From: Minisyncoccota bacterium
GTDB lineage: Bacteria > Patescibacteriota > Minisyncoccia > Phycocordibacterales > UBA2100
Assembly: GCA_043780835.1 (NCBI GenBank)
Contig: JAYWCB010000001.1
Coordinates: forward strand, 35,896-99,895
Reading direction: 5' to 3'
Length of the DNA: 64,000 nucleotides
In this document: positions 1 to 64,000 of the stretch, in pieces
Layout of the letters: each line of letters starts with the position of its first letter
Position numbering within the stretch: position 1 is the first letter of the stretch
The notes under the pieces: generated by a model
Told to the model about the DNA's origin: nothing
Databases searched by the model: none
What the model saw: only the letters and a program-made list of their open reading frames with translations
Position numbers and translations under genes: made by a program

Positions 1-43
1 TGTCCGCGCTGAAAGTACCACATTTTTTCACCTCGTGTCAACT

Positions 44-83
44 CATAAAAAAATAAAAAAACCCGTACAAAGACGGGCTTTTT
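44..83 (-). terminator. Rho-independent terminator downstream of the 97..549 minus-strand ORF
   Basis: Plus strand reads A-run, CCCGT-ACAAAG-ACGGG, CTTTTT. On the minus strand this is a GC stem-loop followed by TTTTTTTATTTTTTT. Confidence 0.5.
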
Positions 84-96
84 CAGTCACGGCGGA

Positions 97-549
97 TCAT
101 ACGTAGATTCTCGAATCCTGCTCGAACACCACCTTGCCATGATCGTTTACAACAAGTGCGCGAAGCATGATTTCACCGATGAGCTGCCTGCTGATATACG
201 CACGAACATCCTCGAATGAAGTGCCTTGAGGCTGTTCAACGGCCTCACCGGCATAGAGATCGATCATTACCGGCAAAAAAAGCCCCGGTGACGCCTTAAA
301 ACTGGAGCTTTTATTCTCCGTTATAAGGTCTTCGGCTGAAACGTCTCGTGTCCAACTTTGTTCAACCGGCCATAGAGCCATACGAGCCTCCTCTTCGTTC
401 CTGGTTGTGGAGTCGCCCCGCCATTTATTGCATCTGATAATAGTGCTGTCAATCAGTATTAAAAGGACGCTTGTTGCTAACAGGGTAGCGCGCACGTTCG
501 TACTTACACGCCGTATAATGTGCACATGGACGTCGAGGCGCTGAAACAT
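97..549 (-). CDS. Hypothetical protein; start uncertain (an internal Met would give about 94 aa)
   Basis: Six-frame ORF of 150 aa with no motif I recognise. It overlaps the start of the + strand membrane-protein ORF. Confidence 0.3.
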   Translation of the reverse strand: MFQRLDVHVHIIRRVSTNVRATLLATSVLLILIDSTIIRCNKWRGDSTTRNEEEARMALWPVEQSWTRDVSAEDLITENKSSSFKASPGLFLPVMIDLYAGEAVEQPQGTSFEDVRAYISRQLIGEIMLRALVVNDHGKVVFEQDSRIYV

Positions 550-1017
550 GTATTCTCAACGCTTCCCGCGGAGGTTATAGGGATTGTCGTCTTTGCTACG
601 CTCATCACGGTAGTGACATTACGGATGGGTGCGAGTATCTCTATCGCATTTTCAATTGCACTGCTTGTGGCAAATATGCTTTTTGCTGCGATACCCGGCA
701 CCTTTATGCTCGGCGCAGCTCTCGCCGGTGTTACCAATGCATACGCTTCTATCGGGATTTACGCGGCGCTGACGCTCGTGCTTACATTTGTTTTGTACCG
801 CATGACCTCAACGCTTGCAGACGACTCTGCCCGACCTTTGTTTGCACTTGCAACAGCACTGGCTACAACGGTTATTGCGCTTACGGTATGGCAGATGGCA
901 CCGCATCTTGAAAGTGTATGGAAGTTTAATGAGATGATTCGCGGCGCGTTTGGGGCTGCCTATCGACTCTACTGGATTCTCCTTGCCTTTGTTGCGTTCG
1001 CTTTTGTAAAGAGTTGA
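520..1017 (+). CDS. Small integral membrane protein (4-5 predicted TM helices), hypothetical
   Basis: Long hydrophobic stretches in the translation. Its stop abuts the start of the next gene (1017/1019), suggesting co-transcription. Confidence 0.5.
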   Translation: MHMDVEALKHVFSTLPAEVIGIVVFATLITVVTLRMGASISIAFSIALLVANMLFAAIPGTFMLGAALAGVTNAYASIGIYAALTLVLTFVLYRMTSTLADDSARPLFALATALATTVIALTVWQMAPHLESVWKFNEMIRGAFGAAYRLYWILLAFVAFAFVKS

Positions 1018-1018
1018 T

Positions 1019-2053
1019 ATGAAAAATCGCATAGCGCTTCAGCACAACGAGAGTTACTGGCTAGCCGATGAGAAGCTGCAGCATGCATACTCGGCGATGG
1101 GTGCGGACACATTTTCGCGATACCCCGACTACAGCGAACTTACTGAATTGCTCGCTACATACGCAGGTGTTACACCGGATAAGGTATTAGTTACAAACGG
1201 CTCTGATGCAGCAGTGCGCTTAATCGCCGAAATAGAACACGCAGCGGGGCACAAGGTGCTATTACCAGTTCCCTCGTTTTATGGCTACGAGAAGATATTT
1301 ACTCAAATTGGTCTCAATTTTGATACGGTGTCTTTCACTGAGTCCCAGGGTGAGTTTATTTTTCCACTCGACGAAGTGAGGGCATTGATAGTGGACGGCG
1401 GGTACTCGACGCTCTTTATCTGTCAGCCAAACAATCCGCTTGGTTCTGCGATTCCTGAAGCAACAATGGAGGCGCTTATTGCACTGTGCGCGGATGTGGG
1501 AATACGCATCGTTATAGACGAAGCGTATTTTGAATTTTTAGGACGAACGTCTATTGCGGCTATTTCTAGAGGGGACGTTGTGATTTTGCGAACACTTTCG
1601 AAAGCGTTTGCGCTCGCGGGTGCTCGCGTAGGCTACGTGTGCGCCACTACTGATTATCTGAACCAGCTTTCAATACGTATGTTGCCATGGCAAGTCTCAA
1701 ATCCGTCTGTCTTTGCAGCGTGCACCGGACTTCGTCTCATCGATCATGTGAGAGATCGAATTGAGCTCATAAAAAAGGAACGAGAAGTTTTTGTGGGAGA
1801 GCTTCAGGCTATTGACGACTTGAAGGTGTATCCATCCGAAACAAACTTTGTTTTAATACGCGTCGCTAGAGGTGATGCGATCGCCGCCAATTTGAAAGAA
1901 CGGGGCGTTGATGTTGCGACATGCTCCTGGATGTCCGGTGATCCAGTCGCCAGAGCACTACTTACCGATACCATTCGCATGGCGGTACCCTCGCCTGAGG
2001 ACCGCGAAACCGTGGTGCACACCCTCAGACTGGCAATCGCAGCGAAATCCTAG
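1019..2053 (+). CDS. PLP-dependent class I/II aminotransferase, HisC/CobD-like
   Basis: Translation contains NPLG, 'IDEAYFEF' and the Lys motif 'LSKAFALAGARVGY', typical of histidinol-phosphate aminotransferase-like enzymes. Length 344 aa. Confidence 0.8.
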   Translation: MKNRIALQHNESYWLADEKLQHAYSAMGADTFSRYPDYSELTELLATYAGVTPDKVLVTNGSDAAVRLIAEIEHAAGHKVLLPVPSFYGYEKIFTQIGLNFDTVSFTESQGEFIFPLDEVRALIVDGGYSTLFICQPNNPLGSAIPEATMEALIALCADVGIRIVIDEAYFEFLGRTSIAAISRGDVVILRTLSKAFALAGARVGYVCATTDYLNQLSIRMLPWQVSNPSVFAACTGLRLIDHVRDRIELIKKEREVFVGELQAIDDLKVYPSETNFVLIRVARGDAIAANLKERGVDVATCSWMSGDPVARALLTDTIRMAVPSPEDRETVVHTLRLAIAAKS

Positions 2054-2095
2054 ACACTAGACAAGCTTATAATATAGTGGTACTATACATTCTAT

Positions 2096-3640
2096 ATGAA
2101 GTCGCCGAAAGCGAAATCAGCCACTGCGGGTAAGAAGGAATCTGCCCTACAGCGCCTCTCTGTATTTATGAATCCGTCTAAAACGGCAACCTCTGCATAT
2201 TGGTCAAAGATGCAATCAGAGTACATGATCGACGCCTTTAAAAGTGCCGCGAAACACGTGCCTGCGTATAGGTCCTTTTTGAAAGAGCGTGGCGTAATGC
2301 CGAAAGACATAAAGTCAGTTGCGGACTTTCGAAACGTACCTCCAACGTCAAAAAAGAATTATCTCCGAGCTCATCCGTGGGAGGACCTCTGCATGCCCGG
2401 CGCTCTTGCAGGCTCACAACTTGTATTAACCGCAACATCCGGATCAACGGGAGAGCCGTTTTACTTTCCGCGGACAGATGTCGTCGAAGAGCAGTCTTAC
2501 ATTTATCACCGCGCTTTTTTGAAAAACAGCGGTCTCGATCCGCAAGAGCCGACGCTCGTTATCGTAGCGTTTGGTATGGGAGTCTGGATCGGCGGACTCA
2601 TCACGTACGAAGCATTCAATCGTGTTTCGCAGCGAGATTTTCCTCTTACGGTACTTACTGCCGGAGTGAATAAGCACGAAATCTATGCTGCGCTACGCGA
2701 AATCGGCTCCCGATATACGCAGCTCGTGCTATGCGGGTACCCGCCGTTTGTAAAAGATATTATCGATGATGGTAAAGGTAACGGCGTTGACTGGAAGCAG
2801 TTCGATATGCGCATCGTTTGTGCGGCCGAAGGATTTTCTGAGGATTTCCGGGACTATCTCGTTGACGAAGCGCGGATGAAGAGTCGCTATCGAGACATTA
2901 TGAATATTTATGGCAGCGCAGAGCTTGGCACAATGGCGACTGAAACGCCGGTAGCAATTCTAGTGCGGGAACTGAGTTTGAAAAATCCGGTGCTCTTTTC
3001 AAAACTTTTCGGACAGGCGACACGATTGCCCACACTCGCGCAGTACGTGCCGTCATTTGTGAGCTTCGAAGCTGTCGACAATCGTATCTACTGCACGTCG
3101 GGCAATGTGCTACCGATGATCCGGTATGAAATCGGCGATCACGGCGGTGTCATGACGTACGCAGAGCTCAAAAATATTTGTGCCTCTGAAGGAATAGACC
3201 TTAAGGCAGAAGCAAAGCGAGTCGGCATTACAGATACCGTGAATGAACTTCCGTTTGTGTATGTGTATGAGCGCGCGGACCTTTCAACAAAACTCTATGG
3301 TGCGATCATTTATCCCGAGCACATAAAACACGGTCTTATTATCAAGGAACTGCATAAAGAGGTGACCGGCAAATTTACGATTGATACAAAGAATGACGAA
3401 AACCAGGATGAATACCTCGAGGTAAATGTTGAATTACAACCTAAAATTAAACCGACTGATGATTTGCAGCGTCGCGTCACGACTACTATTTCAAACGCGC
3501 TCATTGCAAAAAGTGCTGAGCATCGGAATAATTCTCAGTCTTTGGGAGATCGAGTTGTTCCCCGGATAGTCTTTTGGGAACACAATCATCCGGTGCAATT
3601 CCCCGTGGGCGCAAAACATCGCTGGGTGAAGAAGAAATAA
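2096..3640 (+). CDS. PaaK/CapK/F390-synthetase-like adenylate-forming enzyme (ANL superfamily)
   Basis: N-terminal 'HVPAYRSF...DIKSVADFRNVPPTSKKNYL' resembles PaaK. The AMP-binding motif 'TSGSTGEP' and 'YGSAELG' are present. True start may be an internal Met. Confidence 0.7.
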   Translation: MKSPKAKSATAGKKESALQRLSVFMNPSKTATSAYWSKMQSEYMIDAFKSAAKHVPAYRSFLKERGVMPKDIKSVADFRNVPPTSKKNYLRAHPWEDLCMPGALAGSQLVLTATSGSTGEPFYFPRTDVVEEQSYIYHRAFLKNSGLDPQEPTLVIVAFGMGVWIGGLITYEAFNRVSQRDFPLTVLTAGVNKHEIYAALREIGSRYTQLVLCGYPPFVKDIIDDGKGNGVDWKQFDMRIVCAAEGFSEDFRDYLVDEARMKSRYRDIMNIYGSAELGTMATETPVAILVRELSLKNPVLFSKLFGQATRLPTLAQYVPSFVSFEAVDNRIYCTSGNVLPMIRYEIGDHGGVMTYAELKNICASEGIDLKAEAKRVGITDTVNELPFVYVYERADLSTKLYGAIIYPEHIKHGLIIKELHKEVTGKFTIDTKNDENQDEYLEVNVELQPKIKPTDDLQRRVTTTISNALIAKSAEHRNNSQSLGDRVVPRIVFWEHNHPVQFPVGAKHRWVKKK

Positions 3641-3662
3641 CGGTATACTGAGGCCATTCGAT

Positions 3663-4844
3663 ATGGATGGCCTGCCACAGAAATTTGCGAGTATACAAGC
3701 AAAGCGTATCCCGGCCCAACCGCGCTTCTTTGATATTGAGAAAGATGCGACAGAATTTTTTGAGCTTATTGAATCAGGGAGCATCCTGAGGGTCGCTGAT
3801 GACTATGAGGAGGCATCTCGTGAACTCTTTGCCATACAAAATCCGACTCTTGTGTACGCTGCGGGTTTTGAAGATACCTTCAAGGCGCACTACGCAACGC
3901 TCACAAACGGCGAACCGTGGAAATTAGGTCGATGGGTCTACTTCCCCTGGAGTGGCACCGTCTGTCACATATTGTCCGAAGATGATTATTATCGGGTTCG
4001 AACTGCGCGTAACAGAAATCTCATCACAGAGGAAGAGCAACATAAGTTTTACAACGCCACGATCGGTATCGCGGGGCTTTCGGTAGGCTCGAGTGTCGCT
4101 TTTAGCATTGCGCTGCAGGGTGGTGGCAAGAAGTTAAAACTTGCAGACATGGATCATCTCGCGCTTTCCAATACGAATCGGGTACTCTCAGGTGCGACTG
4201 AGTTAGGTTCTCTTAAGGTAGACATGGCCGCACGTAGAATCTACGAAATAAACCCGTATGCTGACATTGAAGTGTTTCCGGACGGTCTGCAGCCGGAAAA
4301 TATTGAACGTTTTTTTGACGGTCTGAATATTGTTGTCGATGAGCTGGATAACTTAGCGGTCAAATATCTCATACGCGAGCACGCGAAGAAAAATCATATT
4401 GCCGTTGTTATGGGTGCCGATAATGGTGACAATGCAGTAGTTGATATCGAACGCTACGATGTTGAACCACAGCCCACGTTTTTCCACGGTCGTATGGGAG
4501 ATGTATCATACGAGTCACTCAAGTCGCTTGATAAGTTTGGTATCGGCAAAACGATTACGCAACATATTGGGCCCGAAAATGTAACAGTTCGTATGCAGGA
4601 ATCTCTTATCGAAATGGGTAAGTCAATCGTTTCCTGGCCTCAATTGGGTGGAGCGGCCCTTATCAACGGTGCAGCTGTCGCATACTGCGTTCGAAAAATT
4701 CTGAATGGCGAAGCGGTAGAATCAAACCGCGCCCTGGTGTCACTCGACGAAAAATTTGTACCTGATTTCATGTCTGATGAAGCACGCATCGAGCGCACCG
4801 AAACGGCCCGTACATTTGCGGCGCGCTTTGGAATTTCTATATGA
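3663..4844 (+). CDS. E1-like (ThiF/MoeB/HesA family) adenylyltransferase-fold protein with about 110-aa N-terminal extension and C-terminal extension
   Basis: Has 'RNRNLITEEEQHKF...IGIAGLSVGSS' (Rossmann Gly-rich loop) and 'ADMDHLALSNTNRV' (E1 D-x-D...N-R motif). Stop overlaps the next start (ATGA). Confidence 0.75.
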   Translation: MDGLPQKFASIQAKRIPAQPRFFDIEKDATEFFELIESGSILRVADDYEEASRELFAIQNPTLVYAAGFEDTFKAHYATLTNGEPWKLGRWVYFPWSGTVCHILSEDDYYRVRTARNRNLITEEEQHKFYNATIGIAGLSVGSSVAFSIALQGGGKKLKLADMDHLALSNTNRVLSGATELGSLKVDMAARRIYEINPYADIEVFPDGLQPENIERFFDGLNIVVDELDNLAVKYLIREHAKKNHIAVVMGADNGDNAVVDIERYDVEPQPTFFHGRMGDVSYESLKSLDKFGIGKTITQHIGPENVTVRMQESLIEMGKSIVSWPQLGGAALINGAAVAYCVRKILNGEAVESNRALVSLDEKFVPDFMSDEARIERTETARTFAARFGISI

Positions 4845-5893
4845 AAGACGATATTCTGTACGCGCTCGCCGCAGCAAATAGCGCTCCATCCGGTGAAAAT
4901 AGTCAGCCATGGCGGTTTGTCGTTTCGAACGACATTGTTGAATTGTGGAACCGACCCGAACGCGACCGCTCGCTGTATAACTGGCAGCAAAGTGCCTCGT
5001 ACCTCGCGAACGGAGCAGCGCTTGAGAATATGGTGATCGCAGCAACTGTGCGAGGTTTAAAAGCCGAAGTGGAGTATTTTCCTTCATCACAGACGGACCA
5101 TGTTGCGACGGTTCAATTTGTCCCAGGCGCGACACTCGATACTCTTGAAAGCGCAATTCCAAAACGTACGACAAATCGTAAGCCTTTTTTAAAGGATCCG
5201 CTGAGCGCCGCTCAATTGAATGCTCTGACACAGAGCTTCGACACGAGTAGTTGCACATTACGCATACTCACTGAGCGATCAGTCATTGAGCGACTTGGTC
5301 GAATCGGATCCACCAATGAAGAGATTATGTTTACGAACAAGCATATACATGATTTTTTCTTCGATCACGTGAGTTGGACAGCTCATGAGGATGGAATAAA
5401 GAAAGTGGGATTCTTTATTGACACACTCGAATTACCGCCGCCCGGACGATTCGTGTTCCGATTGCTCCGAATCTGGCCAATTGCAAAGATTCTGACAAGT
5501 CTTGGTTTGCATCGCTTGGTCGCCAAAGAAAACGGTGTCGTAAACGCTGCAGCCGCAGCTATCGGCGTAGTCTGTGTAAAGGGTCCGGAGCCAAAGGACA
5601 TGGTACAAGCGGGCCGCGCAATAGAGCGAATGTGGCTCACTGCGACATCTCTTGGTCTCTCGGTTCAGCCGCTGACGGGTGTTTTATTTTTTGATTTGAT
5701 GCGTACATATGGTGATGCGTCAAAGTTTTCTGTTTCCCACACACGCATGATCAAGGAGGCGGTAGAGGAAGTCGCTCGACTTTCTGGATTCACGGAAGGC
5801 ACGATAATCTTTATGTTTCGAGTGGGCATCTCCGACCCTCCGACCGCGCGATCTTCACGCTTTTCACTTGATCAGGCATGCCAAGCGACGTAA
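4841..5893 (+). CDS. Tandem nitroreductase-fold flavoprotein (SagB/McbC/ThcOx-like dehydrogenase)
   Basis: Two nitroreductase half-motifs: 'ENSQPWRFVV' near the N-terminus and 'RTTNRKPF' mid-protein. Length 350 aa, typical of double-domain azoline-oxidase-like proteins. Translationally coupled to the E1-like gene. Confidence 0.7.
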   Translation: MKDDILYALAAANSAPSGENSQPWRFVVSNDIVELWNRPERDRSLYNWQQSASYLANGAALENMVIAATVRGLKAEVEYFPSSQTDHVATVQFVPGATLDTLESAIPKRTTNRKPFLKDPLSAAQLNALTQSFDTSSCTLRILTERSVIERLGRIGSTNEEIMFTNKHIHDFFFDHVSWTAHEDGIKKVGFFIDTLELPPPGRFVFRLLRIWPIAKILTSLGLHRLVAKENGVVNAAAAAIGVVCVKGPEPKDMVQAGRAIERMWLTATSLGLSVQPLTGVLFFDLMRTYGDASKFSVSHTRMIKEAVEEVARLSGFTEGTIIFMFRVGISDPPTARSSRFSLDQACQAT

Positions 5894-7470
5894 GTATGGC
5901 TATATCTGATCTTGTGCAAATAAACGTCGATCTGTTATTGGTCGCAATTTCTGTGTGCGGGATTGCTCTTCTCGGTTTTCTCATCTATTTCAACAACACG
6001 TCCAGTGAAACGAACCGATCATTTTTGCTGTTTTCCGTACTGACTGTAATCTGGGGCATCTCGAATTATTTGGAATACCGATTCGCGACCATGCAATCCT
6101 CATTGTGGGCACTTCGTTCACATTTGTTTATTTCTGTCTGGCACGCATATGCGTTTTTTCGGCTTGCATATGTATATCCTGCGGAAAAGATTATTTTTCC
6201 CCGTTGGTTCACTCTTTATCTGACACCTGTCGTCGTGCTTACATCGATACTCACACTCACGCCATTCGTTTTTTCTGCACTCGAGCACGCGCCGACGGCT
6301 GGACAGGTAACGCGAGCCATACCCGCACCGGGCATTGCGGTCTTTATGATAGTTGCGTTCGGACTTTTAGCGGCGGCAATCGCTATACTATTTAATAAAA
6401 CAAGGCGTACTCCCGGTGAGTCGCGTAAACAAGCTATCGCTCTTTTAATAGGAATGGCCTTAACAGCGTGCCTGCTACTCGTCTTTAATGTAATACTTCC
6501 GAATGTTTTCAGTAATACAAGCTTCATACCTCTTGCCGCATTGTTCATCCTCCCGTTCATTGGCCTTACTTCTTATTCAATCTATCGATATCATTTTTTG
6601 AATTTGAAGGTCGCAACAACAGCGTTATTGGGCTTTCTAGTAACGATTTTTACGTTTTCAAACATTCTTTTTGCAAAGGATATCTCGGGAATCATCATCA
6701 ACGTGACTGCATTTATTATCGTGCTTTTAGGGTCGATCCGCATCGTTCGTGACACGCTGGATTTACAACTTGCAAATGAGGAGCGCTCAGAATTTATGTC
6801 GTTTGCATCTCATGAAATCCGAAACCCGATCACTGCGATGCGGGGTCTTGCGTCGTTAATCGTTGACGGTACAACGGGTGAGGTTACGCCGGACACAAAA
6901 GATGCCGCACAGAAAATACTCGTTTCAGGCCACGACGTATTGAACATTATTGCCACCTTCCTCAGTAAGGCAAAAATGGAACTTGGGAAAATTACGTATG
7001 ACAAAGCTACGTTTGACCTTGGCTACGCCGTTCAGAGCATTGCAGAGGGATACAAGCCGCACGCGGAAGTAAAAGGCTTGACGCTCGACCTTACCATCGA
7101 TTCCGCTCAAAAGTTCTTGATTACCGGCGACCAAAGTAAGGTCAAAGAAGTTGTGGGAAACCTCATCGACAATTCCCTTAAGTACACGAAAGAGGGAGGT
7201 ATGACTGTGTCCGTTGAACGCCATGGTCCTTTTGTGCGCGCAGTCATTAGCGACACCGGTGTCGGGATACCGAAAGAAACACTCTCGCAGCTATTCAAAA
7301 AATTCTCCCGCGCCGATGCGCAAAAAGTGAATCTGCTTGGTACCGGTGTCGGACTTTTCTTAGCGAAAACCTTTATCGAAGCGCAGGGCGGCCGCATTTG
7401 GGCTGAGTCTGAGGGCAAAGGACACGGGTCCCGCTTCATTGTTGAGTTCGCGGCGGCAATGGCTCCATAG
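5878..7470 (+). CDS. Sensor histidine kinase with 7TM-type N-terminal membrane domain
   Basis: Seven hydrophobic helices, then H-box 'SFASHEIRNPITAM' and HATPase_c motifs ('DNSLKYT', 'DTGVGIP', 'GTGVGL'). Confidence 0.85.
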   Translation: MPSDVSMAISDLVQINVDLLLVAISVCGIALLGFLIYFNNTSSETNRSFLLFSVLTVIWGISNYLEYRFATMQSSLWALRSHLFISVWHAYAFFRLAYVYPAEKIIFPRWFTLYLTPVVVLTSILTLTPFVFSALEHAPTAGQVTRAIPAPGIAVFMIVAFGLLAAAIAILFNKTRRTPGESRKQAIALLIGMALTACLLLVFNVILPNVFSNTSFIPLAALFILPFIGLTSYSIYRYHFLNLKVATTALLGFLVTIFTFSNILFAKDISGIIINVTAFIIVLLGSIRIVRDTLDLQLANEERSEFMSFASHEIRNPITAMRGLASLIVDGTTGEVTPDTKDAAQKILVSGHDVLNIIATFLSKAKMELGKITYDKATFDLGYAVQSIAEGYKPHAEVKGLTLDLTIDSAQKFLITGDQSKVKEVVGNLIDNSLKYTKEGGMTVSVERHGPFVRAVISDTGVGIPKETLSQLFKKFSRADAQKVNLLGTGVGLFLAKTFIEAQGGRIWAESEGKGHGSRFIVEFAAAMAP

Positions 7471-8441
7471 TGCCTTTTTCTGCTATATTGACGCCTATGT
7501 CACGACTATTCACTGGGCTTCAGCCCTCCGGAGTCCTCCATATAGGGAACTACTTCGGTGCACTCAAACCGATGGTGGAGCTCTTCAAAGAGCATGAGGG
7601 CTTGATCATGATTGCCGACTATCATGCGCTCACTTCACTGCGCGATCCGAGCGCCCTTCGCGAAAACATCATCAATGTCGTGACTGATTACCTCGCTGCG
7701 GGAATCGATCCTGAAAAAGCCATTATATTTAAGCAGTCCGATGTGCATGAGCACACCGAGCTTGCGTGGATATTTGATTGCCTCGTAACTGTTCCGTTCT
7801 TGCAACAGGCGCACGCATATAAAGACAAGGTTGCGAAGGGCCTCGAAGCAAATGCTGGTTTGTTTACCTATCCGATGCTCATGGCCGCCGACATTTTGCT
7901 GTATGAGACTGATCTCGTTCCCGTGGGTGCAGATCAACGGCAGCATGTGGAATATGCCCGTGAAGCTGCTTCAAAATTCAATCTGGCGTATGGCAATACG
8001 TTTAAAGAGCCGAAAGAAATGATTCAGGAAGAAATCGCAACGGTTCCCGGTGTCGACGGCAAAAAAATGTCGAAAAGTTACGGCAATACAATTGCACTTT
8101 TTTCACCGCGTGAAGAAATAGAAAAAGCTGTCATGAGTATCGTAACCGACTCATCGGGTGAGCGACCGGAAAATGTATACGCAATCCATAAACTGTTCAA
8201 AAGCGATGCAGAGCTTTCCGTATTGTACGAAGCAAACAAGGGAAAGTATAAAATTCTAAAAGACGCGCTTATTGATGATATCGATACATTTGTCGCGCCG
8301 ATGCGTGCACGTCGTGCCGACATATCACGCGATACGGTAATCTCTGTACTCAAGAATGGTGCAGAAAAAGCAAAAGCACAGGCTGCTGAAAAGATGCGTG
8401 AAGTGCGGCAGAAAATCGGCGTTGATATCTATTCAATATAA
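7470..8441 (+). CDS. trpS: Tryptophanyl-tRNA synthetase
   Basis: Class I 'LHIGNYFGAL' (HIGH-like) and 'KMSKS' motifs. Length 323 aa. Confidence 0.9.
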   Translation: MPFSAILTPMSRLFTGLQPSGVLHIGNYFGALKPMVELFKEHEGLIMIADYHALTSLRDPSALRENIINVVTDYLAAGIDPEKAIIFKQSDVHEHTELAWIFDCLVTVPFLQQAHAYKDKVAKGLEANAGLFTYPMLMAADILLYETDLVPVGADQRQHVEYAREAASKFNLAYGNTFKEPKEMIQEEIATVPGVDGKKMSKSYGNTIALFSPREEIEKAVMSIVTDSSGERPENVYAIHKLFKSDAELSVLYEANKGKYKILKDALIDDIDTFVAPMRARRADISRDTVISVLKNGAEKAKAQAAEKMREVRQKIGVDIYSI

Positions 8442-8447
8442 AAAATT

Positions 8448-9818
8448 ATGGAACGAATACTCATAACAGATTTGGGAGGTAGAGCAGGGGAAACGGTGCT
8501 TATCAAAGGATGGGTAACGGTGCGACGTGATCAGGGTAAAATGGTTTTTTTCGATTTTCGGGATCGCTCAGGGGTGGTACAGGGCGTGGTACTACCAAAG
8601 TCCGAAGCCATTGAAGTTGCCAAAGAGATTAAGATCGAATATGCGGTTGCCGTAACGGGCAGTGTGAATCTGCGCCCGGAAAAAAATCGTAATGCCAAAG
8701 TCTTGAACGGACATATCGAACTCGAAGTGACAGGGATAGAAGTCTTGGGCAAAGCTGAACCGCTTCCGTTTGATATGTCCGAAACAGGATACAAAGTGGA
8801 TCTGACGACCGAGCTCGATCATCGTGCGCTCACGCTTCGTCACCCTCGTCTTCAGGCAATATTTAAAGTACAGGCAGTTATCATCGATTCTTTTCGCGAA
8901 CACATGAAGCAGCAGGACTTCTTTGAATTCCAGGCCCCGTCAATTGTCCCGGCTACTGCAGAAGGTGGGGCAGAAGTATTCGAAGTACAGTATTTTGATA
9001 AAAAAGCATATCTGTCTCAGTCTCCGCAACTCTACAAGCAAATTGTAATGACCGCATTCGAGCGAGTGTTTTCCGTAAATAAAGTGTTTCGCGCAGAGCC
9101 GAGTTCTACGACGCGACATCTCACGGAAATCGTTTCGCTCGATGCAGAGATGTCGTTCATAGAATCGTGGACAGACGTTCGCGATATGTCAGAGGCGACT
9201 GTTCGCTTCATACTCGCGCAGCTCAACGACCGATGTTCGCGGGAGATCGAATATTTGGGAGCAACACTGCCCGCTATGATTGAGAAAACACCGACCATGA
9301 CGCTCGCCGAGGCGCAGCAGAAGATCCACTCAAAGACCGGGCGTGATGTGCGGGGTGAAAAAGACCTCAATCCCGAAGACGAGCGCCAGCTGTGCGAAAT
9401 TGTGAAAGAAGAAACTGGCTCAGACTTTGTATATGTATACGGGTACCCGACGCGCCAAAGACCGTTCTATGTATTTCCGAGTGTGGAAAATCCCGAGGTC
9501 AATGAGGGGATGGATTTACTGTGTCGCGGTGTTGAGTGGCTTTCAGGCGGTCGAAGAATCAACGATTACGCCCAGCTCATGGAACACGTTGCGGTATGGG
9601 GTATGGACGAGAAAAAGATTGAAATGTTTCTTGAGGCCTTTCGGCACGGCGTACCTCCGGAGGGAGGATTCGCATTTGGTGCAGAGCGTATGACTATGCA
9701 GATTCTTGGTATTAAAAACATTCGCGAGGCCACGATGTTCCCGCGCGACATGAACAGAATCGACGGACTCCTTTCGACTGCCGAAGAAAATCTTACTCAA
9801 TCACACGACGGTGAATGA
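8448..9818 (+). CDS. aspS: Aspartyl-tRNA synthetase, short archaeal/type-2 form lacking the bacterial GAD insertion
   Basis: Class II motifs ('FRAEPSSTTRHLTE', 'GGFAFGAERMTMQILG') with an N-terminal OB fold. At 456 aa versus about 590 for bacterial-type AspRS, it is likely non-discriminating. Confidence 0.88.
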   Translation: MERILITDLGGRAGETVLIKGWVTVRRDQGKMVFFDFRDRSGVVQGVVLPKSEAIEVAKEIKIEYAVAVTGSVNLRPEKNRNAKVLNGHIELEVTGIEVLGKAEPLPFDMSETGYKVDLTTELDHRALTLRHPRLQAIFKVQAVIIDSFREHMKQQDFFEFQAPSIVPATAEGGAEVFEVQYFDKKAYLSQSPQLYKQIVMTAFERVFSVNKVFRAEPSSTTRHLTEIVSLDAEMSFIESWTDVRDMSEATVRFILAQLNDRCSREIEYLGATLPAMIEKTPTMTLAEAQQKIHSKTGRDVRGEKDLNPEDERQLCEIVKEETGSDFVYVYGYPTRQRPFYVFPSVENPEVNEGMDLLCRGVEWLSGGRRINDYAQLMEHVAVWGMDEKKIEMFLEAFRHGVPPEGGFAFGAERMTMQILGIKNIREATMFPRDMNRIDGLLSTAEENLTQSHDGE

Positions 9819-10543
9819 ACGAAAAATTTCATCTCGAAACAGAAGCGTTCCACGGGCCGCTCGAGGCACTCCTTGACCTGATCGATGCCCGCAAGCTTTC
9901 GATTACGGAAGTCTCATTGGCAGACGTAACCGATTCGTATTTGGCGTATATTGAAAAACTTCCGGAGATGCCATTAGGAGAGACTGCGCAGTTTATTCTT
10001 GTTGCCTCCACGTTGCTGCTTATTAAGTCTCGCACGCTTTTACCGACACTCACCCTCACGGAAGAGGAGCGGGAATCCGTCGATGAGCTCGAGCGGCGTC
10101 TTGCACGGTATGCGATTGTGCGACGAGCTGCACGCGCATTGCGAAAGCAGTGGGGTACTGCGCCATATCATTTTCCAAAACGTGCACCGATTCGCACGCC
10201 AATCTTCAATCCCGCAGAAGCGACGATTGCTGCTGCGGCAGCAATGCTGAAGCGACTCATAGCTCTTTTGCCCAAGACAGAAACCCTTGTCGAGGCGGCG
10301 ATTGCACCGATTCTTGCACTGGAAGACGTGATCATGCACCTCAAATCCAGGCTCGCGACTGCATTCAAGACACGCTTTTCAGAACTCACCATGACAAAAG
10401 ATCGTCACGAAGTGATTGTATATTTTCTCGCAATGCTCGAGCTGGTGCGCAGCGGATCCGCGTCTGTCACCCAGGACAAATTATTCGATGACATCACCAT
10501 CGAATCCGAAGGTGTACATGGTGTACCGCGCTACGGCGTATAA
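9815..10543 (+). CDS. scpA: Segregation and condensation protein A (kleisin)
   Basis: Similar to the ScpA N-terminal and C-terminal winged helix. Overlaps the aspS stop. Confidence 0.75.
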   Translation: MNEKFHLETEAFHGPLEALLDLIDARKLSITEVSLADVTDSYLAYIEKLPEMPLGETAQFILVASTLLLIKSRTLLPTLTLTEEERESVDELERRLARYAIVRRAARALRKQWGTAPYHFPKRAPIRTPIFNPAEATIAAAAAMLKRLIALLPKTETLVEAAIAPILALEDVIMHLKSRLATAFKTRFSELTMTKDRHEVIVYFLAMLELVRSGSASVTQDKLFDDITIESEGVHGVPRYGV

Positions 10544-10550
10544 TGGTGCT

Positions 10551-11141
10551 ATGAATGACGCTTTACCGCTCGCTGATCGTATAGAGGCCCTGCTTTTTTC
10601 CGAAGGCGGCTCGCTGACGATAAAAAAACTTGTACAATTGCTTGGTTGTTCCGAGGATGAACTTAAAGACGGGATCGTACGCCTCGAACAAAAGCGAGCA
10701 GGAAGCGGCATCGCGGTGGTAAAAACGGACACAGAAATAGCGCTTGTCGTGTCACCCGCAGCTGCACAAACTATTGAAAAAGCATTCGAGCGAGAAGTGG
10801 GGAAGGAAATCGGTGACGCCGGACTTGAGGTACTAGCCATTATCCTCTATCGCGGCCCCTCGACACGCTCCCAAATTGACTATATCCGCGGAGTAAACAC
10901 ATCATCTACCATCCGTGCGCTTGCCGCACGGGGCCTCCTTGAGCGCATTGCAAACCCCTCAGACGCCCGAGAATACCTCTATAGGCCTACGACAGAGCTT
11001 ATTGCCTACTTAGGTGTTACAGAGGCGACAAGTCTTCCAGAATATGTTACAATAACAAGCGAATTAGCCGCATTTGAGGAACAGCAAAAGAGCCCCTTTG
11101 ATACCACTCATGCCGAATCAGGAGACCATCAACCGGAATGA
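10551..11141 (+). CDS. scpB: Segregation and condensation protein B
   Basis: Conserved ScpB core 'IEALLF...GGSL', 'LEVLAIILYRGPSTRSQIDYIRGV'. The ORF extends to 10416, but a start at ATG 10551 just after the scpA stop is more plausible. Confidence 0.75.
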   Translation: MNDALPLADRIEALLFSEGGSLTIKKLVQLLGCSEDELKDGIVRLEQKRAGSGIAVVKTDTEIALVVSPAAAQTIEKAFEREVGKEIGDAGLEVLAIILYRGPSTRSQIDYIRGVNTSSTIRALAARGLLERIANPSDAREYLYRPTTELIAYLGVTEATSLPEYVTITSELAAFEEQQKSPFDTTHAESGDHQPE

Positions 11142-12078
11142 ATCTTCCGCACACACCATAACGCGCTACGGATTGGCACTTCTGTGCCTCATTGCCGCAG
11201 CGTCTTTTTTCATAGTGTATGGGTATCTCAATACCGCACAGCCGCCGGTTGTTAAACAAGCTGCTGCCGTTGCTCGAGCTAACCCCTTCGATACTATCGC
11301 TATTGCTGCAAAAGCTGCCGTTGTTATAGATATTTCGACAGGCGAAACACTGTATGAAAAAAACGCAGATACACAGCTGCCGCTCGCCTCACTCACCAAG
11401 GTGCCGCTCGCGGTTGTTGTTGCAGAATCAATGCCGAAAAATTCGAGCGTAACCATACCGGTGGATACGGGGTGGAACAGTAACGCACAACAATTACATC
11501 GGGGTGAAGTATTGCGACTGCAGGATCTGATCGATTACACATTAATCGCAAGCTCCAACGACGGTGCGCAAATTCTTGGGACCGTTGCCGAGTCATCGGT
11601 AAGTCAAAAATATCCACAGGCACCGATTGGAGGCGCAACGCTGTGGCGCATGAATAACCTTGTATCAGAGCTCGGTCTTTCACACACGTATTTTCTTAAT
11701 GTAAGCGGTCTCGACGAAAGTCGCACACAGTCGGGTGCCTACGGATCTCCGCGAGATGTCGCAAAGATTTTTGCCTATGCTGCGCAAAATTATCCTGACA
11801 CATTCACCGGTACGACTCAAAACGGCCGGCTCGTGTATGCAGAAAGTGGCGGAGTCGCATCAGTAACAAATACCAATGAAGCACTCGGCGATATTCCCGG
11901 ACTGATAATGGGTAAAACCGGATTTACCGATCTCGCCGGTGGCAATCTTGCGGTCGTATTTGATATCGGCCTCGCACACCCGGTCGTTGCAGTTGTAATG
12001 GGCTCTACCGAATCAGCGCGTTTTAGCGATATGAAAATTCTCGTAAAAAAGGCACGGGAGTCGGTCATGTCGCGCTAG
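11074..12078 (+). CDS. D-alanyl-D-alanine carboxypeptidase (S11, PBP5-like)
   Basis: Active-site triad motifs 'ASLTK' (SxxK), 'SSNDG' (SxN) and 'GKTGFT' (KTG), with an N-terminal signal/anchor. Start possibly at 11110. Confidence 0.8.
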   Translation: MRNSKRAPLIPLMPNQETINRNESSAHTITRYGLALLCLIAAASFFIVYGYLNTAQPPVVKQAAAVARANPFDTIAIAAKAAVVIDISTGETLYEKNADTQLPLASLTKVPLAVVVAESMPKNSSVTIPVDTGWNSNAQQLHRGEVLRLQDLIDYTLIASSNDGAQILGTVAESSVSQKYPQAPIGGATLWRMNNLVSELGLSHTYFLNVSGLDESRTQSGAYGSPRDVAKIFAYAAQNYPDTFTGTTQNGRLVYAESGGVASVTNTNEALGDIPGLIMGKTGFTDLAGGNLAVVFDIGLAHPVVAVVMGSTESARFSDMKILVKKARESVMSR

Positions 12079-12084
12079 CTCTAT

Positions 12085-13164
12085 ATGGATGCATCACTGA
12101 CTGACATGATTCGTATTCTTGTGCCTGCCACAACCGCTTTTTCTATTGGTATTCTCTGCACGCCCGTTTTGACGCATTATCTCTACACATTTAAAGCGTG
12201 GAAAAAGAAGCCGGGCAAGCTCTCGCTCGATGGCACGCGCGCAGAGGAATTCAACCGATTGCACGAAAAACACGAGGTCCGTGCGCCGCGTATGGGCGGT
12301 ATTGTCATTTGGGGAAGCGTTCTCATTACGGCGCTTGGACTTTCGGTTGCGGCACACATTATCCCCGGTGCCGAAGTTCTGCGACTTGATTTTTTAAGTC
12401 GCAGTCAGACATGGATTCCACTAGCCGTACTCATCATCGGTTCGCTCGTCGGACTCGCGGATGATTTGTTGATTATTCAGCCAGAGGGTCAGGGGCTACC
12501 ACTGCGACTGCGACTTATTATTGTCGTGCTGTTATCGGGATTTATCGGGTGGTGGTTTTTCGACAAGCTCGATGTCTCGGCGATCAATGTCCCGTTTTCA
12601 AGTCCGCTCACACTGGGAATATTCATTATTCCATTTTTCATTGTTATGTCGCTGGGGCTATATGCATCGGGAGTCATTGACGGCATCGACGGTCTTTCCG
12701 GCGGAGTCTTTGCATCCATATTTGCCTCGTACACCATCATTGCCTTCGCGCAGCATCAAATTAATTTGGCGGCGTTTTCAGCGGCAATCATGGGTGGGCT
12801 CTTGGCATTTCTTTGGTACAACATTCCTCCTGCACGTTTTTACATGTCTGATACAGGGACCATGGGGCTTACGCTCACCATCGGTACGCTCGCGTTTATG
12901 ACAGATAACTTAAGCGGCGGAGTCGGTATATCGGTTCTGCCGATTATCGGGATGTTGCTCGTTCTCACGGTTGTGTCGGATGTATTACAGGTATTTTGGA
13001 AAAAGGTCATCGGCCGCAAGCTGTTTCGCGTGGCGCCGCTGCATCATCATTTCGAAGCGATCGGGTGGCCGGGGTACAAGGTTGTTATGCGCTATTGGGT
13101 GCTTTCCGTCGTATTTGCGGTTGCCGGAGTGATCATCGCGCTCGCCTCAATTTCAGTCGGTTAA
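12085..13164 (+). CDS. mraY: Phospho-N-acetylmuramoyl-pentapeptide transferase
   Basis: Polytopic membrane protein with MraY motifs ('DDLLI', 'NIPPARFYMSDTG', 'PLHHHFE'). Confidence 0.9.
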   Translation: MDASLTDMIRILVPATTAFSIGILCTPVLTHYLYTFKAWKKKPGKLSLDGTRAEEFNRLHEKHEVRAPRMGGIVIWGSVLITALGLSVAAHIIPGAEVLRLDFLSRSQTWIPLAVLIIGSLVGLADDLLIIQPEGQGLPLRLRLIIVVLLSGFIGWWFFDKLDVSAINVPFSSPLTLGIFIIPFFIVMSLGLYASGVIDGIDGLSGGVFASIFASYTIIAFAQHQINLAAFSAAIMGGLLAFLWYNIPPARFYMSDTGTMGLTLTIGTLAFMTDNLSGGVGISVLPIIGMLLVLTVVSDVLQVFWKKVIGRKLFRVAPLHHHFEAIGWPGYKVVMRYWVLSVVFAVAGVIIALASISVG

Positions 13165-13179
13165 GAGCGACCGCCTGCG

Positions 13180-14307
13180 GTGGTACAATCGGTACCTATG
13201 TCGCGTAATTCGTCGCGGATCGATCGGCCGCTCATCATCATTCTTGCGATATTAATATTCGGAGGGTGTCTTATCTTTGCGTCAGCTGCATTCGGGCTCC
13301 TTGCTCGAGGTGCAACACACACATCATCGGTTGTATTCAATCATTTAGTGCTTGGCGTGGGACTCGGACTTGTCGCACTGGTCGCCTGTATAGTAATTGA
13401 TGTGCGGGTATGGCGCACCTATGCGCCTCATATTTTCGTATTCGCGCTATTTGCAACACTGTTGGTCTTTATCCCGCACATCGGCGCTGAGCACGGGGGA
13501 GGCAAGCGCTGGATAATACTGCTCGGCACCTCTTTTCAACCGTCGGAACTGTTAAAGATCGCGACGGTGATTATATCGGCCGCCTACTATGCGGGTATAA
13601 AAACCAAAGTTTCCACCATTCAGTACGGACTAGGCGGCTTTATGGCGATAATTGCACTGCCGGTGATGATGCTCGTGTTGCAACCCGACTTAGGGACTCT
13701 CGGTATTATCGTCATCGGCGCACTGTCGGTCTATATAGCAGCGGGCGCACGGTGGCGCGATATCGCACTTGTGATGATCGTTGGGTTTCTTGCACTTTCG
13801 GTACTGGTGATTGCGCGGCCCTATGTGCGTGATCGCGTAATGACGTTTTTTAATCCTGCTGTCGGACAACATGATCAGGCGTATCAGATTAAGCAATCAC
13901 TCATCGCAGTCGGTTCGGGCGGTTTTTTGGGTCGTGGATTCGGACAGGGTATACAAAAATTCACCTATCTACCGGAGCCGATGGGAGATTCTATATTTGC
14001 CGTGGCTGCAGAAGAATTGGGTTTTATTGGTTCGATCGTGATAATCGCGTTGTTTGTGTCATTTGCGCTGCGAGGATTAATAATTTCATCGCGAGTTATT
14101 GATCCGTTCGTTGCATATCTGGGCATCGGTACCGTCACGTATTTATCTGTTGAAGCGTTCATAAATATTGCTTCAATGCTCGGCATGGCACCCCTCACCG
14201 GTGTGCCGCTGACCTTTGTTAGCCAAGGAGGATCAGCGATGCTCGTGTCCCTTGCGAGCGCTGGGATTTTGCTCGCGGTCTCGCGACAGCAACGCATTCG
14301 ACAATAA
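13180..14307 (+). CDS. ftsW: FtsW/RodA/SpoVE (SEDS) family peptidoglycan glycosyltransferase
   Basis: Ten TM helices with SEDS signatures ('LQPSELLKIA', 'PDLGT', 'LPEPMGDSIFA'). Confidence 0.85.
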   Translation: MVQSVPMSRNSSRIDRPLIIILAILIFGGCLIFASAAFGLLARGATHTSSVVFNHLVLGVGLGLVALVACIVIDVRVWRTYAPHIFVFALFATLLVFIPHIGAEHGGGKRWIILLGTSFQPSELLKIATVIISAAYYAGIKTKVSTIQYGLGGFMAIIALPVMMLVLQPDLGTLGIIVIGALSVYIAAGARWRDIALVMIVGFLALSVLVIARPYVRDRVMTFFNPAVGQHDQAYQIKQSLIAVGSGGFLGRGFGQGIQKFTYLPEPMGDSIFAVAAEELGFIGSIVIIALFVSFALRGLIISSRVIDPFVAYLGIGTVTYLSVEAFINIASMLGMAPLTGVPLTFVSQGGSAMLVSLASAGILLAVSRQQRIRQ

Positions 14308-14351
14308 AAATACCCGCGGATCGCTCCGCGGGTACGTTGTGAACTCGAAAA

Positions 14352-15762
14352 TTACAAAGATCGAGCGAGTGCCGGCGCGAGACCGATATAGGTTTCGCGA
14401 CGAAGTTTCTTCAGTCGCAGCTTCAGTTTTTGATCGACGTATTCCTCGTCGAGATCGTCGATGAAGTCGTGGATGTCGTTGAGGCCAATTTTGTGACCAC
14501 GTGAGAGCGATTTCAGCGCATCGTACGCGTTGGGGTATCCCACGCTGCGCAAAATAGTCTGTATCGCTTCGGTCAGCACCTCGGGATGTCGCATAAGCGC
14601 GTCGGTGATCGTTTTTTCGTTTGGCCTGATTTTTTTCATGCCCGAAATAAGGTTTTCGTGCGCGATCATGCTGTGTGCGAAAATGGTGCCGAAGTTTCGC
14701 TCCACCGTAGAATCGGACAGATCACGTTGCAATCGGGAAATTTGCAGCTTTCGACCGATTGTTTCAATGAGGCCGTTGGCAATCATGAGATTTCCTTCGG
14801 CGTTCTCGAACTGAATCGGATTTACCTTGTGCGGCATCGCCGATGATCCGATTTCACCTGTGACCGTCGTCTGTACGACCCAGTCATCGCTAATGTATCT
14901 CCACATATCTTGCGAGAAGTCGATCAGAACGCCGTTGATGCGCTTTACGATATCGAATAGCTCGACGTACGTGTCATGCGGCTCTATCTGCGTGGTGAGC
15001 GGATTTTGCTCAAAACGGATATATTTTCCGCCGCGAACATAGGACCCGCACTCGATAAAATGCTTCGCGAATGCAGGCCAATCGATGTTCGGGAACGCCG
15101 CAACCATTGCGGCATAATTACCCGAAGCGCCGTTGAGTTTGAGCGTTATCACAAACCCGTTGAGCTGCCTCATTTGCTTGCGCAAGTCTCGACGCAAATA
15201 CCGCACATTCTTTTCCGAACGTTGTTGGTGTTGCAGCCTGTCCGTGCGTACGGGAGAGCATGGAAAGATCTGCAAACTCATGAGCCATGCCGGTGATTGT
15301 CGCCTCAATGCTTTCAAGCGGCAGCATCAGTTGCTCGACCGCATCGCGAATCATAAGACCATACGCGACGTTATTTACATCTTCCGACGTTTTACCGAAA
15401 TGAATCCACTCAACTAAGTGTTGAAAACCGAGTTGCTCGACTTTCCAGCGCAGCCACAGCTCGCAACTTTTTACGTCATGATTGGTCGCAAGAATGCCGT
15501 TCCAACCTTTTGTCTCGAGTTGCTTGATACAGAATGCATCTTCCGGTGTAAATCCGTGCAGTATATTCAGGAGCTCTGTACCGGGGTCTCGCTCTTTGGT
15601 AATTGCAAGTTCACTGCAATCGATGAGCGCGAGTAAGTAGTAGACCATCTCCTGGACGCGGTACCGGATTAATCCGTACTCGCTAGTAATGGCACGAAGC
15701 GGTGCAGTATATCGTGCATAACGGCCGTCTACCGGCGAGATAACCATGAGCGTGTCAGTCAT
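14352..15762 (-). pseudogene. purB: Adenylosuccinate lyase, interrupted by a single-nucleotide frameshift near 15186-15200
   Basis: N-terminal ORF 15118..15762 ('HFGKTSEDVNNVA', 'LSRTHGQAATPTTFGKE') and C-terminal ORF 14352..15317 ('KLNGASGNYAAM', 'SSAMPHKVNPIQFENAEGN') are both PurB-like in different frames. Total span 1411 nt, equal to 3n+1. Confidence 0.75.
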
Positions 15763-15886
15763 TTCTTGCTCCCTCTGCGTCTCGAACTGTATTGTCCACC
15801 CAAACTATGCCCCAAGGTACATCTCATGTCGATAAAAAAGGATTCTGCCGCTGAAAGGGGTAAGACGTGGTAAAATATGGCTCAAT

Positions 15887-17029
15887 ATGCGCATTGTTCT
15901 GGTCGGCGGGGGCACCGGCGGGCATTTTTACCCGCTCATTGCTATTTCTCAAGGAATAGAAGAAATCTGCAAAGAGCGGACACTTCTGGAACCTGAGCTC
16001 TATTATTTGGGACCGGCACCGTTTGACGCCAATGCGCTCATGGAGCGCGATATTATCCATGTGCCATCTCCGGCGGGGAAAATCCGAAGGGAAGGAAGTG
16101 TTTTAAATATGTTTAGTTTTGTAAGCACCTTTTTCGGTATTCTGAAGTCAATATGGCTACTCTATGATCTGTATCCCGATGTTATTTTTTCTACCGGTGG
16201 ATACGCGGCGTTTCCCACACTGTATGCCGCTCGAATTCTCACGATACCGGTTGTTATATACGACGCGGACGCCACACCAGGGCGCGTCACATTGTGGTCT
16301 GCAAAGTTTGCAAAATGGATCGGTACCGCACATCCGGAAGCAGCGACACATTTCCCGGAAAATGTACGGCATAAAATTGCGCGTGTCGGACACCCTATTC
16401 GTGCAGAAATTGAGCATCCTACTAAAGAAGGTGGGTATGAATTTTTGAAGCTCGATCCGAGCGTTCCTGCGGTATTTATTATGGGGGGTTCGCAAGGTGC
16501 GCAATCGATCAATAATGTCGTGCTCGATGCCGTGAAAGATTTGGTAACACGATACAATGTCATTCATCAGTCCGGTATGGCGAATGTGAAAGAGGTGACC
16601 GGCATTGCGAAATTAATCCTCAAGGAGTCTCCGAATCAGGAGCGATATAAGGCGTATGGTTTACTCAATACGTTGGCAATTCGGATGGCGGCAGGTATAG
16701 CGACAGTCATTGTCTCTCGAGCGGGAAGCGGCAGTATATTTGAAATTGCCTCTTGGGGGATACCGGCGATACTCGTTCCGATTCCTATTGATGTATCTCA
16801 CGATCAGACGGAAAACGCGTTTTCATATGCACGTGCAGGCGCAGCGGTTGTGATTGAGCAGCGTAACCTCACACAACACGTTTTGACAGCAGAAATTGAC
16901 CGACTCATGAATAATCCCGAGTTACGCGTAACCATGTCGGAGGCGGCGCAATCGTATTCACGCCCGCAGGCTGCTAAGAAAATTGCAAATATATTGCTCG
17001 AAACCGCGCTTGAACATGAAACAGTATGA
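15887..17029 (+). CDS. murG: UDP-GlcNAc:lipid I N-acetylglucosaminyltransferase
   Basis: 'GGTGGHFYPLIA' N-terminal motif and GT28 C-terminal domain. Confidence 0.9.
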   Translation: MRIVLVGGGTGGHFYPLIAISQGIEEICKERTLLEPELYYLGPAPFDANALMERDIIHVPSPAGKIRREGSVLNMFSFVSTFFGILKSIWLLYDLYPDVIFSTGGYAAFPTLYAARILTIPVVIYDADATPGRVTLWSAKFAKWIGTAHPEAATHFPENVRHKIARVGHPIRAEIEHPTKEGGYEFLKLDPSVPAVFIMGGSQGAQSINNVVLDAVKDLVTRYNVIHQSGMANVKEVTGIAKLILKESPNQERYKAYGLLNTLAIRMAAGIATVIVSRAGSGSIFEIASWGIPAILVPIPIDVSHDQTENAFSYARAGAAVVIEQRNLTQHVLTAEIDRLMNNPELRVTMSEAAQSYSRPQAAKKIANILLETALEHETV

Positions 17030-18369
17030 AAGTTGTTACCCGTATCGCACCGAGCCCGACTGGGTATTTACACTTTGGTCTTGCCCGAACCGCACTGTTT
17101 AGTTACTTGTTTGCAAAGAAGCACGGCGGAGAATTTATTGTTCGAATCGAAGACACTGATGCGGCGCGCAATAAACCCGAGTACGAGTCAGATATTTATG
17201 AACAGCTGGAATGGCTCGGTCTCAAAGCAGATCACACATTTAAACAAAGCAACAATTTATCGCGTCACAAAGAATGTCTCACTGATTTGATCGATCGCGA
17301 TGTTGCCTATGTCTCCAAAGAGCCGGCCAAGGATGATCCGACGAGGGAAGTTGAGGTGGTGCGCTTACGAAATTCCGGCGAAATTATTACGTTTACCGAT
17401 GCGATCCGCGGAGATATATCTTTTGACACAACAGAGTTGAAGGATTTTGTAATTGCGCGCTCTATCAGCGATCCGCTCTATCATTTCGCGGTTGTCGTCG
17501 ATGACCATGACGAGGGTGTTACCCACGTGATTCGTGGAGACGACCATATTTCAAATACTCCGAGACAAATCCTCATCTTAAAAGCTCTGAATTTTGAAAT
17601 CCCAGAATACGCCCATTTGCCACTTATTCTCATGCCGGATAAGTCGAAGATGTCGAAACGAAAACACGAGACAGCCGTTAAGAATTTTCGCGAAAAAGGA
17701 ATTTTGCCTCAGGCACTCATTAATTACATTGCAATGCTCGGATGGACACCAAAAACAAATCGAGAAATTATGAGCATCGATGAGATGATCTCTGAATTCG
17801 ATCTCCAAGATCTGCACGTAAGCGGGGCCGTCTTCGACATCGAAAAACTTCGGTGGTTTAACCGGGAGTATCTCCACGCAATGCCGGAGCAGGCATTTCG
17901 CGAGGAGTGCTTAGCGGCACTTCACACAGCCCTTGATGCTCGTCACATACCATGGGAAGAACCTATGGCGGAAAAAATTATATTGATTCTGAAAGAGCGC
18001 GTGAGCGCATGGGGTGATATTGCGGAACAGGTTGCAATAGGTGAGTACGACTATTTCTTTGTCGATCCGGAGACAGATGCCGCACTCATCCCCCAGAAAG
18101 GAGATGACGCGTCAATTGCCCGTACACATCTGACCTGGGTGCTTCAGGCGCTTTCCGCAGCGTCTTCAGAAAGTTTTAACGACAGTTCACGTCTTAAGGA
18201 TATTATGTGGGACTACGCGACAGAAAAGGGGCGCGGCTCGGTATTGTGGCCGTTGCGCTATTCGCTCTCAGGTCGTGCCAAGTCTCCTGATCCCTTTACT
18301 ATTGCGTCGCTCATCGGAAAAGAAGCCGCTCTTCGACGAATCGAGAACGCAATCTCAAAATTACTATGA
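17026..18369 (+). CDS. gltX: Glutamyl-tRNA synthetase
   Basis: 'RIAPSPTGYLHFG' (HIGH) and 'KMSKR' motifs. Overlaps the murG stop. Confidence 0.9.
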   Translation: MKVVTRIAPSPTGYLHFGLARTALFSYLFAKKHGGEFIVRIEDTDAARNKPEYESDIYEQLEWLGLKADHTFKQSNNLSRHKECLTDLIDRDVAYVSKEPAKDDPTREVEVVRLRNSGEIITFTDAIRGDISFDTTELKDFVIARSISDPLYHFAVVVDDHDEGVTHVIRGDDHISNTPRQILILKALNFEIPEYAHLPLILMPDKSKMSKRKHETAVKNFREKGILPQALINYIAMLGWTPKTNREIMSIDEMISEFDLQDLHVSGAVFDIEKLRWFNREYLHAMPEQAFREECLAALHTALDARHIPWEEPMAEKIILILKERVSAWGDIAEQVAIGEYDYFFVDPETDAALIPQKGDDASIARTHLTWVLQALSAASSESFNDSSRLKDIMWDYATEKGRGSVLWPLRYSLSGRAKSPDPFTIASLIGKEAALRRIENAISKLL

Positions 18370-19643
18370 AGTCGTCACGTGCGTTTATAGGAATCGCCAT
18401 AGTCATATTGTTGCCGTTTTGTGCTTTTGCACAAAGTGCAGGTGAATTACAGCAACAGATTGATGAACAAAATGCGCAAATTGCGGCGCTCAATAAAGAG
18501 ATAAGTCAGTACACAAAAGAACTAGGAAATACGAGGCAACAAAAAAACACACTTCAAAATAAAATTGGTCAACTCGATCTGCAAAGAAAAAAACTCCTGT
18601 CTCAGGTAAGCCTTACACAGAAACAGATCAATAGTACGCAATTGCAAATTCAACAACTCTCCGCCGGAATCCAAACCCGCGAGGGTTCTATTGCCGTCAA
18701 TAGGGCAGGACTGGCCGAATCAATGCGCCGATTGTCTCAGGCAGAAAAGGCCCCGCTGGCACTCTCCATTCTTTCGTCGGAGTCGGTGACCGATGCGTGG
18801 CAGGATATCGACGCTCACGCATCGCTCGAAGATGCGGTACAAGGCCAAATCCGTACACTTTCGTCTGAAAAACAGTTGCTCAGTCATTCGAAATCGAATG
18901 CTGAGGATAAGAAAAAGGAACTCGATTCTCAAAAGAGTACTCTGGTAACGCAGCAAGGATCGCTCGATGCCACACGCCGCTCTCAGGCAGATTTGCTCTC
19001 AGAAACTAAATCTCAAGAATCGAACTACCAAACATTGATCGCAAAAAAACGAGCGCAAGAATTGAGTTTCGAAGCTTCGCTCCAAGATCTACAATCGAAA
19101 TTACAATACACCATTAATGCTGATCAAATCACACCCGTTGGAAAGGGTATTCTCCATTGGCCGCTTGATCTGGTCCGCGTAACGCAGTCGTTCGGCGATA
19201 CCGCATTTTCTCGCGGCGGCGCATATAACGGAAAAGGGCACAATGGCGTAGATTTTGCTGCGTCGATTGGTACACCGCTTAAGGCGGCACTCTCCGGCGT
19301 TGTGGTCGGCACGGGTAATACTGATTCAGTGCGCGGGTGTTACTCCTTTGGTAAATGGGTAATGATCAAACACGTGAATGGTCTCAGTACGATGTATGGG
19401 CACCTTTCTCAGATAGGTGTCTCGACAGGTCAGTCGGTGTCGACCGGGCAGGTCATTGGCTATTCCGGAGAAACGGGATACGCAACGGGTCCTCATTTAC
19501 ATTTTGGCGTTTACGTTTCTTCTGCAACGCAAATTATAAATTTGGGCAGCGCTACCAAATCGAGAACCGCATGCTCAAACGCAATTATGCCCGTGGTTCC
19601 GCTTTCGGGGTATTTAAATCCGATGTCGTATCTGCCGGGGTAA
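18366..19643 (+). CDS. Peptidase M23 (EnvC-like) with N-terminal coiled coil
   Basis: Signal peptide and a long Q/L-rich coiled coil, followed by M23 motifs 'HNGVDFAASIGTPL' and 'GPHLHFGV'. Confidence 0.8.
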   Translation: MKSSRAFIGIAIVILLPFCAFAQSAGELQQQIDEQNAQIAALNKEISQYTKELGNTRQQKNTLQNKIGQLDLQRKKLLSQVSLTQKQINSTQLQIQQLSAGIQTREGSIAVNRAGLAESMRRLSQAEKAPLALSILSSESVTDAWQDIDAHASLEDAVQGQIRTLSSEKQLLSHSKSNAEDKKKELDSQKSTLVTQQGSLDATRRSQADLLSETKSQESNYQTLIAKKRAQELSFEASLQDLQSKLQYTINADQITPVGKGILHWPLDLVRVTQSFGDTAFSRGGAYNGKGHNGVDFAASIGTPLKAALSGVVVGTGNTDSVRGCYSFGKWVMIKHVNGLSTMYGHLSQIGVSTGQSVSTGQVIGYSGETGYATGPHLHFGVYVSSATQIINLGSATKSRTACSNAIMPVVPLSGYLNPMSYLPG

Positions 19644-19742
19644 GTGGTAAAAAATACCCCCGAGTCAGGCTGGAGTCAGAGTGTTCGAGGTGCTCCAGGT
19701 CGCGTATTTCGACGCAGTTCGGAGGAGTCAGAAACCATTTTA

Positions 19743-20444
19743 TCATATGCCGCGTTTTCCGGACGCTTTCCATTCAACCGAATCAAAGGTTTTTATCTCG
19801 ATAGAATCGGCTTTTCTCAGCTTCAGGTTATCTTTTGGCAAGACATCGTTGTGCGGCGCTTCATCGAGCATGTCGACGAGGTCGACCAGATCGTCATCTG
19901 ATGTCAGCCAGTCGCTGAGGGGCAGTTTCGATAAATCAAACGGCATGGAGTACGCCCGCATTGTTTTCTTGCCGTTATTTAAAAAATATTCGTGAAAGTA
20001 CGAAAGGGCAAGTTCGCGCACCGAGGCGTAGACCGGATCGCGAAATCGTAGAACCGCGTGGTTTGTTTTTGAAATCGCGCCCCAGTGCGATCCTTGTTTA
20101 AACAACGCGACCACATGATCCTGGTCATCGCTCGTCGTCTGGAGATCGAGCAGTAACGGTTTGTGGCCGTTATACATCAGTGCTGCGGCCGCGAACAATG
20201 CGCCCTCGAAGCAGTGCGCCGTACCGGAATCGATCACCCTGCGCACAGACATGTACGTCTCGCCGTTTCGCTCGTGGTTAAAGGGAAGGGTGTTCAAATA
20301 ATCTTGGATCTTTGAAGGGGTATTGAGGCGCGTAAATAATCTCGATTCGACTCCTGACAAAAGAAAGTGTAGTTTTTGGTGTATCGTCATTACATGAGTG
20401 TACCGTATAGTGTTTTGTGTAATTACGATGGCACAAAACGACAA
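19743..20444 (-). CDS. Transglutaminase-like/papain-like cysteine-protease-fold protein (tentative)
   Basis: 'SGTAHCFEGALFAAAALMYNGH' resembles the Cys-containing motif of the transglutaminase-like superfamily. It is the lone minus-strand gene in a plus-strand block. Confidence 0.45.
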   Translation of the reverse strand: MSFCAIVITQNTIRYTHVMTIHQKLHFLLSGVESRLFTRLNTPSKIQDYLNTLPFNHERNGETYMSVRRVIDSGTAHCFEGALFAAAALMYNGHKPLLLDLQTTSDDQDHVVALFKQGSHWGAISKTNHAVLRFRDPVYASVRELALSYFHEYFLNNGKKTMRAYSMPFDLSKLPLSDWLTSDDDLVDLVDMLDEAPHNDVLPKDNLKLRKADSIEIKTFDSVEWKASGKRGI

Positions 20445-20455
20445 TTTCGGCTAGG

Positions 20456-21565
20456 ATGTCTCAAATGGCACTTTCAATTGGTATCGTCGGTCTTCCAAAC
20501 GTGGGTAAATCCACGCTTTTTAATGCATTGACGAAAAAAGGCGTTCCTGCTGAAAACTACCCGTTCAACACCATTGACCCGAATGTAGGAGTGGTCGCCG
20601 TGCCTGATCCTCGTCTCTATCGACTCGCCGAGATGTCCAGGTCGCAGAAAACAATTCCGGCTGCTGTCGAGTTTGTAGATATTGCCGGCCTGGTGAAAGG
20701 GGCTTCTGAGGGCGAAGGTCTGGGAAATCAATTTCTCCAGCATATTCGAGAAGTGGATGCCATTGCAGAAGTTGTCCGCGTGTTCGACGACGAAGACGTG
20801 CTCCACGTCAACGGTGACGTGGACCCGAGACGGGATATTGAAATTATCGATCTGGAACTTGTGCTCGCCGATATGCAGTCTGCAGAAAAAATGCTCGATC
20901 GCGCAGAACGAGATTCAAAAGGAAACGATAAAGAAATTATCGCGCAGCGTGATGTGCTTCGCAAAATCGTACCGGTGTTGCAAGAGGGCAAGGCGGCGCG
21001 CACGGTACAACTCGATGCGTCAGAGATTCCCGCCGCAAAGAAATTGCAATTTCTCACGATGAAGCCGATTTTGTATGTACTCAATCGCAAGAGCGGCACG
21101 GTCAATGTGGACGCCGAAAATTCTGAACGGTGGCGAGAGTTGATGCGATTCATGGAGGACCAGGGCGCAAAATACATGATACTGGACGCGGGAGTGGAGC
21201 GCGATCTTTCTGATGTGCACGACGACGAGCGGATGGATTTCAGGCGTGAGCTGGGTGTTTCGGAAGACGGACTCGACGCACTTATTCGAGCTGGGTATTC
21301 CTTGCTCGATCTCATTTCATTCTTTACAACAGGGGAAAAAGAAACGCGTGCATGGACAATAAAGCGCGGATCAACTGCACCGGAGGCGGGAGCAGCAATT
21401 CATACCGATTTTAAGGATAAATTCATTCGTGCAGAAGTGATTGCGTGGGACAAATTACTTGAGTCCGGGGCGCAATCGAAGGCACGGGAAAAGGGTCAAC
21501 TCAGAATTGAGGGTAAGGAATACATCGTGCAAGACGGTGATGTAATGGAATTCCTCCATTCCTAA
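20456..21565 (+). CDS. ychF: Ribosome-binding ATPase YchF (Obg-family GTPase)
   Basis: '[18 protein letters not shown]' P-loop, 'DIAGLV', and a C-terminal TGS domain. Confidence 0.9.
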
Positions 21566-21630
21566 CAAGGAGAGCAAACGATACTAATATTGCGATCCAC
21601 ATAAGCACGCACAGCGTTAAAGTATTCTTT

Positions 21631-21664
21631 ATGCCCTGAGGTCCAACCTCAGGGCATTTGTTTG
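21631..21664 (+). terminator. Rho-independent terminator after ychF
   Basis: ATGCCCTGAGG-TCCAA-CCTCAGGGCAT followed by TTGTTTG. Confidence 0.7.
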
Positions 21665-21713
21665 ATAAGTTCTTATCATTACTATTGATTGATTAGAGCC
21701 GTATGTCAAGGGG

Positions 21714-22715
21714 GTGCTGGTACGTTATAGTTTCATAATGAATACACATAAAGTAACCCCGAAAGACTTTTTTCTATGGGCAGGTGCCATGGTTGGACTC
21801 TACGGCAGCGTTATCTCGCTTATTACACTCATATTTGCCTACGTTGATCAGGCCTTTCCCGACGCGCTCACGCAAGGATCGTCTTACTATCAGGATCCAT
21901 ATTCCGGCGGCATTCGATTTGCTATGGCAAGTTTGATGGTGCTTGTACCTGTGACTCTCGTACTTCTACACCTCATTCGAAAGGATATCGGCAAGGATCT
22001 TACCAAGGCCGATCTTTGGATTCGCAGATGGGCATTGTTTCTCACTTTGTTTCTTGCGGGTCTCGCGATGGTAATCGATCTCATTACGCTCATAAATTAC
22101 TTCCTGGGCGGCGAGCTCACGACGCGATTCGTACTAAAGGTTGCAACAATCCTTTTGGTCGCAAGTGGAGTGTTCATGCACTTCCTCGCAGATTATTGGG
22201 GGTACTGGATCAAATTTCCCGGCAAGGCCCGCTCTATCGGAATTGCCGCTGCTCTATTGGTCGTTCTCGCAATCGTTTCAGGATTCTTTATTATCGGCTC
22301 ACCGAATTCGGTACGCATGATGCGACTCGATTCTCAAAAAGTGCAAGATCTTCAGAATATTCAGTGGCAGGTCATTAACTACTACCAAACCAAGGGACGT
22401 TTGCCGCAATCACTGCAGGAACTGAATGATCCATTGAGTGGAAACGCTATTCCAAAAGACGCGCAGACTGGAGGAGATTACAGTTATCGCATCTCGAAAG
22501 CTCCATACACGTTCGAGGTGTGCGCAACGTTCAATGCCTTATCAACTGGCATGGCACCAGGGGGACCTGTAGCAGCTCCAGTCCCAATGGCGACCAAGCC
22601 GGGTCTCGAGAGCGACTCGTGGGCACACAGCGCTGGTCAAGGTTGTTTTGAACGCACGATAGACCCCGAGCGATACCCGCTCCTTTCAAAAGGAGAAGTC
22701 CCGCTTCAAAAATAA
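21714..22715 (+). CDS. Polytopic membrane protein with C-terminal pseudopilin-like periplasmic domain
   Basis: Five or six TM helices. The C-terminal 'INYYQTKGRLPQSLQEL...IPKDAQTGGDYSYR' resembles the GspG/type IV pilin globular-domain signature. Confidence 0.45.
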   Translation: MLVRYSFIMNTHKVTPKDFFLWAGAMVGLYGSVISLITLIFAYVDQAFPDALTQGSSYYQDPYSGGIRFAMASLMVLVPVTLVLLHLIRKDIGKDLTKADLWIRRWALFLTLFLAGLAMVIDLITLINYFLGGELTTRFVLKVATILLVASGVFMHFLADYWGYWIKFPGKARSIGIAAALLVVLAIVSGFFIIGSPNSVRMMRLDSQKVQDLQNIQWQVINYYQTKGRLPQSLQELNDPLSGNAIPKDAQTGGDYSYRISKAPYTFEVCATFNALSTGMAPGGPVAAPVPMATKPGLESDSWAHSAGQGCFERTIDPERYPLLSKGEVPLQK

Positions 22716-22824
22716 CGCTGTCACGGGCATCTCATAGTTCACTCAAACTTTTTAAAGGCTTGTTAGGGTTACGTGTGGTGTGCCGCGTCAACAGACACCG
22801 GAATACAGATTTAGGAAGATTCGA

Positions 22825-23190
22825 ATGAAAGTTCTCATTGTAGAGGATGAACCCCTCATCACGCTTGAATTGGAAGAAAAAATGCACGAATCAGGAATAC
22901 AGGTGATTTGTGCATCATATGGGATGGACGGAGTAGCGCTTGCGCTCCGCGAACAGCCGGACGTATTGGTTCTCGATCTCGGCCTGCCTGACATACCCGG
23001 ATTGGAGGTGCTCAAGCGCATTCAGGCACAGGGACTCGACATCCCAACCATCGTACTGACGGCCATGCGAGACCCTGATGTAAAACACGAGGTGCATCTT
23101 CAGGGTGTGAATGCGTATTTCGAGAAACCCTTTGACTCTCGATTACTTATTGCGCGCATGCATATAATCTCTAAGACAGTTCGTCAATGA
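22825..23190 (+). CDS. Stand-alone response regulator receiver domain (CheY-like)
   Basis: 'MKVLIVEDEP', 'VLVLDLGLPD' and a conserved Thr/Lys region. RBS AGGAAG 7 nt upstream of ATG 22825. The ORF call began at 22780. Confidence 0.8.
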   Translation: MKVLIVEDEPLITLELEEKMHESGIQVICASYGMDGVALALREQPDVLVLDLGLPDIPGLEVLKRIQAQGLDIPTIVLTAMRDPDVKHEVHLQGVNAYFEKPFDSRLLIARMHIISKTVRQ

Positions 23191-23235
23191 ATTTATCGAA
23201 TCGGTACTATGGCGCGACTCATTGTTCAAGCCCAC

Positions 23236-23285
23236 CCGTAGACGACTCGACGAGAGCTCGTCGAGTCGTCTACGGCTTTCTTTAT
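23236..23285 (+). terminator. Strong rho-independent terminator after the response regulator
   Basis: Perfect 19-bp stem CCGTAGACGACTCGACGAG / CTCGTCGAGTCGTCTACGG with a 2-nt loop, followed by CTTTCTTTAT. Confidence 0.8.
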
Positions 23286-23342
23286 AAGTGCTCTAGATTC
23301 TGCCACATTGAAGCGCGCGCGGCCCGTGGTATTCTCCACTGA

Positions 23343-26210
23343 ATGAAGTCGTACGATCACAAGAAAATTGAGCAAAAGTGGCAAAAACAGTGGGCAAAAG
23401 AGGGCGCGTACAAAACAGATGCCGATACGTCAAAACCTAAATATTACGTACTCGACATGTTTCCGTATCCGTCCGGTGCGGGGCTTCACGTAGGGCATCC
23501 AAAAGGCTACATAGCGTCTGACATTGTTGCGAGAAAGAAGCGCGCAGAAGGATATCGCGTGTTACATCCGATGGGCTGGGACGCATTTGGACTACCGGCG
23601 GAAAATTACGCAATCAAAACAGGTACTCCACCGCAGCAAACAACCGACGAGTCCATCGCGACGTTCAAATCTCAGATTTCTAATCTTGCGCTCTCATATG
23701 ACTGGGATCGTGAGATTGGTAGTCATCGACCGGATTACTATCGGTGGACGCAGTGGCTCTTTACAAAATTTTTCGAAAAAGGGCTTGTCTATAAAAAGAA
23801 GGCACTTGTAAACTGGGATCCGGTGGATCAGACTGTACTTGCCAACGAGCAGGTCTTACCCGACGGCACAGCGGAACGCTCCGGCGCAATTGTTGAAAAA
23901 AAAGATCTCGAACAATGGTTTTATAAAATTACTGACTACGCAGATGAGCTTGCCGGCAGCCTCGACACAATCGACTGGCCTGAGTCAACGAAAATAAATC
24001 AACGCAACTGGATCGGTCGCTCAGAGGGCGCAGAAATCGATTTTTACCTGGACTTCGGTGACGAGACAATCAATGCTCGCACGGATCCGCAGGGAAAGCG
24101 CGCGCACATTACCGTATTCACGACCCGACCTGACACGCTCTTTGGTGCTACATACCTTGTGCTTGCCCCGGAGCATCCATGGGTGACACTCGCGCTTGGC
24201 CATACAACGGTGCTTGAAAATAACGATGAGGTTGCACAATACGTGGAATCTTCAAAAAAGAAAACTGATATCGATCGTTTAGCTGCCAACAAAGAAAAGA
24301 CCGGTGTTCAGTTGAAAGGTGTTATGGCGGTCAATCCTGCAACCGGACAAAACATCCCACTCTTTGTTGCTGACTATGTATTGGCTCACTACGGTACCGG
24401 TGCAATTATGGCAGTGCCGGCTCACGACGATCGTGACATGCTTTTTGCCCGCACGTTCGATCTCCCGATTACGCAAGTCGTGGTACCGGTATACGGCGCT
24501 GCAGATAAGAGGCCGGATGCGGTCTTTCGACAAACGATTAATGCAGTAGTTCGCAATGACGACGGGCGTGTTTTGTTTTTGAAATGGAAAGACTACCAAT
24601 GGGTTACAAACGTCATTGGCGGCGTCGAACAGGGAGAAACCATAGAACGCGCTGCCATTCGTGAAGTACTCGAAGAAACCGGGTATCGCACCCGACCAAT
24701 TTTTTCTTCACCGATTGTGATCGAGTCACATTTCTATGCTGAGCACAAAAAGGAATGGCGTTCTCGTATGGATACACCCGTACTGCTTGAACTTGAGAGT
24801 GACCAAAAAGGACCTCTTTCAGAAGAAGAGCGAGAAAAACACGACACCGTATGGATGACATATGAAGAAGCGCAGAAACACGGTCTATTCCATAACAATA
24901 AACTTGCCCTAGATCTTGCCCTCGGAAAAATAATCTCCTACTCGGATCCGCTCTATGGCGAGGAACAGGTGCTCATAAATTCAGGAGAGTTTAATGGCAT
25001 GAATGTCCGTAATGCAAAAAAGGCGATGACTGAAAAATTCGGACGCATAAAGAAGACATATAAAATGCGCGACTGGCTTATTTCGCGTCAGCGATACTGG
25101 GGAACTCCGATTCCGATTGTGTACGATCCGGAAGGGAAGGCTCATGCGATACCTGAGCAGCATTTGCCGTGGCTCCTACCGACTGATGTTGAGTATCTTC
25201 CAAAAGGCACCTCGCCACTCGGGAGTTCGAAAGAATTATTTGAAAGAACGGAACGTATCTTTGGAAAAGGTTGGAAGCCGGAAATCGATACCATGGATAC
25301 CTTTGCGTGCTCTTCGTGGTATTTTTTCCGCTTTGCGGATCCGCATAACAGCGACGAGTTTGCATCAAAGAAAGCTTTGGAGGAATGGCTGCCGGTAGAT
25401 CTCTACATAGGCGGCGCAGAGCACACCGTGCTGCACTTGCTGTACGCACGCTTTTACACCAAAGCGCTACGAGACATGGGATACCTTGATTTCGACGAGC
25501 CGTTTCTTAAATTACGCCATCAGGGTCTGATCGTAGCAGAGGATGGACGCAAAATGAGCAAGCGATATGGCAACGTCATAAATCCTGACGACATCGTAGA
25601 GAGCTACGGAGCAGACACATTACGTGTCTACGAAATGTTTATGGGACCGTTTCAAGATTCGATTGCATGGAATACACAGAGTATGATCGGTTCACGGCGG
25701 TTTCTGGAGCGCGTGTGGCGACTGAGCGAACATGCGGGGGACACGCCTGATGACTCGCTCGAACGGCAGCTCCATCGCACCATTAAAAAAGTGACCGAAG
25801 ATATCGAATTGTTCAAGTTCAATACGGCGATTTCGACACTGATGATATTCGTAAATGAGGCGGAAAAAAAATCTCTGTCCGAAGACCAGTTCGGTCGCTT
25901 CTTGCAGTTGCTCGCACCGTTTGCGCCGCATATTGCAGAGGAACTCTGGCACGAAATCGGCCATATCGAATCTATCGTTTCGTTTCCAATGCCCCTCTAT
26001 GACGACGACATGCTCGAAGAAGATTTTGTAACAGTAGCGATCCAAATAAACGGAAAGACTCGCGCCGACGTTGTGCTCCCTATGGGCACCAATAACGCCG
26101 AAACTGAGACGCGGGCGGCAGAAGCAGTTGCAGCAAGACTCGACGGCAAAACAGTCACGCGCATCATAGTAGTCCCGAACAAATTGGTGAACTTTGTTCT
26201 CACAGAATAG
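23343..26210 (+). CDS. leuS: Leucyl-tRNA synthetase with an inserted Nudix domain
   Basis: 'HVGHPKGY' (HIGH), 'KMSKR', and CP1 editing motifs 'TTRPDTLFGATY' and 'GTGAIMAVPAHDDRD'. At 955 aa it is about 100 aa longer than E. coli LeuRS. Confidence 0.92.
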   Translation: MKSYDHKKIEQKWQKQWAKEGAYKTDADTSKPKYYVLDMFPYPSGAGLHVGHPKGYIASDIVARKKRAEGYRVLHPMGWDAFGLPAENYAIKTGTPPQQTTDESIATFKSQISNLALSYDWDREIGSHRPDYYRWTQWLFTKFFEKGLVYKKKALVNWDPVDQTVLANEQVLPDGTAERSGAIVEKKDLEQWFYKITDYADELAGSLDTIDWPESTKINQRNWIGRSEGAEIDFYLDFGDETINARTDPQGKRAHITVFTTRPDTLFGATYLVLAPEHPWVTLALGHTTVLENNDEVAQYVESSKKKTDIDRLAANKEKTGVQLKGVMAVNPATGQNIPLFVADYVLAHYGTGAIMAVPAHDDRDMLFARTFDLPITQVVVPVYGAADKRPDAVFRQTINAVVRNDDGRVLFLKWKDYQWVTNVIGGVEQGETIERAAIREVLEETGYRTRPIFSSPIVIESHFYAEHKKEWRSRMDTPVLLELESDQKGPLSEEEREKHDTVWMTYEEAQKHGLFHNNKLALDLALGKIISYSDPLYGEEQVLINSGEFNGMNVRNAKKAMTEKFGRIKKTYKMRDWLISRQRYWGTPIPIVYDPEGKAHAIPEQHLPWLLPTDVEYLPKGTSPLGSSKELFERTERIFGKGWKPEIDTMDTFACSSWYFFRFADPHNSDEFASKKALEEWLPVDLYIGGAEHTVLHLLYARFYTKALRDMGYLDFDEPFLKLRHQGLIVAEDGRKMSKRYGNVINPDDIVESYGADTLRVYEMFMGPFQDSIAWNTQSMIGSRRFLERVWRLSEHAGDTPDDSLERQLHRTIKKVTEDIELFKFNTAISTLMIFVNEAEKKSLSEDQFGRFLQLLAPFAPHIAEELWHEIGHIESIVSFPMPLYDDDMLEEDFVTVAIQINGKTRADVVLPMGTNNAETETRAAEAVAARLDGKTVTRIIVVPNKLVNFVLTE
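24483..24971 (+). other. Nudix hydrolase domain inserted within the CP1 editing domain of LeuRS (aa about 381-543)
   Basis: Perfect Nudix box 'GGVEQGETIERAAIREVLEETGY' (G-x5-E-x7-REUxEExGU) at nt 24618-24686. It lies between the editing-domain motif 'AHDDRD...PITQVV' and 'SGEFNG', where E. coli has only about 25 aa. Confidence 0.6.
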
Positions 26211-26216
26211 CGGTAA

Positions 26217-27737
26217 TTATTTGAGCGGCTTTTTAAAGATTTTCGGACCATCAAGCGCATCCTCAATGCCGAGTCCGAGCACATCAAGCTCTTCACGCAG
26301 AGTATCCGCAGTGGTCCAATTCTTTTCGCTGCGGGCCAATTCCCGTCTTTGCACAATATCTATAACCTGCGAGGATTGCTCCGACTCCGCCACATATTCA
26401 CGCGTTTCAGCCTTCGCGAGCGCGAGCGCAGCGGCATCGGGAATTGCGAGATTGAGTCCCAGAACACGATCCGCGTCGAGGAGCGTGGTCAGACGTGTTG
26501 CATGGGAGAGCGATTCGTCTTTTACCATTTCCCACACGATCGCAAGCGCACCCGCAGTATCGAGATCATCATTCAATCGTTCGTGAATTTTTGTACGGTA
26601 CCCGTCTTCGATCTGACCCGGCTCCTCTGTAAAAGAAAGCCGAGCGGCAACAAGGCGCGCAAACGCACTTTGAGCGGCACCAAGCGCTTCGTACGTAAAG
26701 TTCATCGAGGTGCGATAATGAGCACCTAAGAACAAATAGCGGAGCGCGAGCGGATGAAACCCTTTTTCCTGAATATCGGACAAATACACCGCTGCGCCTT
26801 TTGATTTAGCGATCTTGCCGCCGTTGATCTGTATGTGAGCGCGATGCAGCCAAAAGCGAGACAGCGGTTTTCGACCCGTTGCAGCTTCGGATTGCGCAAT
26901 TTCGTTGTTGTGATGAATCGGAATATGCTCTATACCCCCGGTGTGAATATCGATTTGTTCTCCCAGTGTTGCCCGGATCATTGCGGAGCATTCGATATGC
27001 CATCCCGGAAAGCCAAGCCCCCACGGCGATTCCCACCCTATCTTTTTATCACTTTTCCATAAGAGAAAATCCGTCGGATTTCGTTTCTCGTCAGAGACGC
27101 CGATACGCGCGCCCTCCTTCAGACCTTCCAGATTGATAGCACCCAGCTTGCCGTAGTCGGGAAACTGTGACGTGTCGAAGTAGACACCGTCTTTGGTCTT
27201 GTAGGCGTAACTTTTTTCCTCGAGCGCGCGAATCATCGCAATTTGCGCAGGTATGTACTCGCTCGCAAACGGAAACGTAATTTTCTTTGTATTGATGTTG
27301 AGTTCTGAAATATCCCGCAGAAACACATCAGCATATTTTTTTGCGAGTACATGCATATTGTCGAGAGTCGGTTTCATGCCTTCGCGCTTCAACCCTTTAC
27401 TCATGCGGTCCTCTCCATGATCGGCATCTCCGTCATTGTCGCCGGATAGATGTCCGAAATCTGTAAAATTGATGACCTGCTTTACCGTAAAATCGTTATA
27501 CTCGAGCACCAGTCGAAGCACATCGGTAAACACAAACATAGAAAGATTTCCGATATGCTGCGGTCCGTACACGGTCGGGCCGCAGTTATACATGCGGACG
27601 GTTTTCACACGAGACGGCAGTGTAAATGACTCCTTCTCGCCCGAGAGGGTATTGTGGAAAAGCAGCGCGCGAGCGGGCTGTGTCGGCGGAGGCTCAGGAG
27701 CACGGGAGAACAAACGACGAAATCCAAAAAACTTCAT
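26217..27737 (-). CDS. cysS: Cysteinyl-tRNA synthetase
   Basis: 'MYNCGPTVYGPQHIGN' (HIGH), 'KIAKSKG' (KMSKS) and Zn-binding Cys residues. Confidence 0.9.
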   Translation of the reverse strand: MKFFGFRRLFSRAPEPPPTQPARALLFHNTLSGEKESFTLPSRVKTVRMYNCGPTVYGPQHIGNLSMFVFTDVLRLVLEYNDFTVKQVINFTDFGHLSGDNDGDADHGEDRMSKGLKREGMKPTLDNMHVLAKKYADVFLRDISELNINTKKITFPFASEYIPAQIAMIRALEEKSYAYKTKDGVYFDTSQFPDYGKLGAINLEGLKEGARIGVSDEKRNPTDFLLWKSDKKIGWESPWGLGFPGWHIECSAMIRATLGEQIDIHTGGIEHIPIHHNNEIAQSEAATGRKPLSRFWLHRAHIQINGGKIAKSKGAAVYLSDIQEKGFHPLALRYLFLGAHYRTSMNFTYEALGAAQSAFARLVAARLSFTEEPGQIEDGYRTKIHERLNDDLDTAGALAIVWEMVKDESLSHATRLTTLLDADRVLGLNLAIPDAAALALAKAETREYVAESEQSSQVIDIVQRRELARSEKNWTTADTLREELDVLGLGIEDALDGPKIFKKPLK

Positions 27738-27763
27738 CGGTGTATTGTACTAGGTGGGAAGTG

Positions 27764-28675
27764 TTAGAGCCACTTTCGGTGCTTAAAGTACCAAAACATA
27801 ACTGATCCTGCACCAACCACCATGAGTACCAGTGTCCAAAAACCATGACTCATGTGGCGAACGGGATTATCGAGTGTGCTTGTATCAAGAATCGCTACAA
27901 AGAGTGCAAGCGGAAATGTCACCAATGCCATAATGGTGAGAACGCGCATGGTTTCGTTCTGCTTTGTGGTCAGCAGCGAATTGTTGGTCTCGCGCAATTC
28001 ATGGAGCGACTCTGTATTGCGCATGATGTGATTGTGTACCCGGTAATATTCGTTGGACATGCCTTTTAAATGCGGTACGAATTCACTTCCAAAGAATTTT
28101 GAGCCGTTCGTTTCGAGATCGTGAAGCACTTCGCGGTGCGGTTCTATTGTTTGCCGTAGATTAAGCAGATCACGAGCGCTGCGCGAAATTGCTTGTACCA
28201 TTTCCACTTCGTGACCGGTGAAAATATGCTCCTCGATTTGGGAGAGCTCACGGCGAATATATTCGCCCTCATGGTCGATTGATTTATACAAGTTCTTCAA
28301 CATGTAGTAGAGCAAAAATCCGGCATGATCTCCTAAATGCTCCCGATCAAGCATACTTTGAGCTTCAAATACTTTTGAGAATTTGTGTAATGGGTCGACG
28401 GCGTCGTAGTGGGTTGTAATAATAAATTTTTGACCGACGACAAAGTCAACTTCCTGCTCCATGGTTTTGCGTCCATGACGCAGTGCGGGAAAATGGAGAA
28501 TGAGATAAATCCATTGTGCTCCAAAATCAACTCGGGGCTTGAGAGACGGTAGAAGCAACTCCTCCGCGGTCGCGTGATCTAAATCAAACTCAACAGCAAT
28601 GTCGGCAATTTCTTGCGGAGACGGCGACTGCAGATCGATCCACGTGAGATCGTTGTGGGTATGGCGGGATATCAT
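27764..28675 (-). CDS. corA: CorA-family divalent cation transporter (divergent pore motif)
   Basis: Cytoplasmic CorA-like N-domain and two C-terminal TM helices. The canonical GMN motif is not evident. Confidence 0.65.
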   Translation of the reverse strand: MISRHTHNDLTWIDLQSPSPQEIADIAVEFDLDHATAEELLLPSLKPRVDFGAQWIYLILHFPALRHGRKTMEQEVDFVVGQKFIITTHYDAVDPLHKFSKVFEAQSMLDREHLGDHAGFLLYYMLKNLYKSIDHEGEYIRRELSQIEEHIFTGHEVEMVQAISRSARDLLNLRQTIEPHREVLHDLETNGSKFFGSEFVPHLKGMSNEYYRVHNHIMRNTESLHELRETNNSLLTTKQNETMRVLTIMALVTFPLALFVAILDTSTLDNPVRHMSHGFWTLVLMVVGAGSVMFWYFKHRKWL

Positions 28676-28705
28676 GTCGACTGATTATATCTCATACAAA
28701 CTCGT

Positions 28706-30034
28706 GTGTGTTCTTATTCACTTTGTGCGAGAGGGCCGCTATGCGATAATGCCCCGATGAAAAACGGCAGGGTTGTTCCTTTGAGTTCTGCAATTGGCAT
28801 GGGTCTGCTTATTCTTGCAATCGGTGTCGTCGGAGGGTTTGAATTCGCAGTCTCTGCATCTTCTCAGTCGATCTCGCGTGCTCAAGCACCGGAAAATGTA
28901 GATTTTTCACCTGTATGGAAGGCCTGGCAGATTATTGATGAAAAGTTCGTTCCCGCATCCGTTGCCTCTACCACACCGGTAGCAACGACGACCGAAGACA
29001 AAAATAACGTCCGTGTATACGGCATGATACAAGGTCTTGCCGCTTCTTTGGGCGATCCCTATACCTATTTTATGCCGCCGCAGGAAGCGACCCAATTCGC
29101 AGACGACATGAGCGGTTTATTTGAAGGCGTCGGCATGGAAGTCGCTATAAAAAATGAAATGCTCACTGTCGTGACGCCGCTCAAAGGTACGCCCGCTGAC
29201 AAGGCCGGCATAAAAAGCGGCGATATTATTTTGAAAATTGACGGCAGCTCCACGCAGGGCATGGAGGTCAATACTGCCATCAAGAAAATTCGTGGACCGA
29301 AAGACAGCCAAGTGACGCTCTTTATTATGCGCGAGGGTTGGAGCGAACCCAAAGACATTAAGGTGACGCGACAGGTGATCAATGTGCCTATCGTAAAATC
29401 CACAATGCGACCGGACGGTGTGTTTGTAATCTCCGTCGCCACATTTACCTCAAATTCACCTGACCTTTTTCGAGATGCGCTTCGAGAATTTAAGAAATCC
29501 GGATCCAACAAACTCATAATAGACTTGCGTGGTGATCCGGGCGGCTACCTGGAAGCGGCGGTGCAGATGGCGAGTTGGTTTATGCCGGCTGGAAAAATCA
29601 TTGTGACCGAGGATTATGCAGGTCACGAGGAAAATATCGTCCATCGTTCAATGGGGTACAACATCTTCGACAAAAATCTACAGGTGATAATCCTCATGGA
29701 TAAAGGATCTGCCTCTGCTTCGGAAATATTTGCGGGAGCTATGCGACAAAACATCGGGTCCAAACTTGTCGGCACGAATTCATTCGGCAAGGGCTCGGTG
29801 CAGGAGTTGATAGATATTACACCGGGCACTTCGCTCAAGATCACGGTGGCGCGATGGTTGGAACCGGATGGTGTACACATCCCGCTTACCGGAATTGTCC
29901 CTGACGTAGAAGTGAAAATCACAGACGCCGACATAAAAGCGGGTCGCGATCCGCAACTCGATAAGGCGCTCGAAATGCTCGGCGTAAAAACTCCTGTAAA
30001 GTCCGCCGCAAGTTCTACTCCGTCGAAGAAGTAA
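28706..30034 (+). CDS. ctpA: Carboxyl-terminal processing protease (S41) with PDZ domain
   Basis: PDZ 'GTPADKAGIKSGDIILKIDG' and S41 'IIDLRGDPGGYL' motifs, with an N-terminal anchor. Confidence 0.85.
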   Translation: MCSYSLCARGPLCDNAPMKNGRVVPLSSAIGMGLLILAIGVVGGFEFAVSASSQSISRAQAPENVDFSPVWKAWQIIDEKFVPASVASTTPVATTTEDKNNVRVYGMIQGLAASLGDPYTYFMPPQEATQFADDMSGLFEGVGMEVAIKNEMLTVVTPLKGTPADKAGIKSGDIILKIDGSSTQGMEVNTAIKKIRGPKDSQVTLFIMREGWSEPKDIKVTRQVINVPIVKSTMRPDGVFVISVATFTSNSPDLFRDALREFKKSGSNKLIIDLRGDPGGYLEAAVQMASWFMPAGKIIVTEDYAGHEENIVHRSMGYNIFDKNLQVIILMDKGSASASEIFAGAMRQNIGSKLVGTNSFGKGSVQELIDITPGTSLKITVARWLEPDGVHIPLTGIVPDVEVKITDADIKAGRDPQLDKALEMLGVKTPVKSAASSTPSKK

Positions 30035-30047
30035 CCAATTTCATTAT

Positions 30048-30563
30048 TTGACATCGATACAGTATTTCAGCTCGATTATAGACGTGCTACCGCCTCCATA
30101 TCGAACGGGGTACACTAGCCATATGAAAGTGATCTTCAAGAAAGACGTGGGTGGGGTCGGGCAACGGGGAAGCGTGAAAGACGTCTCAGACGGCTACGCG
30201 CTCAACTTTTTGATTCCGAAAGGACTGGCGGAACAGGCCACTCCCGATAAGGTCGCCGCCTATCTAAAAAGCCAAAAAGCCCTTGCCGATGAAAGTGCGG
30301 CGAGAGAAAAGGAATGGGCTGAGCAGTCCATTCGCATGAGCGGAACCAAGTTTCAAGTCCATGCGAAAGCCAATAGCCAAGGACATCTCTACAAGCAGCT
30401 CGGGCAGAACGAGATCATTGATGCAATCAAAAAAATATTCGGTGTCGATATGCCGCAAAACATGATTCTCATCAGTTCGCAAATTAAATCAGCGGGTGAA
30501 CATGAGATTGCAATAAAGCTTGGTAAAAATACCGTCAAGATGACGCTTGTCGTCGTGACATAG
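30048..30563 (+). CDS. rplI: 50S ribosomal protein L9
   Basis: 'MKVIFKKDVGGVGQRGSVKDVSDGYALNFLIPKG' is the classic L9 N-terminus. Confidence 0.9.
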   Translation: MTSIQYFSSIIDVLPPPYRTGYTSHMKVIFKKDVGGVGQRGSVKDVSDGYALNFLIPKGLAEQATPDKVAAYLKSQKALADESAAREKEWAEQSIRMSGTKFQVHAKANSQGHLYKQLGQNEIIDAIKKIFGVDMPQNMILISSQIKSAGEHEIAIKLGKNTVKMTLVVVT

Positions 30564-30573
30564 TTCAAAAAAG

Positions 30574-30605
30574 AAAACACCTCGCATTGAGGTGTTTTCT
30601 TTTGT
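30574..30605 (+). terminator. Rho-independent terminator after rplI, bidirectional with rpmA
   Basis: AAAACACCTC-GCATT-GAGGTGTTTT followed by CTTTT. Confidence 0.7.
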
Positions 30606-30617
30606 GAAAAGTTGAAA

Positions 30618-30896
30618 TTAAGCGGGGAGAATATCGAGGACACGGCGAACAACAGAGCGTCCGTCAAAGTTTGTCTTGCGAGCACTACGGAAATGCACCT
30701 TCCCGTCAACGAGCGCAAAGAGAGTGTGGTCACGACCGACACCGGTATTTTTGCCGGCCATGATTTTCGTACCGCGCTGACGCACGATTACTTCACCAAT
30801 CTTTACTGCCTGACCGTCACCGCGCTTAATGCCGAGATACTTCGGATTTGAATCGCGTAGATTTTTTGCTGAGCCACCTGCTTTTGTATGTGCCAT
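30618..30896 (-). CDS. rpmA: 50S ribosomal protein L27
   Basis: '[24 protein letters not shown]...GNIIVRQRGT'-type L27 sequence. Confidence 0.9.
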
Positions 30897-30937
30897 GGTA
30901 TTTTATTTCCCCAGTCCCGACGTGCGATACTTAAGGT

Positions 30938-31339
30938 GTGGCGAGTATACGAGAAATAGCCCAAAAAATCAAGGCCCACAGCGCTTTTACGGTTTCAGCC
31001 ACGATTTCGGAGTGGGGCCTCTTTTTACTTGTTATCCTGGCCGTCACAGCAGCTTTTGGCTTAGGACGGCTCTCAGTGCTCATGGCCCCGAAAAGCCCGC
31101 TATTGGTCCAAAATACGGCCTCCGCAGCTATTGCTTCGATCGAGGAGACGGGTAGCACTCTCGGGCTTATCCAGGGAGCCTATTTGGGCTCTAGTACAGG
31201 CCATTTGTACTACTTTCCGTGGTGTGCCGCCGCCTCGAAAATCCCGCCAGAAATGAGGAGGTGGTTTATAGATGAAAAAGCTGCCGTAAAGGCAGGGTAT
31301 CAACCGGCAAGCAATTGCAAGGGGATGGGCTCACCATAG
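30938..31339 (+). CDS. Signal-anchored protein with Ada-N-terminal-like (degenerate Zn-site) domain, hypothetical
   Basis: TM helix, then 'HLYYFPWCAA...RRWFIDEKAAVKAGYQPASNC', resembling the Ada metal-binding domain pattern but with only 2 Cys. Start uncertain. Confidence 0.4.
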   Translation: MASIREIAQKIKAHSAFTVSATISEWGLFLLVILAVTAAFGLGRLSVLMAPKSPLLVQNTASAAIASIEETGSTLGLIQGAYLGSSTGHLYYFPWCAAASKIPPEMRRWFIDEKAAVKAGYQPASNCKGMGSP

Positions 31340-31366
31340 TGCCATTTTAAGGCTATACTACAGCCC

Positions 31367-31960
31367 ATGATAGTTATCGACGTTGAGGCATCAGGAACAG
31401 ATTCTAAAAAGCACTCAATTGTGAGCGTTGGCGCGCTCGATTTGGCCCATCCTGAGAATCGCTTTTATATGGAAAATCGTATATGGGATGGGGCACACAT
31501 TATGCCGGAAGCCATGAAAGTGAACGGTTTTACGGTGGAACAAATTACCGATCCCGCAAAGCCAAGCGAAGCGGATCTTACACATGCTTTTTTGGACTGG
31601 AGCAAAGATATCGACGAACGAACATTCGCGGGGCAGAACGTGTCTTTTGATCGCGATTTCATGCGTGAAGCTGCTGAGCGTGCAGGGCACACTGAATGGC
31701 CGTTTGCATTTCGCACAATCGATACTCATACGCTTTGCTACATGCACATGATTGCACACGGCAAACAACCGCCGACGCAACATCGCCGCAGCGCATTGAA
31801 CCTCGATGCCGTTTTGAATTATTGCGGCATTCCCGAAGAGCCGACACCGCACAACGCGCTCACCGGCGCACTCTCACATGCAGAAGTGATTTCGCGATTA
31901 CTATACGGCCGCAAACTCTTGCCAGAATTCATGCAGTTCGAGATTCCGTTCGCGAAGTAG
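31367..31960 (+). CDS. DnaQ-like (DEDD) 3'-5' exonuclease domain protein
   Basis: Exo I 'VIDVEASG', Exo II 'FDRDFM' and a His-containing motif III 'HNALTGALSHAE' (the terminal Asp is not obvious). Confidence 0.6.
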   Translation: MIVIDVEASGTDSKKHSIVSVGALDLAHPENRFYMENRIWDGAHIMPEAMKVNGFTVEQITDPAKPSEADLTHAFLDWSKDIDERTFAGQNVSFDRDFMREAAERAGHTEWPFAFRTIDTHTLCYMHMIAHGKQPPTQHRRSALNLDAVLNYCGIPEEPTPHNALTGALSHAEVISRLLYGRKLLPEFMQFEIPFAK

Positions 31961-31975
31961 CTCGCGGTAATACAT

Positions 31976-32755
31976 ATGCAAACCCCGAAACCAAGCGGGA
32001 ACCGTAAAAAAGATACCTCATGGGGCGGTGTTGCCGATTGGTACGAAAAACATCTGAAAGACGACGACACATTCCACGCAAAAGTAATCGCACCGAATCT
32101 GATACGAATCCTCAATCCGAAACAGGGTCTTCGCGTGCTCGATATCGGCTGCGGCGAAGGATATTTTACCCGACTCATTGATGCCTCGGGTGCATACGTA
32201 GAAGGCGCTGACATTGCCAAGGAGCTGATCGCAAAAGCAAAGGAGAAGTCGCCTGATATTATTTTTCACGTTACTGCGGCTGAGCGCATGTCCACAATTC
32301 AAAGTCAGTATTTTGATGCAATTATCTGTGTGCTTGCGCTCCAGAATATGGAACATCTCGATGCGGTCGTAAAAGAGTGTGCGAGAATTTTAAAAACACG
32401 TGGACGAGTCATCTTCGTGTTGAATCACCCCGCGTTTCGTATTCCGAAACAGACGTCATGGGGATGGGACGACAATGTAAAACTGCAGTACCGTCGCGTG
32501 GATCGCTATCTTTCACAGTCGCGCGCAGCAATTGATATGACACCCGGTAAGCATACGAAGGATTCCACATGGTCATTCCATCGCTCGCTCCAGGATTACA
32601 CAAAAGCGTTTGCCGTTGCGGGTTTTGCAATATCGCGACTCGAAGAATGGATATCACACAAAAAAAGCGAAAAAGGGCCACGCGGAGCGGCCGAAGATGT
32701 TGCCCGCAAAGAATTTCCGCTGTTCATGTGCATTGAACTTACAAAGCGGACGTAA
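31976..32755 (+). CDS. Class I SAM-dependent methyltransferase
   Basis: Motif I 'VLDIGCGEGYF' plus downstream acidic-residue motifs. Confidence 0.75.
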   Translation: MQTPKPSGNRKKDTSWGGVADWYEKHLKDDDTFHAKVIAPNLIRILNPKQGLRVLDIGCGEGYFTRLIDASGAYVEGADIAKELIAKAKEKSPDIIFHVTAAERMSTIQSQYFDAIICVLALQNMEHLDAVVKECARILKTRGRVIFVLNHPAFRIPKQTSWGWDDNVKLQYRRVDRYLSQSRAAIDMTPGKHTKDSTWSFHRSLQDYTKAFAVAGFAISRLEEWISHKKSEKGPRGAAEDVARKEFPLFMCIELTKRT

Positions 32756-32767
32756 TTAAATATTCGT

Positions 32768-33268
32768 ATGAAATTTGTCCGTCGACTTGGAATGTACATA
32801 TCAGTTTTCATTATCAACACTGCTCACGTGGCACGCTATACAATCGGTCAACTGCGCGGCGATACAGACTCACACGGAGTACGCATTCTATTAATAGACG
32901 AACGACGTGTGCTGCTCGTAAGTCATTGGTATGCGCCGTGGGCGTGGACTTTGCCCGGCGGCGGCGTGAATAAAGGTGAAACCCCCGAAGAAGCAGCAAT
33001 GCGCGAAGCCTTTGAAGAAACAGGATTGAAAGTGAACTCGATCGCCGGAGAAATCGGTACCTATACCGGCACCATGGGAAAAACCGATCGGGTCACGTTC
33101 TTCTATACAGGAGACTTCACTGGCGATATCGCAATGCGACCGAATTTCGAGATTATGGCGCGCTCCTGGTTTGATCTCGACTCTTTACCAGACGACCTCT
33201 CACCCGGCAATTTGCGCCGCATCGAGGCCTACCGCGACGGTATCCGCAACGAAACTGGCAAGTGGTAA
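32768..33268 (+). CDS. Nudix hydrolase
   Basis: Nudix box 'GGGVNKGETPEEAAMREAFEETGL'. Confidence 0.8.
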   Translation: MKFVRRLGMYISVFIINTAHVARYTIGQLRGDTDSHGVRILLIDERRVLLVSHWYAPWAWTLPGGGVNKGETPEEAAMREAFEETGLKVNSIAGEIGTYTGTMGKTDRVTFFYTGDFTGDIAMRPNFEIMARSWFDLDSLPDDLSPGNLRRIEAYRDGIRNETGKW

Positions 33269-33287
33269 TTTTTACCATATATAAAAA

Positions 33288-33314
33288 GGGGAGTGGTTCC
33301 CCGATTATTTCTTC
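33288..33314 (+). terminator. Putative terminator after the Nudix gene
   Basis: GGGGA-GTGGT-TCCCC followed by GATTATTTCTTC. Confidence 0.45.
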
Positions 33315-33779
33315 AAAAACTGAATACATATTTGGTTTTAGAGTTTGAAATAATTTTTGAATACATCTGCGCACCTCCGCAAGAGAGGGAAATATTAATC
33401 GCTACTATTTTTGAATTCCGGATTCCGGGGCTTCGCAGTAGCGAGGGGAGAAATATACTATACGTCGCACAATATATCTTTTGCGACACTTACGCATAGA
33501 GCAGATGAACATAGTACGCCATGTGGCCACATTCGAATTCGTCTACTTATGAATCGTAATCCTTCGAATTCGCCGCGTTTGTATTGCTACTTGCCCTTAT
33601 GTTTCGAATCTCAAACCCCTATCCATATATTCGATTTTCAGCAGTATTCGATTTGTTGATGAATGATCCTCTCCCCTGTTTTTTCCATTTTTCGCGGGGG
33701 AGTCGCGTCTTCGAAAAATCGCGTATATAGTTCCGTCGGAGGAAAATTTGACCTCGTAAAACGCTCTAGGAGTAATTCG

Positions 33780-34214
33780 ATGCGTCGATACCTGTGCCTG
33801 ATAGCTGCCTTGCAGTTTATTTTGGCGGGTTCCGCGCACGCGGAGCTGGCCAAGCCTACGTGCGAAGAATATTTCAACGCCTACTTTGCTATCGTTCGGA
33901 AACCTGTTTCGCTCGAAGACGACAGTATTGTCCGCATCGCAAAAGCACTGGCAGATAATCACATTCTTGTGAATCAAGAGCGTACTGAATATGCAACGAC
34001 GGAATTCCTCTTACGCGAACTTGCGACACTGAGTGTTGAAGATGTGCTTTTGTGGATCGGACGACAGCACGTGCATTTGGAATCGCGTATACGGGTCAAT
34101 AGATGTATTTTTGAACCACCGTTCACGCCGGTCAATGTGCAGCTTATGATTCCGAAGGGCTTTGAGTTCAAGTGCAAATTACGCGCGCCGACGCAGAAAA
34201 AGTTACCCAACTAA
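33780..34214 (+). CDS. Small secreted hypothetical protein
   Basis: ATG 33780 has an AGGAG RBS and gives signal peptide 'MRRYLCLIAALQFILAGSAHA'. The ORF call extends to 33663, but the upstream part looks non-coding. Confidence 0.5.
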   Translation: MRRYLCLIAALQFILAGSAHAELAKPTCEEYFNAYFAIVRKPVSLEDDSIVRIAKALADNHILVNQERTEYATTEFLLRELATLSVEDVLLWIGRQHVHLESRIRVNRCIFEPPFTPVNVQLMIPKGFEFKCKLRAPTQKKLPN

Positions 34215-34244
34215 ATATCTCGTTCTTCCTAGATCCTCTCAGAA

Positions 34245-34280
34245 CCTCGGCAACTCGTGATGCCGAGGTTCTTCATTATT
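34245..34280 (+). terminator. Rho-independent terminator
   Basis: CCTCGGCA-ACTCGTGA-TGCCGAGG followed by TTCTTCATTATT. Confidence 0.6.
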
Positions 34281-34427
34281 ACCTCATCGAGTGTCTTGAC
34301 GCAGCGTCAACGCTTGACCCTTCCCTACGGTCGGGTATAGGCTTAGCAAAGCGTGGCAGTAAGGAGTCAGTGTAGTATCCGTGTCTCACGCAGGGCAGGA
34401 ATCTAGAACGCACAAAGGAGCGACACA

Positions 34428-34607
34428 ATGGGACTTCATCATCGAGATCTGACACACGACCAATTCACTGGAGCACATCTCAAGAATTTGCCCGTGGGAT
34501 CAGGAAATCCGGGAGCCGCTGCTCCGATCGTAAGTGCACGAACCGCAATGGTCATTGCATCATTGGCACTGCTGGTCATCGCGGTAGCAAACGGCATCGG
34601 TCACTAA
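34428..34607 (+). CDS. Small (59 aa) C-terminally membrane-anchored peptide, hypothetical
   Basis: Strong RBS AAAGGAG 7 nt upstream of the ATG. The C-terminus 'TAMVIASLALLVIAVANGIGH' is hydrophobic. A terminator follows immediately. Not in the supplied ORF track (under 60 aa). Confidence 0.4.
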   Translation: MGLHHRDLTHDQFTGAHLKNLPVGSGNPGAAAPIVSARTAMVIASLALLVIAVANGIGH

Positions 34608-34631
34608 ATTCTGCACATTTTGTACAACGTA

Positions 34632-34665
34632 AGCGGGCGACTCATACAGTCGCCCGCTTTCATTT
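34632..34665 (+). terminator. Rho-independent terminator after the small ORF, convergent with the 34686..35276 minus-strand gene
   Basis: AGCGGGCGACT-CATAC-AGTCGCCCGCT followed by TTCATTT. Confidence 0.8.
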
Positions 34666-34685
34666 AGTATTTATATGAATTGTGT

Positions 34686-35276
34686 CTATTCGCCTCGACT
34701 GCCGATATCGGTGACTTGTGAAAGCCATCGAGCTTTTACGTCGTCAGGTAAATTTTCAGCAGGTCCGTACCATTTTGTGCGCACAGAAAAACCGGCAAAC
34801 CATAGTATTCCCCATCGCAACTGCGCATTCACGTTGCCGGGTAAAAATCGAACAAGTAGAGGCTGTGTTCCACTTGTCATAAAAATGCGGGCTGTTTTTC
34901 CACGAAATAATCTGTGCCAAAAAATAGTTCGTTTTCCTGCTTTCGTTTTTATATATCGAAACGCTGAGCCCGGTAACCACGCGCGATCAAACAAGCCCTT
35001 TAATATCGCTGGCATGCCAGTCCACCACACAGGATAAATAATCACAAAATGATCTGAGGTCGTAACGAGTTCTTGAAATCGCTTGAGGTCCGGTTCCAAC
35101 TCCTGCATGGCGCGGTAGCCTCTATGCAAGATAGGATCAAATTGCAATTCGCCGATGTTCAGTCGATTTACAATGTGGCCCGCAGCTTTTGCCGCGACCT
35201 CGTAGGTATCGGCAATCGATCCGCACAAACCTGTTTTATCGGGATGCCCGAGTAATAAAAGAATTTTCTTCTGCAT
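34686..35276 (-). CDS. Flavodoxin-like fold NAD(P)H dehydrogenase (quinone)/FMN reductase family
   Basis: 'KILLLLGHPDKTG...SIADTY' N-terminus typical of NQO1/MdaB/KefF-like enzymes. Confidence 0.7.
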   Translation of the reverse strand: MQKKILLLLGHPDKTGLCGSIADTYEVAAKAAGHIVNRLNIGELQFDPILHRGYRAMQELEPDLKRFQELVTTSDHFVIIYPVWWTGMPAILKGLFDRAWLPGSAFRYIKTKAGKRTIFWHRLFRGKTARIFMTSGTQPLLVRFLPGNVNAQLRWGILWFAGFSVRTKWYGPAENLPDDVKARWLSQVTDIGSRGE

Positions 35277-35526
35277 GCAAAAAGGTCCGCCCGCGTATTG
35301 TACCCTACTTGCCCGAATCGTCTTCCGGCGCAGCTGGATTACCTAAGCCATCTTCAATGATTCCATCTTGATCCTGGTCAACTGCCTCAAGGCCATTGAG
35401 CTCGGCTTCTATTCCTCTATCTTCTTGATTCGGTAAAACCATATTTCATGCATTATGCGGCATTTCCACGCATACTCAAGTAGATACCACGATCTCGCTG
35501 AGGGTAGCGTGAATTATTTTTTATTT

Positions 35527-35847
35527 TTAATGTGCGGCCGACTTCTGTGCCACAAAAAGAAGCGCACCCTGATCGTCCTTCGGCGACGTCTTATTGCGAC
35601 GTCGCAAACCGCATATCTGACATACGTGAACAATGTCATACGCAGGCGATGAGCCCTCGAGCGCGCAAGGTTCCATCAAACCCTTGCAGCCCTGCGCTCT
35701 ATCGCCCGGTTGTATGTCAACGTGTTTGCTCCATAAACAATGCGGACAATGATTCGTGTAACCACTCCCGATCACTTCCATATTGCAATTCTCGCACACG
35801 AAATTCTCGACTGTTCGCTTGAACATGCAACTACTGTACCGCAACAT
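35527..35847 (-). CDS. Cys/His-rich zinc-finger-like protein, resembles the RNHCP-domain family
   Basis: 'CENC...YTNHCPHC...CQIC' arrangement. Family assignment is from memory of the motif only. Confidence 0.45.
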   Translation of the reverse strand: MLRYSSCMFKRTVENFVCENCNMEVIGSGYTNHCPHCLWSKHVDIQPGDRAQGCKGLMEPCALEGSSPAYDIVHVCQICGLRRRNKTSPKDDQGALLFVAQKSAAH

Positions 35848-37765
35848 TCGTCGCCTGCGTAACAGCGGTACCGTTGAGCGTTGTGCAAGAAATGGTAAAC
35901 CTCATAATACCTTTTTCTGGTGCGGTAATGATTTTAGATCCCTCATTCGAGACTGCGACAGTCGTCGTTCCTACTGGCGCTACGAGCTGTGTGCGACATG
36001 GTACATCATTGCGCATACCGACACTCGACCAGGAAATTACAATCGAATTCCCTACGAATGCCTGTTGTGGCTGTGCAATAATCGAAACGACAGCCTGCTG
36101 TTGTTGACTCTGGTACGGAATTTGTCGTACCGTTACATTCTGAGATTGAGTCTGTGGCTTGTTGGATACCCCCGAAATGATTCCAGAAAGAAACGATGAA
36201 AGTGAATTGGTACCGGTAGTACCACTTCCCTGTCGCATCGACCCGGTAGAATCGTCGAAATTAAATAGATTGGCTGCACCAAACGCACTTCCTTCATTCA
36301 TATTCGTTCCCCCTGTCGGGTAACTAACACCAGTTGGGTAATTGCCCCCCGTGATCCCTGAAAAAGGAGAAGAAGAGCCGCCCGAAGCGTATCTCCCGCC
36401 ACTGAGGATTTGTCCGCTTTCGTAGTACTGCGTAAATCGCTCGCCATATCGTGTGACACTCGTGCCGAGCATGTCTGTGCGATATTGATTGGCGAGGCCG
36501 CCTGGACCACCAAACCACACTTTCGCAGCGTTTTCGTAGCCTCCATATTTGTCGGCGTACATTTGAAACCGATGCTCAAACACCCGCTCCTGTGCTTGAG
36601 GATCAGCGCGAAATTGCTCGGGGCTCATGCGGACACCGAGCGCCTGCTCAGTCCACGGTCCAACGTTGTTTCCCATCACCTGATATTTGCCATATGCACG
36701 ATCACCGTTTCTAGTTACAGGACCAAGCATGTCGTAGCGACCACCGCTACTCTCAATATTGGCGATGGCCTGCTTGGCTTTTTCCATAGGAGTTTTTTCC
36801 GCAAAGGTGCTCGTATCGTTTTGTAGAATCTGGCTTTGTCGCTCTTGCTGCTGTGCGTCTGCTATTTGTTTCGCTTCCTCTGCTGTCATACGCTTTTGCG
36901 GTTCAATGTTTGCGATATTTTTAATGACATCGTCGTTTAGATTCAGTTGTCTTGCAATTGCCTGAGCACCCGCCGTGTCATTTGTTATGGACTTTTCGAT
37001 CATTGCCTTGATCTTTTCAGAGTCGGTTTCAACCAACGACTTTGCTTGGCCGGCAGGTACACCGTATGTATCTCTCAAGACTTGCTCCAAGGTTTGAGAA
37101 TCGGTTGGTACCGCAGGAGGTTTCGCAACATTTTCATCCGGAATCGTAATTGATGCGGGCTTTGGAATTTCTGCAGGGGCATTGTCCGGCCGTGGATCAC
37201 TTGCGGCCTTGAGATCATTCAAGGCTGCTTGCATTTGTGATTGTCCGGCGGCGGGATTTGTCTGCACCTGTTTCAAGCCATCGAGAAACTTACCCATAGA
37301 GGCGTATAATGCGTTTTCATCGCAACGAGACTTGGTAATCGTCTGGTCGATGATTTGAAATCCTATAACTTTTGAATACACGTCTTTTGTAGACAAGGAT
37401 GCAGTCGGCTCTGTTTCTCCTTTCAAACACCCTCGTCTGGTACCCTGCGCGGGATCGTTTGGTAATTTATCTCTGTATTTGCACGCATCATTTGCCAAAA
37501 CTTCTACGGTAATACCGCTATACCCGAGCGTGAGTGATGCCCTCAGGTTGTAGCATGCATTCGGACAATACATTGCAGTGTTCAAAAATTTCTCCGCATC
37601 ACTTTCCACTGTGTCTTTCGTGAGCTCCATGTGAGACCTCGGCGGCGCCTCAGACGATCCTCCGGCAGGGCATTTTTTCACTGAGAGAGGCGGACGCACA
37701 AGTGCTTCCGCATACAACGGAGACAGCAGTACAAGAAATCCTATAAAAAAAGCACCGACGCGCAT
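35831..37765 (-). CDS. Large secreted protein with central lytic-transglycosylase (SLT/GH23-like) domain and G/S/T/Q-rich low-complexity C-terminal region
   Basis: Signal peptide 'MRVGAFFIGFLVLLSPLYAEA'. Contains 'IANIESSGGRYDMLGPV...AYGKYQVMG' (catalytic E-S ... GxxQxM pattern), poly-Q linkers, a Gly/Ser/Thr-rich segment, and a terminal Cys-pair beta-rich domain. Confidence 0.55.
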   Translation of the reverse strand: MRVGAFFIGFLVLLSPLYAEALVRPPLSVKKCPAGGSSEAPPRSHMELTKDTVESDAEKFLNTAMYCPNACYNLRASLTLGYSGITVEVLANDACKYRDKLPNDPAQGTRRGCLKGETEPTASLSTKDVYSKVIGFQIIDQTITKSRCDENALYASMGKFLDGLKQVQTNPAAGQSQMQAALNDLKAASDPRPDNAPAEIPKPASITIPDENVAKPPAVPTDSQTLEQVLRDTYGVPAGQAKSLVETDSEKIKAMIEKSITNDTAGAQAIARQLNLNDDVIKNIANIEPQKRMTAEEAKQIADAQQQERQSQILQNDTSTFAEKTPMEKAKQAIANIESSGGRYDMLGPVTRNGDRAYGKYQVMGNNVGPWTEQALGVRMSPEQFRADPQAQERVFEHRFQMYADKYGGYENAAKVWFGGPGGLANQYRTDMLGTSVTRYGERFTQYYESGQILSGGRYASGGSSSPFSGITGGNYPTGVSYPTGGTNMNEGSAFGAANLFNFDDSTGSMRQGSGTTGTNSLSSFLSGIISGVSNKPQTQSQNVTVRQIPYQSQQQQAVVSIIAQPQQAFVGNSIVISWSSVGMRNDVPCRTQLVAPVGTTTVAVSNEGSKIITAPEKGIMRFTISCTTLNGTAVTQATNVAVQ

Positions 37766-37818
37766 TGAAATGATTGTACCGTCGCGGCTCGCACAGCGTT
37801 TCCATACATGTGGAGAAG

Positions 37819-39204
37819 CTACCGTCGTGCGAACGATCTCAGCATGTTACTGATGAGCGATTGAAACGATGAAAGAATCGTCGCAAAGGCAGACGCTGTC
37901 GCAGGACTCATCGTATTCGTCGGCTCTAATGACGAAGGCGCACCAAACGTGCTGACAGGTCTCGTTGCCTGTACGGATACATCGAGTGAATCCGGTCGTG
38001 GCTGTTGTGACGATACCGACGATGGTCCTCGCACGGTTCCGGTTGGACGGCTGTCATCTAATTGCGACTCACTCATGAGAGAAACATTACTGTTGTCATA
38101 GACCGGTGTAAGCACGGGGTTTTGTCCTCTTGGAAACATATGCATAGAGCTTGGAGTTGTTCCTGCTGACCGAGAGTTCTGAGAGTCGGATGTGCTCGGG
38201 ACAGTGAACAGATCGAGTAATGCTTGAGTTGCATGTTGGACGATTCGTATGCCAGACGTTGCACTCGACTGTTGAAAAAGTGAATTTAACATGGGATTTT
38301 GACTATTTCTCGCTTGGTCAGCTGTATTTTGCGGAACAGGAGTGGTGTATGCTTGTTGCGAATACGGCCCTGTATCGCTGCCTGAGCTCGTGACTGTACC
38401 GCCCGAAACAGCTGATCCTAATCCGGAAGAGCCACTGTTTAATGCTCCCGAAGAGACTCCAGTCGGTGCTGATTGTGCCTGATACGGAGAAGTCTGATAT
38501 GACTGCTGTTGCTGCGGTGTATAGGAAGACGGAGGTGGTAGTTGATTTTGAGGAGCAGAAGTTGCGGGAGGTATATATGCCGCTGCAACCGGCGTTCCCT
38601 CTTCCTTTACTTGTCCGCCGCACGGCGCCGTCGAAGATTGTCCGCTCTGTATCGACTGCGGAATGCCCGCGATTTGTGTCCAGTCTTTTGGCGCCCTGTT
38701 CGGATTTTTTGTTATGTATTTCATGGCATAATCCGCGGAATATCCATTGAAATTACCGACCGCAATATCCATTTTGTCGGTGCGAGCTCGTCCATCGCAG
38801 TATTGCGGAAGTCGCGCGCACGAGCATGTGCCATTGAACGCACAACCGGTATCGTGAATATAACCGACCACGTTTTCGATAGTATGTGTTTTGCCGTCAC
38901 CGCCATTTCCGGGCGGCGATGTGTAGGTAACAGTTCCGATACAGAAATAGCGCCCTTTCATAACACTCGCCGACGCGAGTGTTACATATTTTGATTTTCC
39001 CGTTCGCACATCGTCGAGTGTATGAATACCATTCGAGGAACCTTCAGCGTCTTTTTGCGACGCGGTCATCGGTCCTTGCATCCATCCGGCTGCACCGGGC
39101 CCATAAAACGTCCAATTGATTGAATTCGCTGCCTCAGCTCGTGAATATGCGAAAAAAATCAGAACAATACTGAAGTAAAAAACTTTTCGCTGCATTCCAC
39201 ACAT
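37819..39204 (-). CDS. Secreted 3D-domain (MltA/YuiC-like) protein with long Q/S/T/P-rich disordered tail
   Basis: Signal peptide. Has 'YVTLASASVMKGRYFCIGTV...VVGYIHDTGCAFNG...TDKMDIAV' (three conserved Asp). About 300 aa are low complexity. Confidence 0.55.
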   Translation of the reverse strand: MCGMQRKVFYFSIVLIFFAYSRAEAANSINWTFYGPGAAGWMQGPMTASQKDAEGSSNGIHTLDDVRTGKSKYVTLASASVMKGRYFCIGTVTYTSPPGNGGDGKTHTIENVVGYIHDTGCAFNGTCSCARLPQYCDGRARTDKMDIAVGNFNGYSADYAMKYITKNPNRAPKDWTQIAGIPQSIQSGQSSTAPCGGQVKEEGTPVAAAYIPPATSAPQNQLPPPSSYTPQQQQSYQTSPYQAQSAPTGVSSGALNSGSSGLGSAVSGGTVTSSGSDTGPYSQQAYTTPVPQNTADQARNSQNPMLNSLFQQSSATSGIRIVQHATQALLDLFTVPSTSDSQNSRSAGTTPSSMHMFPRGQNPVLTPVYDNSNVSLMSESQLDDSRPTGTVRGPSSVSSQQPRPDSLDVSVQATRPVSTFGAPSSLEPTNTMSPATASAFATILSSFQSLISNMLRSFARR

Positions 39205-39249
39205 TGTAGCCCCACAATCTCGAACTACCGCGTATATCTGTGGAGAAAT

Positions 39250-39537
39250 TTAGAGTAAAACCACGACACGATTCATCGAACACTCGAGTACCCCGCTTTC
39301 GATATCAAATTTCTCAACTGTTTCCTCTTGATTTCTTACTGCAATTGAGCCTTTGTTGAGGGTTGTGACAATCGGTTCGTGATGTGGAAGGATCGTCATT
39401 TCTCCCGCAGTGCCCGGAACAACAACTGACTGCGCACGACCATCAAACAGTGTCTGGCCCACCGATGCGATGACGAGATGGAAGGTGTTCTCCGCCATAC
39501 CTGTCACACGAAACGGCATCGTCTCTGCATGCCGCAT
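39250..39537 (-). CDS. atpC: F-type ATP synthase epsilon subunit, beta-sandwich domain only
   Basis: 'FHLVIASVGQTLFDGRAQSVVVPGTAGEMTILPHHEPIVTTL' matches the epsilon N-domain. The ORF ends without the C-terminal two-helix domain. Confidence 0.8.
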   Translation of the reverse strand: MRHAETMPFRVTGMAENTFHLVIASVGQTLFDGRAQSVVVPGTAGEMTILPHHEPIVTTLNKGSIAVRNQEETVEKFDIESGVLECSMNRVVVLL

Positions 39538-39637
39538 GAAATTGATAATGTTGAAATTATGTTTCCAAATTTGATCTGCATATGTGTAGAAGTTCGACGC
39601 ATGCTATGCCGTTTCGTGTGAGCAGGCATACTTTTAT

Positions 39638-41438
<1,801 letters not shown>

Positions 41439-41442
<4 letters not shown>

Positions 41443-42032
41443 ACAAATTCTTTGAGAAGGATTTCTTGGGCCTTTGCAAAAGCCTTCGCTCGATGACTAA
41501 TCTCATTTTTTTCCGCTAGCATCATGACTCCACCGGCTTTACCGCTCTCGTCGTATATGAATATCGGATCCTGCGCCATACCGTTTGTGCCAATCGGCTC
41601 GTGCGCAATGGTCCCCCGCGCAATTCCCTCACACACGCGAACACGATCATCCTCCGGATCATAAATGGTTATAACCGAACGAAATTGGGCGCCTCTCATG
41701 CCATCTGGCACATCCACCATTTTTCCAATGATAAGAGAATGTCCATTATCGTGAGTCGGTGAGGTAATCGGTTTTGTATCCACTCCCGGCCAACCATTGA
41801 GTGCATCGATTTCAAGACCTGAGTCTTCGCTCAGAACAAGCTTTCCGCTCCATTTTCCATAAGACATCGCCTTAATGATTGAATTACCTTCGAATGTCCG
41901 CCCCGGCTCTGCAACGTCTCTTGTAATGCCGATATCATCAAGGCTCATCACGATAAAAGGTGTCCCCTCTAAGAGATTCTTAATTTCTGCGATTTTGCCT
42001 TTATTTCCTGTTGCTATGAGTAGTTCTCGCAT
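41439..42032 (-). CDS. rdgB: Non-canonical purine NTP pyrophosphatase (RdgB/HAM1/ITPase)
   Basis: 'LIATGNKGKIAEI' N-terminus and a Ham1 fold. Confidence 0.85.
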
Positions 42033-42035
42033 AGT

Positions 42036-42473
42036 TTATGTGTTACAAACCCAGTCACTGTATATAACTCCATTTCGCACATGAACAAGTGCATGGGCCA
42101 CGTGAGGAGCCATTGGTGTAGGAAGACTGTCACATGCGAACCATCCGGCGTCATCGCATTTTTTAGGTTCCATGTTTTTTGGCTCGCCACTCCATTTCGT
42201 CGCCTTGAAGAAAATGTCTATATATTCAATGCCATCGTTATTGTGGAGAACATGTACTCCGTGCAGATCTTCCGGCTCGATATCTACACCAACCTCCTCT
42301 TTTGCCTCACGGATCATCGCGCTCTGTGCCGATTCCATGCCGTCTACGTGACCCGCAGGTAAATCATAGAATCCGTCGCGATAACCGGTATTCGCGCGTC
42401 TTTGCAACCAAACCCTTCCATCCTGTTCAAGTATAAGGAGCACTGCAACCGGCATTGTGAAGCGCTCCGCCAT
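42036..42473 (-). CDS. Nudix hydrolase
   Basis: Nudix box 'LPAGHVDGMESAQSAMIREAKEEVGV'. Its start overlaps the atpG stop. Confidence 0.8.
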   Translation of the reverse strand: MAERFTMPVAVLLILEQDGRVWLQRRANTGYRDGFYDLPAGHVDGMESAQSAMIREAKEEVGVDIEPEDLHGVHVLHNNDGIEYIDIFFKATKWSGEPKNMEPKKCDDAGWFACDSLPTPMAPHVAHALVHVRNGVIYSDWVCNT

Positions 42474-42476
42474 AGA

Positions 42477-43391
42477 CTAGCGCATTGCTTCCATGCCGGA
42501 GGTGATTTCTGAAACTTCGCGAGTGATCGCGGCCTGACGTACCTTGTTGAAAAGTCGAGTGAGGTTGTGTGCCATTTCTTTTGCTTTGTCAGTTGCACTC
42601 TTCATTGAAACCATGCGAGCGGAGTGTTCCGAGGCCTTACTCTCAAGGAGACCGTGGTACACGGCGATGTTCAATAGTTTAGGCAGAAGCACTGCAAGCA
42701 CCGCATCAGCATCCGGTTCGATTTCGTATGATGCCGGAGCTGCGGTAACTTCTTCCGACGGCGCATATTTACCGCGAGCAGGTCGAATGCCTTTAACAGT
42801 TTCTCGCATGAGCTCGGCGGTAATCGGTACGATCTGCCGAATCATCGGTTCTTGTTCAAACGTTGATACAAAGTTTTGGTACGCAATAATAGCAGTGCCG
42901 ATTTCTCCGGAAACATGCCAGGAAAGAATCAAATCGGTGACGACGCGCATTTCTGCCTCGGTCACATCATCGCGCTTATTGAGATCGCGCAACCGCACAT
43001 CGTATCCACGATTGTGAAAGTAATCCCCTCCGCGGCGTCCGATACACGCCATTACGATATTTTCTTTCGAAAGTCCGCGTGCAGCAATTTCTGTCTCGAC
43101 TTTTCGTATAACCGCGCTGTTCAATGATCCCGCAAGTCCTTTGTCGGACGTGACAACAATAAACGCGATTTTACCGGCGCGTTCGCTCATCAACGGATGG
43201 CGCGACATATCAGCAGTGCTGGAAATGCGCTCTAGTACCGTAAGCGCAGCAGCGGCATACGAGCGGCCGGAAAGCGCACGCTCTTGAGCTTTGCGCATTT
43301 TGACCGCAGAAACAGCCTCCATGGCATGAGTAACAGTTCCCGTCTTCTTATACGAGATTATTTTCGATTTAATTGTTTTCAGGTTTGCCAT
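42477..43391 (-). CDS. atpG: F-type ATP synthase gamma subunit
   Basis: 'MANLKTIKSKIISYKKTGTVTHAMEAVSAVKMRKAQE' is a classic gamma N-terminus. Confidence 0.9.
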   Translation of the reverse strand: MANLKTIKSKIISYKKTGTVTHAMEAVSAVKMRKAQERALSGRSYAAAALTVLERISSTADMSRHPLMSERAGKIAFIVVTSDKGLAGSLNSAVIRKVETEIAARGLSKENIVMACIGRRGGDYFHNRGYDVRLRDLNKRDDVTEAEMRVVTDLILSWHVSGEIGTAIIAYQNFVSTFEQEPMIRQIVPITAELMRETVKGIRPARGKYAPSEEVTAAPASYEIEPDADAVLAVLLPKLLNIAVYHGLLESKASEHSARMVSMKSATDKAKEMAHNLTRLFNKVRQAAITREVSEITSGMEAMR

Positions 43392-43396
43392 GTTTT

Positions 43397-43534
43397 TTAT
43401 GCACCGAGTGCGCCACGTATGTATGCCTTCACAAAGTAGTATCCCACCTTCAAAAACGGAAAGATCAAAATCAGAATTCCGATTAGTATCAGAATTTTGA
43501 AAAGCCGACTCGATTTAGGCTTTTCGGATGGCAT
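43397..43534 (-). CDS. Possible small (45 aa) single-TM protein between atpA and atpG
   Basis: An ATG 1 nt after the atpA stop gives 'MPSEKPKSSRLFKILILIGILILIFPFLKVGYYFVKAYIRGALGA'. It fills an otherwise unusual 144-bp gap in a compact operon. No clear SD. Confidence 0.3.
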   Translation of the reverse strand: MPSEKPKSSRLFKILILIGILILIFPFLKVGYYFVKAYIRGALGA

Positions 43535-43535
43535 A

Positions 43536-45104
43536 CTATTTGATCGTAAACAGTTCCGGATGCGCAAGCTTGAATTCTTCGCCGGCTTTGAGAATCGCTT
43601 CCTTTGATTCATCCGAAAGCAGAGCGGTTGTTTTGATCGCTTCGAGCACCTGCGAGTATTGTCCATCGAGGAAATCAAGGAATAATCGCTCGACTTCGGT
43701 CACCTTTACTACGGGAGCCTGATTAAGAAAACCCTTTCCTGCAATAAACAGAATTGCTACTTGTTTTTCGAGAGGTATCGGATGACCGTTTTTTTGCTTC
43801 AAGACTTCCACCATGCGCTGACCGGATGCGATACGATCTGCCGTTGCCTTATCAAGGTCGGACGCGAATTGCATAAACGCTTCCAGTTCGCGAAACTGTG
43901 CAAGCTCGAGCTTCAAACCGCCTGCAACACCTTTCATAGACTTTGTTTGCGCGGCAGATCCTACACGTGATACCGAAATACCCACGTCGATCGCCGGACG
44001 GATTCCTTTGTTGAACAATTCTGCAGTAAGAAACATCTGACCGTCGGTGATCGAAATTACGTTCGTCGGAATGTAGCCTGATACGTCGCCTTCCTGTGTT
44101 TCCACAATCGGGAGCGCGGTGATTGATCCCCCACCCTTTTCTTCCGAAAGGCGCGCAGCGCGCTCGAGCAATCGGGAGTGCAAATAGAACACATCTCCGG
44201 GATACGCTTCGCGACCCGGTGGGCGTCGGAGCAAGAGCGAGAGTTCACGATACGCGACCGCTTGCTTCGAAAGGTCGTCGTAAATGATGAGCACATCCTT
44301 TCCCTTATCCATAAAGTACTCGCCGATTGATACGCCCGAAAATGGTGCAAGGTATTGCAGCGCAGCCGGTGCAGATGCCGGCGCATCAACGATGATCGTG
44401 TATTCAAGCGCACCTGTTTCTCGCAACTGCTGCACAATGCGCGCAGTCTTACTTTCTTTCTGACCGATAGCGACATAAATACAAATCGGTCGTTTGTCTT
44501 CCGGTTCGTTTTTTTGGTTGATGATCGCATCGATGGCAACAGTTGTTTTGCCGGTACCTCGATCGCCGATGATGAGCTCGCGTTGACCGCGACCGATCGG
44601 AATCATCGCGTCAATTGCTTTGATACCCGTTTGGAGCGGTACCGAAACTGACTTGCGATCAATGACGCCCGATGCTTCTCGCTCTACGGGCATCATAGTG
44701 GTATTGGTAAACGGCCCTTTGCCGTCTATCGGTTCACCAAGCACATTTACCACGCGTCCGAGCATGCTCTCTCCGGCAGGAATGGAAAGAACCTTGCCCG
44801 TTGATTTAACGGTCATGCCCTCCTTCACGCGCGAGGTGTCACCGAGAATCGTTGCCTTCACGCCGTCCTCTTCAAGATTCAAAATCAGCCCCCAGAGCAC
44901 ATCTGATTCCTCAACTGCGTCAGCAAGCGTCTTTCCTTTCTCTTCGTCGAAAATGATGATTTCAGACATCACGGAGCGCGAAAGTCCGTCGATTGCAACC
45001 ACGCCGTCGCCCACCGACACCACGCGACCCACGTGTTCGCCATGCGTTTTGGGAGAAAGGTGTTCGATCTCCTTGATGATCTTCTGTACCGTTGATGAAT
45101 CCAT
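43536..45104 (-). CDS. atpA: F-type ATP synthase alpha subunit
   Basis: 'GDRGTGKT' P-loop, full length 522 aa. Confidence 0.95.
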
Positions 45105-45134
45105 AGTGCTGTTGTTAATTAGAGTTGAGTGCTG

Positions 45135-45536
45135 TTATACGCGCGTGACGCTGTTATAAAGATCCAGTAATTGTCTTTTGTAAGAAGCGTCCACGAGCCT
45201 CTCGTTGCCCTCGAGGCGCCAGCCGCCGATCAATGTATCGTCAACTTGCGTCTTGAGAGTATCGAGCTCGATCGCGAGATCTCCCGTGAGCGCACTGATA
45301 TATTCTTTTGTTTCTTTCTTTGCGTGGGCTAAGTCTTCTTCACGTGCAACCGAAAGCGTGTAGTCCGTCTTTCGTGCCTCGCGCTCCGCAATGCGCGCAA
45401 ACGCATGCGCTACGCGCGGCATGAGAATTGCGCGGCCCTCACGCGTGAGCCGATCATGGATTGCATGTACTGCATCCTTCGCATCCATCCCGTTGGATAC
45501 GAGTTGCCAGAGTGCCTGTGCGTACATTTTTTCCAT
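45135..45536 (-). CDS. atpH: F-type ATP synthase delta subunit (OSCP)
   Basis: Operon position and OSCP-like helical sequence. 133 aa is short for delta. Confidence 0.75.
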   Translation of the reverse strand: MEKMYAQALWQLVSNGMDAKDAVHAIHDRLTREGRAILMPRVAHAFARIAEREARKTDYTLSVAREEDLAHAKKETKEYISALTGDLAIELDTLKTQVDDTLIGGWRLEGNERLVDASYKRQLLDLYNSVTRV

Positions 45537-45541
45537 ACGAT

Positions 45542-45997
45542 TTAATGTGCGTGCGACTTGGTGCGAAGGATCTTCTCGGCAGCTAGAACCGCTGCACGTG
45601 TGATTTCTTTTTCGCTTTCCATCAGCGCCTGTCGTTTCGCTTCCTCGGCGCGAGCGGTCGCATCGAGCATCACTGCGTGTGCCTTGTGCTCCGCCTCTTT
45701 CACGAGCTCAAGTCCTTTCTCGTCGGCACGTGCGCGTGCCGCTGCGACGAGCGCTTCCGCTTCGCGCGCGGCATTCCCGACAATTCCCTCACCCTGCTCT
45801 TTTGAATGCGCAAGCACCCGATCCGCTTCTTGAGCGGAGCGAACACCTTCGGCAACCATTTCTTTACGCTTTGCAATCATGTTCATGACCGGCGTGTACA
45901 AGAAATACGTTAAGCCTCCGAGCAGCACGGCAAAATTCACCGCCTGAATAATCAGGAGGCGCAGGTCCAAACCAAATGCTGTTACGAGACCATTCAT
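45542..45997 (-). CDS. atpF: F-type ATP synthase subunit b
   Basis: N-terminal TM, then a long charged Ala/Glu/Arg/Lys-rich helix. Confidence 0.8.
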   Translation of the reverse strand: MNGLVTAFGLDLRLLIIQAVNFAVLLGGLTYFLYTPVMNMIAKRKEMVAEGVRSAQEADRVLAHSKEQGEGIVGNAAREAEALVAAARARADEKGLELVKEAEHKAHAVMLDATARAEEAKRQALMESEKEITRAAVLAAEKILRTKSHAH

Positions 45998-46008
45998 ACA
46001 GGGCGAGG

Positions 46009-46236
46009 TTAGACGAACTTAATAATGAATGCGACCACGAGTGCGAGAATGCCAAGTGCCTCAGAAAACACGATCGGAAGAATCATGTTCGAGACGATCT
46101 TGCCTGCTGCATCCGGATTGCGTCCGATAGCTTCCATAGCGCCTGCTCCGATGAGTCCCACGCCGATACCCGGCCCAAGCACGCCGAAGCCTGCTGCGAT
46201 CGCCATACCGACGAGTCGTGCTGAATCAATATCCAT
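46009..46236 (-). CDS. atpE: F-type ATP synthase subunit c
   Basis: 'GLIGAGAMEAIGRNPDAAGKI...FSEALGILALVVAF' c-ring hairpin with a conserved carboxylate. Confidence 0.9.
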   Translation of the reverse strand: MDIDSARLVGMAIAAGFGVLGPGIGVGLIGAGAMEAIGRNPDAAGKIVSNMILPIVFSEALGILALVVAFIIKFV

Positions 46237-46304
46237 AGGATTCGATAGATTTTCTATTAATAATTCGGCCTTACTTTATCACAAAGCCGCACCGAAGCCA
46301 TTAA

Positions 46305-47132
46305 TTAATGACTTCCGTGCGGTTCCGCGATTGCCATTTTGACGAAAAACAGGGTCAGGAGCGCAAACACCGCGCCCTGCACAATCCCGACAAACATTTC
46401 AAACGCCATTACGGGAGCGGGCAGGAAGTACGGGACAAAGAATGAGACAACGGCGATCAACACTTCCCCTGCAAATATGTTGCCAAACAATCGGAATGAG
46501 AAGGAAATAAATCGCGAGAGCTCTGACACAAGCTCGATAATGCCGACAACGAAATTTATCGGAGACGTAAAGTTAATAAATTTACCGGCATATTTGAATA
46601 CGCCGAGCGCAAAAATACCGGCGAATTCGATAACAAACATAACAATAAACGTGAGCGCGAGCGTGACGTTCAAATCGGTGTTTACTGAACGCAGAAGCGG
46701 AACTTTTTCACCGGCGTGCTGAACGAGTATGGAACCGATGCCCGGCGTGAATTCGAGTAAGTTGGACGTTGCTATAAACAAAAAGAGTGTAAGCAGAAGC
46801 GGGAAAATTCGACGAGCCCATACCTTATCTTCCAGCGTTGTCTCAATAAATTCCTCAATATAGCCAAACAAGAGTTCAATAAACGTTTGAAATTTGCCCG
46901 GAATGATATTGAGATTCGCTCGAACGTAAATCGCAAACGCAAACAGTACAACCATCACCAGCCAACTCATCAACAGCGTATTCGTCAGTGGTATACCGAA
47001 AAACGTTCCGATTTGCTCGGCATGGAGTACAACGTGGATACCGCTCTTATGTGCAGCCTCCACGACGGGTTGTGTGATCACTGGTTCCGGCATGTTGGCG
47101 CGATAATAGCACGCTTTGCAGCCAAAAAACAC
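46305..47132 (-). CDS. atpB: F-type ATP synthase subunit a
   Basis: Polytopic, with the conserved 'LSRFISFSFRLFGNIFAGEVL' Arg-containing helix. Confidence 0.85.
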   Translation of the reverse strand: MFFGCKACYYRANMPEPVITQPVVEAAHKSGIHVVLHAEQIGTFFGIPLTNTLLMSWLVMVVLFAFAIYVRANLNIIPGKFQTFIELLFGYIEEFIETTLEDKVWARRIFPLLLTLFLFIATSNLLEFTPGIGSILVQHAGEKVPLLRSVNTDLNVTLALTFIVMFVIEFAGIFALGVFKYAGKFINFTSPINFVVGIIELVSELSRFISFSFRLFGNIFAGEVLIAVVSFFVPYFLPAPVMAFEMFVGIVQGAVFALLTLFFVKMAIAEPHGSH

Positions 47133-47168
47133 CCCGTCCGGGTGTTTTTTTGGACTGAAGTGGTGAAC

Positions 47169-47798
47169 TTAGTTCGTCTTTTTTGGCGGAAGCAACACAT
47201 TGTCTATAACAATAACGACACCGTTGGTTCCTTCGTACTGAGTAATAACAACAGCACTATTGACCATAGGGATCTTATCGATTCCGTAGCTGAAATTGAG
47301 CGCATCGCGCGAGAGTGCCTCTATCGTGCCAACCTGCATCTGATCAACGTCAACTGCGCGTCCGGAGACGACGTGGTATTGAATCAATCGCTTCTTTTCG
47401 GCCAGTGTCATGGCGCTGACTGTTCCCGGAGGAAGCTGCGCGAACGCACCATTTGTAGGAACAAAAATTGTGTATTTTGTTTGCGATTTTGGATTGATCG
47501 TAGCTGCAATGCCGGTCGAGCGGAAGTACGCATTGAATGTCGATGCGCTTGCAAGACCTCGAACGATTGTTACTACGTCTTGATTTCGCTTGCTCGTTTC
47601 TTTTTTGACGCTTATTGGTCCGGATTTTTTAGTGCCCGTGGTAGGTGTGGTCGAAGACGCATGCTCGGGGCCGCTCGTCGCGCTACCGAGGGGAGACAGC
47701 GAGCCCAGCGGTCGATTTGCTGAAAGCCACCACAGTCCGAGAGCGGCGATTACAATCAGACTCACCGCACCCACCCAAATGCCCTTGTTTTGATTCAT
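47169..47798 (-). CDS. Fasciclin (FAS1) domain secreted/anchored protein
   Basis: N-terminal TM, then 'YTIFVPTNGAFAQLPPGTV...LQYHVVSG' FAS1 motifs. Confidence 0.7.
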   Translation of the reverse strand: MNQNKGIWVGAVSLIVIAALGLWWLSANRPLGSLSPLGSATSGPEHASSTTPTTGTKKSGPISVKKETSKRNQDVVTIVRGLASASTFNAYFRSTGIAATINPKSQTKYTIFVPTNGAFAQLPPGTVSAMTLAEKKRLIQYHVVSGRAVDVDQMQVGTIEALSRDALNFSYGIDKIPMVNSAVVITQYEGTNGVVIVIDNVLLPPKKTN

Positions 47799-47854
47799 AA
47801 TGTAGAGATTACTATAATGTCCTGCCTCTTCGACAGGACTCCCTTAAAGACGCG

Positions 47855-48733
47855 CTAATTGTAGCGCTTTTTCATAAACGCCGCCATGACGCGTTTGAGG
47901 GGCTGCTCCTTGTCTGTGAAGCCGTGATCTGATTCCGGTATAATAGAAACCTCCCCCGTGTAGATAAATTTTGTAAACCACGCTGCCAAATCTTCAGCCG
48001 ATCGGTCTGAATACTCATCATTTTCTGCCAAAACTGCTAAAACAGGTAGTTGTACCTTTATTAGCGTCTTTGGCAGCAGTTTTGGTGTTGCATAGCAAAA
48101 GATTTCTTCAGGAGAATCCGGTGTATATAGACTAATAAAGCGCTGCGCATCACACTTAAATTCGCCTGAAAGATTGTCCGGAATCATTGCGTGCGGCTTG
48201 CCTGCTTTGACGAGCGCACGAGCTGTAGCAAGAGCTTTTTTGTATGAGCGATTTTTGTTGTCGAGATGCATGTAGGATGCGTAGTCGCTAATTGGCGCGA
48301 GAATCATAATCCCCTTCACATTCTGTATGTTTCCCTTGGAAGCAAAGTATATTGACTTCTGACATCCGGTCGAGTGCCCGGCAAGGAAAATCTCTTTGAC
48401 ACCCTGTCCGCGTACAAAATTGAGCGCGCCATCAATATCGTCTACACAGTCTCTAAATACCTCGTGCGCACAACCTGCTAGTATCCATTTCTGTTTTTTT
48501 GATTTTTTTATATTTTTCGTGACAAAGTTCATTAACCCATGTCCGCGGTTGTTGAATGTGAGGACAGCAGTTTTCTTATCAACGAGTTCCAGTGCTCGAC
48601 GCATAGAAAACGCGCTTGACATAAGCCCGTGCACGAGCACAACGGCTTGCTCAGGACGTGAGGGACCAAACCAGAGCCCGTTCAAATGGACCCCTGTAGG
48701 GGTCTCAATGTGGACGACATGTGCTGGTCGCAT
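47855..48733 (-). CDS. Alpha/beta-hydrolase fold protein
   Basis: Nucleophile elbow 'GHSTGC' and a downstream His region. Confidence 0.7.
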   Translation of the reverse strand: MRPAHVVHIETPTGVHLNGLWFGPSRPEQAVVLVHGLMSSAFSMRRALELVDKKTAVLTFNNRGHGLMNFVTKNIKKSKKQKWILAGCAHEVFRDCVDDIDGALNFVRGQGVKEIFLAGHSTGCQKSIYFASKGNIQNVKGIMILAPISDYASYMHLDNKNRSYKKALATARALVKAGKPHAMIPDNLSGEFKCDAQRFISLYTPDSPEEIFCYATPKLLPKTLIKVQLPVLAVLAENDEYSDRSAEDLAAWFTKFIYTGEVSIIPESDHGFTDKEQPLKRVMAAFMKKRYN

Positions 48734-48750
48734 ATAGTCAATATATAGAT

Positions 48751-49377
48751 CTATTTTGTTTTTTCTGCAATCGCGAGATTTTGGTCGATAGCGATATTTC
48801 GTGTGACGAGCGCGAGCTTAAGCTCGTCCTGCGACTTAGGCATTTTTTTGGTATCAATGCGTCCAACGATTTTGATCGTGACATTCTTACACATGCCGAG
48901 TGCTTTTGCGGGATTCCTTTTTTTTCCGTTTACCGTTACGAAATCATGATGATCCAAAAGAATATCGATGGTGTTGTGAATACGAGGGTTCATTGCATCA
49001 CCGATCACACGTAGACCGATTTCCTCGTGCACAAACTCACGGCCGCAATTTACATCTCGAGCAGTAGAAGTTGAAGCAGGCACGACCTCTATTACGGTTC
49101 CATAGGGCAACTCGTCGGCAAGATCCGGAGATCGAGCTGCGATTATATCGGGATCCGTATACGCTCCAATTGAAGTCAGAAACGGAGTCGAGTCTGTCTG
49201 TCCAACAACTGCGTTATAAGCAGTCATTTTGACGACAAGAGTCGGATATATAGACTGCTCCGGCGTCACCTCGACAGAGTCGTTGGTCTGGGCAAATGCC
49301 ACAGGAACGAAACTTTGCAAAAGAAAAACGCCCGTAACGGCCGTTGTTATGAATCCTGTCATGCGCTGCCAGGTCAC
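48751..49377 (-). CDS. Secreted 3D/YuiC-like (RlpA-like barrel) domain protein
   Basis: Signal peptide. Has 'GQTDSTPFLTSIGAYTDPDIIAA...LPYGTVIEV...VIGDAMNPRIHNTIDILL'. Confidence 0.55.
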   Translation of the reverse strand: MTWQRMTGFITTAVTGVFLLQSFVPVAFAQTNDSVEVTPEQSIYPTLVVKMTAYNAVVGQTDSTPFLTSIGAYTDPDIIAARSPDLADELPYGTVIEVVPASTSTARDVNCGREFVHEEIGLRVIGDAMNPRIHNTIDILLDHHDFVTVNGKKRNPAKALGMCKNVTIKIVGRIDTKKMPKSQDELKLALVTRNIAIDQNLAIAEKTK

Positions 49378-49532
49378 CCCAGCTCAAAAACAGTAGCATT
49401 TTTGAATACCCGAGTCAATGGTTTAATATGGCTCTGTTGAGCCATATTTATGCCACTTAATTTGACAGGACGCGAGAATGTCAGTCAAATTAAGTGTATT
49501 TTTGTCGCGTGTATTTTACAGATTTGACAAAT

Positions 49533-51213
<1,681 letters not shown>

Positions 51214-51302
51214 GGCTTTGACACAGCAATTACTACAACCGCCTCAGCAATAGCGTATCGCTCGAAAACCCGCTATACATACAGCGGGAAACAGACTAAG
51301 AG

Positions 51303-51794
51303 GTGCGGGGAATGCCACGAAAATCACAACTCAATCTGCACGAGTTCTCAAAAGACTGGCGAGCGGTAACGCTTGCCATATGTACGAATGCTTCGTTTTG
51401 GATGGAAGATAGACATCTCTCCTCAGTGGAGGGATTCATTCAAGGTATTAGATTTCGGCCTGGTACGGAGAGGCGTGAAAACGCATTTCGCTCTTTGCAG
51501 GTGACCGCTCAAATAATCGGAAAAAATGCCCAACGCACGTGGATCTGGTGGAAAGGCAAACAGGTTCGCTATGGCTCAAAAAAGCATAAGGAATATATAG
51601 AGCGGGCGTTTCGCGCACGTATTATGAAAGATCCTCGTGCGCAGTTGGCACTGACTGCCTGCCAGAACGTTACATTCGTCTATAAACCCAAGCGCAATGA
51701 GCCGCGCATGTCGCTGCGAGGTGCACATATTTCCGCAATCTTTTCAAAACTCCGAGACGAATTGATTAAAACAGCGACACTGAAGCCGCGATAG
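51303..51794 (+). CDS. Hypothetical basic protein
   Basis: Isolated plus-strand ORF of 163 aa. It is K/R-rich and I recognise no family. Confidence 0.4.
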   Translation: MRGMPRKSQLNLHEFSKDWRAVTLAICTNASFWMEDRHLSSVEGFIQGIRFRPGTERRENAFRSLQVTAQIIGKNAQRTWIWWKGKQVRYGSKKHKEYIERAFRARIMKDPRAQLALTACQNVTFVYKPKRNEPRMSLRGAHISAIFSKLRDELIKTATLKPR

Positions 51795-51878
51795 CTTACG
51801 TGAAGGAAATAGAAAAGGCCGCGACGAATCGCGGCCTTTGTTTTTGAAGAACTCCGTGGGATTAATGTTCGCCAGCGA

Positions 51879-52778
51879 CTAGCCCTTGCCGCCGTGACCG
51901 AGCAGCAGGCTCATGTCATCGACGTGCATTGCCGTCATCATGAATGGCGACATACCGCTCGTCAGACTGTCGGAGCTGTGCATCGAGTAGTCCTCGGTGT
52001 GGCTCGAGTAGCTACCGGGACCCTCGTGCGAGAACTGATTGTGCACATCAATAGACGAATCGCGGGCCACACCGTGGTTACCGAAGATGTCGTCGTACTG
52101 CGTGAACGATCCGGCGCGCACGATCAATTGGTTCGAGTCGAACGAGTCGTTGCCGAACTGCATATGCCTGGTGTCGATCAGCGTATCGCGGAAGGCGAAG
52201 CCATCCAACGATTCGAAAATCGATTGCACATGCACGCCGGCACCTTCATGTATCTCCAGGTGGCTCGCGTCGTTTTGGAACGAGCCAATCTGCAGATGCG
52301 AGAAGTCCGACGACACATCTCGGAACGAGAAGTTGTCGGACGTACCGAACCACGAGTCGCTGTGGATCGCCGCAAATTCGCTCGACTGGTAGTGACTGGA
52401 CGACACATCGTAACCCGGCGCACTAAACCACGAGCCAAACCCCGACGTCGAACTGACGTTGTACGAGCTCGTGTGGCCGAACCAGCTGTACTGGTCGACC
52501 GTATCGATCGAGAAGTTTGCGAACTGGTAGTTGCCGCCCGAGAACGGGCCATTTTGGAAGTAGTCGCTGCTGAAGGAGCTTACATCGTAATGATGACGTT
52601 GCTCGACGACCGGGAACGAATATCCGAAGAACGGAACGGGCGAAACCGAGCCGATCATTGCAACCGGTGATGAAACCAAACTCATCGCAGGATCAGCGTA
52701 GCCGCCAAAATTGCCGTAGAGGTTTTCGAAACCAAACATATCGTCGTACAAACCGTAGCCAGTCAATCCGCTGCGCAT
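51879..52778 (-). CDS. Low-complexity FG/SxF/Asp-rich protein, compositionally atypical (high GC3)
   Basis: 299 aa rich in F, S, D, G, Y, H with repeated FG/GFG/SWFG/FGNDSFDSNQ-like motifs. The minus frame shows strong C/G third positions (ttc, tcg, gac, tac). The antisense ORF 51894..52670 is the in-register Arg/Val-rich mirror. Confidence 0.45.
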   Translation of the reverse strand: MRSGLTGYGLYDDMFGFENLYGNFGGYADPAMSLVSSPVAMIGSVSPVPFFGYSFPVVEQRHHYDVSSFSSDYFQNGPFSGGNYQFANFSIDTVDQYSWFGHTSSYNVSSTSGFGSWFSAPGYDVSSSHYQSSEFAAIHSDSWFGTSDNFSFRDVSSDFSHLQIGSFQNDASHLEIHEGAGVHVQSIFESLDGFAFRDTLIDTRHMQFGNDSFDSNQLIVRAGSFTQYDDIFGNHGVARDSSIDVHNQFSHEGPGSYSSHTEDYSMHSSDSLTSGMSPFMMTAMHVDDMSLLLGHGGKG

Positions 52779-52870
52779 GAATGTGCTCCACGTATCTCTA
52801 TAAACGTCCCCACGGACGCTAGGATGAAGAATAGCACACTATTGACCGCTTGTCAACTATGTGTCAATAA

Positions 52871-53485
52871 TCACTTTTGATCAGCATCGTTGCACTTTCG
52901 AGCTTTATTGATGTGATATCTCTTCCACCACCGGAAGGGATGCGGTAGTCCCAGTCGGACGAAGAACCGATTGAATCCCATGAGGAGCGGTGAAAGCGAG
53001 CGTGAAATTCGGCCGCTGCTGAACGGTGCTTCACGTAGCATCTGTATCCACTCTTCAGACAATCCGTGCTCCTGTGCACCGGAAATAAGCAGATTCATGT
53101 ACCGAAGCGACGGATGCAGGCCAAGCGCAATATTCTTTGTTGCAAACGTGTGTGCTTCGACGGCTCCACATACTTCCCCTTCCACATTTGAGGTGATGAT
53201 GTCGTACGCACCATTCCCCTCAGATTTGTCGAGTTGCATTAATTCATCGCCCGTTATTTCATACAACACTCCTTCTATATATTCGCCCGGTGCTTCTTCG
53301 ATATTTGCAAATGACGGCTCGAGCCATGGAATTCCTGGTTGGTTAAATACCAAACGATAGTCCTTGAGTACGGCGCGCTCGATTTTTGTCGGTTTCATGT
53401 TGCGCCGGCCTTGAAACACAGCCGAATTCATATTCGAACCGTAGCCGAAATACCAGTATTTTTGAGCTTTCGGAAATTCGCGCAT
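52871..53485 (-). CDS. Gamma-glutamyl cyclotransferase (GGCT/AIG2-like) family protein with C-terminal extension
   Basis: 'YWYFGYGSNMN' N-terminal motif and a downstream Glu region. Confidence 0.65.
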   Translation of the reverse strand: MREFPKAQKYWYFGYGSNMNSAVFQGRRNMKPTKIERAVLKDYRLVFNQPGIPWLEPSFANIEEAPGEYIEGVLYEITGDELMQLDKSEGNGAYDIITSNVEGEVCGAVEAHTFATKNIALGLHPSLRYMNLLISGAQEHGLSEEWIQMLREAPFSSGRISRSLSPLLMGFNRFFVRLGLPHPFRWWKRYHINKARKCNDADQK

Positions 53486-53545
53486 GGTGGCACTTTATCA
53501 TTTCAATGATGCGAAATGCATGGCAAGTCGCGGTAGAATGTACGC

Positions 53546-54205
53546 ATGAGCGAGACAACTGGCGCTGTAGAAAAAAATGTAAAACACGTAACCGCGTATG
53601 CGCGGCTTTTATGGAGCATGATCGCAGGTCTGATCTGCAGTGTCCTGACAGGTCTCGTTATTTCATGGACCTATGCATTACTCACGTTTTGGGACGTAAC
53701 GGCACTCGTATTACTCGTTGACCTATGGCATAGCTTGTATTCACTCACTCCGTCACAGACAAAAGCACACGCAACAAACGAAGATCCGGGACGCGGGAGC
53801 GCAGAACTTATATTAGTCGGCGCAAGTATTGCGAGTCTTGCGGCGGTGGTGATATTGCTTGCACAATCCGGAAGCGTCACCGAAACATCAAAAATTATCC
53901 ACGTAGCACTCGGCGTCGCCAGTATTGTGATTTCATGGGCAGTGGTGCACGCACTCTATGCGCTTCGCTATGCAGACATGTATTTCAAACATCAAGACGG
54001 TATTGACTTCAATGATCTCGACATTCCCTCATATCGCGACTTTGTATATCTTGCGTTTACCATTGGGATGACGTATCAAGTTGCGGATACCAATCTGCGC
54101 TCCACAAAATTTCGTAGTACCGTTTTGCACCACGCGCTTCTCTCATATTTATTTGGCACTGCGATCATCGCAACTACCATCAACCTTGTGGTGAATCTAG
54201 GTTAG
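53546..54205 (+). CDS. Integral membrane protein (DUF1345-like, tentative)
   Basis: Four to six TM helices with a conserved-looking 'RYADMYFKHQDGIDFN' loop. Confidence 0.45.
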   Translation: MSETTGAVEKNVKHVTAYARLLWSMIAGLICSVLTGLVISWTYALLTFWDVTALVLLVDLWHSLYSLTPSQTKAHATNEDPGRGSAELILVGASIASLAAVVILLAQSGSVTETSKIIHVALGVASIVISWAVVHALYALRYADMYFKHQDGIDFNDLDIPSYRDFVYLAFTIGMTYQVADTNLRSTKFRSTVLHHALLSYLFGTAIIATTINLVVNLG

Positions 54206-54241
54206 CAACATCCAAATCGTTACCGGTTCAAAACGAGCAGT

Positions 54242-56119
54242 TTGGTAGTATGGGGCTCTATGCCACACGGAATGGGTGGACTGCGCGGGTTTGCCCGCGA
54301 CACCGACACCATCAGACACACGATTAAACCGGGGACAATCCCGCGAATTATTCGGTTTGGCGCTTCGTACGCACGGATACTCGGCGTGTATCTTATTCTT
54401 ATCATTGTCGATGCTGCGGTCGGCACCATAAATCCATTGATTTACCGCGAGGTGATCAACAAAGGCGTGCTCGGGCACGATGTCTCGCTCGTCGTACTTC
54501 TCGCGCTTGGTGCCGCAGGCATCGCAATACTCGATGCAGTGCTCTCGTTCGTGAAGCTTTGGATCTCGACGCGCATCGGGCAAGACATGCTCCTCGATAT
54601 GCGCACACGCGTGTTCTCTCATATTCAATCGATGTCGCTCGCGTTCTTTACCCGCACCCGCACCGGCTCGCTCGTGAGTAGGCTCAATACCGATGTGAGC
54701 GGCGTGTCGGATGCGTTCACGCAGATCCTCTCGAATGTAGTAAGCAATGTGGTCACGACGACACTCGTTCTGACAGCGATGTTCATCCTTTCGTGGCAGC
54801 TCACGCTGGCTGCGCTCGTGCTCATACCTGTATTCATTATCCCGGCACGCTACGTGGGGAAAAAACTCCAATCGCTCACCGTCCGCCGCTACGATCTGTC
54901 GTCGGACCTGAACAACATGATGGTGGAGCGGTTCAATGTATCGGGTGCGATACTCTCCAAGGTATTTGGTACTCCCGACGAAGACGTACAACAATTCCGC
55001 GCGCACGCCAAAGGCTTGCGTGATATCGCCATACAGACATCGACTTATGCACGCGTGTTTTTCATATCCCTCGGACTCGTGGCGTCGCTCGCGGTCGCGG
55101 TCGCGTATGGCTGGGGCGGCGTGCTCGTGATACAGAATACACTCGACATCGGTACCCTCGTTGCAATGAGCGCGTATCTGCTTCGACTCTACGGGCCGCT
55201 CACTGCGCTCTCGAATGTACAAGTGGATGTGATGACTGCCATCGTGTCGTTCGAGCGCGTGTTCGAGATCCTCGACCTCAAGCCATCCATCGAAGAAAAA
55301 CAGACTGCACAACCGATCCCGGCCGGTCCCGCAAAGCTCGAATTCGATCACGTGGATTTCCGTTACCCCTCACCGTCGGAAGTATCGCTCGCATCGCTTG
55401 AGTCGGTGCATGTGCTCAGCACGGAAGAGGAAAAGCGGGTGCTGAACGACATCTCATTTACTGCAGAGCCCGGCACCATGACCGCGCTCGTGGGCCATTC
55501 CGGCGCAGGCAAGACCACGATCACGCAGTTAATCCCTCGCTTTTACGATGCAACGAACGGATCGATCAAAATCAACGGCATCGATGTGCGCGACGCCACA
55601 TTCAAATCACTTCGCGATACAATCGGCACCGTAATGCAAGAAACGCATATGTTCCACGACACGATCCGTGCAAACCTCCTCTATGCAAAACCTGATGCCA
55701 ACGATGCCGAGATCAACAGTGCACTTGCCGCAGCACAAATTCTCCCGCTCGTGCAATCACTCCCCGGCGGACTCGGGACAATGCTCGGAGAACGCGGCTA
55801 CAGATTATCGGGCGGTGAGAAACAGCGCCTCGCTATCGCCCGCGTGCTGCTCAAAGCCCCGTCAATTGTGATATTGGACGAAGCGACTGCGCATTTGGAT
55901 AGCGAATCCGAAGCGGCCATTCAAAAAGCATTCGAGAGCGCACTCGCCGGCCGCACATCGGTAGTAATCGCCCACCGCCTATCCACCATCCGTAACGCCG
56001 ATCAAATTCTCGTCATGTCCGAAGGCCGCATAGCCGAACGTGGCCGCCACGACGAACTCGTCGCTGCCGGCGGCCTCTACACAGAGCTCTACCGTACCCA
56101 GTTTGCAGATAAAAAATAG
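54242..56119 (+). CDS. ABC transporter, fused permease/ATPase (MsbA-like exporter)
   Basis: Six TM helices, then Walker A 'GHSGAGKTT', signature 'LSGGEKQR', Walker B 'ILDEAT' and H-loop. Confidence 0.9.
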   Translation: MVVWGSMPHGMGGLRGFARDTDTIRHTIKPGTIPRIIRFGASYARILGVYLILIIVDAAVGTINPLIYREVINKGVLGHDVSLVVLLALGAAGIAILDAVLSFVKLWISTRIGQDMLLDMRTRVFSHIQSMSLAFFTRTRTGSLVSRLNTDVSGVSDAFTQILSNVVSNVVTTTLVLTAMFILSWQLTLAALVLIPVFIIPARYVGKKLQSLTVRRYDLSSDLNNMMVERFNVSGAILSKVFGTPDEDVQQFRAHAKGLRDIAIQTSTYARVFFISLGLVASLAVAVAYGWGGVLVIQNTLDIGTLVAMSAYLLRLYGPLTALSNVQVDVMTAIVSFERVFEILDLKPSIEEKQTAQPIPAGPAKLEFDHVDFRYPSPSEVSLASLESVHVLSTEEEKRVLNDISFTAEPGTMTALVGHSGAGKTTITQLIPRFYDATNGSIKINGIDVRDATFKSLRDTIGTVMQETHMFHDTIRANLLYAKPDANDAEINSALAAAQILPLVQSLPGGLGTMLGERGYRLSGGEKQRLAIARVLLKAPSIVILDEATAHLDSESEAAIQKAFESALAGRTSVVIAHRLSTIRNADQILVMSEGRIAERGRHDELVAAGGLYTELYRTQFADKK

Positions 56120-56227
56120 TTGAAAGGAGCTCCTGCCCCGGCTGCGATACACTTTTGGTAGTGGGAATACAAAGCACTGCAATTTGCGCATCGATACGTT
56201 GGTGCCGACCATAATGATGATAAAATT

Positions 56228-56785
56228 ATGGTAATGGGACGAACTGTGATATTTGTACGCAATGTAGCGATCCTCCTTGCGATCATCGTGGGACTCATCG
56301 TTGTGCTAGGCGGATACTTTCTATTCGGCGATCATCGCTCCGTAGTGGGCTTAATAGATTGCGGAGGATTCAAGATCGCCGATGTTAAAACGGAAACTTT
56401 TCAGATCGGGGCACCTAGCACTTATTACGATCTACAATACCAACGGCCTTTCAATCTGTTCGGAGGCACCCGGCTGGATACCGATTACCAATTCCCTGCC
56501 GATCTGAAACCAACCAAATACGAAACGTTTGAGAAGCACTCGAACGACAGCCGGCCCTACCAGGTCAATATTCTGGTGAGTCCACGCGATTTCTCTGAAT
56601 CGCAATATGAAAAGATTGCCGCGTGCGTAAAATCCCATATCAGTGAAATGAACAATTGGATCAAGACCGACGTAAGTCTTTCTGCGTATGCTCATATTGA
56701 GTCCATTTCATATACTGCCCGAGAAAACCAACATCCTGCCATTTACAAGGCACCGTATGAGCCATCCAAGGCGTTTACACATTGA
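56228..56785 (+). CDS. Membrane-anchored hypothetical protein
   Basis: N-terminal TM. No motif recognised. Confidence 0.4.
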   Translation: MVMGRTVIFVRNVAILLAIIVGLIVVLGGYFLFGDHRSVVGLIDCGGFKIADVKTETFQIGAPSTYYDLQYQRPFNLFGGTRLDTDYQFPADLKPTKYETFEKHSNDSRPYQVNILVSPRDFSESQYEKIAACVKSHISEMNNWIKTDVSLSAYAHIESISYTARENQHPAIYKAPYEPSKAFTH

Positions 56786-56789
56786 AACC

Positions 56790-57572
56790 TCAGCAGACTT
56801 TATACCCGTCAAATCGTTCCGTACGGATTTTTTCTGCCGAAATATCGAGTTCCGTAAGCTCTTTGCGCATTGATCCGACGAAGGAATCGGTGCCTACGAC
56901 AAAGAAATAGCTCTCGGTATAGTGAGGCGCATGTGTGGCTATCATGTTGCTGGTAATCCTACCGCTGAGGCTGCCCTGCCCTTTTTCACGTGTTGTCGTA
57001 GAGATAAATTCAAATGTCTCGTGCTCGGTCGCATACGATTCAAACTCGCTCAAATATGGAATGCTTGCGCGACTACGATCTGAATGAATATGTATGATCG
57101 AAAGCGATGCATGCGTGTGTATGAGCTCGCGGATGATGCTGCGAAACGGCGTGGTACCGATCCCGCCCGATAGCCATATTTGCGGTGATTCAGTTGCATG
57201 CCAGATAGTGCCTGCAGGGCTGCGTACATTCAGTGCATCGCCGTGCTTCAGCGCATAGCACGCGTTTTTGAAATTGGAATTGCGCACACGCATCGCGAGC
57301 ACGAGGTCTTTCTCATACGGGGCGCTCGCGATGGTGAACTCCTTGAGATCATCGGCGTGTGCGCCGGGGATCGATACCATCGTGTTATCGCCTGCTTTAA
57401 ACACGAAGTCCTCGGGTCGCTCGATAGTAAGCGCGAGTGTGCTTTCTGCCACCATCTCGTGGAATATGACGCGCGCGCGTTGAAAGACATTCGATGTCTC
57501 TCCGAAAACAAACGCTAATTCCGGCGGCAGGCTCATACACAGATAATAGCGTGTACGGCAAAATTTCCTCAT
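56790..57572 (-). CDS. FAD/NAD(P)-binding oxidoreductase, ferredoxin-reductase/siderophore-interacting-like
   Basis: 'REFTIAS' (RxYS-type FAD motif) and 'LSGGIGTTP' NAD(P) motif. True start probably at the internal 'MSLPPELAFVF'. Confidence 0.7.
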   Translation of the reverse strand: MRKFCRTRYYLCMSLPPELAFVFGETSNVFQRARVIFHEMVAESTLALTIERPEDFVFKAGDNTMVSIPGAHADDLKEFTIASAPYEKDLVLAMRVRNSNFKNACYALKHGDALNVRSPAGTIWHATESPQIWLSGGIGTTPFRSIIRELIHTHASLSIIHIHSDRSRASIPYLSEFESYATEHETFEFISTTTREKGQGSLSGRITSNMIATHAPHYTESYFFVVGTDSFVGSMRKELTELDISAEKIRTERFDGYKVC

Positions 57573-57611
57573 CCGAACCTAAACACAACTCCAAGTGTGC
57601 CGTTTCGATTT

Positions 57612-57653
57612 ACACATATTCTCAAATTCTTGAGAATATAAGAATGTTTATCG
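57612..57653. promoter_or_regulatory. Conserved palindromic operator-like motif, copy 1: TATTCTCA-N6-TGAGAATA plus a GAGAAT(G) half-site
   Basis: ACACATATTCTCAAATTCTTGAGAATATAAGAATGTTTATCG lies in the divergent intergenic region between the FNR-like gene (minus) and the DUF2127-like gene (plus). It is nearly identical to 63239..63276. Confidence 0.5.
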
Positions 57654-57820
57654 TAAGTCACGCCTCTTTTGTTCAGCGTTGCTTTTAGCTCAACGAAAGA
57701 CTTTCGTCTAGTTTTCCGAGTACCTTATCGAACAGGTAGAGTCACGCACTCGGCCACAAATTCAGAGTAAAACTAGCGTTTCCACAAGACACGAGTGCTA
57801 CGTACATATATAGTGCATGC

Positions 57821-58321
57821 ATGCCGGGAGATGAAATTCAAAAAATGGAGCACGACGATAAGGTTAAATTGTATTTCCAGATAGGTGTCGTTGCAAAAGG
57901 AGTCGTGTCTTTTTTTGAAATCGTAGCCGGAGTCGTAGCTTTTTTTATCCCCGTATCTGCGATAACCGATTTCGTCGTCTATCTTGCTCAGGGAGAACTC
58001 GTGGACGATCCAAACAGTTTTCTTGCGACTCATCTGATGTCACTTGCGCATCAATTCTATTACACGAGTAGCGTTTTCATCGGTGTTTATCTTATCAGTA
58101 GAGGTACTGTAAAACTGACGCTTATCATTGCCCTTTTACGCGATAAACTGTGGGCGTATCCGAGCGCACTGACGGTGCTCGGCATCTTTGTGACATTCCA
58201 GATGTATGAAATTGTAAAAAAAGGAGTGTTTATTCTCGCACTGCTCACCGCGCTCGATCTGATCGTTATGTGGTTTATCTATCGAGAGTACCAAATCGTG
58301 CGCACTCGCGTGGCGGAATAG
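57821..58321 (+). CDS. Small membrane protein (DUF2127-like, tentative)
   Basis: Four TM helices, 166 aa. Confidence 0.45.
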   Translation: MPGDEIQKMEHDDKVKLYFQIGVVAKGVVSFFEIVAGVVAFFIPVSAITDFVVYLAQGELVDDPNSFLATHLMSLAHQFYYTSSVFIGVYLISRGTVKLTLIIALLRDKLWAYPSALTVLGIFVTFQMYEIVKKGVFILALLTALDLIVMWFIYREYQIVRTRVAE

Positions 58322-58388
58322 GAATCGCACGTCGCAAACACAAAAACCGTCGAGGACCCCGGCGGTTTTTTTGGAAAAAAACTATGTG

Positions 58389-58907
58389 CTACTTTGTCGT
58401 CTTTTTCGGGTAGCCCTTTTTTATTTTTGTAGCCGAAGTGACCACTTCCGTGAGTCCTTCCTTTGACGCAGGCGCTGTCTGCTTTGTTGATTCAATCGCA
58501 AGTATCAAGCGATCGAGTTTGCCGTTCAGCGCTTCCAGTTGTTTGAGCACGGCGGAGTTACCTCCTGCGGAGTCGGCACTCGCAACATGTGGTCGTGTAC
58601 CAAAATCGCGTTTTGCGAATCGGTCGCCTGCGCGTCCCGCAGTAGCAATGTCCGCAGTTTTCACAAAGCAGTTGCGACAGAAGACAGGTTTGCCGTTTAC
58701 AGGACGAAACGGGACTTCGCACTCATTGCCGCACTTACTGCACTGCGCTTTATAGAGCGTAGTCGATCGGTCTGATCCTGAGCGGTCTGCCCAGTTCTTT
58801 TTTGGGAACGACGGCTTTCCACCGAATGTGGCTTTATTACCGAATCGTTTTGGACCTCCGTGTGGTTTGAAATCAGCCATATAAAGAGAGTGTGCACTAT
58901 TCCACAA
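58389..58907 (-). CDS. CxxC...CxxC zinc-ribbon protein with basic N-terminus and C-terminal coiled coil
   Basis: 'CSKCGNECEVPFRPVNGKPVFCRNCF' zinc ribbon. N-terminal K/G/F-rich region. Confidence 0.5.
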   Translation of the reverse strand: MWNSAHSLYMADFKPHGGPKRFGNKATFGGKPSFPKKNWADRSGSDRSTTLYKAQCSKCGNECEVPFRPVNGKPVFCRNCFVKTADIATAGRAGDRFAKRDFGTRPHVASADSAGGNSAVLKQLEALNGKLDRLILAIESTKQTAPASKEGLTEVVTSATKIKKGYPKKTTK

Positions 58908-58991
58908 TATATTGCAAGCGTGTCAATATATACGAGGCACATATCGAAAGCCGCTCATGCATACGCAGGAGCGGCTCAAGGCACGCAATAT

Positions 58992-59387
58992 TCATTGGGT
59001 ACGTATTTTCGACGCATCGAGAAGCTCCGCATAAAGTGCTTGCACAGCGCCGGTAAGCGTTTCTGAGAATCGCAAACCTCTCAGTTGCATTTCCGGCAAA
59101 AGTAAGTTGTACTTCTGCATCGCGGGCGTACCGTGCGCAGAAATAAGCTCATCGAGTTCGTCATCTGAAAAAAGATCCGCGTACATGCCTGCCTGTTGCG
59201 TCAGCAAGTGCGACATAAATCGTTCACCGAATGCGGATAGTAAGTGCTCGATCGCCATCTGCGAATCTGGTTGATTCTGAAACGACGAAGCCCCTAATGT
59301 ACCCGCAACGACAGAAACAGTTCCTGCTATCGTTCGTTCCGCACCACTTGCGCGCATATACTGAGATGCCTTCGAGAGCGTACCCAT
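58992..59387 (-). CDS. Hypothetical protein (DUF2059-like, tentative)
   Basis: 'YADLFSDDELDELISAHGTPAMQKY' region. 131 aa. Confidence 0.4.
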   Translation of the reverse strand: MGTLSKASQYMRASGAERTIAGTVSVVAGTLGASSFQNQPDSQMAIEHLLSAFGERFMSHLLTQQAGMYADLFSDDELDELISAHGTPAMQKYNLLLPEMQLRGLRFSETLTGAVQALYAELLDASKIRTQ

Positions 59388-59800
59388 TGTATAAACCCTC
59401 CACTGTGTGACTCTCTGAAGATTAACACGCCACCTTTCTCGTACACTTTTTGATGTGATTCAGAAACTGATTTCTCGCGTACCCCTCTGCGTGACGAAAT
59501 TATTTTATCTATCAATATCTCCCGCATCGCCGCTGTCTCTATCCAAAAGAGTTTCATCTGTTGAAGTGGCATGCACACCGGAACCGCCAGTGTTTGGGAT
59601 GAGTGGCTGTGATAATACGAGCACAACCCATGCGACAGTCGCAAGCAAAAGAACAGCACCGCCGATCATTAAGGATGAATTGATAGCTTTGGTCTTGGAA
59701 TTCATAATGCGCACTCTACGCGAAAACATGTGTAGTGTTAGTGAATGAAAAGTCATCATTTTGGAGACAACCTGCGACCGTGCGCGTAGCGTCGTAAATA

Positions 59801-60649
59801 CTAAGGAGAGATCAAAACAGGATGATCTGTTTGGGGATGTAGGGTGTGATCATCGGGATCCGGTAGTGGTCCGATCCAGGTACCATAGTAATAGATATTT
59901 TTATCGTCTCGGGCATCAATTGTAACAGTGCCTGTAGCGCCAGGCTCGCGCACCACAGTGTCGTGGAACGTGACAAATGTGGACGGGCTTGCACCGGGTA
60001 TTACCGTTATTGTGCCAGTGCAGTTATTGTTTTCATCGCACGTCGTGTGCACTACGTACACATTGTTTGCGTCTTTGGCATATACCGCGCTTAGCACTTG
60101 AAACGTATTCGGATCCGCTCCCTGCACTATTTCAATACTCGTGCCAGAAAAGAAATACACATGCTGAGAGTCCATATAAAACGCAGGTGTCGAGCCGCCC
60201 CCTATGCCCCCCTTTCGAGAACTTGCTCCCGCTTCTGTTCCACCGAGCACCGGCACTTTATGGAAAGTCTTTATGTCGGTAATTGCATCAGCCTTGATAT
60301 ATGAATATGTTTTCTTTCCATGCTCATCCACTCCTGTAGAAATACGAAAGTAAAAACTTTGCCCATCGCTATAGAAATTGTCATCGAATGACACCAACGA
60401 CTGACCGCGCGTGGGCGCCGCTTCAGTTTCCGCCTGTGCTTGTGCGGTCGACGCAGGAAGTTTGGCGTCTTGCACGTCCTGCGGTCCGAGTTTACCTACA
60501 AAGGAATAGCCGACATACAACACCACGAGGCCTCCAATGACAGCAAGCATTACTGGAATTCCCACCCCACCTTTTTGATACATGGGCTCAGTATATCGTG
60601 CTCGCAGCGCTCTAAAGCAATATTCGCACCATGATAAAAAACGGACCAC
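59801..60649 (-). CDS. Membrane-anchored DKNYY-repeat family protein
   Basis: N-terminal TM, then repeated 'D(x)(N/H)(V/I)Y(F/Y/V)' units: 'DSQHVYFFSG', 'DANNVYVVHT', 'DDKNIYYYGT'. Confidence 0.55.
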   Translation of the reverse strand: MVRFLSWCEYCFRALRARYTEPMYQKGGVGIPVMLAVIGGLVVLYVGYSFVGKLGPQDVQDAKLPASTAQAQAETEAAPTRGQSLVSFDDNFYSDGQSFYFRISTGVDEHGKKTYSYIKADAITDIKTFHKVPVLGGTEAGASSRKGGIGGGSTPAFYMDSQHVYFFSGTSIEIVQGADPNTFQVLSAVYAKDANNVYVVHTTCDENNNCTGTITVIPGASPSTFVTFHDTVVREPGATGTVTIDARDDKNIYYYGTWIGPLPDPDDHTLHPQTDHPVLISP

Positions 60650-60681
60650 GGCGAAACGTCGCCGGGGTCCGAGATGATGTG

Positions 60682-61506
60682 TCAGGCCACAACCTGTGTA
60701 AAATGTGCATCGAGATCAGCGAAGGACATTTTGTAGTTGAACCCAGGCGTAAGCTCTTTTACGTGAGGGTACTTATATTTATCCCACTCCCGCGCCTGTG
60801 GAAAATCGATAAACGCGACCATTGCGTACCTGCCGTTTACTTTTGTGCGTTCATTGGGTTCAACCTTGTGCCACAATGCTTTGACTTTGCCGCCCGAGCG
60901 ATGCTGTAAACCGATTGAGGGAAAAATAATCGTTTGCTCATGATCGACCGGCCATGTCTTCCACTGCATATCGAATCCAAGGTATTCGCCACCCCCATCA
61001 TTTTCGTACAAATGTAGCGTGAATCCGAGCCGGTCAGCATGGGAATTTGCGAGCATATCACCACCGAAGTAGTGCAGAAATCGAAAGGTCCACAGATCGG
61101 TTGATCCGAGAACTTCGTCACTAAAGCCAGGCATTTCGTATTCACGTTCCATTCGCTCGACAAATTCCACAATGATCGGCTTGATCGCGTGACTGAGCAC
61201 GTCGGCTGCACGCACAAATTCAACCGCTCTCGTATCACTTACAGTTAGTGCCTGCGCGAGCAATTCCGGTTCGCGAAGTTTCAGTAGATGAAATTGCTCT
61301 TTGTTATCCGCACGGGGACCACTGTCATTACGGCGCATGTACCCATAATCGTCGATTCGATCCCCGCCTGAAATCTTCCTTTTTTCGGATTCGGATAATT
61401 CACAAAAACGCACCCACGCTGCCATCGCCTCCTGCACGCGCAACCGTAACCCGTTTGGATACTGCACCGTTACATAACCGTCAGTATTGAGCGACTTGAT
61501 ATCCAT
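60682..61506 (-). CDS. 2-oxoglutarate/Fe(II)-dependent dioxygenase superfamily protein (tentative)
   Basis: 'HADRLGFTLHL' (HxD) and a distal 'ALWHKV' His, consistent with the 2-His-1-carboxylate facial triad. Confidence 0.55.
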   Translation of the reverse strand: MDIKSLNTDGYVTVQYPNGLRLRVQEAMAAWVRFCELSESEKRKISGGDRIDDYGYMRRNDSGPRADNKEQFHLLKLREPELLAQALTVSDTRAVEFVRAADVLSHAIKPIIVEFVERMEREYEMPGFSDEVLGSTDLWTFRFLHYFGGDMLANSHADRLGFTLHLYENDGGGEYLGFDMQWKTWPVDHEQTIIFPSIGLQHRSGGKVKALWHKVEPNERTKVNGRYAMVAFIDFPQAREWDKYKYPHVKELTPGFNYKMSFADLDAHFTQVVA

Positions 61507-61675
61507 ATCTTCCTCCGTTCCCTATCTCTACCTGCTGGGATAGTACCAAAAAAACCTATAGCCGGTTATCAACAGACCAAAATAAATTCCGATTATTGCA
61601 CTACCGTGACGCCGCACAACGTGTGCTCATGCCAAGTCGATGAATTACAAACATGGAAATACCTCAATAAATCAG

Positions 61676-61681
61676 TATAAT
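61676..61681 (+). promoter_or_regulatory. Consensus -10 box (TATAAT) 9 nt upstream of tRNA-Glu
   Basis: Perfect TATAAT. No good -35 element seen. Confidence 0.4.
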
Positions 61682-61690
61682 CTTGCGACG

Positions 61691-61762
61691 AGGCCCTATC
61701 GTCTATCGGTTAGGACACATCCTTCTCAAGGATGGAAGCGGAGTTCGACTCTCCGTAGGGTC
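61691..61762 (+). tRNA. tRNA-Glu (anticodon CUC), CCA not encoded
   Basis: The sequence folds into a cloverleaf by hand. Acceptor GGCCCTA/TAGGGTC has one G-U pair. D-arm 'TCGTCTATCGGTTAGGACAC' is very like E. coli tRNA-Glu. Anticodon stem CATCC/GGATG with loop TTCTCAA. T-arm CGGAG-TTCGACT-CTCCG. Discriminator A. Confidence 0.85.
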
Positions 61763-61820
61763 ATTGACAGCAAAGCCTCGACCACACGGCCGAGGCTTTG
61801 TGCGATCACCGGTGCGCTTC

Positions 61821-62753
61821 TTAATCGGCTTGCGCGTCGTTGACATCTATAGCACGACCATTCGTGCTCACTACACGTTTTTCAGAAGGCACGCACAGCA
61901 ACTTCGTCATGGAAGTCGTGAGTTTTTGGCTTTGACCGAACTGATTGTTAATCACGAGACTGCGCGCGACCGCAGTATTCGGTATAAGCGCATAGCACAC
62001 AAGATGATCGTTCGGATGTTGGATCGTCGTCGTAGTTACCTGTGGCGTATCTCCATCGCCGAAGCCGAGCACATGAATCTTTGCTACCGGATTGCATAGA
62101 TATTGAGCTCGCACTACATCGAACTGGCTCCATGAGGCACCCGTTGCATTCGATGGTGTCGAGAACTGATCCCATAGCTTCACAGTCTGCTGAGGCATCT
62201 GGCCGGCCTCGACCTGATAGCACTTGAAGTGATCGAGACCTTTTGGAAAGCCCTGTTCCGTCGGCTTTTCGTTTACGGAAACCTTTTGCGTAGGTACGGC
62301 AATGAACCGCGGCGCGATCACGAGCAGCTGTTGGCCATTTGGCGCAAATTGATTTTTAACAATCACGGTTCGCTGCACGAAATGCTCTGCGATTGCTGGC
62401 TTGATGCTGTACCACGTCAGATGGCCGTCCATGTTTGTAATCGATGTTGTCGAAACAGAGCCCGCGACCGCGTGAATTTTTGCAACTGGGTTACAGAAGA
62501 ATCTCGGGTCACGAACGATGTCACGCTCAAATTTCTTGTCTTGCACGCCAAACTGGTCTCGAAGAAATACGAGATCGTTGATAGCCGTGCCTTGGGCGAC
62601 GTAGCACTTGAAATGATCAAGCGCGGCTGTACCGGAACCAGTCCCCGCAGTTTGAGCCCCCGCGATTCGGAAAGCACCCGCGACGAGCGCAGCGGCCACT
62701 ATGATCAAAAAAAGAAGTCGATGCGTTTGTGTCTGATATTTAAGGAAGTTCAT
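61821..62753 (-). CDS. Secreted protein with three tandem Cys-pair repeats (unrecognised domain)
   Basis: Signal peptide. Three repeats, each 'DH(F/L)(K/V)CY ... NQF(G/A) ... (F/Y/L)(F/L)C(N/V)P(V/S)(A/E)K'. Confidence 0.5.
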   Translation of the reverse strand: MNFLKYQTQTHRLLFLIIVAAALVAGAFRIAGAQTAGTGSGTAALDHFKCYVAQGTAINDLVFLRDQFGVQDKKFERDIVRDPRFFCNPVAKIHAVAGSVSTTSITNMDGHLTWYSIKPAIAEHFVQRTVIVKNQFAPNGQQLLVIAPRFIAVPTQKVSVNEKPTEQGFPKGLDHFKCYQVEAGQMPQQTVKLWDQFSTPSNATGASWSQFDVVRAQYLCNPVAKIHVLGFGDGDTPQVTTTTIQHPNDHLVCYALIPNTAVARSLVINNQFGQSQKLTTSMTKLLCVPSEKRVVSTNGRAIDVNDAQAD

Positions 62754-62925
62754 ACTCGTAGAATTTAAGTACTAATGACTCACTTATTCTCCATTATAAA
62801 ATCCGAGTGCGCTTGAATTGTCGACCTATCTTTCAGCAGTAACACCCTTGAGCTCATCGTAATACTTGATACCGAAACAATACATGAAGGTATATAACGT
62901 GCCGGCGCATCTGCAACATTCTTAC

Positions 62926-63240
62926 TTAATCGTCTTTGGCAGGCTTGAGCTTCGAAAACTCCTCTATAAATTTTATAAAAATCTTTCCGTAGCGTGAAAG
63001 CTTATGCTGCACATCACGACCCTCGTATTTCTTTTCAATTAATCCAGCGAGCGTCAGGCGTCTCGTATGCTCTGACACCGTTTTGATATTGCCGTGTAAC
63101 CTATCCGCAATATCCGCAAGCGTGAGTCCGGGACTTTTGGAAAGGATGAGAAGCATTTGAATACGGCGGTGATTAGCGACTCCTTTGAAGTGTCGTTCAA
63201 GTTTTTTTGGCCCTTTAGCTGCAGTGATTGCCATGTACAC
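62926..63240 (-). CDS. ArsR/SmtB-family HTH transcriptional regulator
   Basis: 'HRRIQMLLIL...LTLADIADRLHGNIKTVSEHTRRLTLAGLIEKKYEGRDVQHKL' is a winged-helix ArsR pattern. Start is GTG 63240 or ATG 63235. Confidence 0.75.
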   Translation of the reverse strand: MYMAITAAKGPKKLERHFKGVANHRRIQMLLILSKSPGLTLADIADRLHGNIKTVSEHTRRLTLAGLIEKKYEGRDVQHKLSRYGKIFIKFIEEFSKLKPAKDD

Positions 63241-63276
63241 ATATTCTCACATTCTTGAGAATACGAGAATGTATCG
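63239..63276. promoter_or_regulatory. Conserved palindromic operator-like motif, copy 2, abutting the ArsR-family gene start
   Basis: ACATATTCTCACATTCTTGAGAATACGAGAATGTATCG contains the 8-bp inverted repeat TATTCTCA/TGAGAATA with a 6-bp spacer. It matches about 36 of the 38-41 aligned positions of copy 1 at 57612..57653. Confidence 0.5.
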
Positions 63277-63318
63277 AACGCAAGAAATACGCCTCTGTGT
63301 TGCGCAGTGGTATCGCGA

Positions 63319-64000
63319 TTATCGCTCTTTCCATTCGGGATCCATTCGCACAAGAAGCTCTTCCGCGCGGAGGGGTTCAGCCATGATTTCAAGCACGGTC
63401 TTTTCCATTCGCATTCCTTGCGATCCCTTGACGAGCACTACGTCCCCTGGCTTCAATTCCTTTTCGAGCTCTTGTCCGACGCGCACCGCTTCGTTCATTT
63501 CATATTGCATAATCTTTGTTTCTTTCATTCCTGCGTCGAGCGCACTTTCGGCAATTGCCCGCGCACGAAAGCCTACGGTACGGAGCAGCGTGGCCGTTTC
63601 TGCGACCCGCTCTCCCACATTTTTGTGCGCTTCAGCAGAGTAGCGACCGAGCTCAAGCATATCGCCCAGTACCGCAATTTTGCGTTTACCGTGAACAGCT
63701 TTGAGAGTATCGAGTGCAGCTAATACGGCAGCAGGCGAAGAATTATATGTGTCGTCGATAATGATGGATCCTTTTATGCCCGGCAAAACGCGAACGCGAC
63801 CCGGTGGTGGTTCCCACGTTGCAATGCCGGCAACAGCGGCTGTTATATCTGCACCGATAGTTTCTGCGACCGCGAGCGCTGCGATTGCCGCGTAAATCCG
63901 GGGCCGTCCAAGTGCGCCGCGAATAGATATATCAAGAGAGGAGCCTTTGCGCGTTACTTTACATTCCATACCCACGGGCAGGTCCTGTTCATATATAACC
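63319..64000 (-). CDS. murF: Mur ligase (MurF-like) C-terminal part; gene continues beyond the window end
   Basis: Mur ligase C-terminal domain 'KIAVLGDMLELG', 'IIDDTYNSSPAA'. No start codon within the window. Confidence 0.75.
   Translation of the reverse strand, partial: VIYEQDLPVGMECKVTRKGSSLDISIRGALGRPRIYAAIAALAVAETIGADITAAVAGIATWEPPPGRVRVLPGIKGSIIIDDTYNSSPAAVLAALDTLKAVHGKRKIAVLGDMLELGRYSAEAHKNVGERVAETATLLRTVGFRARAIAESALDAGMKETKIMQYEMNEAVRVGQELEKELKPGDVVLVKGSQGMRMEKTVLEIMAEPLRAEELLVRMDPEWKER

Follow-up and report, generated by a model that had tools for sequence, protein, structure and literature searches.

A conserved gene cassette of CPR bacteria with a probable split TrzS-type enzyme pair, a PaaK-like ligase and a 7TM kinase: a candidate oxazolone-type pathway

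A 64,000-nucleotide stretch of DNA (hereafter, the window) from a member of the candidate phyla radiation (CPR), a group of ultrasmall bacteria, carries three consecutive genes, for a PaaK-fold ligase, a ThiF-fold protein and a tandem nitroreductase-fold flavin-dependent oxidase (FDO), and raises the question of what these proteins might make together. A first-pass annotation had read the trio as a module resembling the azoline-forming systems of modified peptides, with a membrane protein and an aminotransferase gene upstream and a 7TM sensor kinase gene downstream. All three ORFs and all of these flanking genes were found where it had placed them (Table 1), and the translational coupling that it described for the ThiF and FDO genes could be read directly from the letters as a shared ATGA at 4841-4844. 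The aminotransferase and ligase genes are separated by 42 nt (2054-2095) and the ligase and ThiF genes by 22 nt (3641-3662). An alternative start for the kinase, the ATG at 5896, lies 3 nt past the oxidase stop, and the gene call in locus L086 has the kinase begin there.

Table 1. Genes of the block and its immediate flanks (window positions)
Feature	Coordinates	Strand	Details
Small multi-pass membrane protein	520-1017	+	165 aa
HisC-like class I/II PLP aminotransferase	1019-2053	+	PF00155, E 1.4e-42
PaaK-fold ANL ligase	2096-3640	+	514 aa; 'TSGSTGEP' at residues 114-121
ThiF-fold protein	3663-4844	+	393 aa
Tandem nitroreductase-fold flavoprotein (FDO)	4841-5893	+	350 aa
Sensor histidine kinase with N-terminal 7TM domain (HisKA_7TM)	5878-7470	+	PF16927, PF00512, PF02518

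When the ThiF-fold protein and the FDO were joined in silico, they scored 520.7 bits with NF005901, 'Rv1355c family protein', against a cut-off of 476, and aligned in one piece to positions 17-718 of the 722 in the profile. The separate halves scored 191 bits for the FDO, which alone aligned to positions 381-718, and 323 bits for the ThiF protein, as compared to 82 bits with the stand-alone model PRK08223 (296 positions). A tblastn search with the joined query returned 11 annotated 'Rv1355c family' fusion proteins of actinobacterial plasmids, each matched in one piece with 82-89% of the query covered. The nearest 50%-identity representatives (n=150) included 85 stand-alone proteins and 57 ThiF-FDO fusions, and 60 of them had an FDO domain; thus, across the family, fused and split architectures alternate freely. 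We conclude with considerable confidence that the ThiF protein and the FDO are a split TrzS-type enzyme pair. TrzS, which is Rv1355c, turns N-acyl-Trp into an oxazolone in vitro, through a cyclisation that needs ATP and a desaturation that needs O2 (PMC12856293), and TyzB/TyzC and OxzB perform the same reactions on N-acyl-Tyr/Phe (PMC10404671; bioRxiv 10.1101/2020.06.11.147165). In all of these enzymes it is the ThiF domain that performs the ATP-dependent cyclisation, and its substrate is a free N-acyl amino acid, not a peptide (PMC10404671, PMC12856293). The general idea put forward at first pass, that an E1-like/ThiF-fold protein and a tandem nitroreductase-fold flavoprotein build and oxidise a five-membered heterocycle, is upheld.

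The Pfam ThiF domain covers residues 116-252, leaving, as first described, extra regions of about 115 aa at the N terminus and about 140 aa at the C terminus; the former holds a family-specific alpha/beta domain (approximately residues 1-105) and the latter is helical. The best model match of this protein at E <= 0.01 was the Rv1355c family (E 3e-96). In an alignment with its relatives the adenylation-motif Asp, D229, was invariant, and identity to the fused family proteins was 32-34%, the references being plasmid-borne Rhodococcus/Mycolicibacterium homologues and not TrzS itself. By homology, the protein is predicted to correspond to the N-terminal half of TrzS/Rv1355c and to act, like it, as an ATP-dependent cyclase. 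The FDO contains two nitroreductase-type stretches and gave its best model matches with PRK14851 (E 4.3e-65), NF005901 (E 2.3e-56) and the Acg family (E 3.7e-43); its closest solved sequence was MsAcg (2ymv), which is the reference structure for TrzS as well (PMC12856293). The window FDO shares 21-25% identity with the corresponding halves of fused proteins, and R109/R113 ('R..NRK'), H170, W179 and R327 are invariant. The position of TrzS R540 falls tentatively in the 'DRIRF' of the fused proteins, a mapping that is uncertain, and CPR oxidases read 'NEEIMF' there. We propose that the FDO is the counterpart of the C-terminal half of TrzS and a candidate C-alpha/C-beta desaturase. Since both identities are low, substrate and product could differ from those of the characterised enzymes. 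Many CPR bacteria are anaerobic, and the known FDOs use O2.

TrzAS (Rv1356c/Rv1355c) makes N-acyl-tryptazolones in Mycobacterium tuberculosis, M. smegmatis and Rhodococcus jostii (PMC12856293), and the window pair resembles it in several ways: both combine an Acg-like flavin-dependent oxidase with a ThiF-like cyclase whose N-terminal region is specific to this family, the joined score lies over the NCBIfam equivalog cut-off, the adenylation-motif Asp is conserved, and in both cases MsAcg is the solved protein closest to the oxidase. In contrast to TrzS, a single fusion, the pair is encoded by two translationally coupled genes; there is no TrzA acyltransferase, and the gene before the cyclase is instead that of the ligase; the cassette has an amino-acid/2-oxo-acid enzyme on its upstream side and the kinase on its downstream side; and the host, a CPR bacterium with a reduced genome, does not produce mycolic acids. 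The N-acyl-tyrazolone pathway TyzACB (Rv2336-2338c) resembles the window in having cyclase (TyzB) and oxidase (TyzC) as separate proteins from adjacent genes, with the same two-step logic (PMC10404671). However, TyzB is reported as a 318-aa ThiF protein (PMC10404671), whereas the window protein has 393 aa and an extra N-terminal domain and is far nearer the Rv1355c-type model than PRK08223, the presumed TyzB model, and the window has no homologue in the role of TyzA, an AHL-synthase-like acyltransferase using acyl-CoA. OxzAB of Pseudoalteromonas rubra likewise pairs ThiF and nitroreductase domains to make oxazolones from N-acyl amino acids, but OxzB is a proteobacterial fusion accompanied by the N-acyltransferase OxzA, and neither ligase nor kinase was reported around it (bioRxiv 10.1101/2020.06.11.147165).

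The first-pass annotation had considered the operon linkage weak, as housekeeping genes run in the same direction as the block, and had called for a look at relatives. In 67 CPR/Patescibacteria species loci with unrelated outer flanks, anchored on the PaaK-like ligase, 64 of the 66 evaluable loci had a same-strand ThiF gene downstream of the ligase, which was the very next gene in 54. The oxidase was present in 51/60 (about 15% of loci, such as L067, were without it), and an orthologous 7TM kinase, counted if its match to the window kinase started within the first 80 residues and thus reached the 7TM region, in 43/52. The trio and kinase remain together while the outer flanks vary. This linkage is far beyond chance and overturns the earlier judgement; the genes are real and co-inherited. 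An amino-acid/2-oxo-acid-interconverting enzyme occurred in 32 of the 67 loci, nearly always as the gene immediately before the ligase, with three unrelated families sharing this role (ELFV-type dehydrogenase, 20 loci; HisC-like, about 9-10; class IV IlvE-like, 4); the window aminotransferase scored 207.6 bits with TIGR01141 (hisC), under the cut-off of 276.55. Methyltransferase, SDR and 2-hydroxyacid dehydrogenase genes were occasional additions. The small membrane protein, which had zero matches in Pfam and NCBIfam, has a homologue 5' of the aminotransferase in only 3/67 loci (L007, L008, L022) and is weakly tied to the cassette.

The ligase matched PaaK-type models alone, and weakly (TIGR02155, 54 bits; cut-off 646); its closest folds and sequences were the CoA ligases PaaK, BT_0428 and 2-hydroxyisobutyryl-CoA ligase. 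Homologues outside CPR (33-39% identity) had no ThiF, FDO or kinase gene nearby. A natural fusion, P0358, unites the ligase family and the ThiF type of the cassette; it is a single protein from a single 7.5-kb metagenomic contig, and a lost stop codon or assembly error is possible. TrzA-type partner sequences (genes beside plasmid Rv1355c genes, and triple-fusion proteins) and an HMM built from them gave zero matches in the window or within 7 kb on either side of any of the 67 loci, and no GNAT or NAS family recurred in the cassette neighbourhoods. That the ligase acts in place of YcaO, as had been suggested, is unlikely because the ThiF domain of the characterised relatives itself cyclises the free N-acyl amino acid; what is missing is an N-acyl-amino-acid synthase, for which the ligase more plausibly stands in.

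We propose, with slightly more confidence than doubt, that the block from 1019 to 7470 encodes a small-molecule oxazolone-type pathway that has the split TrzS-like pair at its core and to which the ligase is integral, acting at an earlier step; that the product is an oxazolone or closely related heterocycle we put at an even chance, and that the ligase makes the acyl-amino acid at just short of even. Judging from gene position, the aminotransferase would interconvert an amino acid, hydrophobic or aromatic, and the corresponding 2-oxo acid, feeding the ligase, a role that a Leu/Phe-type dehydrogenase or IlvE-type aminotransferase would fill in other lineages. The ligase would adenylate a carboxylic acid, probably this 2-oxo acid or a derivative, and couple it to an amino acid, giving an N-acyl amino acid and replacing OxzA/TyzA/TrzA; alternatively, it may provide an acyl thioester for the cyclase. 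The ThiF-fold protein would then adenylate the free alpha-carboxylate of the acyl-amino acid, and ring closure by the amide oxygen would give an oxazol-5(4H)-one, chemistry predicted from homology with TrzS, TyzB and OxzB, where it was shown experimentally. Finally, from homology with the TrzS FDO domain and TyzC, the coupled FMN oxidase would desaturate C-alpha/C-beta to yield a conjugated oxazolone, and the linked kinase might sense the product or a cue controlling production.

It is just as conceivable that the ligase forms a CoA thioester that an acyltransferase encoded elsewhere would use. The corresponding alternative, in which the oxazolone chemistry is the same but the ligase supplies acyl-CoA or acyl-AMP to an unlinked N-acyltransferase, or acts after ring formation, fits its CoA-ligase relatives and the acyl-CoA donors of the known pathways (PMC10404671, PMC12856293), and the acyltransferase search spanned only the window and the 7-kb flanks. 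We consider it rather unlikely, as that search found no candidate and no recurring GNAT/NAS family, and as the adjacency of ligase and ThiF genes in 54 loci and their fusion in P0358 fit consecutive steps on one small molecule.

Less likely again is a different heterocycle derived from a 2-oxo- or 2-hydroxy-acid intermediate, for example an indolmycin-like oxazolinone or a Trp/aromatic analogue, with the adjacent TrpRS as an immunity or target-related gene. The indolmycin cluster encodes a resistant TrpRS, and its Ind3 is PaaK-like. In that pathway Ind3, the ATP-dependent coupling enzyme, closes the oxazolinone and is fed by three enzymes: transaminase, C-methyltransferase and ketoreductase (PMC8246080). 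The enzymes upstream of the ligase in 32 loci and the occasional extra genes listed above would suit such a route, as would two TrpRS paralogues, only 37% identical, that flank the cassette in the host genome, a TrpRS gene after the kinase in 7 other species loci, the action of TrzS, the closest characterised enzyme, on tryptophan, and a ThiF relative (P0292) fused to an aromatic amino acid lyase. However, the TrpRS adjacency is confined to those 7/67 loci, co-occurs with AspRS and may be inherited gene order; no Ind4-6-type arginine-modifying genes were seen; and the indolmycin pathway was described without a ThiF or nitroreductase-fold enzyme (PMC8246080).

The original suggestion of a TOMM/microcin B17-like or other RiPP system, with a precursor peptide docked or activated by the E1-like protein, azolines oxidised by the flavoprotein and the ligase in the role of YcaO, has become highly improbable. 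The proposed pathway does have in common with McbBCD and SagBCD the general scheme of an ATP-driven cyclodehydration followed by FMN-dependent oxidation on E1-like and nitroreductase folds, but those systems act on a ribosomal peptide, with YcaO as cyclodehydratase, an E1-like protein that serves for docking only and a SagB-type dehydrogenase, and none of these was found here. The models for SagB-type dehydrogenases (TIGR03605) and TOMM-type E1-like proteins (TIGR03603, TIGR03882) were unmatched at E <= 0.01; the N-terminal domain of the ThiF protein, the proposed RRE or peptide clamp, had no match in Pfam; and neither MccB nor PaaA was a better structural match than MoeB. The two short intergenic gaps and the overlaps at the remaining junctions leave no room for a precursor gene, and no small or YcaO-size unassigned gene recurred among the 67 loci, in agreement with the reported absence of both genes. 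The family whose cut-off the joined pair exceeds acts on free N-acyl amino acids (PMC12856293). Equally improbable is a chance neighbourhood in which a housekeeping MoeB/ThiF/TcdA-type enzyme (activating a sulfur carrier or forming ct6A in tRNA) happens to lie beside a generic nitroreductase and a phenylacetate-CoA ligase for catabolism, or the cofactor/sulfur-transfer pathway raised at first pass: TcdA proteins are the closest solved sequences to the ThiF protein (E 8e-13) and aminoacyl-tRNA synthetase genes adjoin the block, but TcdA (52 bits, cut-off 304), MoeB (66, 449), ThiF (69, 159) and PaaK models all scored far under cut-off, the ThiF protein has neither catalytic nor zinc cysteines (no CxxC zinc site), no ThiS/MoaD-size gene lies nearby, and the trio and kinase hold together as described.

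The 7TM kinase gene forms the conserved end of the cassette, and the kinase may be a sensor or regulator with a link to the product of the proposed oxazolone-type pathway. A response regulator gene adjoins the cassette in 13 loci; in the window none lies beside the kinase, the sole response-regulator-like ORF being at 22756-23190. CqsA/CqsS and LqsA/LqsS are synthase-sensor kinase pairs of alpha-hydroxyketone signalling, and here, too, a small-molecule synthase gene adjoins a gene for a multi-pass membrane histidine kinase, but the systems have no sequence relationship and the window pairing is an observation of gene order only. A kinase beside a biosynthetic operon may regulate the operon without binding its product, and a functional tie of this kinase to the product seems doubtful to us. 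The oxazolone synthetase itself has already been described; what is new is its context, a CPR-wide cassette with a PaaK-like ligase and a 7TM kinase, in which the pathway is possibly coupled to sensing.

Three consecutive co-directional ORFs, encoding a PaaK-type ligase, a ThiF (E1-like) protein and a nitroreductase-fold oxidase, were found in a six-frame ORF list of the window, and an ATGA at positions 4841-4844 was common to the ThiF and oxidase ORFs, so that the gene order and coupling described in the first-pass annotation were both present. The kinase gene downstream was followed by genes for TrpRS and AspRS. Upstream, the terminator-like hairpin may form the 5' boundary of the co-directional block. 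In a promoter and terminator scan, counts did not exceed those of shuffled sequences, and a promoter-like site just 5' of the ligase (2051-2078, 10/12) was given no weight as evidence. The ThiF protein was identical to a database protein from a metagenomic contig (P0121), and the closest named relatives of the ligase came from Kaiserbacteria, Paceibacteria and Minisyncoccia. On a public contig identical to this stretch (L086), the ligase gene call (8731-9978) comprised only 415 aa versus 514 aa for the window ORF; many positions among ligase residues 36-100 were invariant across homologues (W36, F48, A57, Y58, K86, N88-R91), and therefore the longer ORF is the better ligase model.

Features of the gene block and its surroundings (window positions unless a locus is named)
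Feature	Coordinates	Strand	Remarks
Chorismate mutase type II + class I SAM methyltransferase fusion	L086:4131-5270	-	379 aa; about 1 kb upstream of window start
TrpRS paralogue 1	L086:5282-6280	-	59-1057 nt upstream of window position 1
Hairpin resembling a terminator	54-85	both	13-bp stem, T-runs on either strand; upstream of membrane-protein gene
Membrane protein	520-1017		165 aa; upstream of ligase
PLP aminotransferase	1019-2053		upstream of ligase
PaaK-type ligase	2096-3640	+	514 aa; contains 'TSGSTGEP'
ThiF protein	3663-4844	+	393 aa; Pfam ThiF over residues 116-252 only
Nitroreductase-fold oxidase	4841-5893	+	350 aa; a match of nitroreductase type at either end
HisKA_7TM histidine kinase	5878 or 5896 to 7470		downstream of oxidase
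TrpRS paralogue 2	7470-8441	+	
Response-regulator-like ORF	22756-23190	+	sole one in the 64-kb window; 15 kb from kinase
ORF following it	23343-26210		955 aa

The assignment of the ThiF protein and the oxidase came from the NCBIfam equivalog model NF005901, 'Rv1355c family protein', which has 722 positions and a cut-off of 476 bits. When the two coding sequences (3663-4841 and 4841-5890) were joined in silico, the product scored 520.7 bits in a single stretch covering profile positions 17-718. The ThiF protein alone matched the N-terminal half (323 bits, E 3e-96, profile 16-340) and the oxidase alone the C-terminal half (191 bits, E 2.3e-56, profile 381-718); as expected for a split gene, each by itself fell under the cut-off. 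A tblastn search of plasmids with the joined pair returned 11 annotated Rv1355c-family fusions in Rhodococcus, Mycolicibacterium and Mycobacterium, each as a one-piece match with about 30% identity across 82-89% of the query. In an alignment with four of these fusions the entire ThiF half was common to the CPR (candidate phyla radiation) protein, including a pre-Rossmann block 'GRW.Y.PW...VR..RNRN.IT..EQ' and a C-terminal 'SWPQLGG' block; the added N- and C-terminal regions already remarked on in the E1-like protein, which gave no Pfam match at E <= 5, are therefore hallmarks of the Rv1355c family. The six NCBIfam matches of the oxidase at E <= 0.01 included PRK14851, PRK14852, the Rv1355c family and the Acg family (E 3.7e-43 for Acg), and its closest solved sequence was MsAcg (2ymv), also the reference structure used by the authors of the TrzS (Rv1355c) study (PMC12856293). 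At E <= 1e-30 the family comprised 951 representatives; among the nearest 150, 85 were stand-alone and 57 fused, and the family as a whole switches back and forth between the split and the fused form. By the family's own threshold, we conclude that the pair is a split member of the Rv1355c/TrzS family, with low identity to the characterised type.

What is known of such enzymes is recent. TrzS, described in 2025, carries out ATP-dependent cyclisation and O2-dependent desaturation of N-acyl-tryptophan, produced by TrzA (Rv1356c), to an N-acyl tryptazolone (PMC12856293); TyzB (ThiF), TyzC (oxidase) and TyzA act as separate proteins (PMC10404671), and OxzAB of Pseudoalteromonas is the founding example (bioRxiv 10.1101/2020.06.11.147165). 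Oxazolones do not survive acid or methanol (PMC12856293). The D217A substitution in TrzS abolishes cyclisation (PMC12856293). Its counterpart in the window protein is probably D229, judging from the ThiF/MoeB 'TDN' motif and residue numbering (199-202 in plasmid homologues). This adenylation-motif Asp ('LDN', aligned with 'CDS' of the fused proteins) was invariant in alignments A2 and A3, as were D162/D164, N170/N172/R173 and K185. For the oxidase half of TrzS, R540 and Q651 are of importance (PMC12856293); by numbering offset only, an insecure mapping, R540 may fall in a 'DRIRF' stretch of the fused homologues where the CPR oxidases read 'NEEIMF'.

Several relatives showed other domain arrangements. 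Two triple fusions, P0320 (902 aa) and P0353 (949 aa), consist of a presumed TrzA-type N-terminal domain, homologous to the gene adjoining the plasmid Rv1355c genes, followed by ThiF and oxidase domains, and their order would be that of a one-protein oxazolone pathway. A ThiF relative on a Logan contig (P0292, 924 aa, 42% identity) formed one fused protein with a complete aromatic amino acid lyase domain (PF00221, E 1e-170), which connects aromatic amino acid chemistry with the ThiF family in one more way. On a plasmid of Streptomyces sp. NBC_01471 (L088:6941-8739), a stand-alone 388-aa ThiF protein with the same N-terminal domain (36% identity) was translationally coupled to a 211-aa GNAT (Acetyltransf_3), with a MerR regulator upstream and no oxidase; similar ThiF matches occurred on three further Streptomyces/Kitasatospora plasmids.

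To survey the cassette, we scanned one genome per species with the ligase alignment, which gave 79 loci (67 CPR and 12 non-CPR), and searched the six-frame ORFs of each with the window proteins. A ThiF gene lay near the ligase on the same strand in 64/66 evaluable CPR loci, directly downstream in 54, an oxidase gene in 51/60 and a histidine kinase gene in 43/52; about 15% of loci had no oxidase. Every one of the 43 kinases aligned with the window kinase from a point within its first 80 residues onward, and so reached its 7TM region. ThiF proteins were 60-81% identical across many lineages. As the outer flanks changed from lineage to lineage (DnaK/DnaJ, pilus or efflux genes), the block is kept together by selection rather than by common descent of a longer region, and it ranks with the better conserved multi-gene blocks of the Paceibacteria-type CPR genomes examined. 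Clustering of neighbouring ORFs further showed one of three unrelated amino-acid/2-oxo-acid enzymes in 32/67 CPR loci, in most cases as the gene immediately before the ligase: an ELFV-type (Leu/Phe/Val) amino-acid dehydrogenase by Pfam (20 loci), a HisC-like aminotransferase (9, the window among them) or a class IV IlvE-like aminotransferase (4). The occupation of the same operon slot by three unrelated enzymes of one reaction type argues that amino-acid/2-oxo-acid conversion feeds the pathway. Some loci had further genes: one for a methyltransferase-like protein of 305 aa, placed between the oxidase gene and the kinase gene (7 loci), and others for response regulators (13 loci), SDRs, 2-hydroxyacid dehydrogenases and TrmB regulators. 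The response-regulator-like ORF of the window matched receiver domains of other loci at E about 1e-10. One CPR contig (L031:1673-9222) carried a tandem pair of ligase-ThiF pairs with a radical SAM/SPASM gene (4535-5485) in between. In four loci (L053, L057, L061 and L065) a divergent nitroreductase-fold gene, scoring only 39-58 bits against the window oxidase, lay upstream of the dehydrogenase/ligase and not after ThiF, which suggests shuffled gene order or a second oxidase type.

The known oxazolone systems have an N-acyl-amino-acid synthase (OxzA/TyzA/TrzA type) as one defining feature, whereas the window cassette lacks it and has three components that have not been reported for those systems: the PaaK-fold ligase, the 7TM kinase and the amino-acid/2-oxo-acid enzyme. 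As queries for a TrzA-type acyltransferase we used the N-terminal parts of P0320 and P0353 and two 'hypothetical' genes that adjoin Rv1355c genes on Rhodococcus plasmids. These four sequences were mutually homologous (E 1e-19 to 1e-22), and searches with them and with an HMM built from them, at E <= 10, matched none of the six-frame ORFs in the 64 kb of the window or in any locus. In P0358 (863 aa), a ligase homologue (37% identity over 491 aa, E 9e-133) was fused N-terminally to a ThiF protein of the window type, with no oxidase domain; it came from one 7.5-kb ENA metagenome contig, for which reason we weighted it moderately, and the fusion could be genuine or reflect a lost stop codon. The non-CPR ligase homologues (Myxococcota, Chthonomonadales, Cellvibrionaceae; 33-39% identity) stood alone, with no conserved neighbours and no clue to substrate. 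By homology, the ThiF domain would adenylate an N-acyl amino acid at its carboxylate and close the oxazolone, and the FMN oxidase would put in the exocyclic double bond, the product expected of this family being a 4-alkylidene/arylidene oxazol-5-one. We propose that the ligase, rather than an acyl-CoA-dependent acyltransferase, would supply the acyl-amino acid, that its acid substrate may come from the 2-oxo acid of the upstream enzyme, and that the 7TM kinase may be tied functionally to the predicted product. The ligase product may be only a thioester, and the hosts of the cassette are often anaerobic. That the ligase merely feeds an unlinked acyltransferase seems to us rather unlikely.

Another reading, which we consider distinctly less probable, is that the cassette makes a related but different heterocycle, for example an indolmycin-like one, from 2-oxo or 2-hydroxy acids with participation of the flanking TrpRS genes. 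It draws on the two TrpRS paralogues around the cassette, on the aminotransferase, reductase and methyltransferase extras, and on the parallel with the indolmycin pathway (PMC8246080). Both paralogues passed TIGR00233 (269.7 and 274.7 bits versus 176.75), their mutual identity was only 37%, and TrpRS also followed the kinase in 7 other species loci. Such flanking stands out, since tryptophan is the amino acid used by TrzS, the closest characterised enzyme, but it may be no more than gene order inherited along with AspRS. The chorismate mutase-methyltransferase fusion beyond the window start is another aromatic-amino-acid-related gene near the cassette.

The first-pass annotation had read the block as a TOMM (thiazole/oxazole-modified microcin) or azoline-oxidase-like peptide-modification module, possibly with the ANL adenylase in place of YcaO. 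Its SagB/McbC-type oxidase did not hold, TIGR03605 being absent from the six oxidase matches, nor did its E1-like docking or cyclodehydratase protein, as neither TIGR03603 nor TIGR03882 was among the 18 NCBIfam matches of the ThiF protein. It was right that no YcaO or precursor gene is present in the block: all its genes were assigned, with spacers of 42 and 22 nt and otherwise overlaps, and neighbour clustering in 67 loci turned up neither a small ORF nor an unassigned YcaO-sized family that recurred. We regard a TOMM/RiPP system as very improbable. A housekeeping MoeB, ThiF or TcdA function is scarcely credible: best matches to the MoeB and ThiF sulfur-carrier adenylyltransferases reached 66.4 bits versus a cut-off of 449 and 69.2 versus 159, and TcdA (tRNA ct6A dehydratase; NF011696), whose cyclodehydratases are the closest solved sequences to the ThiF protein, 52.1 versus 304. 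CxxC zinc pairs and an active-site Cys are features of the MoeB, ThiF and MccB families; the window protein has only C101 and C342 and no CxxC, and a small GG-ending ORF (a ThiS/MoaD partner) cannot fit within the block. Neither TIGR02155 nor NF041878 was passed by the ligase, its only model matches, all of PaaK type, lay far under the cut-offs, and a catabolic phenylacetate-CoA ligase was rejected on model scores and context data.

What is new here is the context, namely the ligase, the upstream enzyme, the kinase and the CPR host; the ThiF/oxidase family itself is already known. A search of the accessible literature found no paper joining ThiF, nitroreductase and Patescibacteria. Oxazolone synthetases were found only in 2021-2025, and their products have no known function, a question that this cassette makes testable in three ways. 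Its substrate seems to be supplied by a PaaK-fold ligase where the known systems use an acyltransferase; the dedicated amino-acid/2-oxo-acid enzyme hints at the origin of the acyl or amino-acid part; and the conserved 7TM sensor kinase, whose gene is physically linked to those of the pathway, gives a concrete and testable connection between oxazolones and a sensor. Signalling has been raised as a possible role of oxazolones by the authors of the TrzS study (PMC12856293). We put forward, speculatively and as a doubtful reading, that the cassette is a self-contained CPR signal synthase and receptor, in which an amino-acid-derived acid would be ligated, cyclised and oxidised to a reactive oxazolone-type molecule detected by the co-transcribed 7TM kinase. 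Paceibacteria-type CPR bacteria have genomes of about 1 Mb and, in the usual description, next to no biosynthetic or secondary metabolism; that such minimal genomes retain a specialised metabolite pathway suggests that it is central to how these bacteria live. If the signalling reading is true, oxazolones would gain a physiological role, and these ultrasmall, host-dependent bacteria a signal between cells or for host sensing.

Follow-up and report, generated by a model that had tools for sequence, protein, structure and literature searches.

Two adjacent genes for probable surface-tethered glycan-strand cleavers in a Kaiserbacteria-like CPR bacterium

How ultrasmall CPR/Patescibacteria remodel their own cell wall, and how they breach that of a host, remain to be explained. 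Among the factors suggested for breaching the host envelope are lytic transglycosylases, for which specific evidence is sparse (PMC11665869). Two neighbouring genes in a 64,000-nucleotide stretch of a Kaiserbacteria-like CPR genome, referred to here as the window, raise the same question at a single locus: do their products cut glycan strands, and if so, in whose wall? With moderate confidence, we read proteins 1 and 2 as surface-retained, Sec-exported glycan-strand cleavers that act outside the cytoplasmic membrane. A smaller third protein from the same window is discussed alongside them.

Genes, neighbourhood and export signals

The gene for protein 1 (35831..37765, minus strand) encodes 644 aa with the features of a modular, exported GH23-like muralytic protein, and the gene for protein 2 (37819..39204, minus strand) encodes 461 aa comprising a predicted exported MltA/YuiC-like domain and a long tail. 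Protein 3 (48751..49377, minus strand), a small protein of predicted exported 3D/YuiC type, has 208 aa from a GTG start or 203 aa from an ATG. All three reading frames lie where the initial annotation had placed them, and genes 1 and 2 have the strand and lengths given there; the NCBI start choices are shorter for protein 2 (458 aa) and protein 3 (203 aa).

The F1Fo ATP synthase operon lies immediately upstream of genes 1 and 2, whose neighbours encode ATP synthase, RNHCP, a flavodoxin-like protein and YchF. Orthologs of protein 1 are always found between atpC and the RNHCP gene, and the synteny is kept in every one of the six further loci fetched (L001-L003, L005-L008), with six different orthologs of protein 1 between them. 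A scan of GTDB yielded a single Kaiserbacteria locus, whose protein is the same as that of L001. The window also carries genes for a DD-carboxypeptidase, a GT4 transferase and FtsW/RodA, and this gene content shows that the organism builds its own cell wall. No paralogs of any of the domains occur elsewhere in the window, and a scan for promoters and terminators across 35.3-39.7 kb was uninformative, with no more candidates than expected by chance.

Export signals were assessed by a rule of thumb that combined inspection, hydropathy and homolog alignments. By inspection, proteins 1-3 each have a positively charged n-region, a hydrophobic h-region and small residues at -3/-1, the small-x-small sites after the N-terminal hydrophobic stretch being A19-E-A21 in protein 1, A23-E-A25 in protein 2 and A27-F-A29 in protein 3. 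The predicted Sec signal peptide of protein 1 (37703..37765, minus strand; aa 1-21) consists of MR, a hydrophobic core with a hydropathy of 2.81 at aa 3-14, and A-E-A, of which A21 is almost invariant in the family. The predicted signal peptide of protein 2 (39130..39204, minus strand; aa 1-25) has a hydropathy of 2.68 at aa 8-19 and ends in SRAEA before a further Ala, at an A-x-A site that is aligned in homologs. Hydropathy gave no further TM-like segments beyond the N-terminal stretch in any of the three proteins, and no lipobox Cys is present. Proteins 1-3 are predicted to be exported by Sec, their N-termini serving as cleavable type I signal peptides or possibly as uncleaved signal anchors.

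Protein 1: a modular protein with a GH23/Slt-like core

The AF2 model of protein 1 has four confident domains. An N-terminal Cys-rich alpha/beta domain (37196..37693, minus strand; aa 25-190), hypervariable between close relatives, is followed by a helical domain (36824..37102, minus strand; aa 222-314; AF2 helices at 223-314 with pLDDT >90) that lies ahead of the predicted catalytic core (36416..36793, minus strand; aa 325-450), which has a GH23/Slt-type, lysozyme-like fold. After a disordered G/S/T/Q-rich linker (36095..36406, minus strand; aa 454-557; pLDDT 31-46), the protein ends in an Ig-like beta-sandwich with a conserved Cys pair (35834..36094, minus strand; aa 558-644), a shared module. 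The core, linker and C-domain had been described in the initial annotation, which missed the Cys-rich N-terminal and helical domains. Its Gly/Ser/Thr-rich segment is borne out by the composition of the linker (S 18%, G 17%, T 10%, Q 10%; pLDDT <50), and its C-terminal beta-rich domain by seven strands with pLDDT ~90 in which C590 and C627 are nearly invariant. The "poly-Gln linkers" were overstated, as there is just one QQQ (aa 305) and one QQQQ (aa 554), and no DNA tandem repeats are present in the low-complexity regions of proteins 1 and 2. Full-length homologs of protein 1 are confined to Kaiserbacteria/Pacebacteria-type CPR.

The motif "ESSGGRYDMLGPV...AYGKYQVMG", quoted earlier for an SLT/GH23-like core, is present and marks the best-conserved stretch of a large family. 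The core contains both the catalytic Glu-Ser and the G-x-x-Q motif of GH23/SLT enzymes: Glu338-Ser is invariant in the core alignment (E 30/30, S 30/30), motif II at G359-K-Y-Q362 is nearly so (G 30/30, K 28/30, Y 30/30, Q 29/30), and both are at least 90% conserved among 87 sequences. Glu338 (codon 36752..36754, minus strand) would be the catalytic acid. The fold is lysozyme-like and alpha-rich, akin to the known structures of Slt, Mlt and g-type lysozymes, and the Slt-type matches cover 150-160 residues, i.e. more than the core alone. Sequence models do not recover this relationship: the proposed check for PF01464 gave 0 Pfam families at E<=1, NCBIfam returned nothing relevant, and single-sequence and profile searches of PDB gave nothing significant, with one lysozyme at E 0.84 from the profile. 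An hhalign comparison of the core with the PF01464 domain of P0012 reached a probability of 31% (E 5e-4). The SLT/GH23-like label is therefore upheld at the level of fold and not by sequence models. Compared with family-1 lytic transglycosylases and GH23 enzymes (E. coli Slt70 1qsa, P. aeruginosa Slt 6fc4, C. jejuni Cj0843c 7lam, MltC 4c5f), protein 1 is 12-16% identical, is missed by Pfam SLT and differs in its accessories, namely the Cys-rich N-domain, the long disordered linker and the Ig-like C-domain.

The core also has sequence matches in phages. It matches phrog_24990, an unannotated PHROG, at 2e-28 (the sole PHROGs match for proteins 1-3), and segments of phage tape-measure and minor-tail proteins are 40-53% identical to it over ~110-120 aa, with E down to 8e-27. 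The core belongs to the same domain family as the lysins of the Sinorhizobium phage phiLM21 tape-measure protein and of the Streptomyces phage Manuel-type "minor tail protein / glycosylase". These matches could suggest that a prophage or mobile element carrying tail lysin genes left the two genes behind. However, the flanks are free of phage and mobile-element genes and the order is syntenic in the six other loci, the GC content of the gene 1/2 region equals that of the window, and only the ~120-aa core, not the architecture, is held in common with phages. Such an origin is very improbable and was rejected on the housekeeping neighbours and the synteny across fetched loci. The related possibility that protein 1 is itself a phage tail lysin or tape-measure protein was likewise rejected, there being no tail gene module and no TMP domain (PF06791 and similar). 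Unlike the phage lysins, protein 1 is cellular, has a predicted signal peptide and occupies a conserved chromosomal locus, and the rest of the tail proteins is not shared. Among relatives, the core is also fused to Peptidase_M15_4.

The modules of protein 1 have been exchanged between close genomes. Protein 1 is only ~50% identical between genomes that share 98% identical AtpD, and among genomes with AtpD 95-98% identical the N-domain has been swapped independently of the catalytic module. The catalytic slot at this locus is occupied by GH23-like, SLT or RlpA-like modules or by a module without an assigned family. One positional ortholog contains a PF01464 SLT domain (E 5e-10) and another an RlpA-like module in the same slot. 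An SLT-related Cys-rich module was also found in the slot by hhalign (96%), a value that rests on the four sequences other than P0017, whose segment in the alignment was mis-extracted. Because positional orthologs hold other glycan-cleaving modules in this position, the conserved role appears to be glycan cutting. Swaps at a conserved chromosomal site in near-identical genomes constitute a natural experiment on the drivers of diversification.

Non-orthologous displacement of a catalytic domain has been described for RpfB/YabE (Ravagnani et al. 2005, PMC1084345; summarised in PMC4499186). As in that case, a conserved accessory scaffold and gene context are retained while a lysozyme-like fold is replaced by a double-psi barrel. 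In contrast to RpfB/YabE, the swaps here occur within one candidate phylum, some at 95-98% AtpD identity, the N-domain is swapped independently as well, and the scaffold domains are unrelated to DUF348/G5. The Ig-like C-domain also occurs in relatives of protein 2, and this module, common to two unrelated catalytic folds, is a candidate surface-targeting signal in the clade; in protein 1 it probably binds the wall or the cell surface.

Proteins 2 and 3: probable 3D-type domains and a candidate tether

Homologs of protein 2 are limited to Kaiserbacteria/Parcubacteria. Its predicted double-psi beta-barrel domain (38650..39126, minus strand; aa 27-185) is probably of the MltA/YuiC (3D) type, with a Cys-rich insertion between the retained Asp pair. 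The three-Asp reference sites are D129, D151 and D162 in YuiC and D261, D297 and D308 in MltA; the equivalences in protein 2 were set by motif order and PMC4499186, not by structural superposition. The earlier "three-Asp" description does not hold for protein 2, in which two of the three are retained: D118 is kept in 117/117 and D146 in 116/116 members of the domain family, whereas the first site is occupied by Ala79 in protein 2 and its clade and by Asp in 47/117 of the wider family. Asp146 (codon 38767..38769, minus strand), the counterpart of YuiC D162 and MltA D308, is probably the single catalytic acid, and Asp118 may hold the -2 sugar. The T-x-Y motif is also conserved in the family (T32 in 102/108, Y34 in 105/108); in YuiC, T91 and Y93 orient the catalytic Asp (PMC4499186). 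The insertion of ~15 residues (C121, C127, C129, C136) gives a D-to-D spacing of 28, compared with 11 in YuiC. It is improbable that protein 2, in place of acting as a lytic transglycosylase, binds or loosens the wall without catalysis in the manner of an expansin or loosenin.

In comparison with B. subtilis YuiC (Sps family) and MltA (GH102), PF06725 matches no member of the protein 2 and protein 3 families. The proposed PF06725 check gave no match for protein 2, and likewise none for 10 distant relatives or, at E<=5, for 21 segments of the domain. PDB searches with a single sequence, the family profile and a broadened profile returned nothing significant, and a Foldseek search of PDB with the model of protein 2 returned only noise. 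The 3D (MltA/YuiC-like) label is a probable assignment at the level of fold, with Pfam and PDB sequence searches negative. The domain has no match in sequenced phages and plasmids. In relatives it is fused with Amidase_2 and PG_binding_1, and it is also found within giant proteins of 2-4 kaa, one of which bears a Zeta-toxin domain.

The tail (37822..38649, minus strand; aa 186-461) had been described as about 300 aa of Q/S/T/P-rich disorder. It comprises 276 aa rich in S (19%), Q (10%), P (10%) and T (10%), mostly with pLDDT <50, but it also contains conserved islands and two predicted helices that the description left out. The block at aa 311-320 is 91% identical among the 10 closest homologs. 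AF2 predicts a conserved amphipathic helix (38206..38256, minus strand; aa 317-333; conserved motif "SGIRIVQHATQALLDLF"), whose muH of 0.56 is equalled by 0.1% of shuffles. The second, C-terminal helix (37828..37905, minus strand; aa 434-459; AF2 pLDDT 70-82) reaches the protein 2 maximum (muH up to 0.66), is amphipathic in 10/10 closest homologs, and is conserved in exactly those homologs that do not have the Ig-like domain. It is a candidate membrane-surface anchor that may tether protein 2 at the outer face of the membrane, with the rest of the tail as a long flexible S/Q/P/T spacer. C-terminal amphipathic helices serve as membrane anchors in low-molecular-weight PBPs, e.g. E. coli PBP5 and PBP6. 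Protein 2 resembles these as a wall enzyme with predicted export that ends in a strongly amphipathic helix, a likeness of sequence properties, and differs in having ~250 disordered residues between the enzyme domain and the helix.

Protein 3 appears to be of the 3D/YuiC type, since it has all the motifs. T52-x-Y54, D85, D127 and D138 are each present in 35/35 family members, and D127 and D138 are separated by 11 residues, as are D151 and D162 in YuiC. JGI and NCBI name its homologs "3D (Asp-Asp-Asp) domain-containing protein", in agreement with the earlier call of a third 3D/YuiC-like gene, whereas the PF06725 check matched 0/35 family members and a PDB search gave YuiC only as weak fragments (E 0.22-0.92). 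BLASTP and profile-profile comparison (narrow and broad profiles) gave no detectable similarity between proteins 2 and 3, which are therefore not paralogs in any practical sense.

None of proteins 1-3 is recognised by curated sequence models, an observation that counts against the main reading. Taken formally, these negative domain searches fulfil what the initial annotation had named as refuting the SLT and 3D labels, which fold evidence then restores. Pfam and NCBIfam miss both wall-cutting domain families, and automated annotation therefore calls the proteins "hypothetical".

Own wall or host wall

Proteins 1 and 2 are probably surface-tethered glycan-strand cleavers, and our best guess is that all three proteins would be the cell's own space-making autolysins, used in growth, division and the insertion of envelope-spanning machines. 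Two observations speak against a purely housekeeping role: the low identity of protein 1 at 98% AtpD identity, with its domain swaps, and the occurrence of its core otherwise in phage tail proteins, which attack foreign walls from outside.

For protein 1, a host-directed role is a serious alternative to the autolysin reading. Protein 1, and perhaps protein 2, displayed on the surface of an epibiont would breach host peptidoglycan for attachment, nutrient release or the passage of pili, and the variable N-domain together with the Ig-like C-domain would set host specificity. We regard this as possible, though less likely than an autolytic role. Independent module exchange at such close AtpD identity is the pattern expected of a protein facing a variable partner, but mosaicism of this kind could also arise from phage pressure on any protein exposed at the surface, and peptidoglycan hydrolases are notoriously modular in general. 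This modularity is already well established, and knowledge of these enzymes is not overturned here. The exposed domains of protein 1 may be under diversifying selection, and its mosaicism is compatible with an outward-facing role and no proof of one. The phage family of its core, which cuts walls from outside, and the giant relatives of protein 2, one with a Zeta-toxin domain, also fit a host-directed role; however, the surroundings of the genes are a core housekeeping block rather than a secretion system, pilus locus or mobile element, an organism with its own wall needs autolysins, and Kaiserbacteria have no known host.

Bdellovibrio bacteriovorus delivers a secreted MltA-like lytic transglycosylase onto its prey (PMC10127604), which favours the host-directed reading and is a precedent for an MltA fold turned on the wall of another cell. 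That enzyme belongs to another organism and has another architecture. A more specific form is doubtful: that the atpC-RNHCP locus holds a recombining, cassette-like surface enzyme (protein 1) that opens the host wall with a phage-tail-type lysin domain, its exchangeable N-domain, catalytic module and Ig-like C-domain determining which hosts can be exploited. If this were true, the host range of an uncultivated CPR lineage could be read from its genomes, with the type of module as the marker.

Domain composition of the three proteins

The three minus-strand genes described in the initial annotation are present as claimed: protein 1 at 35831-37765 (644 aa), protein 2 at 37819-39204 (461 aa) and protein 3 at 48751-49377 (208 aa, GTG start). 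Each protein has an N-terminal hydrophobic stretch with a small-x-small site (A19-E-A21, A23-E-A25 and A27-F-A29, respectively), and none contains a second transmembrane-like segment. The GC content of the genes is ordinary for the window, and no DNA tandem repeats are found in the low-complexity regions. These regions are real and comprise a G/S/T/Q-rich linker in protein 1 (aa 454-557) and a 276-aa S/Q/P/T-rich tail in protein 2, both with AlphaFold2 pLDDT <50. The “poly-Gln linkers” were overstated because just one QQQ and one QQQQ are present in all. At the level of predicted fold, the proposed SLT domain is borne out and the 3D domain probably so; both fail the sequence-model searches suggested for checking them.

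Protein 1 does not match Pfam, NCBIfam or the PDB by sequence or by profile. In the AlphaFold2 model, built on an 87-sequence alignment, four domains are confident. Residues 25-190 form a Cys-rich alpha/beta N-domain and residues 222-314 a helical one; the core (aa 325-450) is alpha-rich and carries a small hairpin, and aa 558-644 fold as a seven-stranded beta-sandwich. In PHROGs, aa 316-446 strongly match an unannotated family (2e-28). Alignments of the protein 1 family show an invariant or almost invariant E338-S pair and “AYGKYQ” motif, and hhalign places the core motifs in register with “VES” and “ACGLFQ” of a true PF01464 domain, although weakly (E 5e-4). The core family is common beyond CPR bacteria. 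It occurs in alphaproteobacterial proteins of ~550 aa, at aa ~700-830 of ~1,000-aa Sinorhizobium tape-measure proteins, and joined to a Peptidase_M15_4 domain. Its occurrence in sequenced phages is confined to tape-measure or minor-tail (“glycosylase”) genes (33 records), and this phage-tail affinity favours a protein 1 that is outward-facing or directed at a host.

Module exchange between atpC and the RNHCP gene

The protein 1 family has a common scaffold with a variable central slot. Among homologous proteins (P numbers), the window type of slot is also found in P0003-5, P0009, P0010 and P0014-16. P0012 carries a canonical PF01464 SLT domain (5e-10), and P0002, P0006, P0007 and P0008 carry a Cys-rich module akin to it (hhalign 96%). 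The slot of P0011 holds an RlpA-like candidate, whose sole PDB match is the barrel PA4485 (E 0.044, hallmark motif aligned), and that of P0013 a module of no assigned family. All orthologs with contigs examined (6/6) share one site, in which atpC is followed by the gene and then by an RNHCP or flavodoxin-like gene. Only in the closest lineage of the window is a protein 2 homolog inserted ahead of the protein 1 gene.

Domain-wise comparison with related genomic loci (L numbers) reveals a strongly mosaic divergence of protein 1. Relative to L002, L006 and L007, with AtpD 95-98% identical, the core is 72-85% and the N-domain 29-36% identical. Relative to L005 (flavodoxin-like protein 88% identical), identity in the N-domain is 72% but a different module takes the place of the core, as it does relative to L001 and L008 (AtpD 85%), where N-domain identity is 50-51%. 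These mosaic identities across L001-L002 and L005-L008 show that, at one fixed locus, the N-domain and the catalytic module have each been swapped independently of the other. This clearly documented module-swapping locus is the main addition of the analysis, and is new relative to the initial annotation. A fixed scaffold in which one glycan-cleaving fold takes the place of another is already known from RpfB/YabE (PMC1084345). Mosaic evolution likewise favours the outward-facing or host-directed reading of protein 1.

The C-terminal sandwich of protein 1 has homologs at the C-terminus of several relatives of protein 2 (E 4e-16, 9e-10 and 5e-9), and therefore one C-terminal module serves two unrelated catalytic folds. 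The protein 2 lineage of the window is without this Ig-like module and has a terminal helix instead; no other stretch of the protein is as amphipathic, and the helix keeps this character in the ten closest homologs.

Proteins 2 and 3 as probable 3D-like proteins

Protein 2 does not match curated Pfam/NCBIfam models or PDB sequences. AlphaFold2 predicts aa 30-180 at pLDDT >90 and a tail that is disordered save for helices at 317-333 and 434-459. Run exhaustively against 1.84 billion representatives, phmmer returned 214 clusters, 70 of them with E<=1e-10. The domain clusters include giant metagenomic proteins of 2-4 kaa (P0270, 2895 aa; P0274; P0328; P0366), and in distant members the domain is joined to Amidase_2, PG_binding_1 or Zeta_toxin, the last in P0270.

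In the 117 aligned domain segments, D118, G120 and F123 are each conserved in 117/117 and D146 in 116/116, while T32 and Y34 are found in 102/108 and 105/108, respectively. The first-Asp column contains Asp in 47/117, mostly as “A[SG]DP”, and is Ala79 in the window protein. In 51 members the D-to-D distance is 13-14 residues; a Cys-rich insertion extends it to 28 in the window protein. In YuiC, D162 is catalytic, D151 is a ligand of the -2 sugar, D129 is the third Asp, T91 and Y93 have an orienting role, and the D151-D162 spacing is 11 (PMC4499186). Compared with these residues, the conservation marks protein 2 as an apparent derived member of a family that resembles 3D and is missing from Pfam. 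The “3D” designation holds in part, as protein 2 seems to keep the putative catalytic Asp pair and to lack the full triad. A 672-aa homolog from Candidatus Kaiserbacteria (P0133) has the protein 2-type domain twice, followed by the shared Ig-like C-domain; its second copy has the short canonical spacing (“HDTNADVKGRPDKIEI”) and Glu at the expected catalytic-Asp site.

Protein 3 has many relatives in Parcubacteria (138 at E<=1e-3), which JGI and NCBI label as 3D-domain proteins. All family members examined (35/35) share T52-x-Y54, D85, D127 and D138, and the spacing from D127 to D138 is the same 11 residues as in YuiC. The Pfam 3D model matched 0/35 of these members, and in the PDB YuiC was recovered only as weak fragments. 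Profile comparison of proteins 2 and 3 detected no relationship.

Possible roles and gene neighbourhood

Proteins 1-3 are predicted enzymes of known kinds, in new variants, from unannotated families. The simplest reading is that they are exported glycan-strand-cleaving enzymes kept at the cell surface. The Ig-like domain, the N-domain or both would tether protein 1 there, and protein 2 would be attached through its long spacer and amphipathic C-terminal helix. Proteins 1 and 2 have full-length relatives only in CPR bacteria, of which the named ones are Candidatus Kaiserbacteria, Pacebacteria and Parcubacteria. The F1Fo ATP synthase operon (a, b, delta, alpha, gamma, NUDIX-Ham1-NUDIX insert, beta, epsilon) lies immediately upstream of both genes, and genes for an RNHCP-domain protein and a flavodoxin-like protein follow them; the surroundings are not those of a phage, plasmid or secretion system. 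The window also encodes a DD-carboxypeptidase, a GT4 MraY/WecA-type transferase and a SEDS FtsW/RodA protein, and therefore the organism makes its own sacculus. Housekeeping synteny and this wall synthesis favour autolysins that cut the cell's own wall, whereas the fusions in distant relatives add to the points favouring an outward-facing or host-directed protein 1. The general idea of Patescibacteria lytic transglycosylases attacking the host envelope has already been published (PMC11665869), and a predator secreting an MltA-like enzyme is known (PMC10127604); what is new here is the documented locus of module exchange.

The nucleotide-sanitising trio in the operon (41032-42473, minus strand) comprises NUDIX (41032-41442), Ham1/ITPase (41439-42032) and NUDIX (42036-42473) genes and splits atpG (42477-43391) from atpD (39638-41026). 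Variants of the trio are kept in related Kaiserbacteria (L002, L007 and L008), with NUDIX only in L001 and NTPase_I-T plus NUDIX in L006. Genes for a Fasciclin-domain protein (47169-47798, minus) and a DUF1749 alpha/beta hydrolase (47855-48733, minus) separate the ATP synthase a-subunit gene from that of protein 3; this pair (47169-48733) may be a further surface-protein cluster. At the thresholds used, Pfam gave no match for the ORFs at 2096-3640 (plus, 514 aa), 33663-34214 (plus, 183 aa), 50818-51213 (minus, 131 aa) and 51879-52778 (minus, 299 aa).

Related loci encode a class-I (leucyl-type) tRNA synthetase of ~950-1120 aa with extra Pfam matches embedded, an unusual fusion. The embedded matches are alpha/beta-hydrolase and NUDIX in L002 (11546-13935) and L006 (12470-14467), NUDIX only in L007 (15291-15947) and weak alpha/beta-hydrolase matches only in L008 (13633-15971). 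The window ORF at 23343-26210 (plus, 955 aa) may be the counterpart. L008, a Kaiserbacteria-related contig, also has an OMP_b-brl (PF13505) match at 11747-12583 (minus), which is unexpected if the cells are monoderm.
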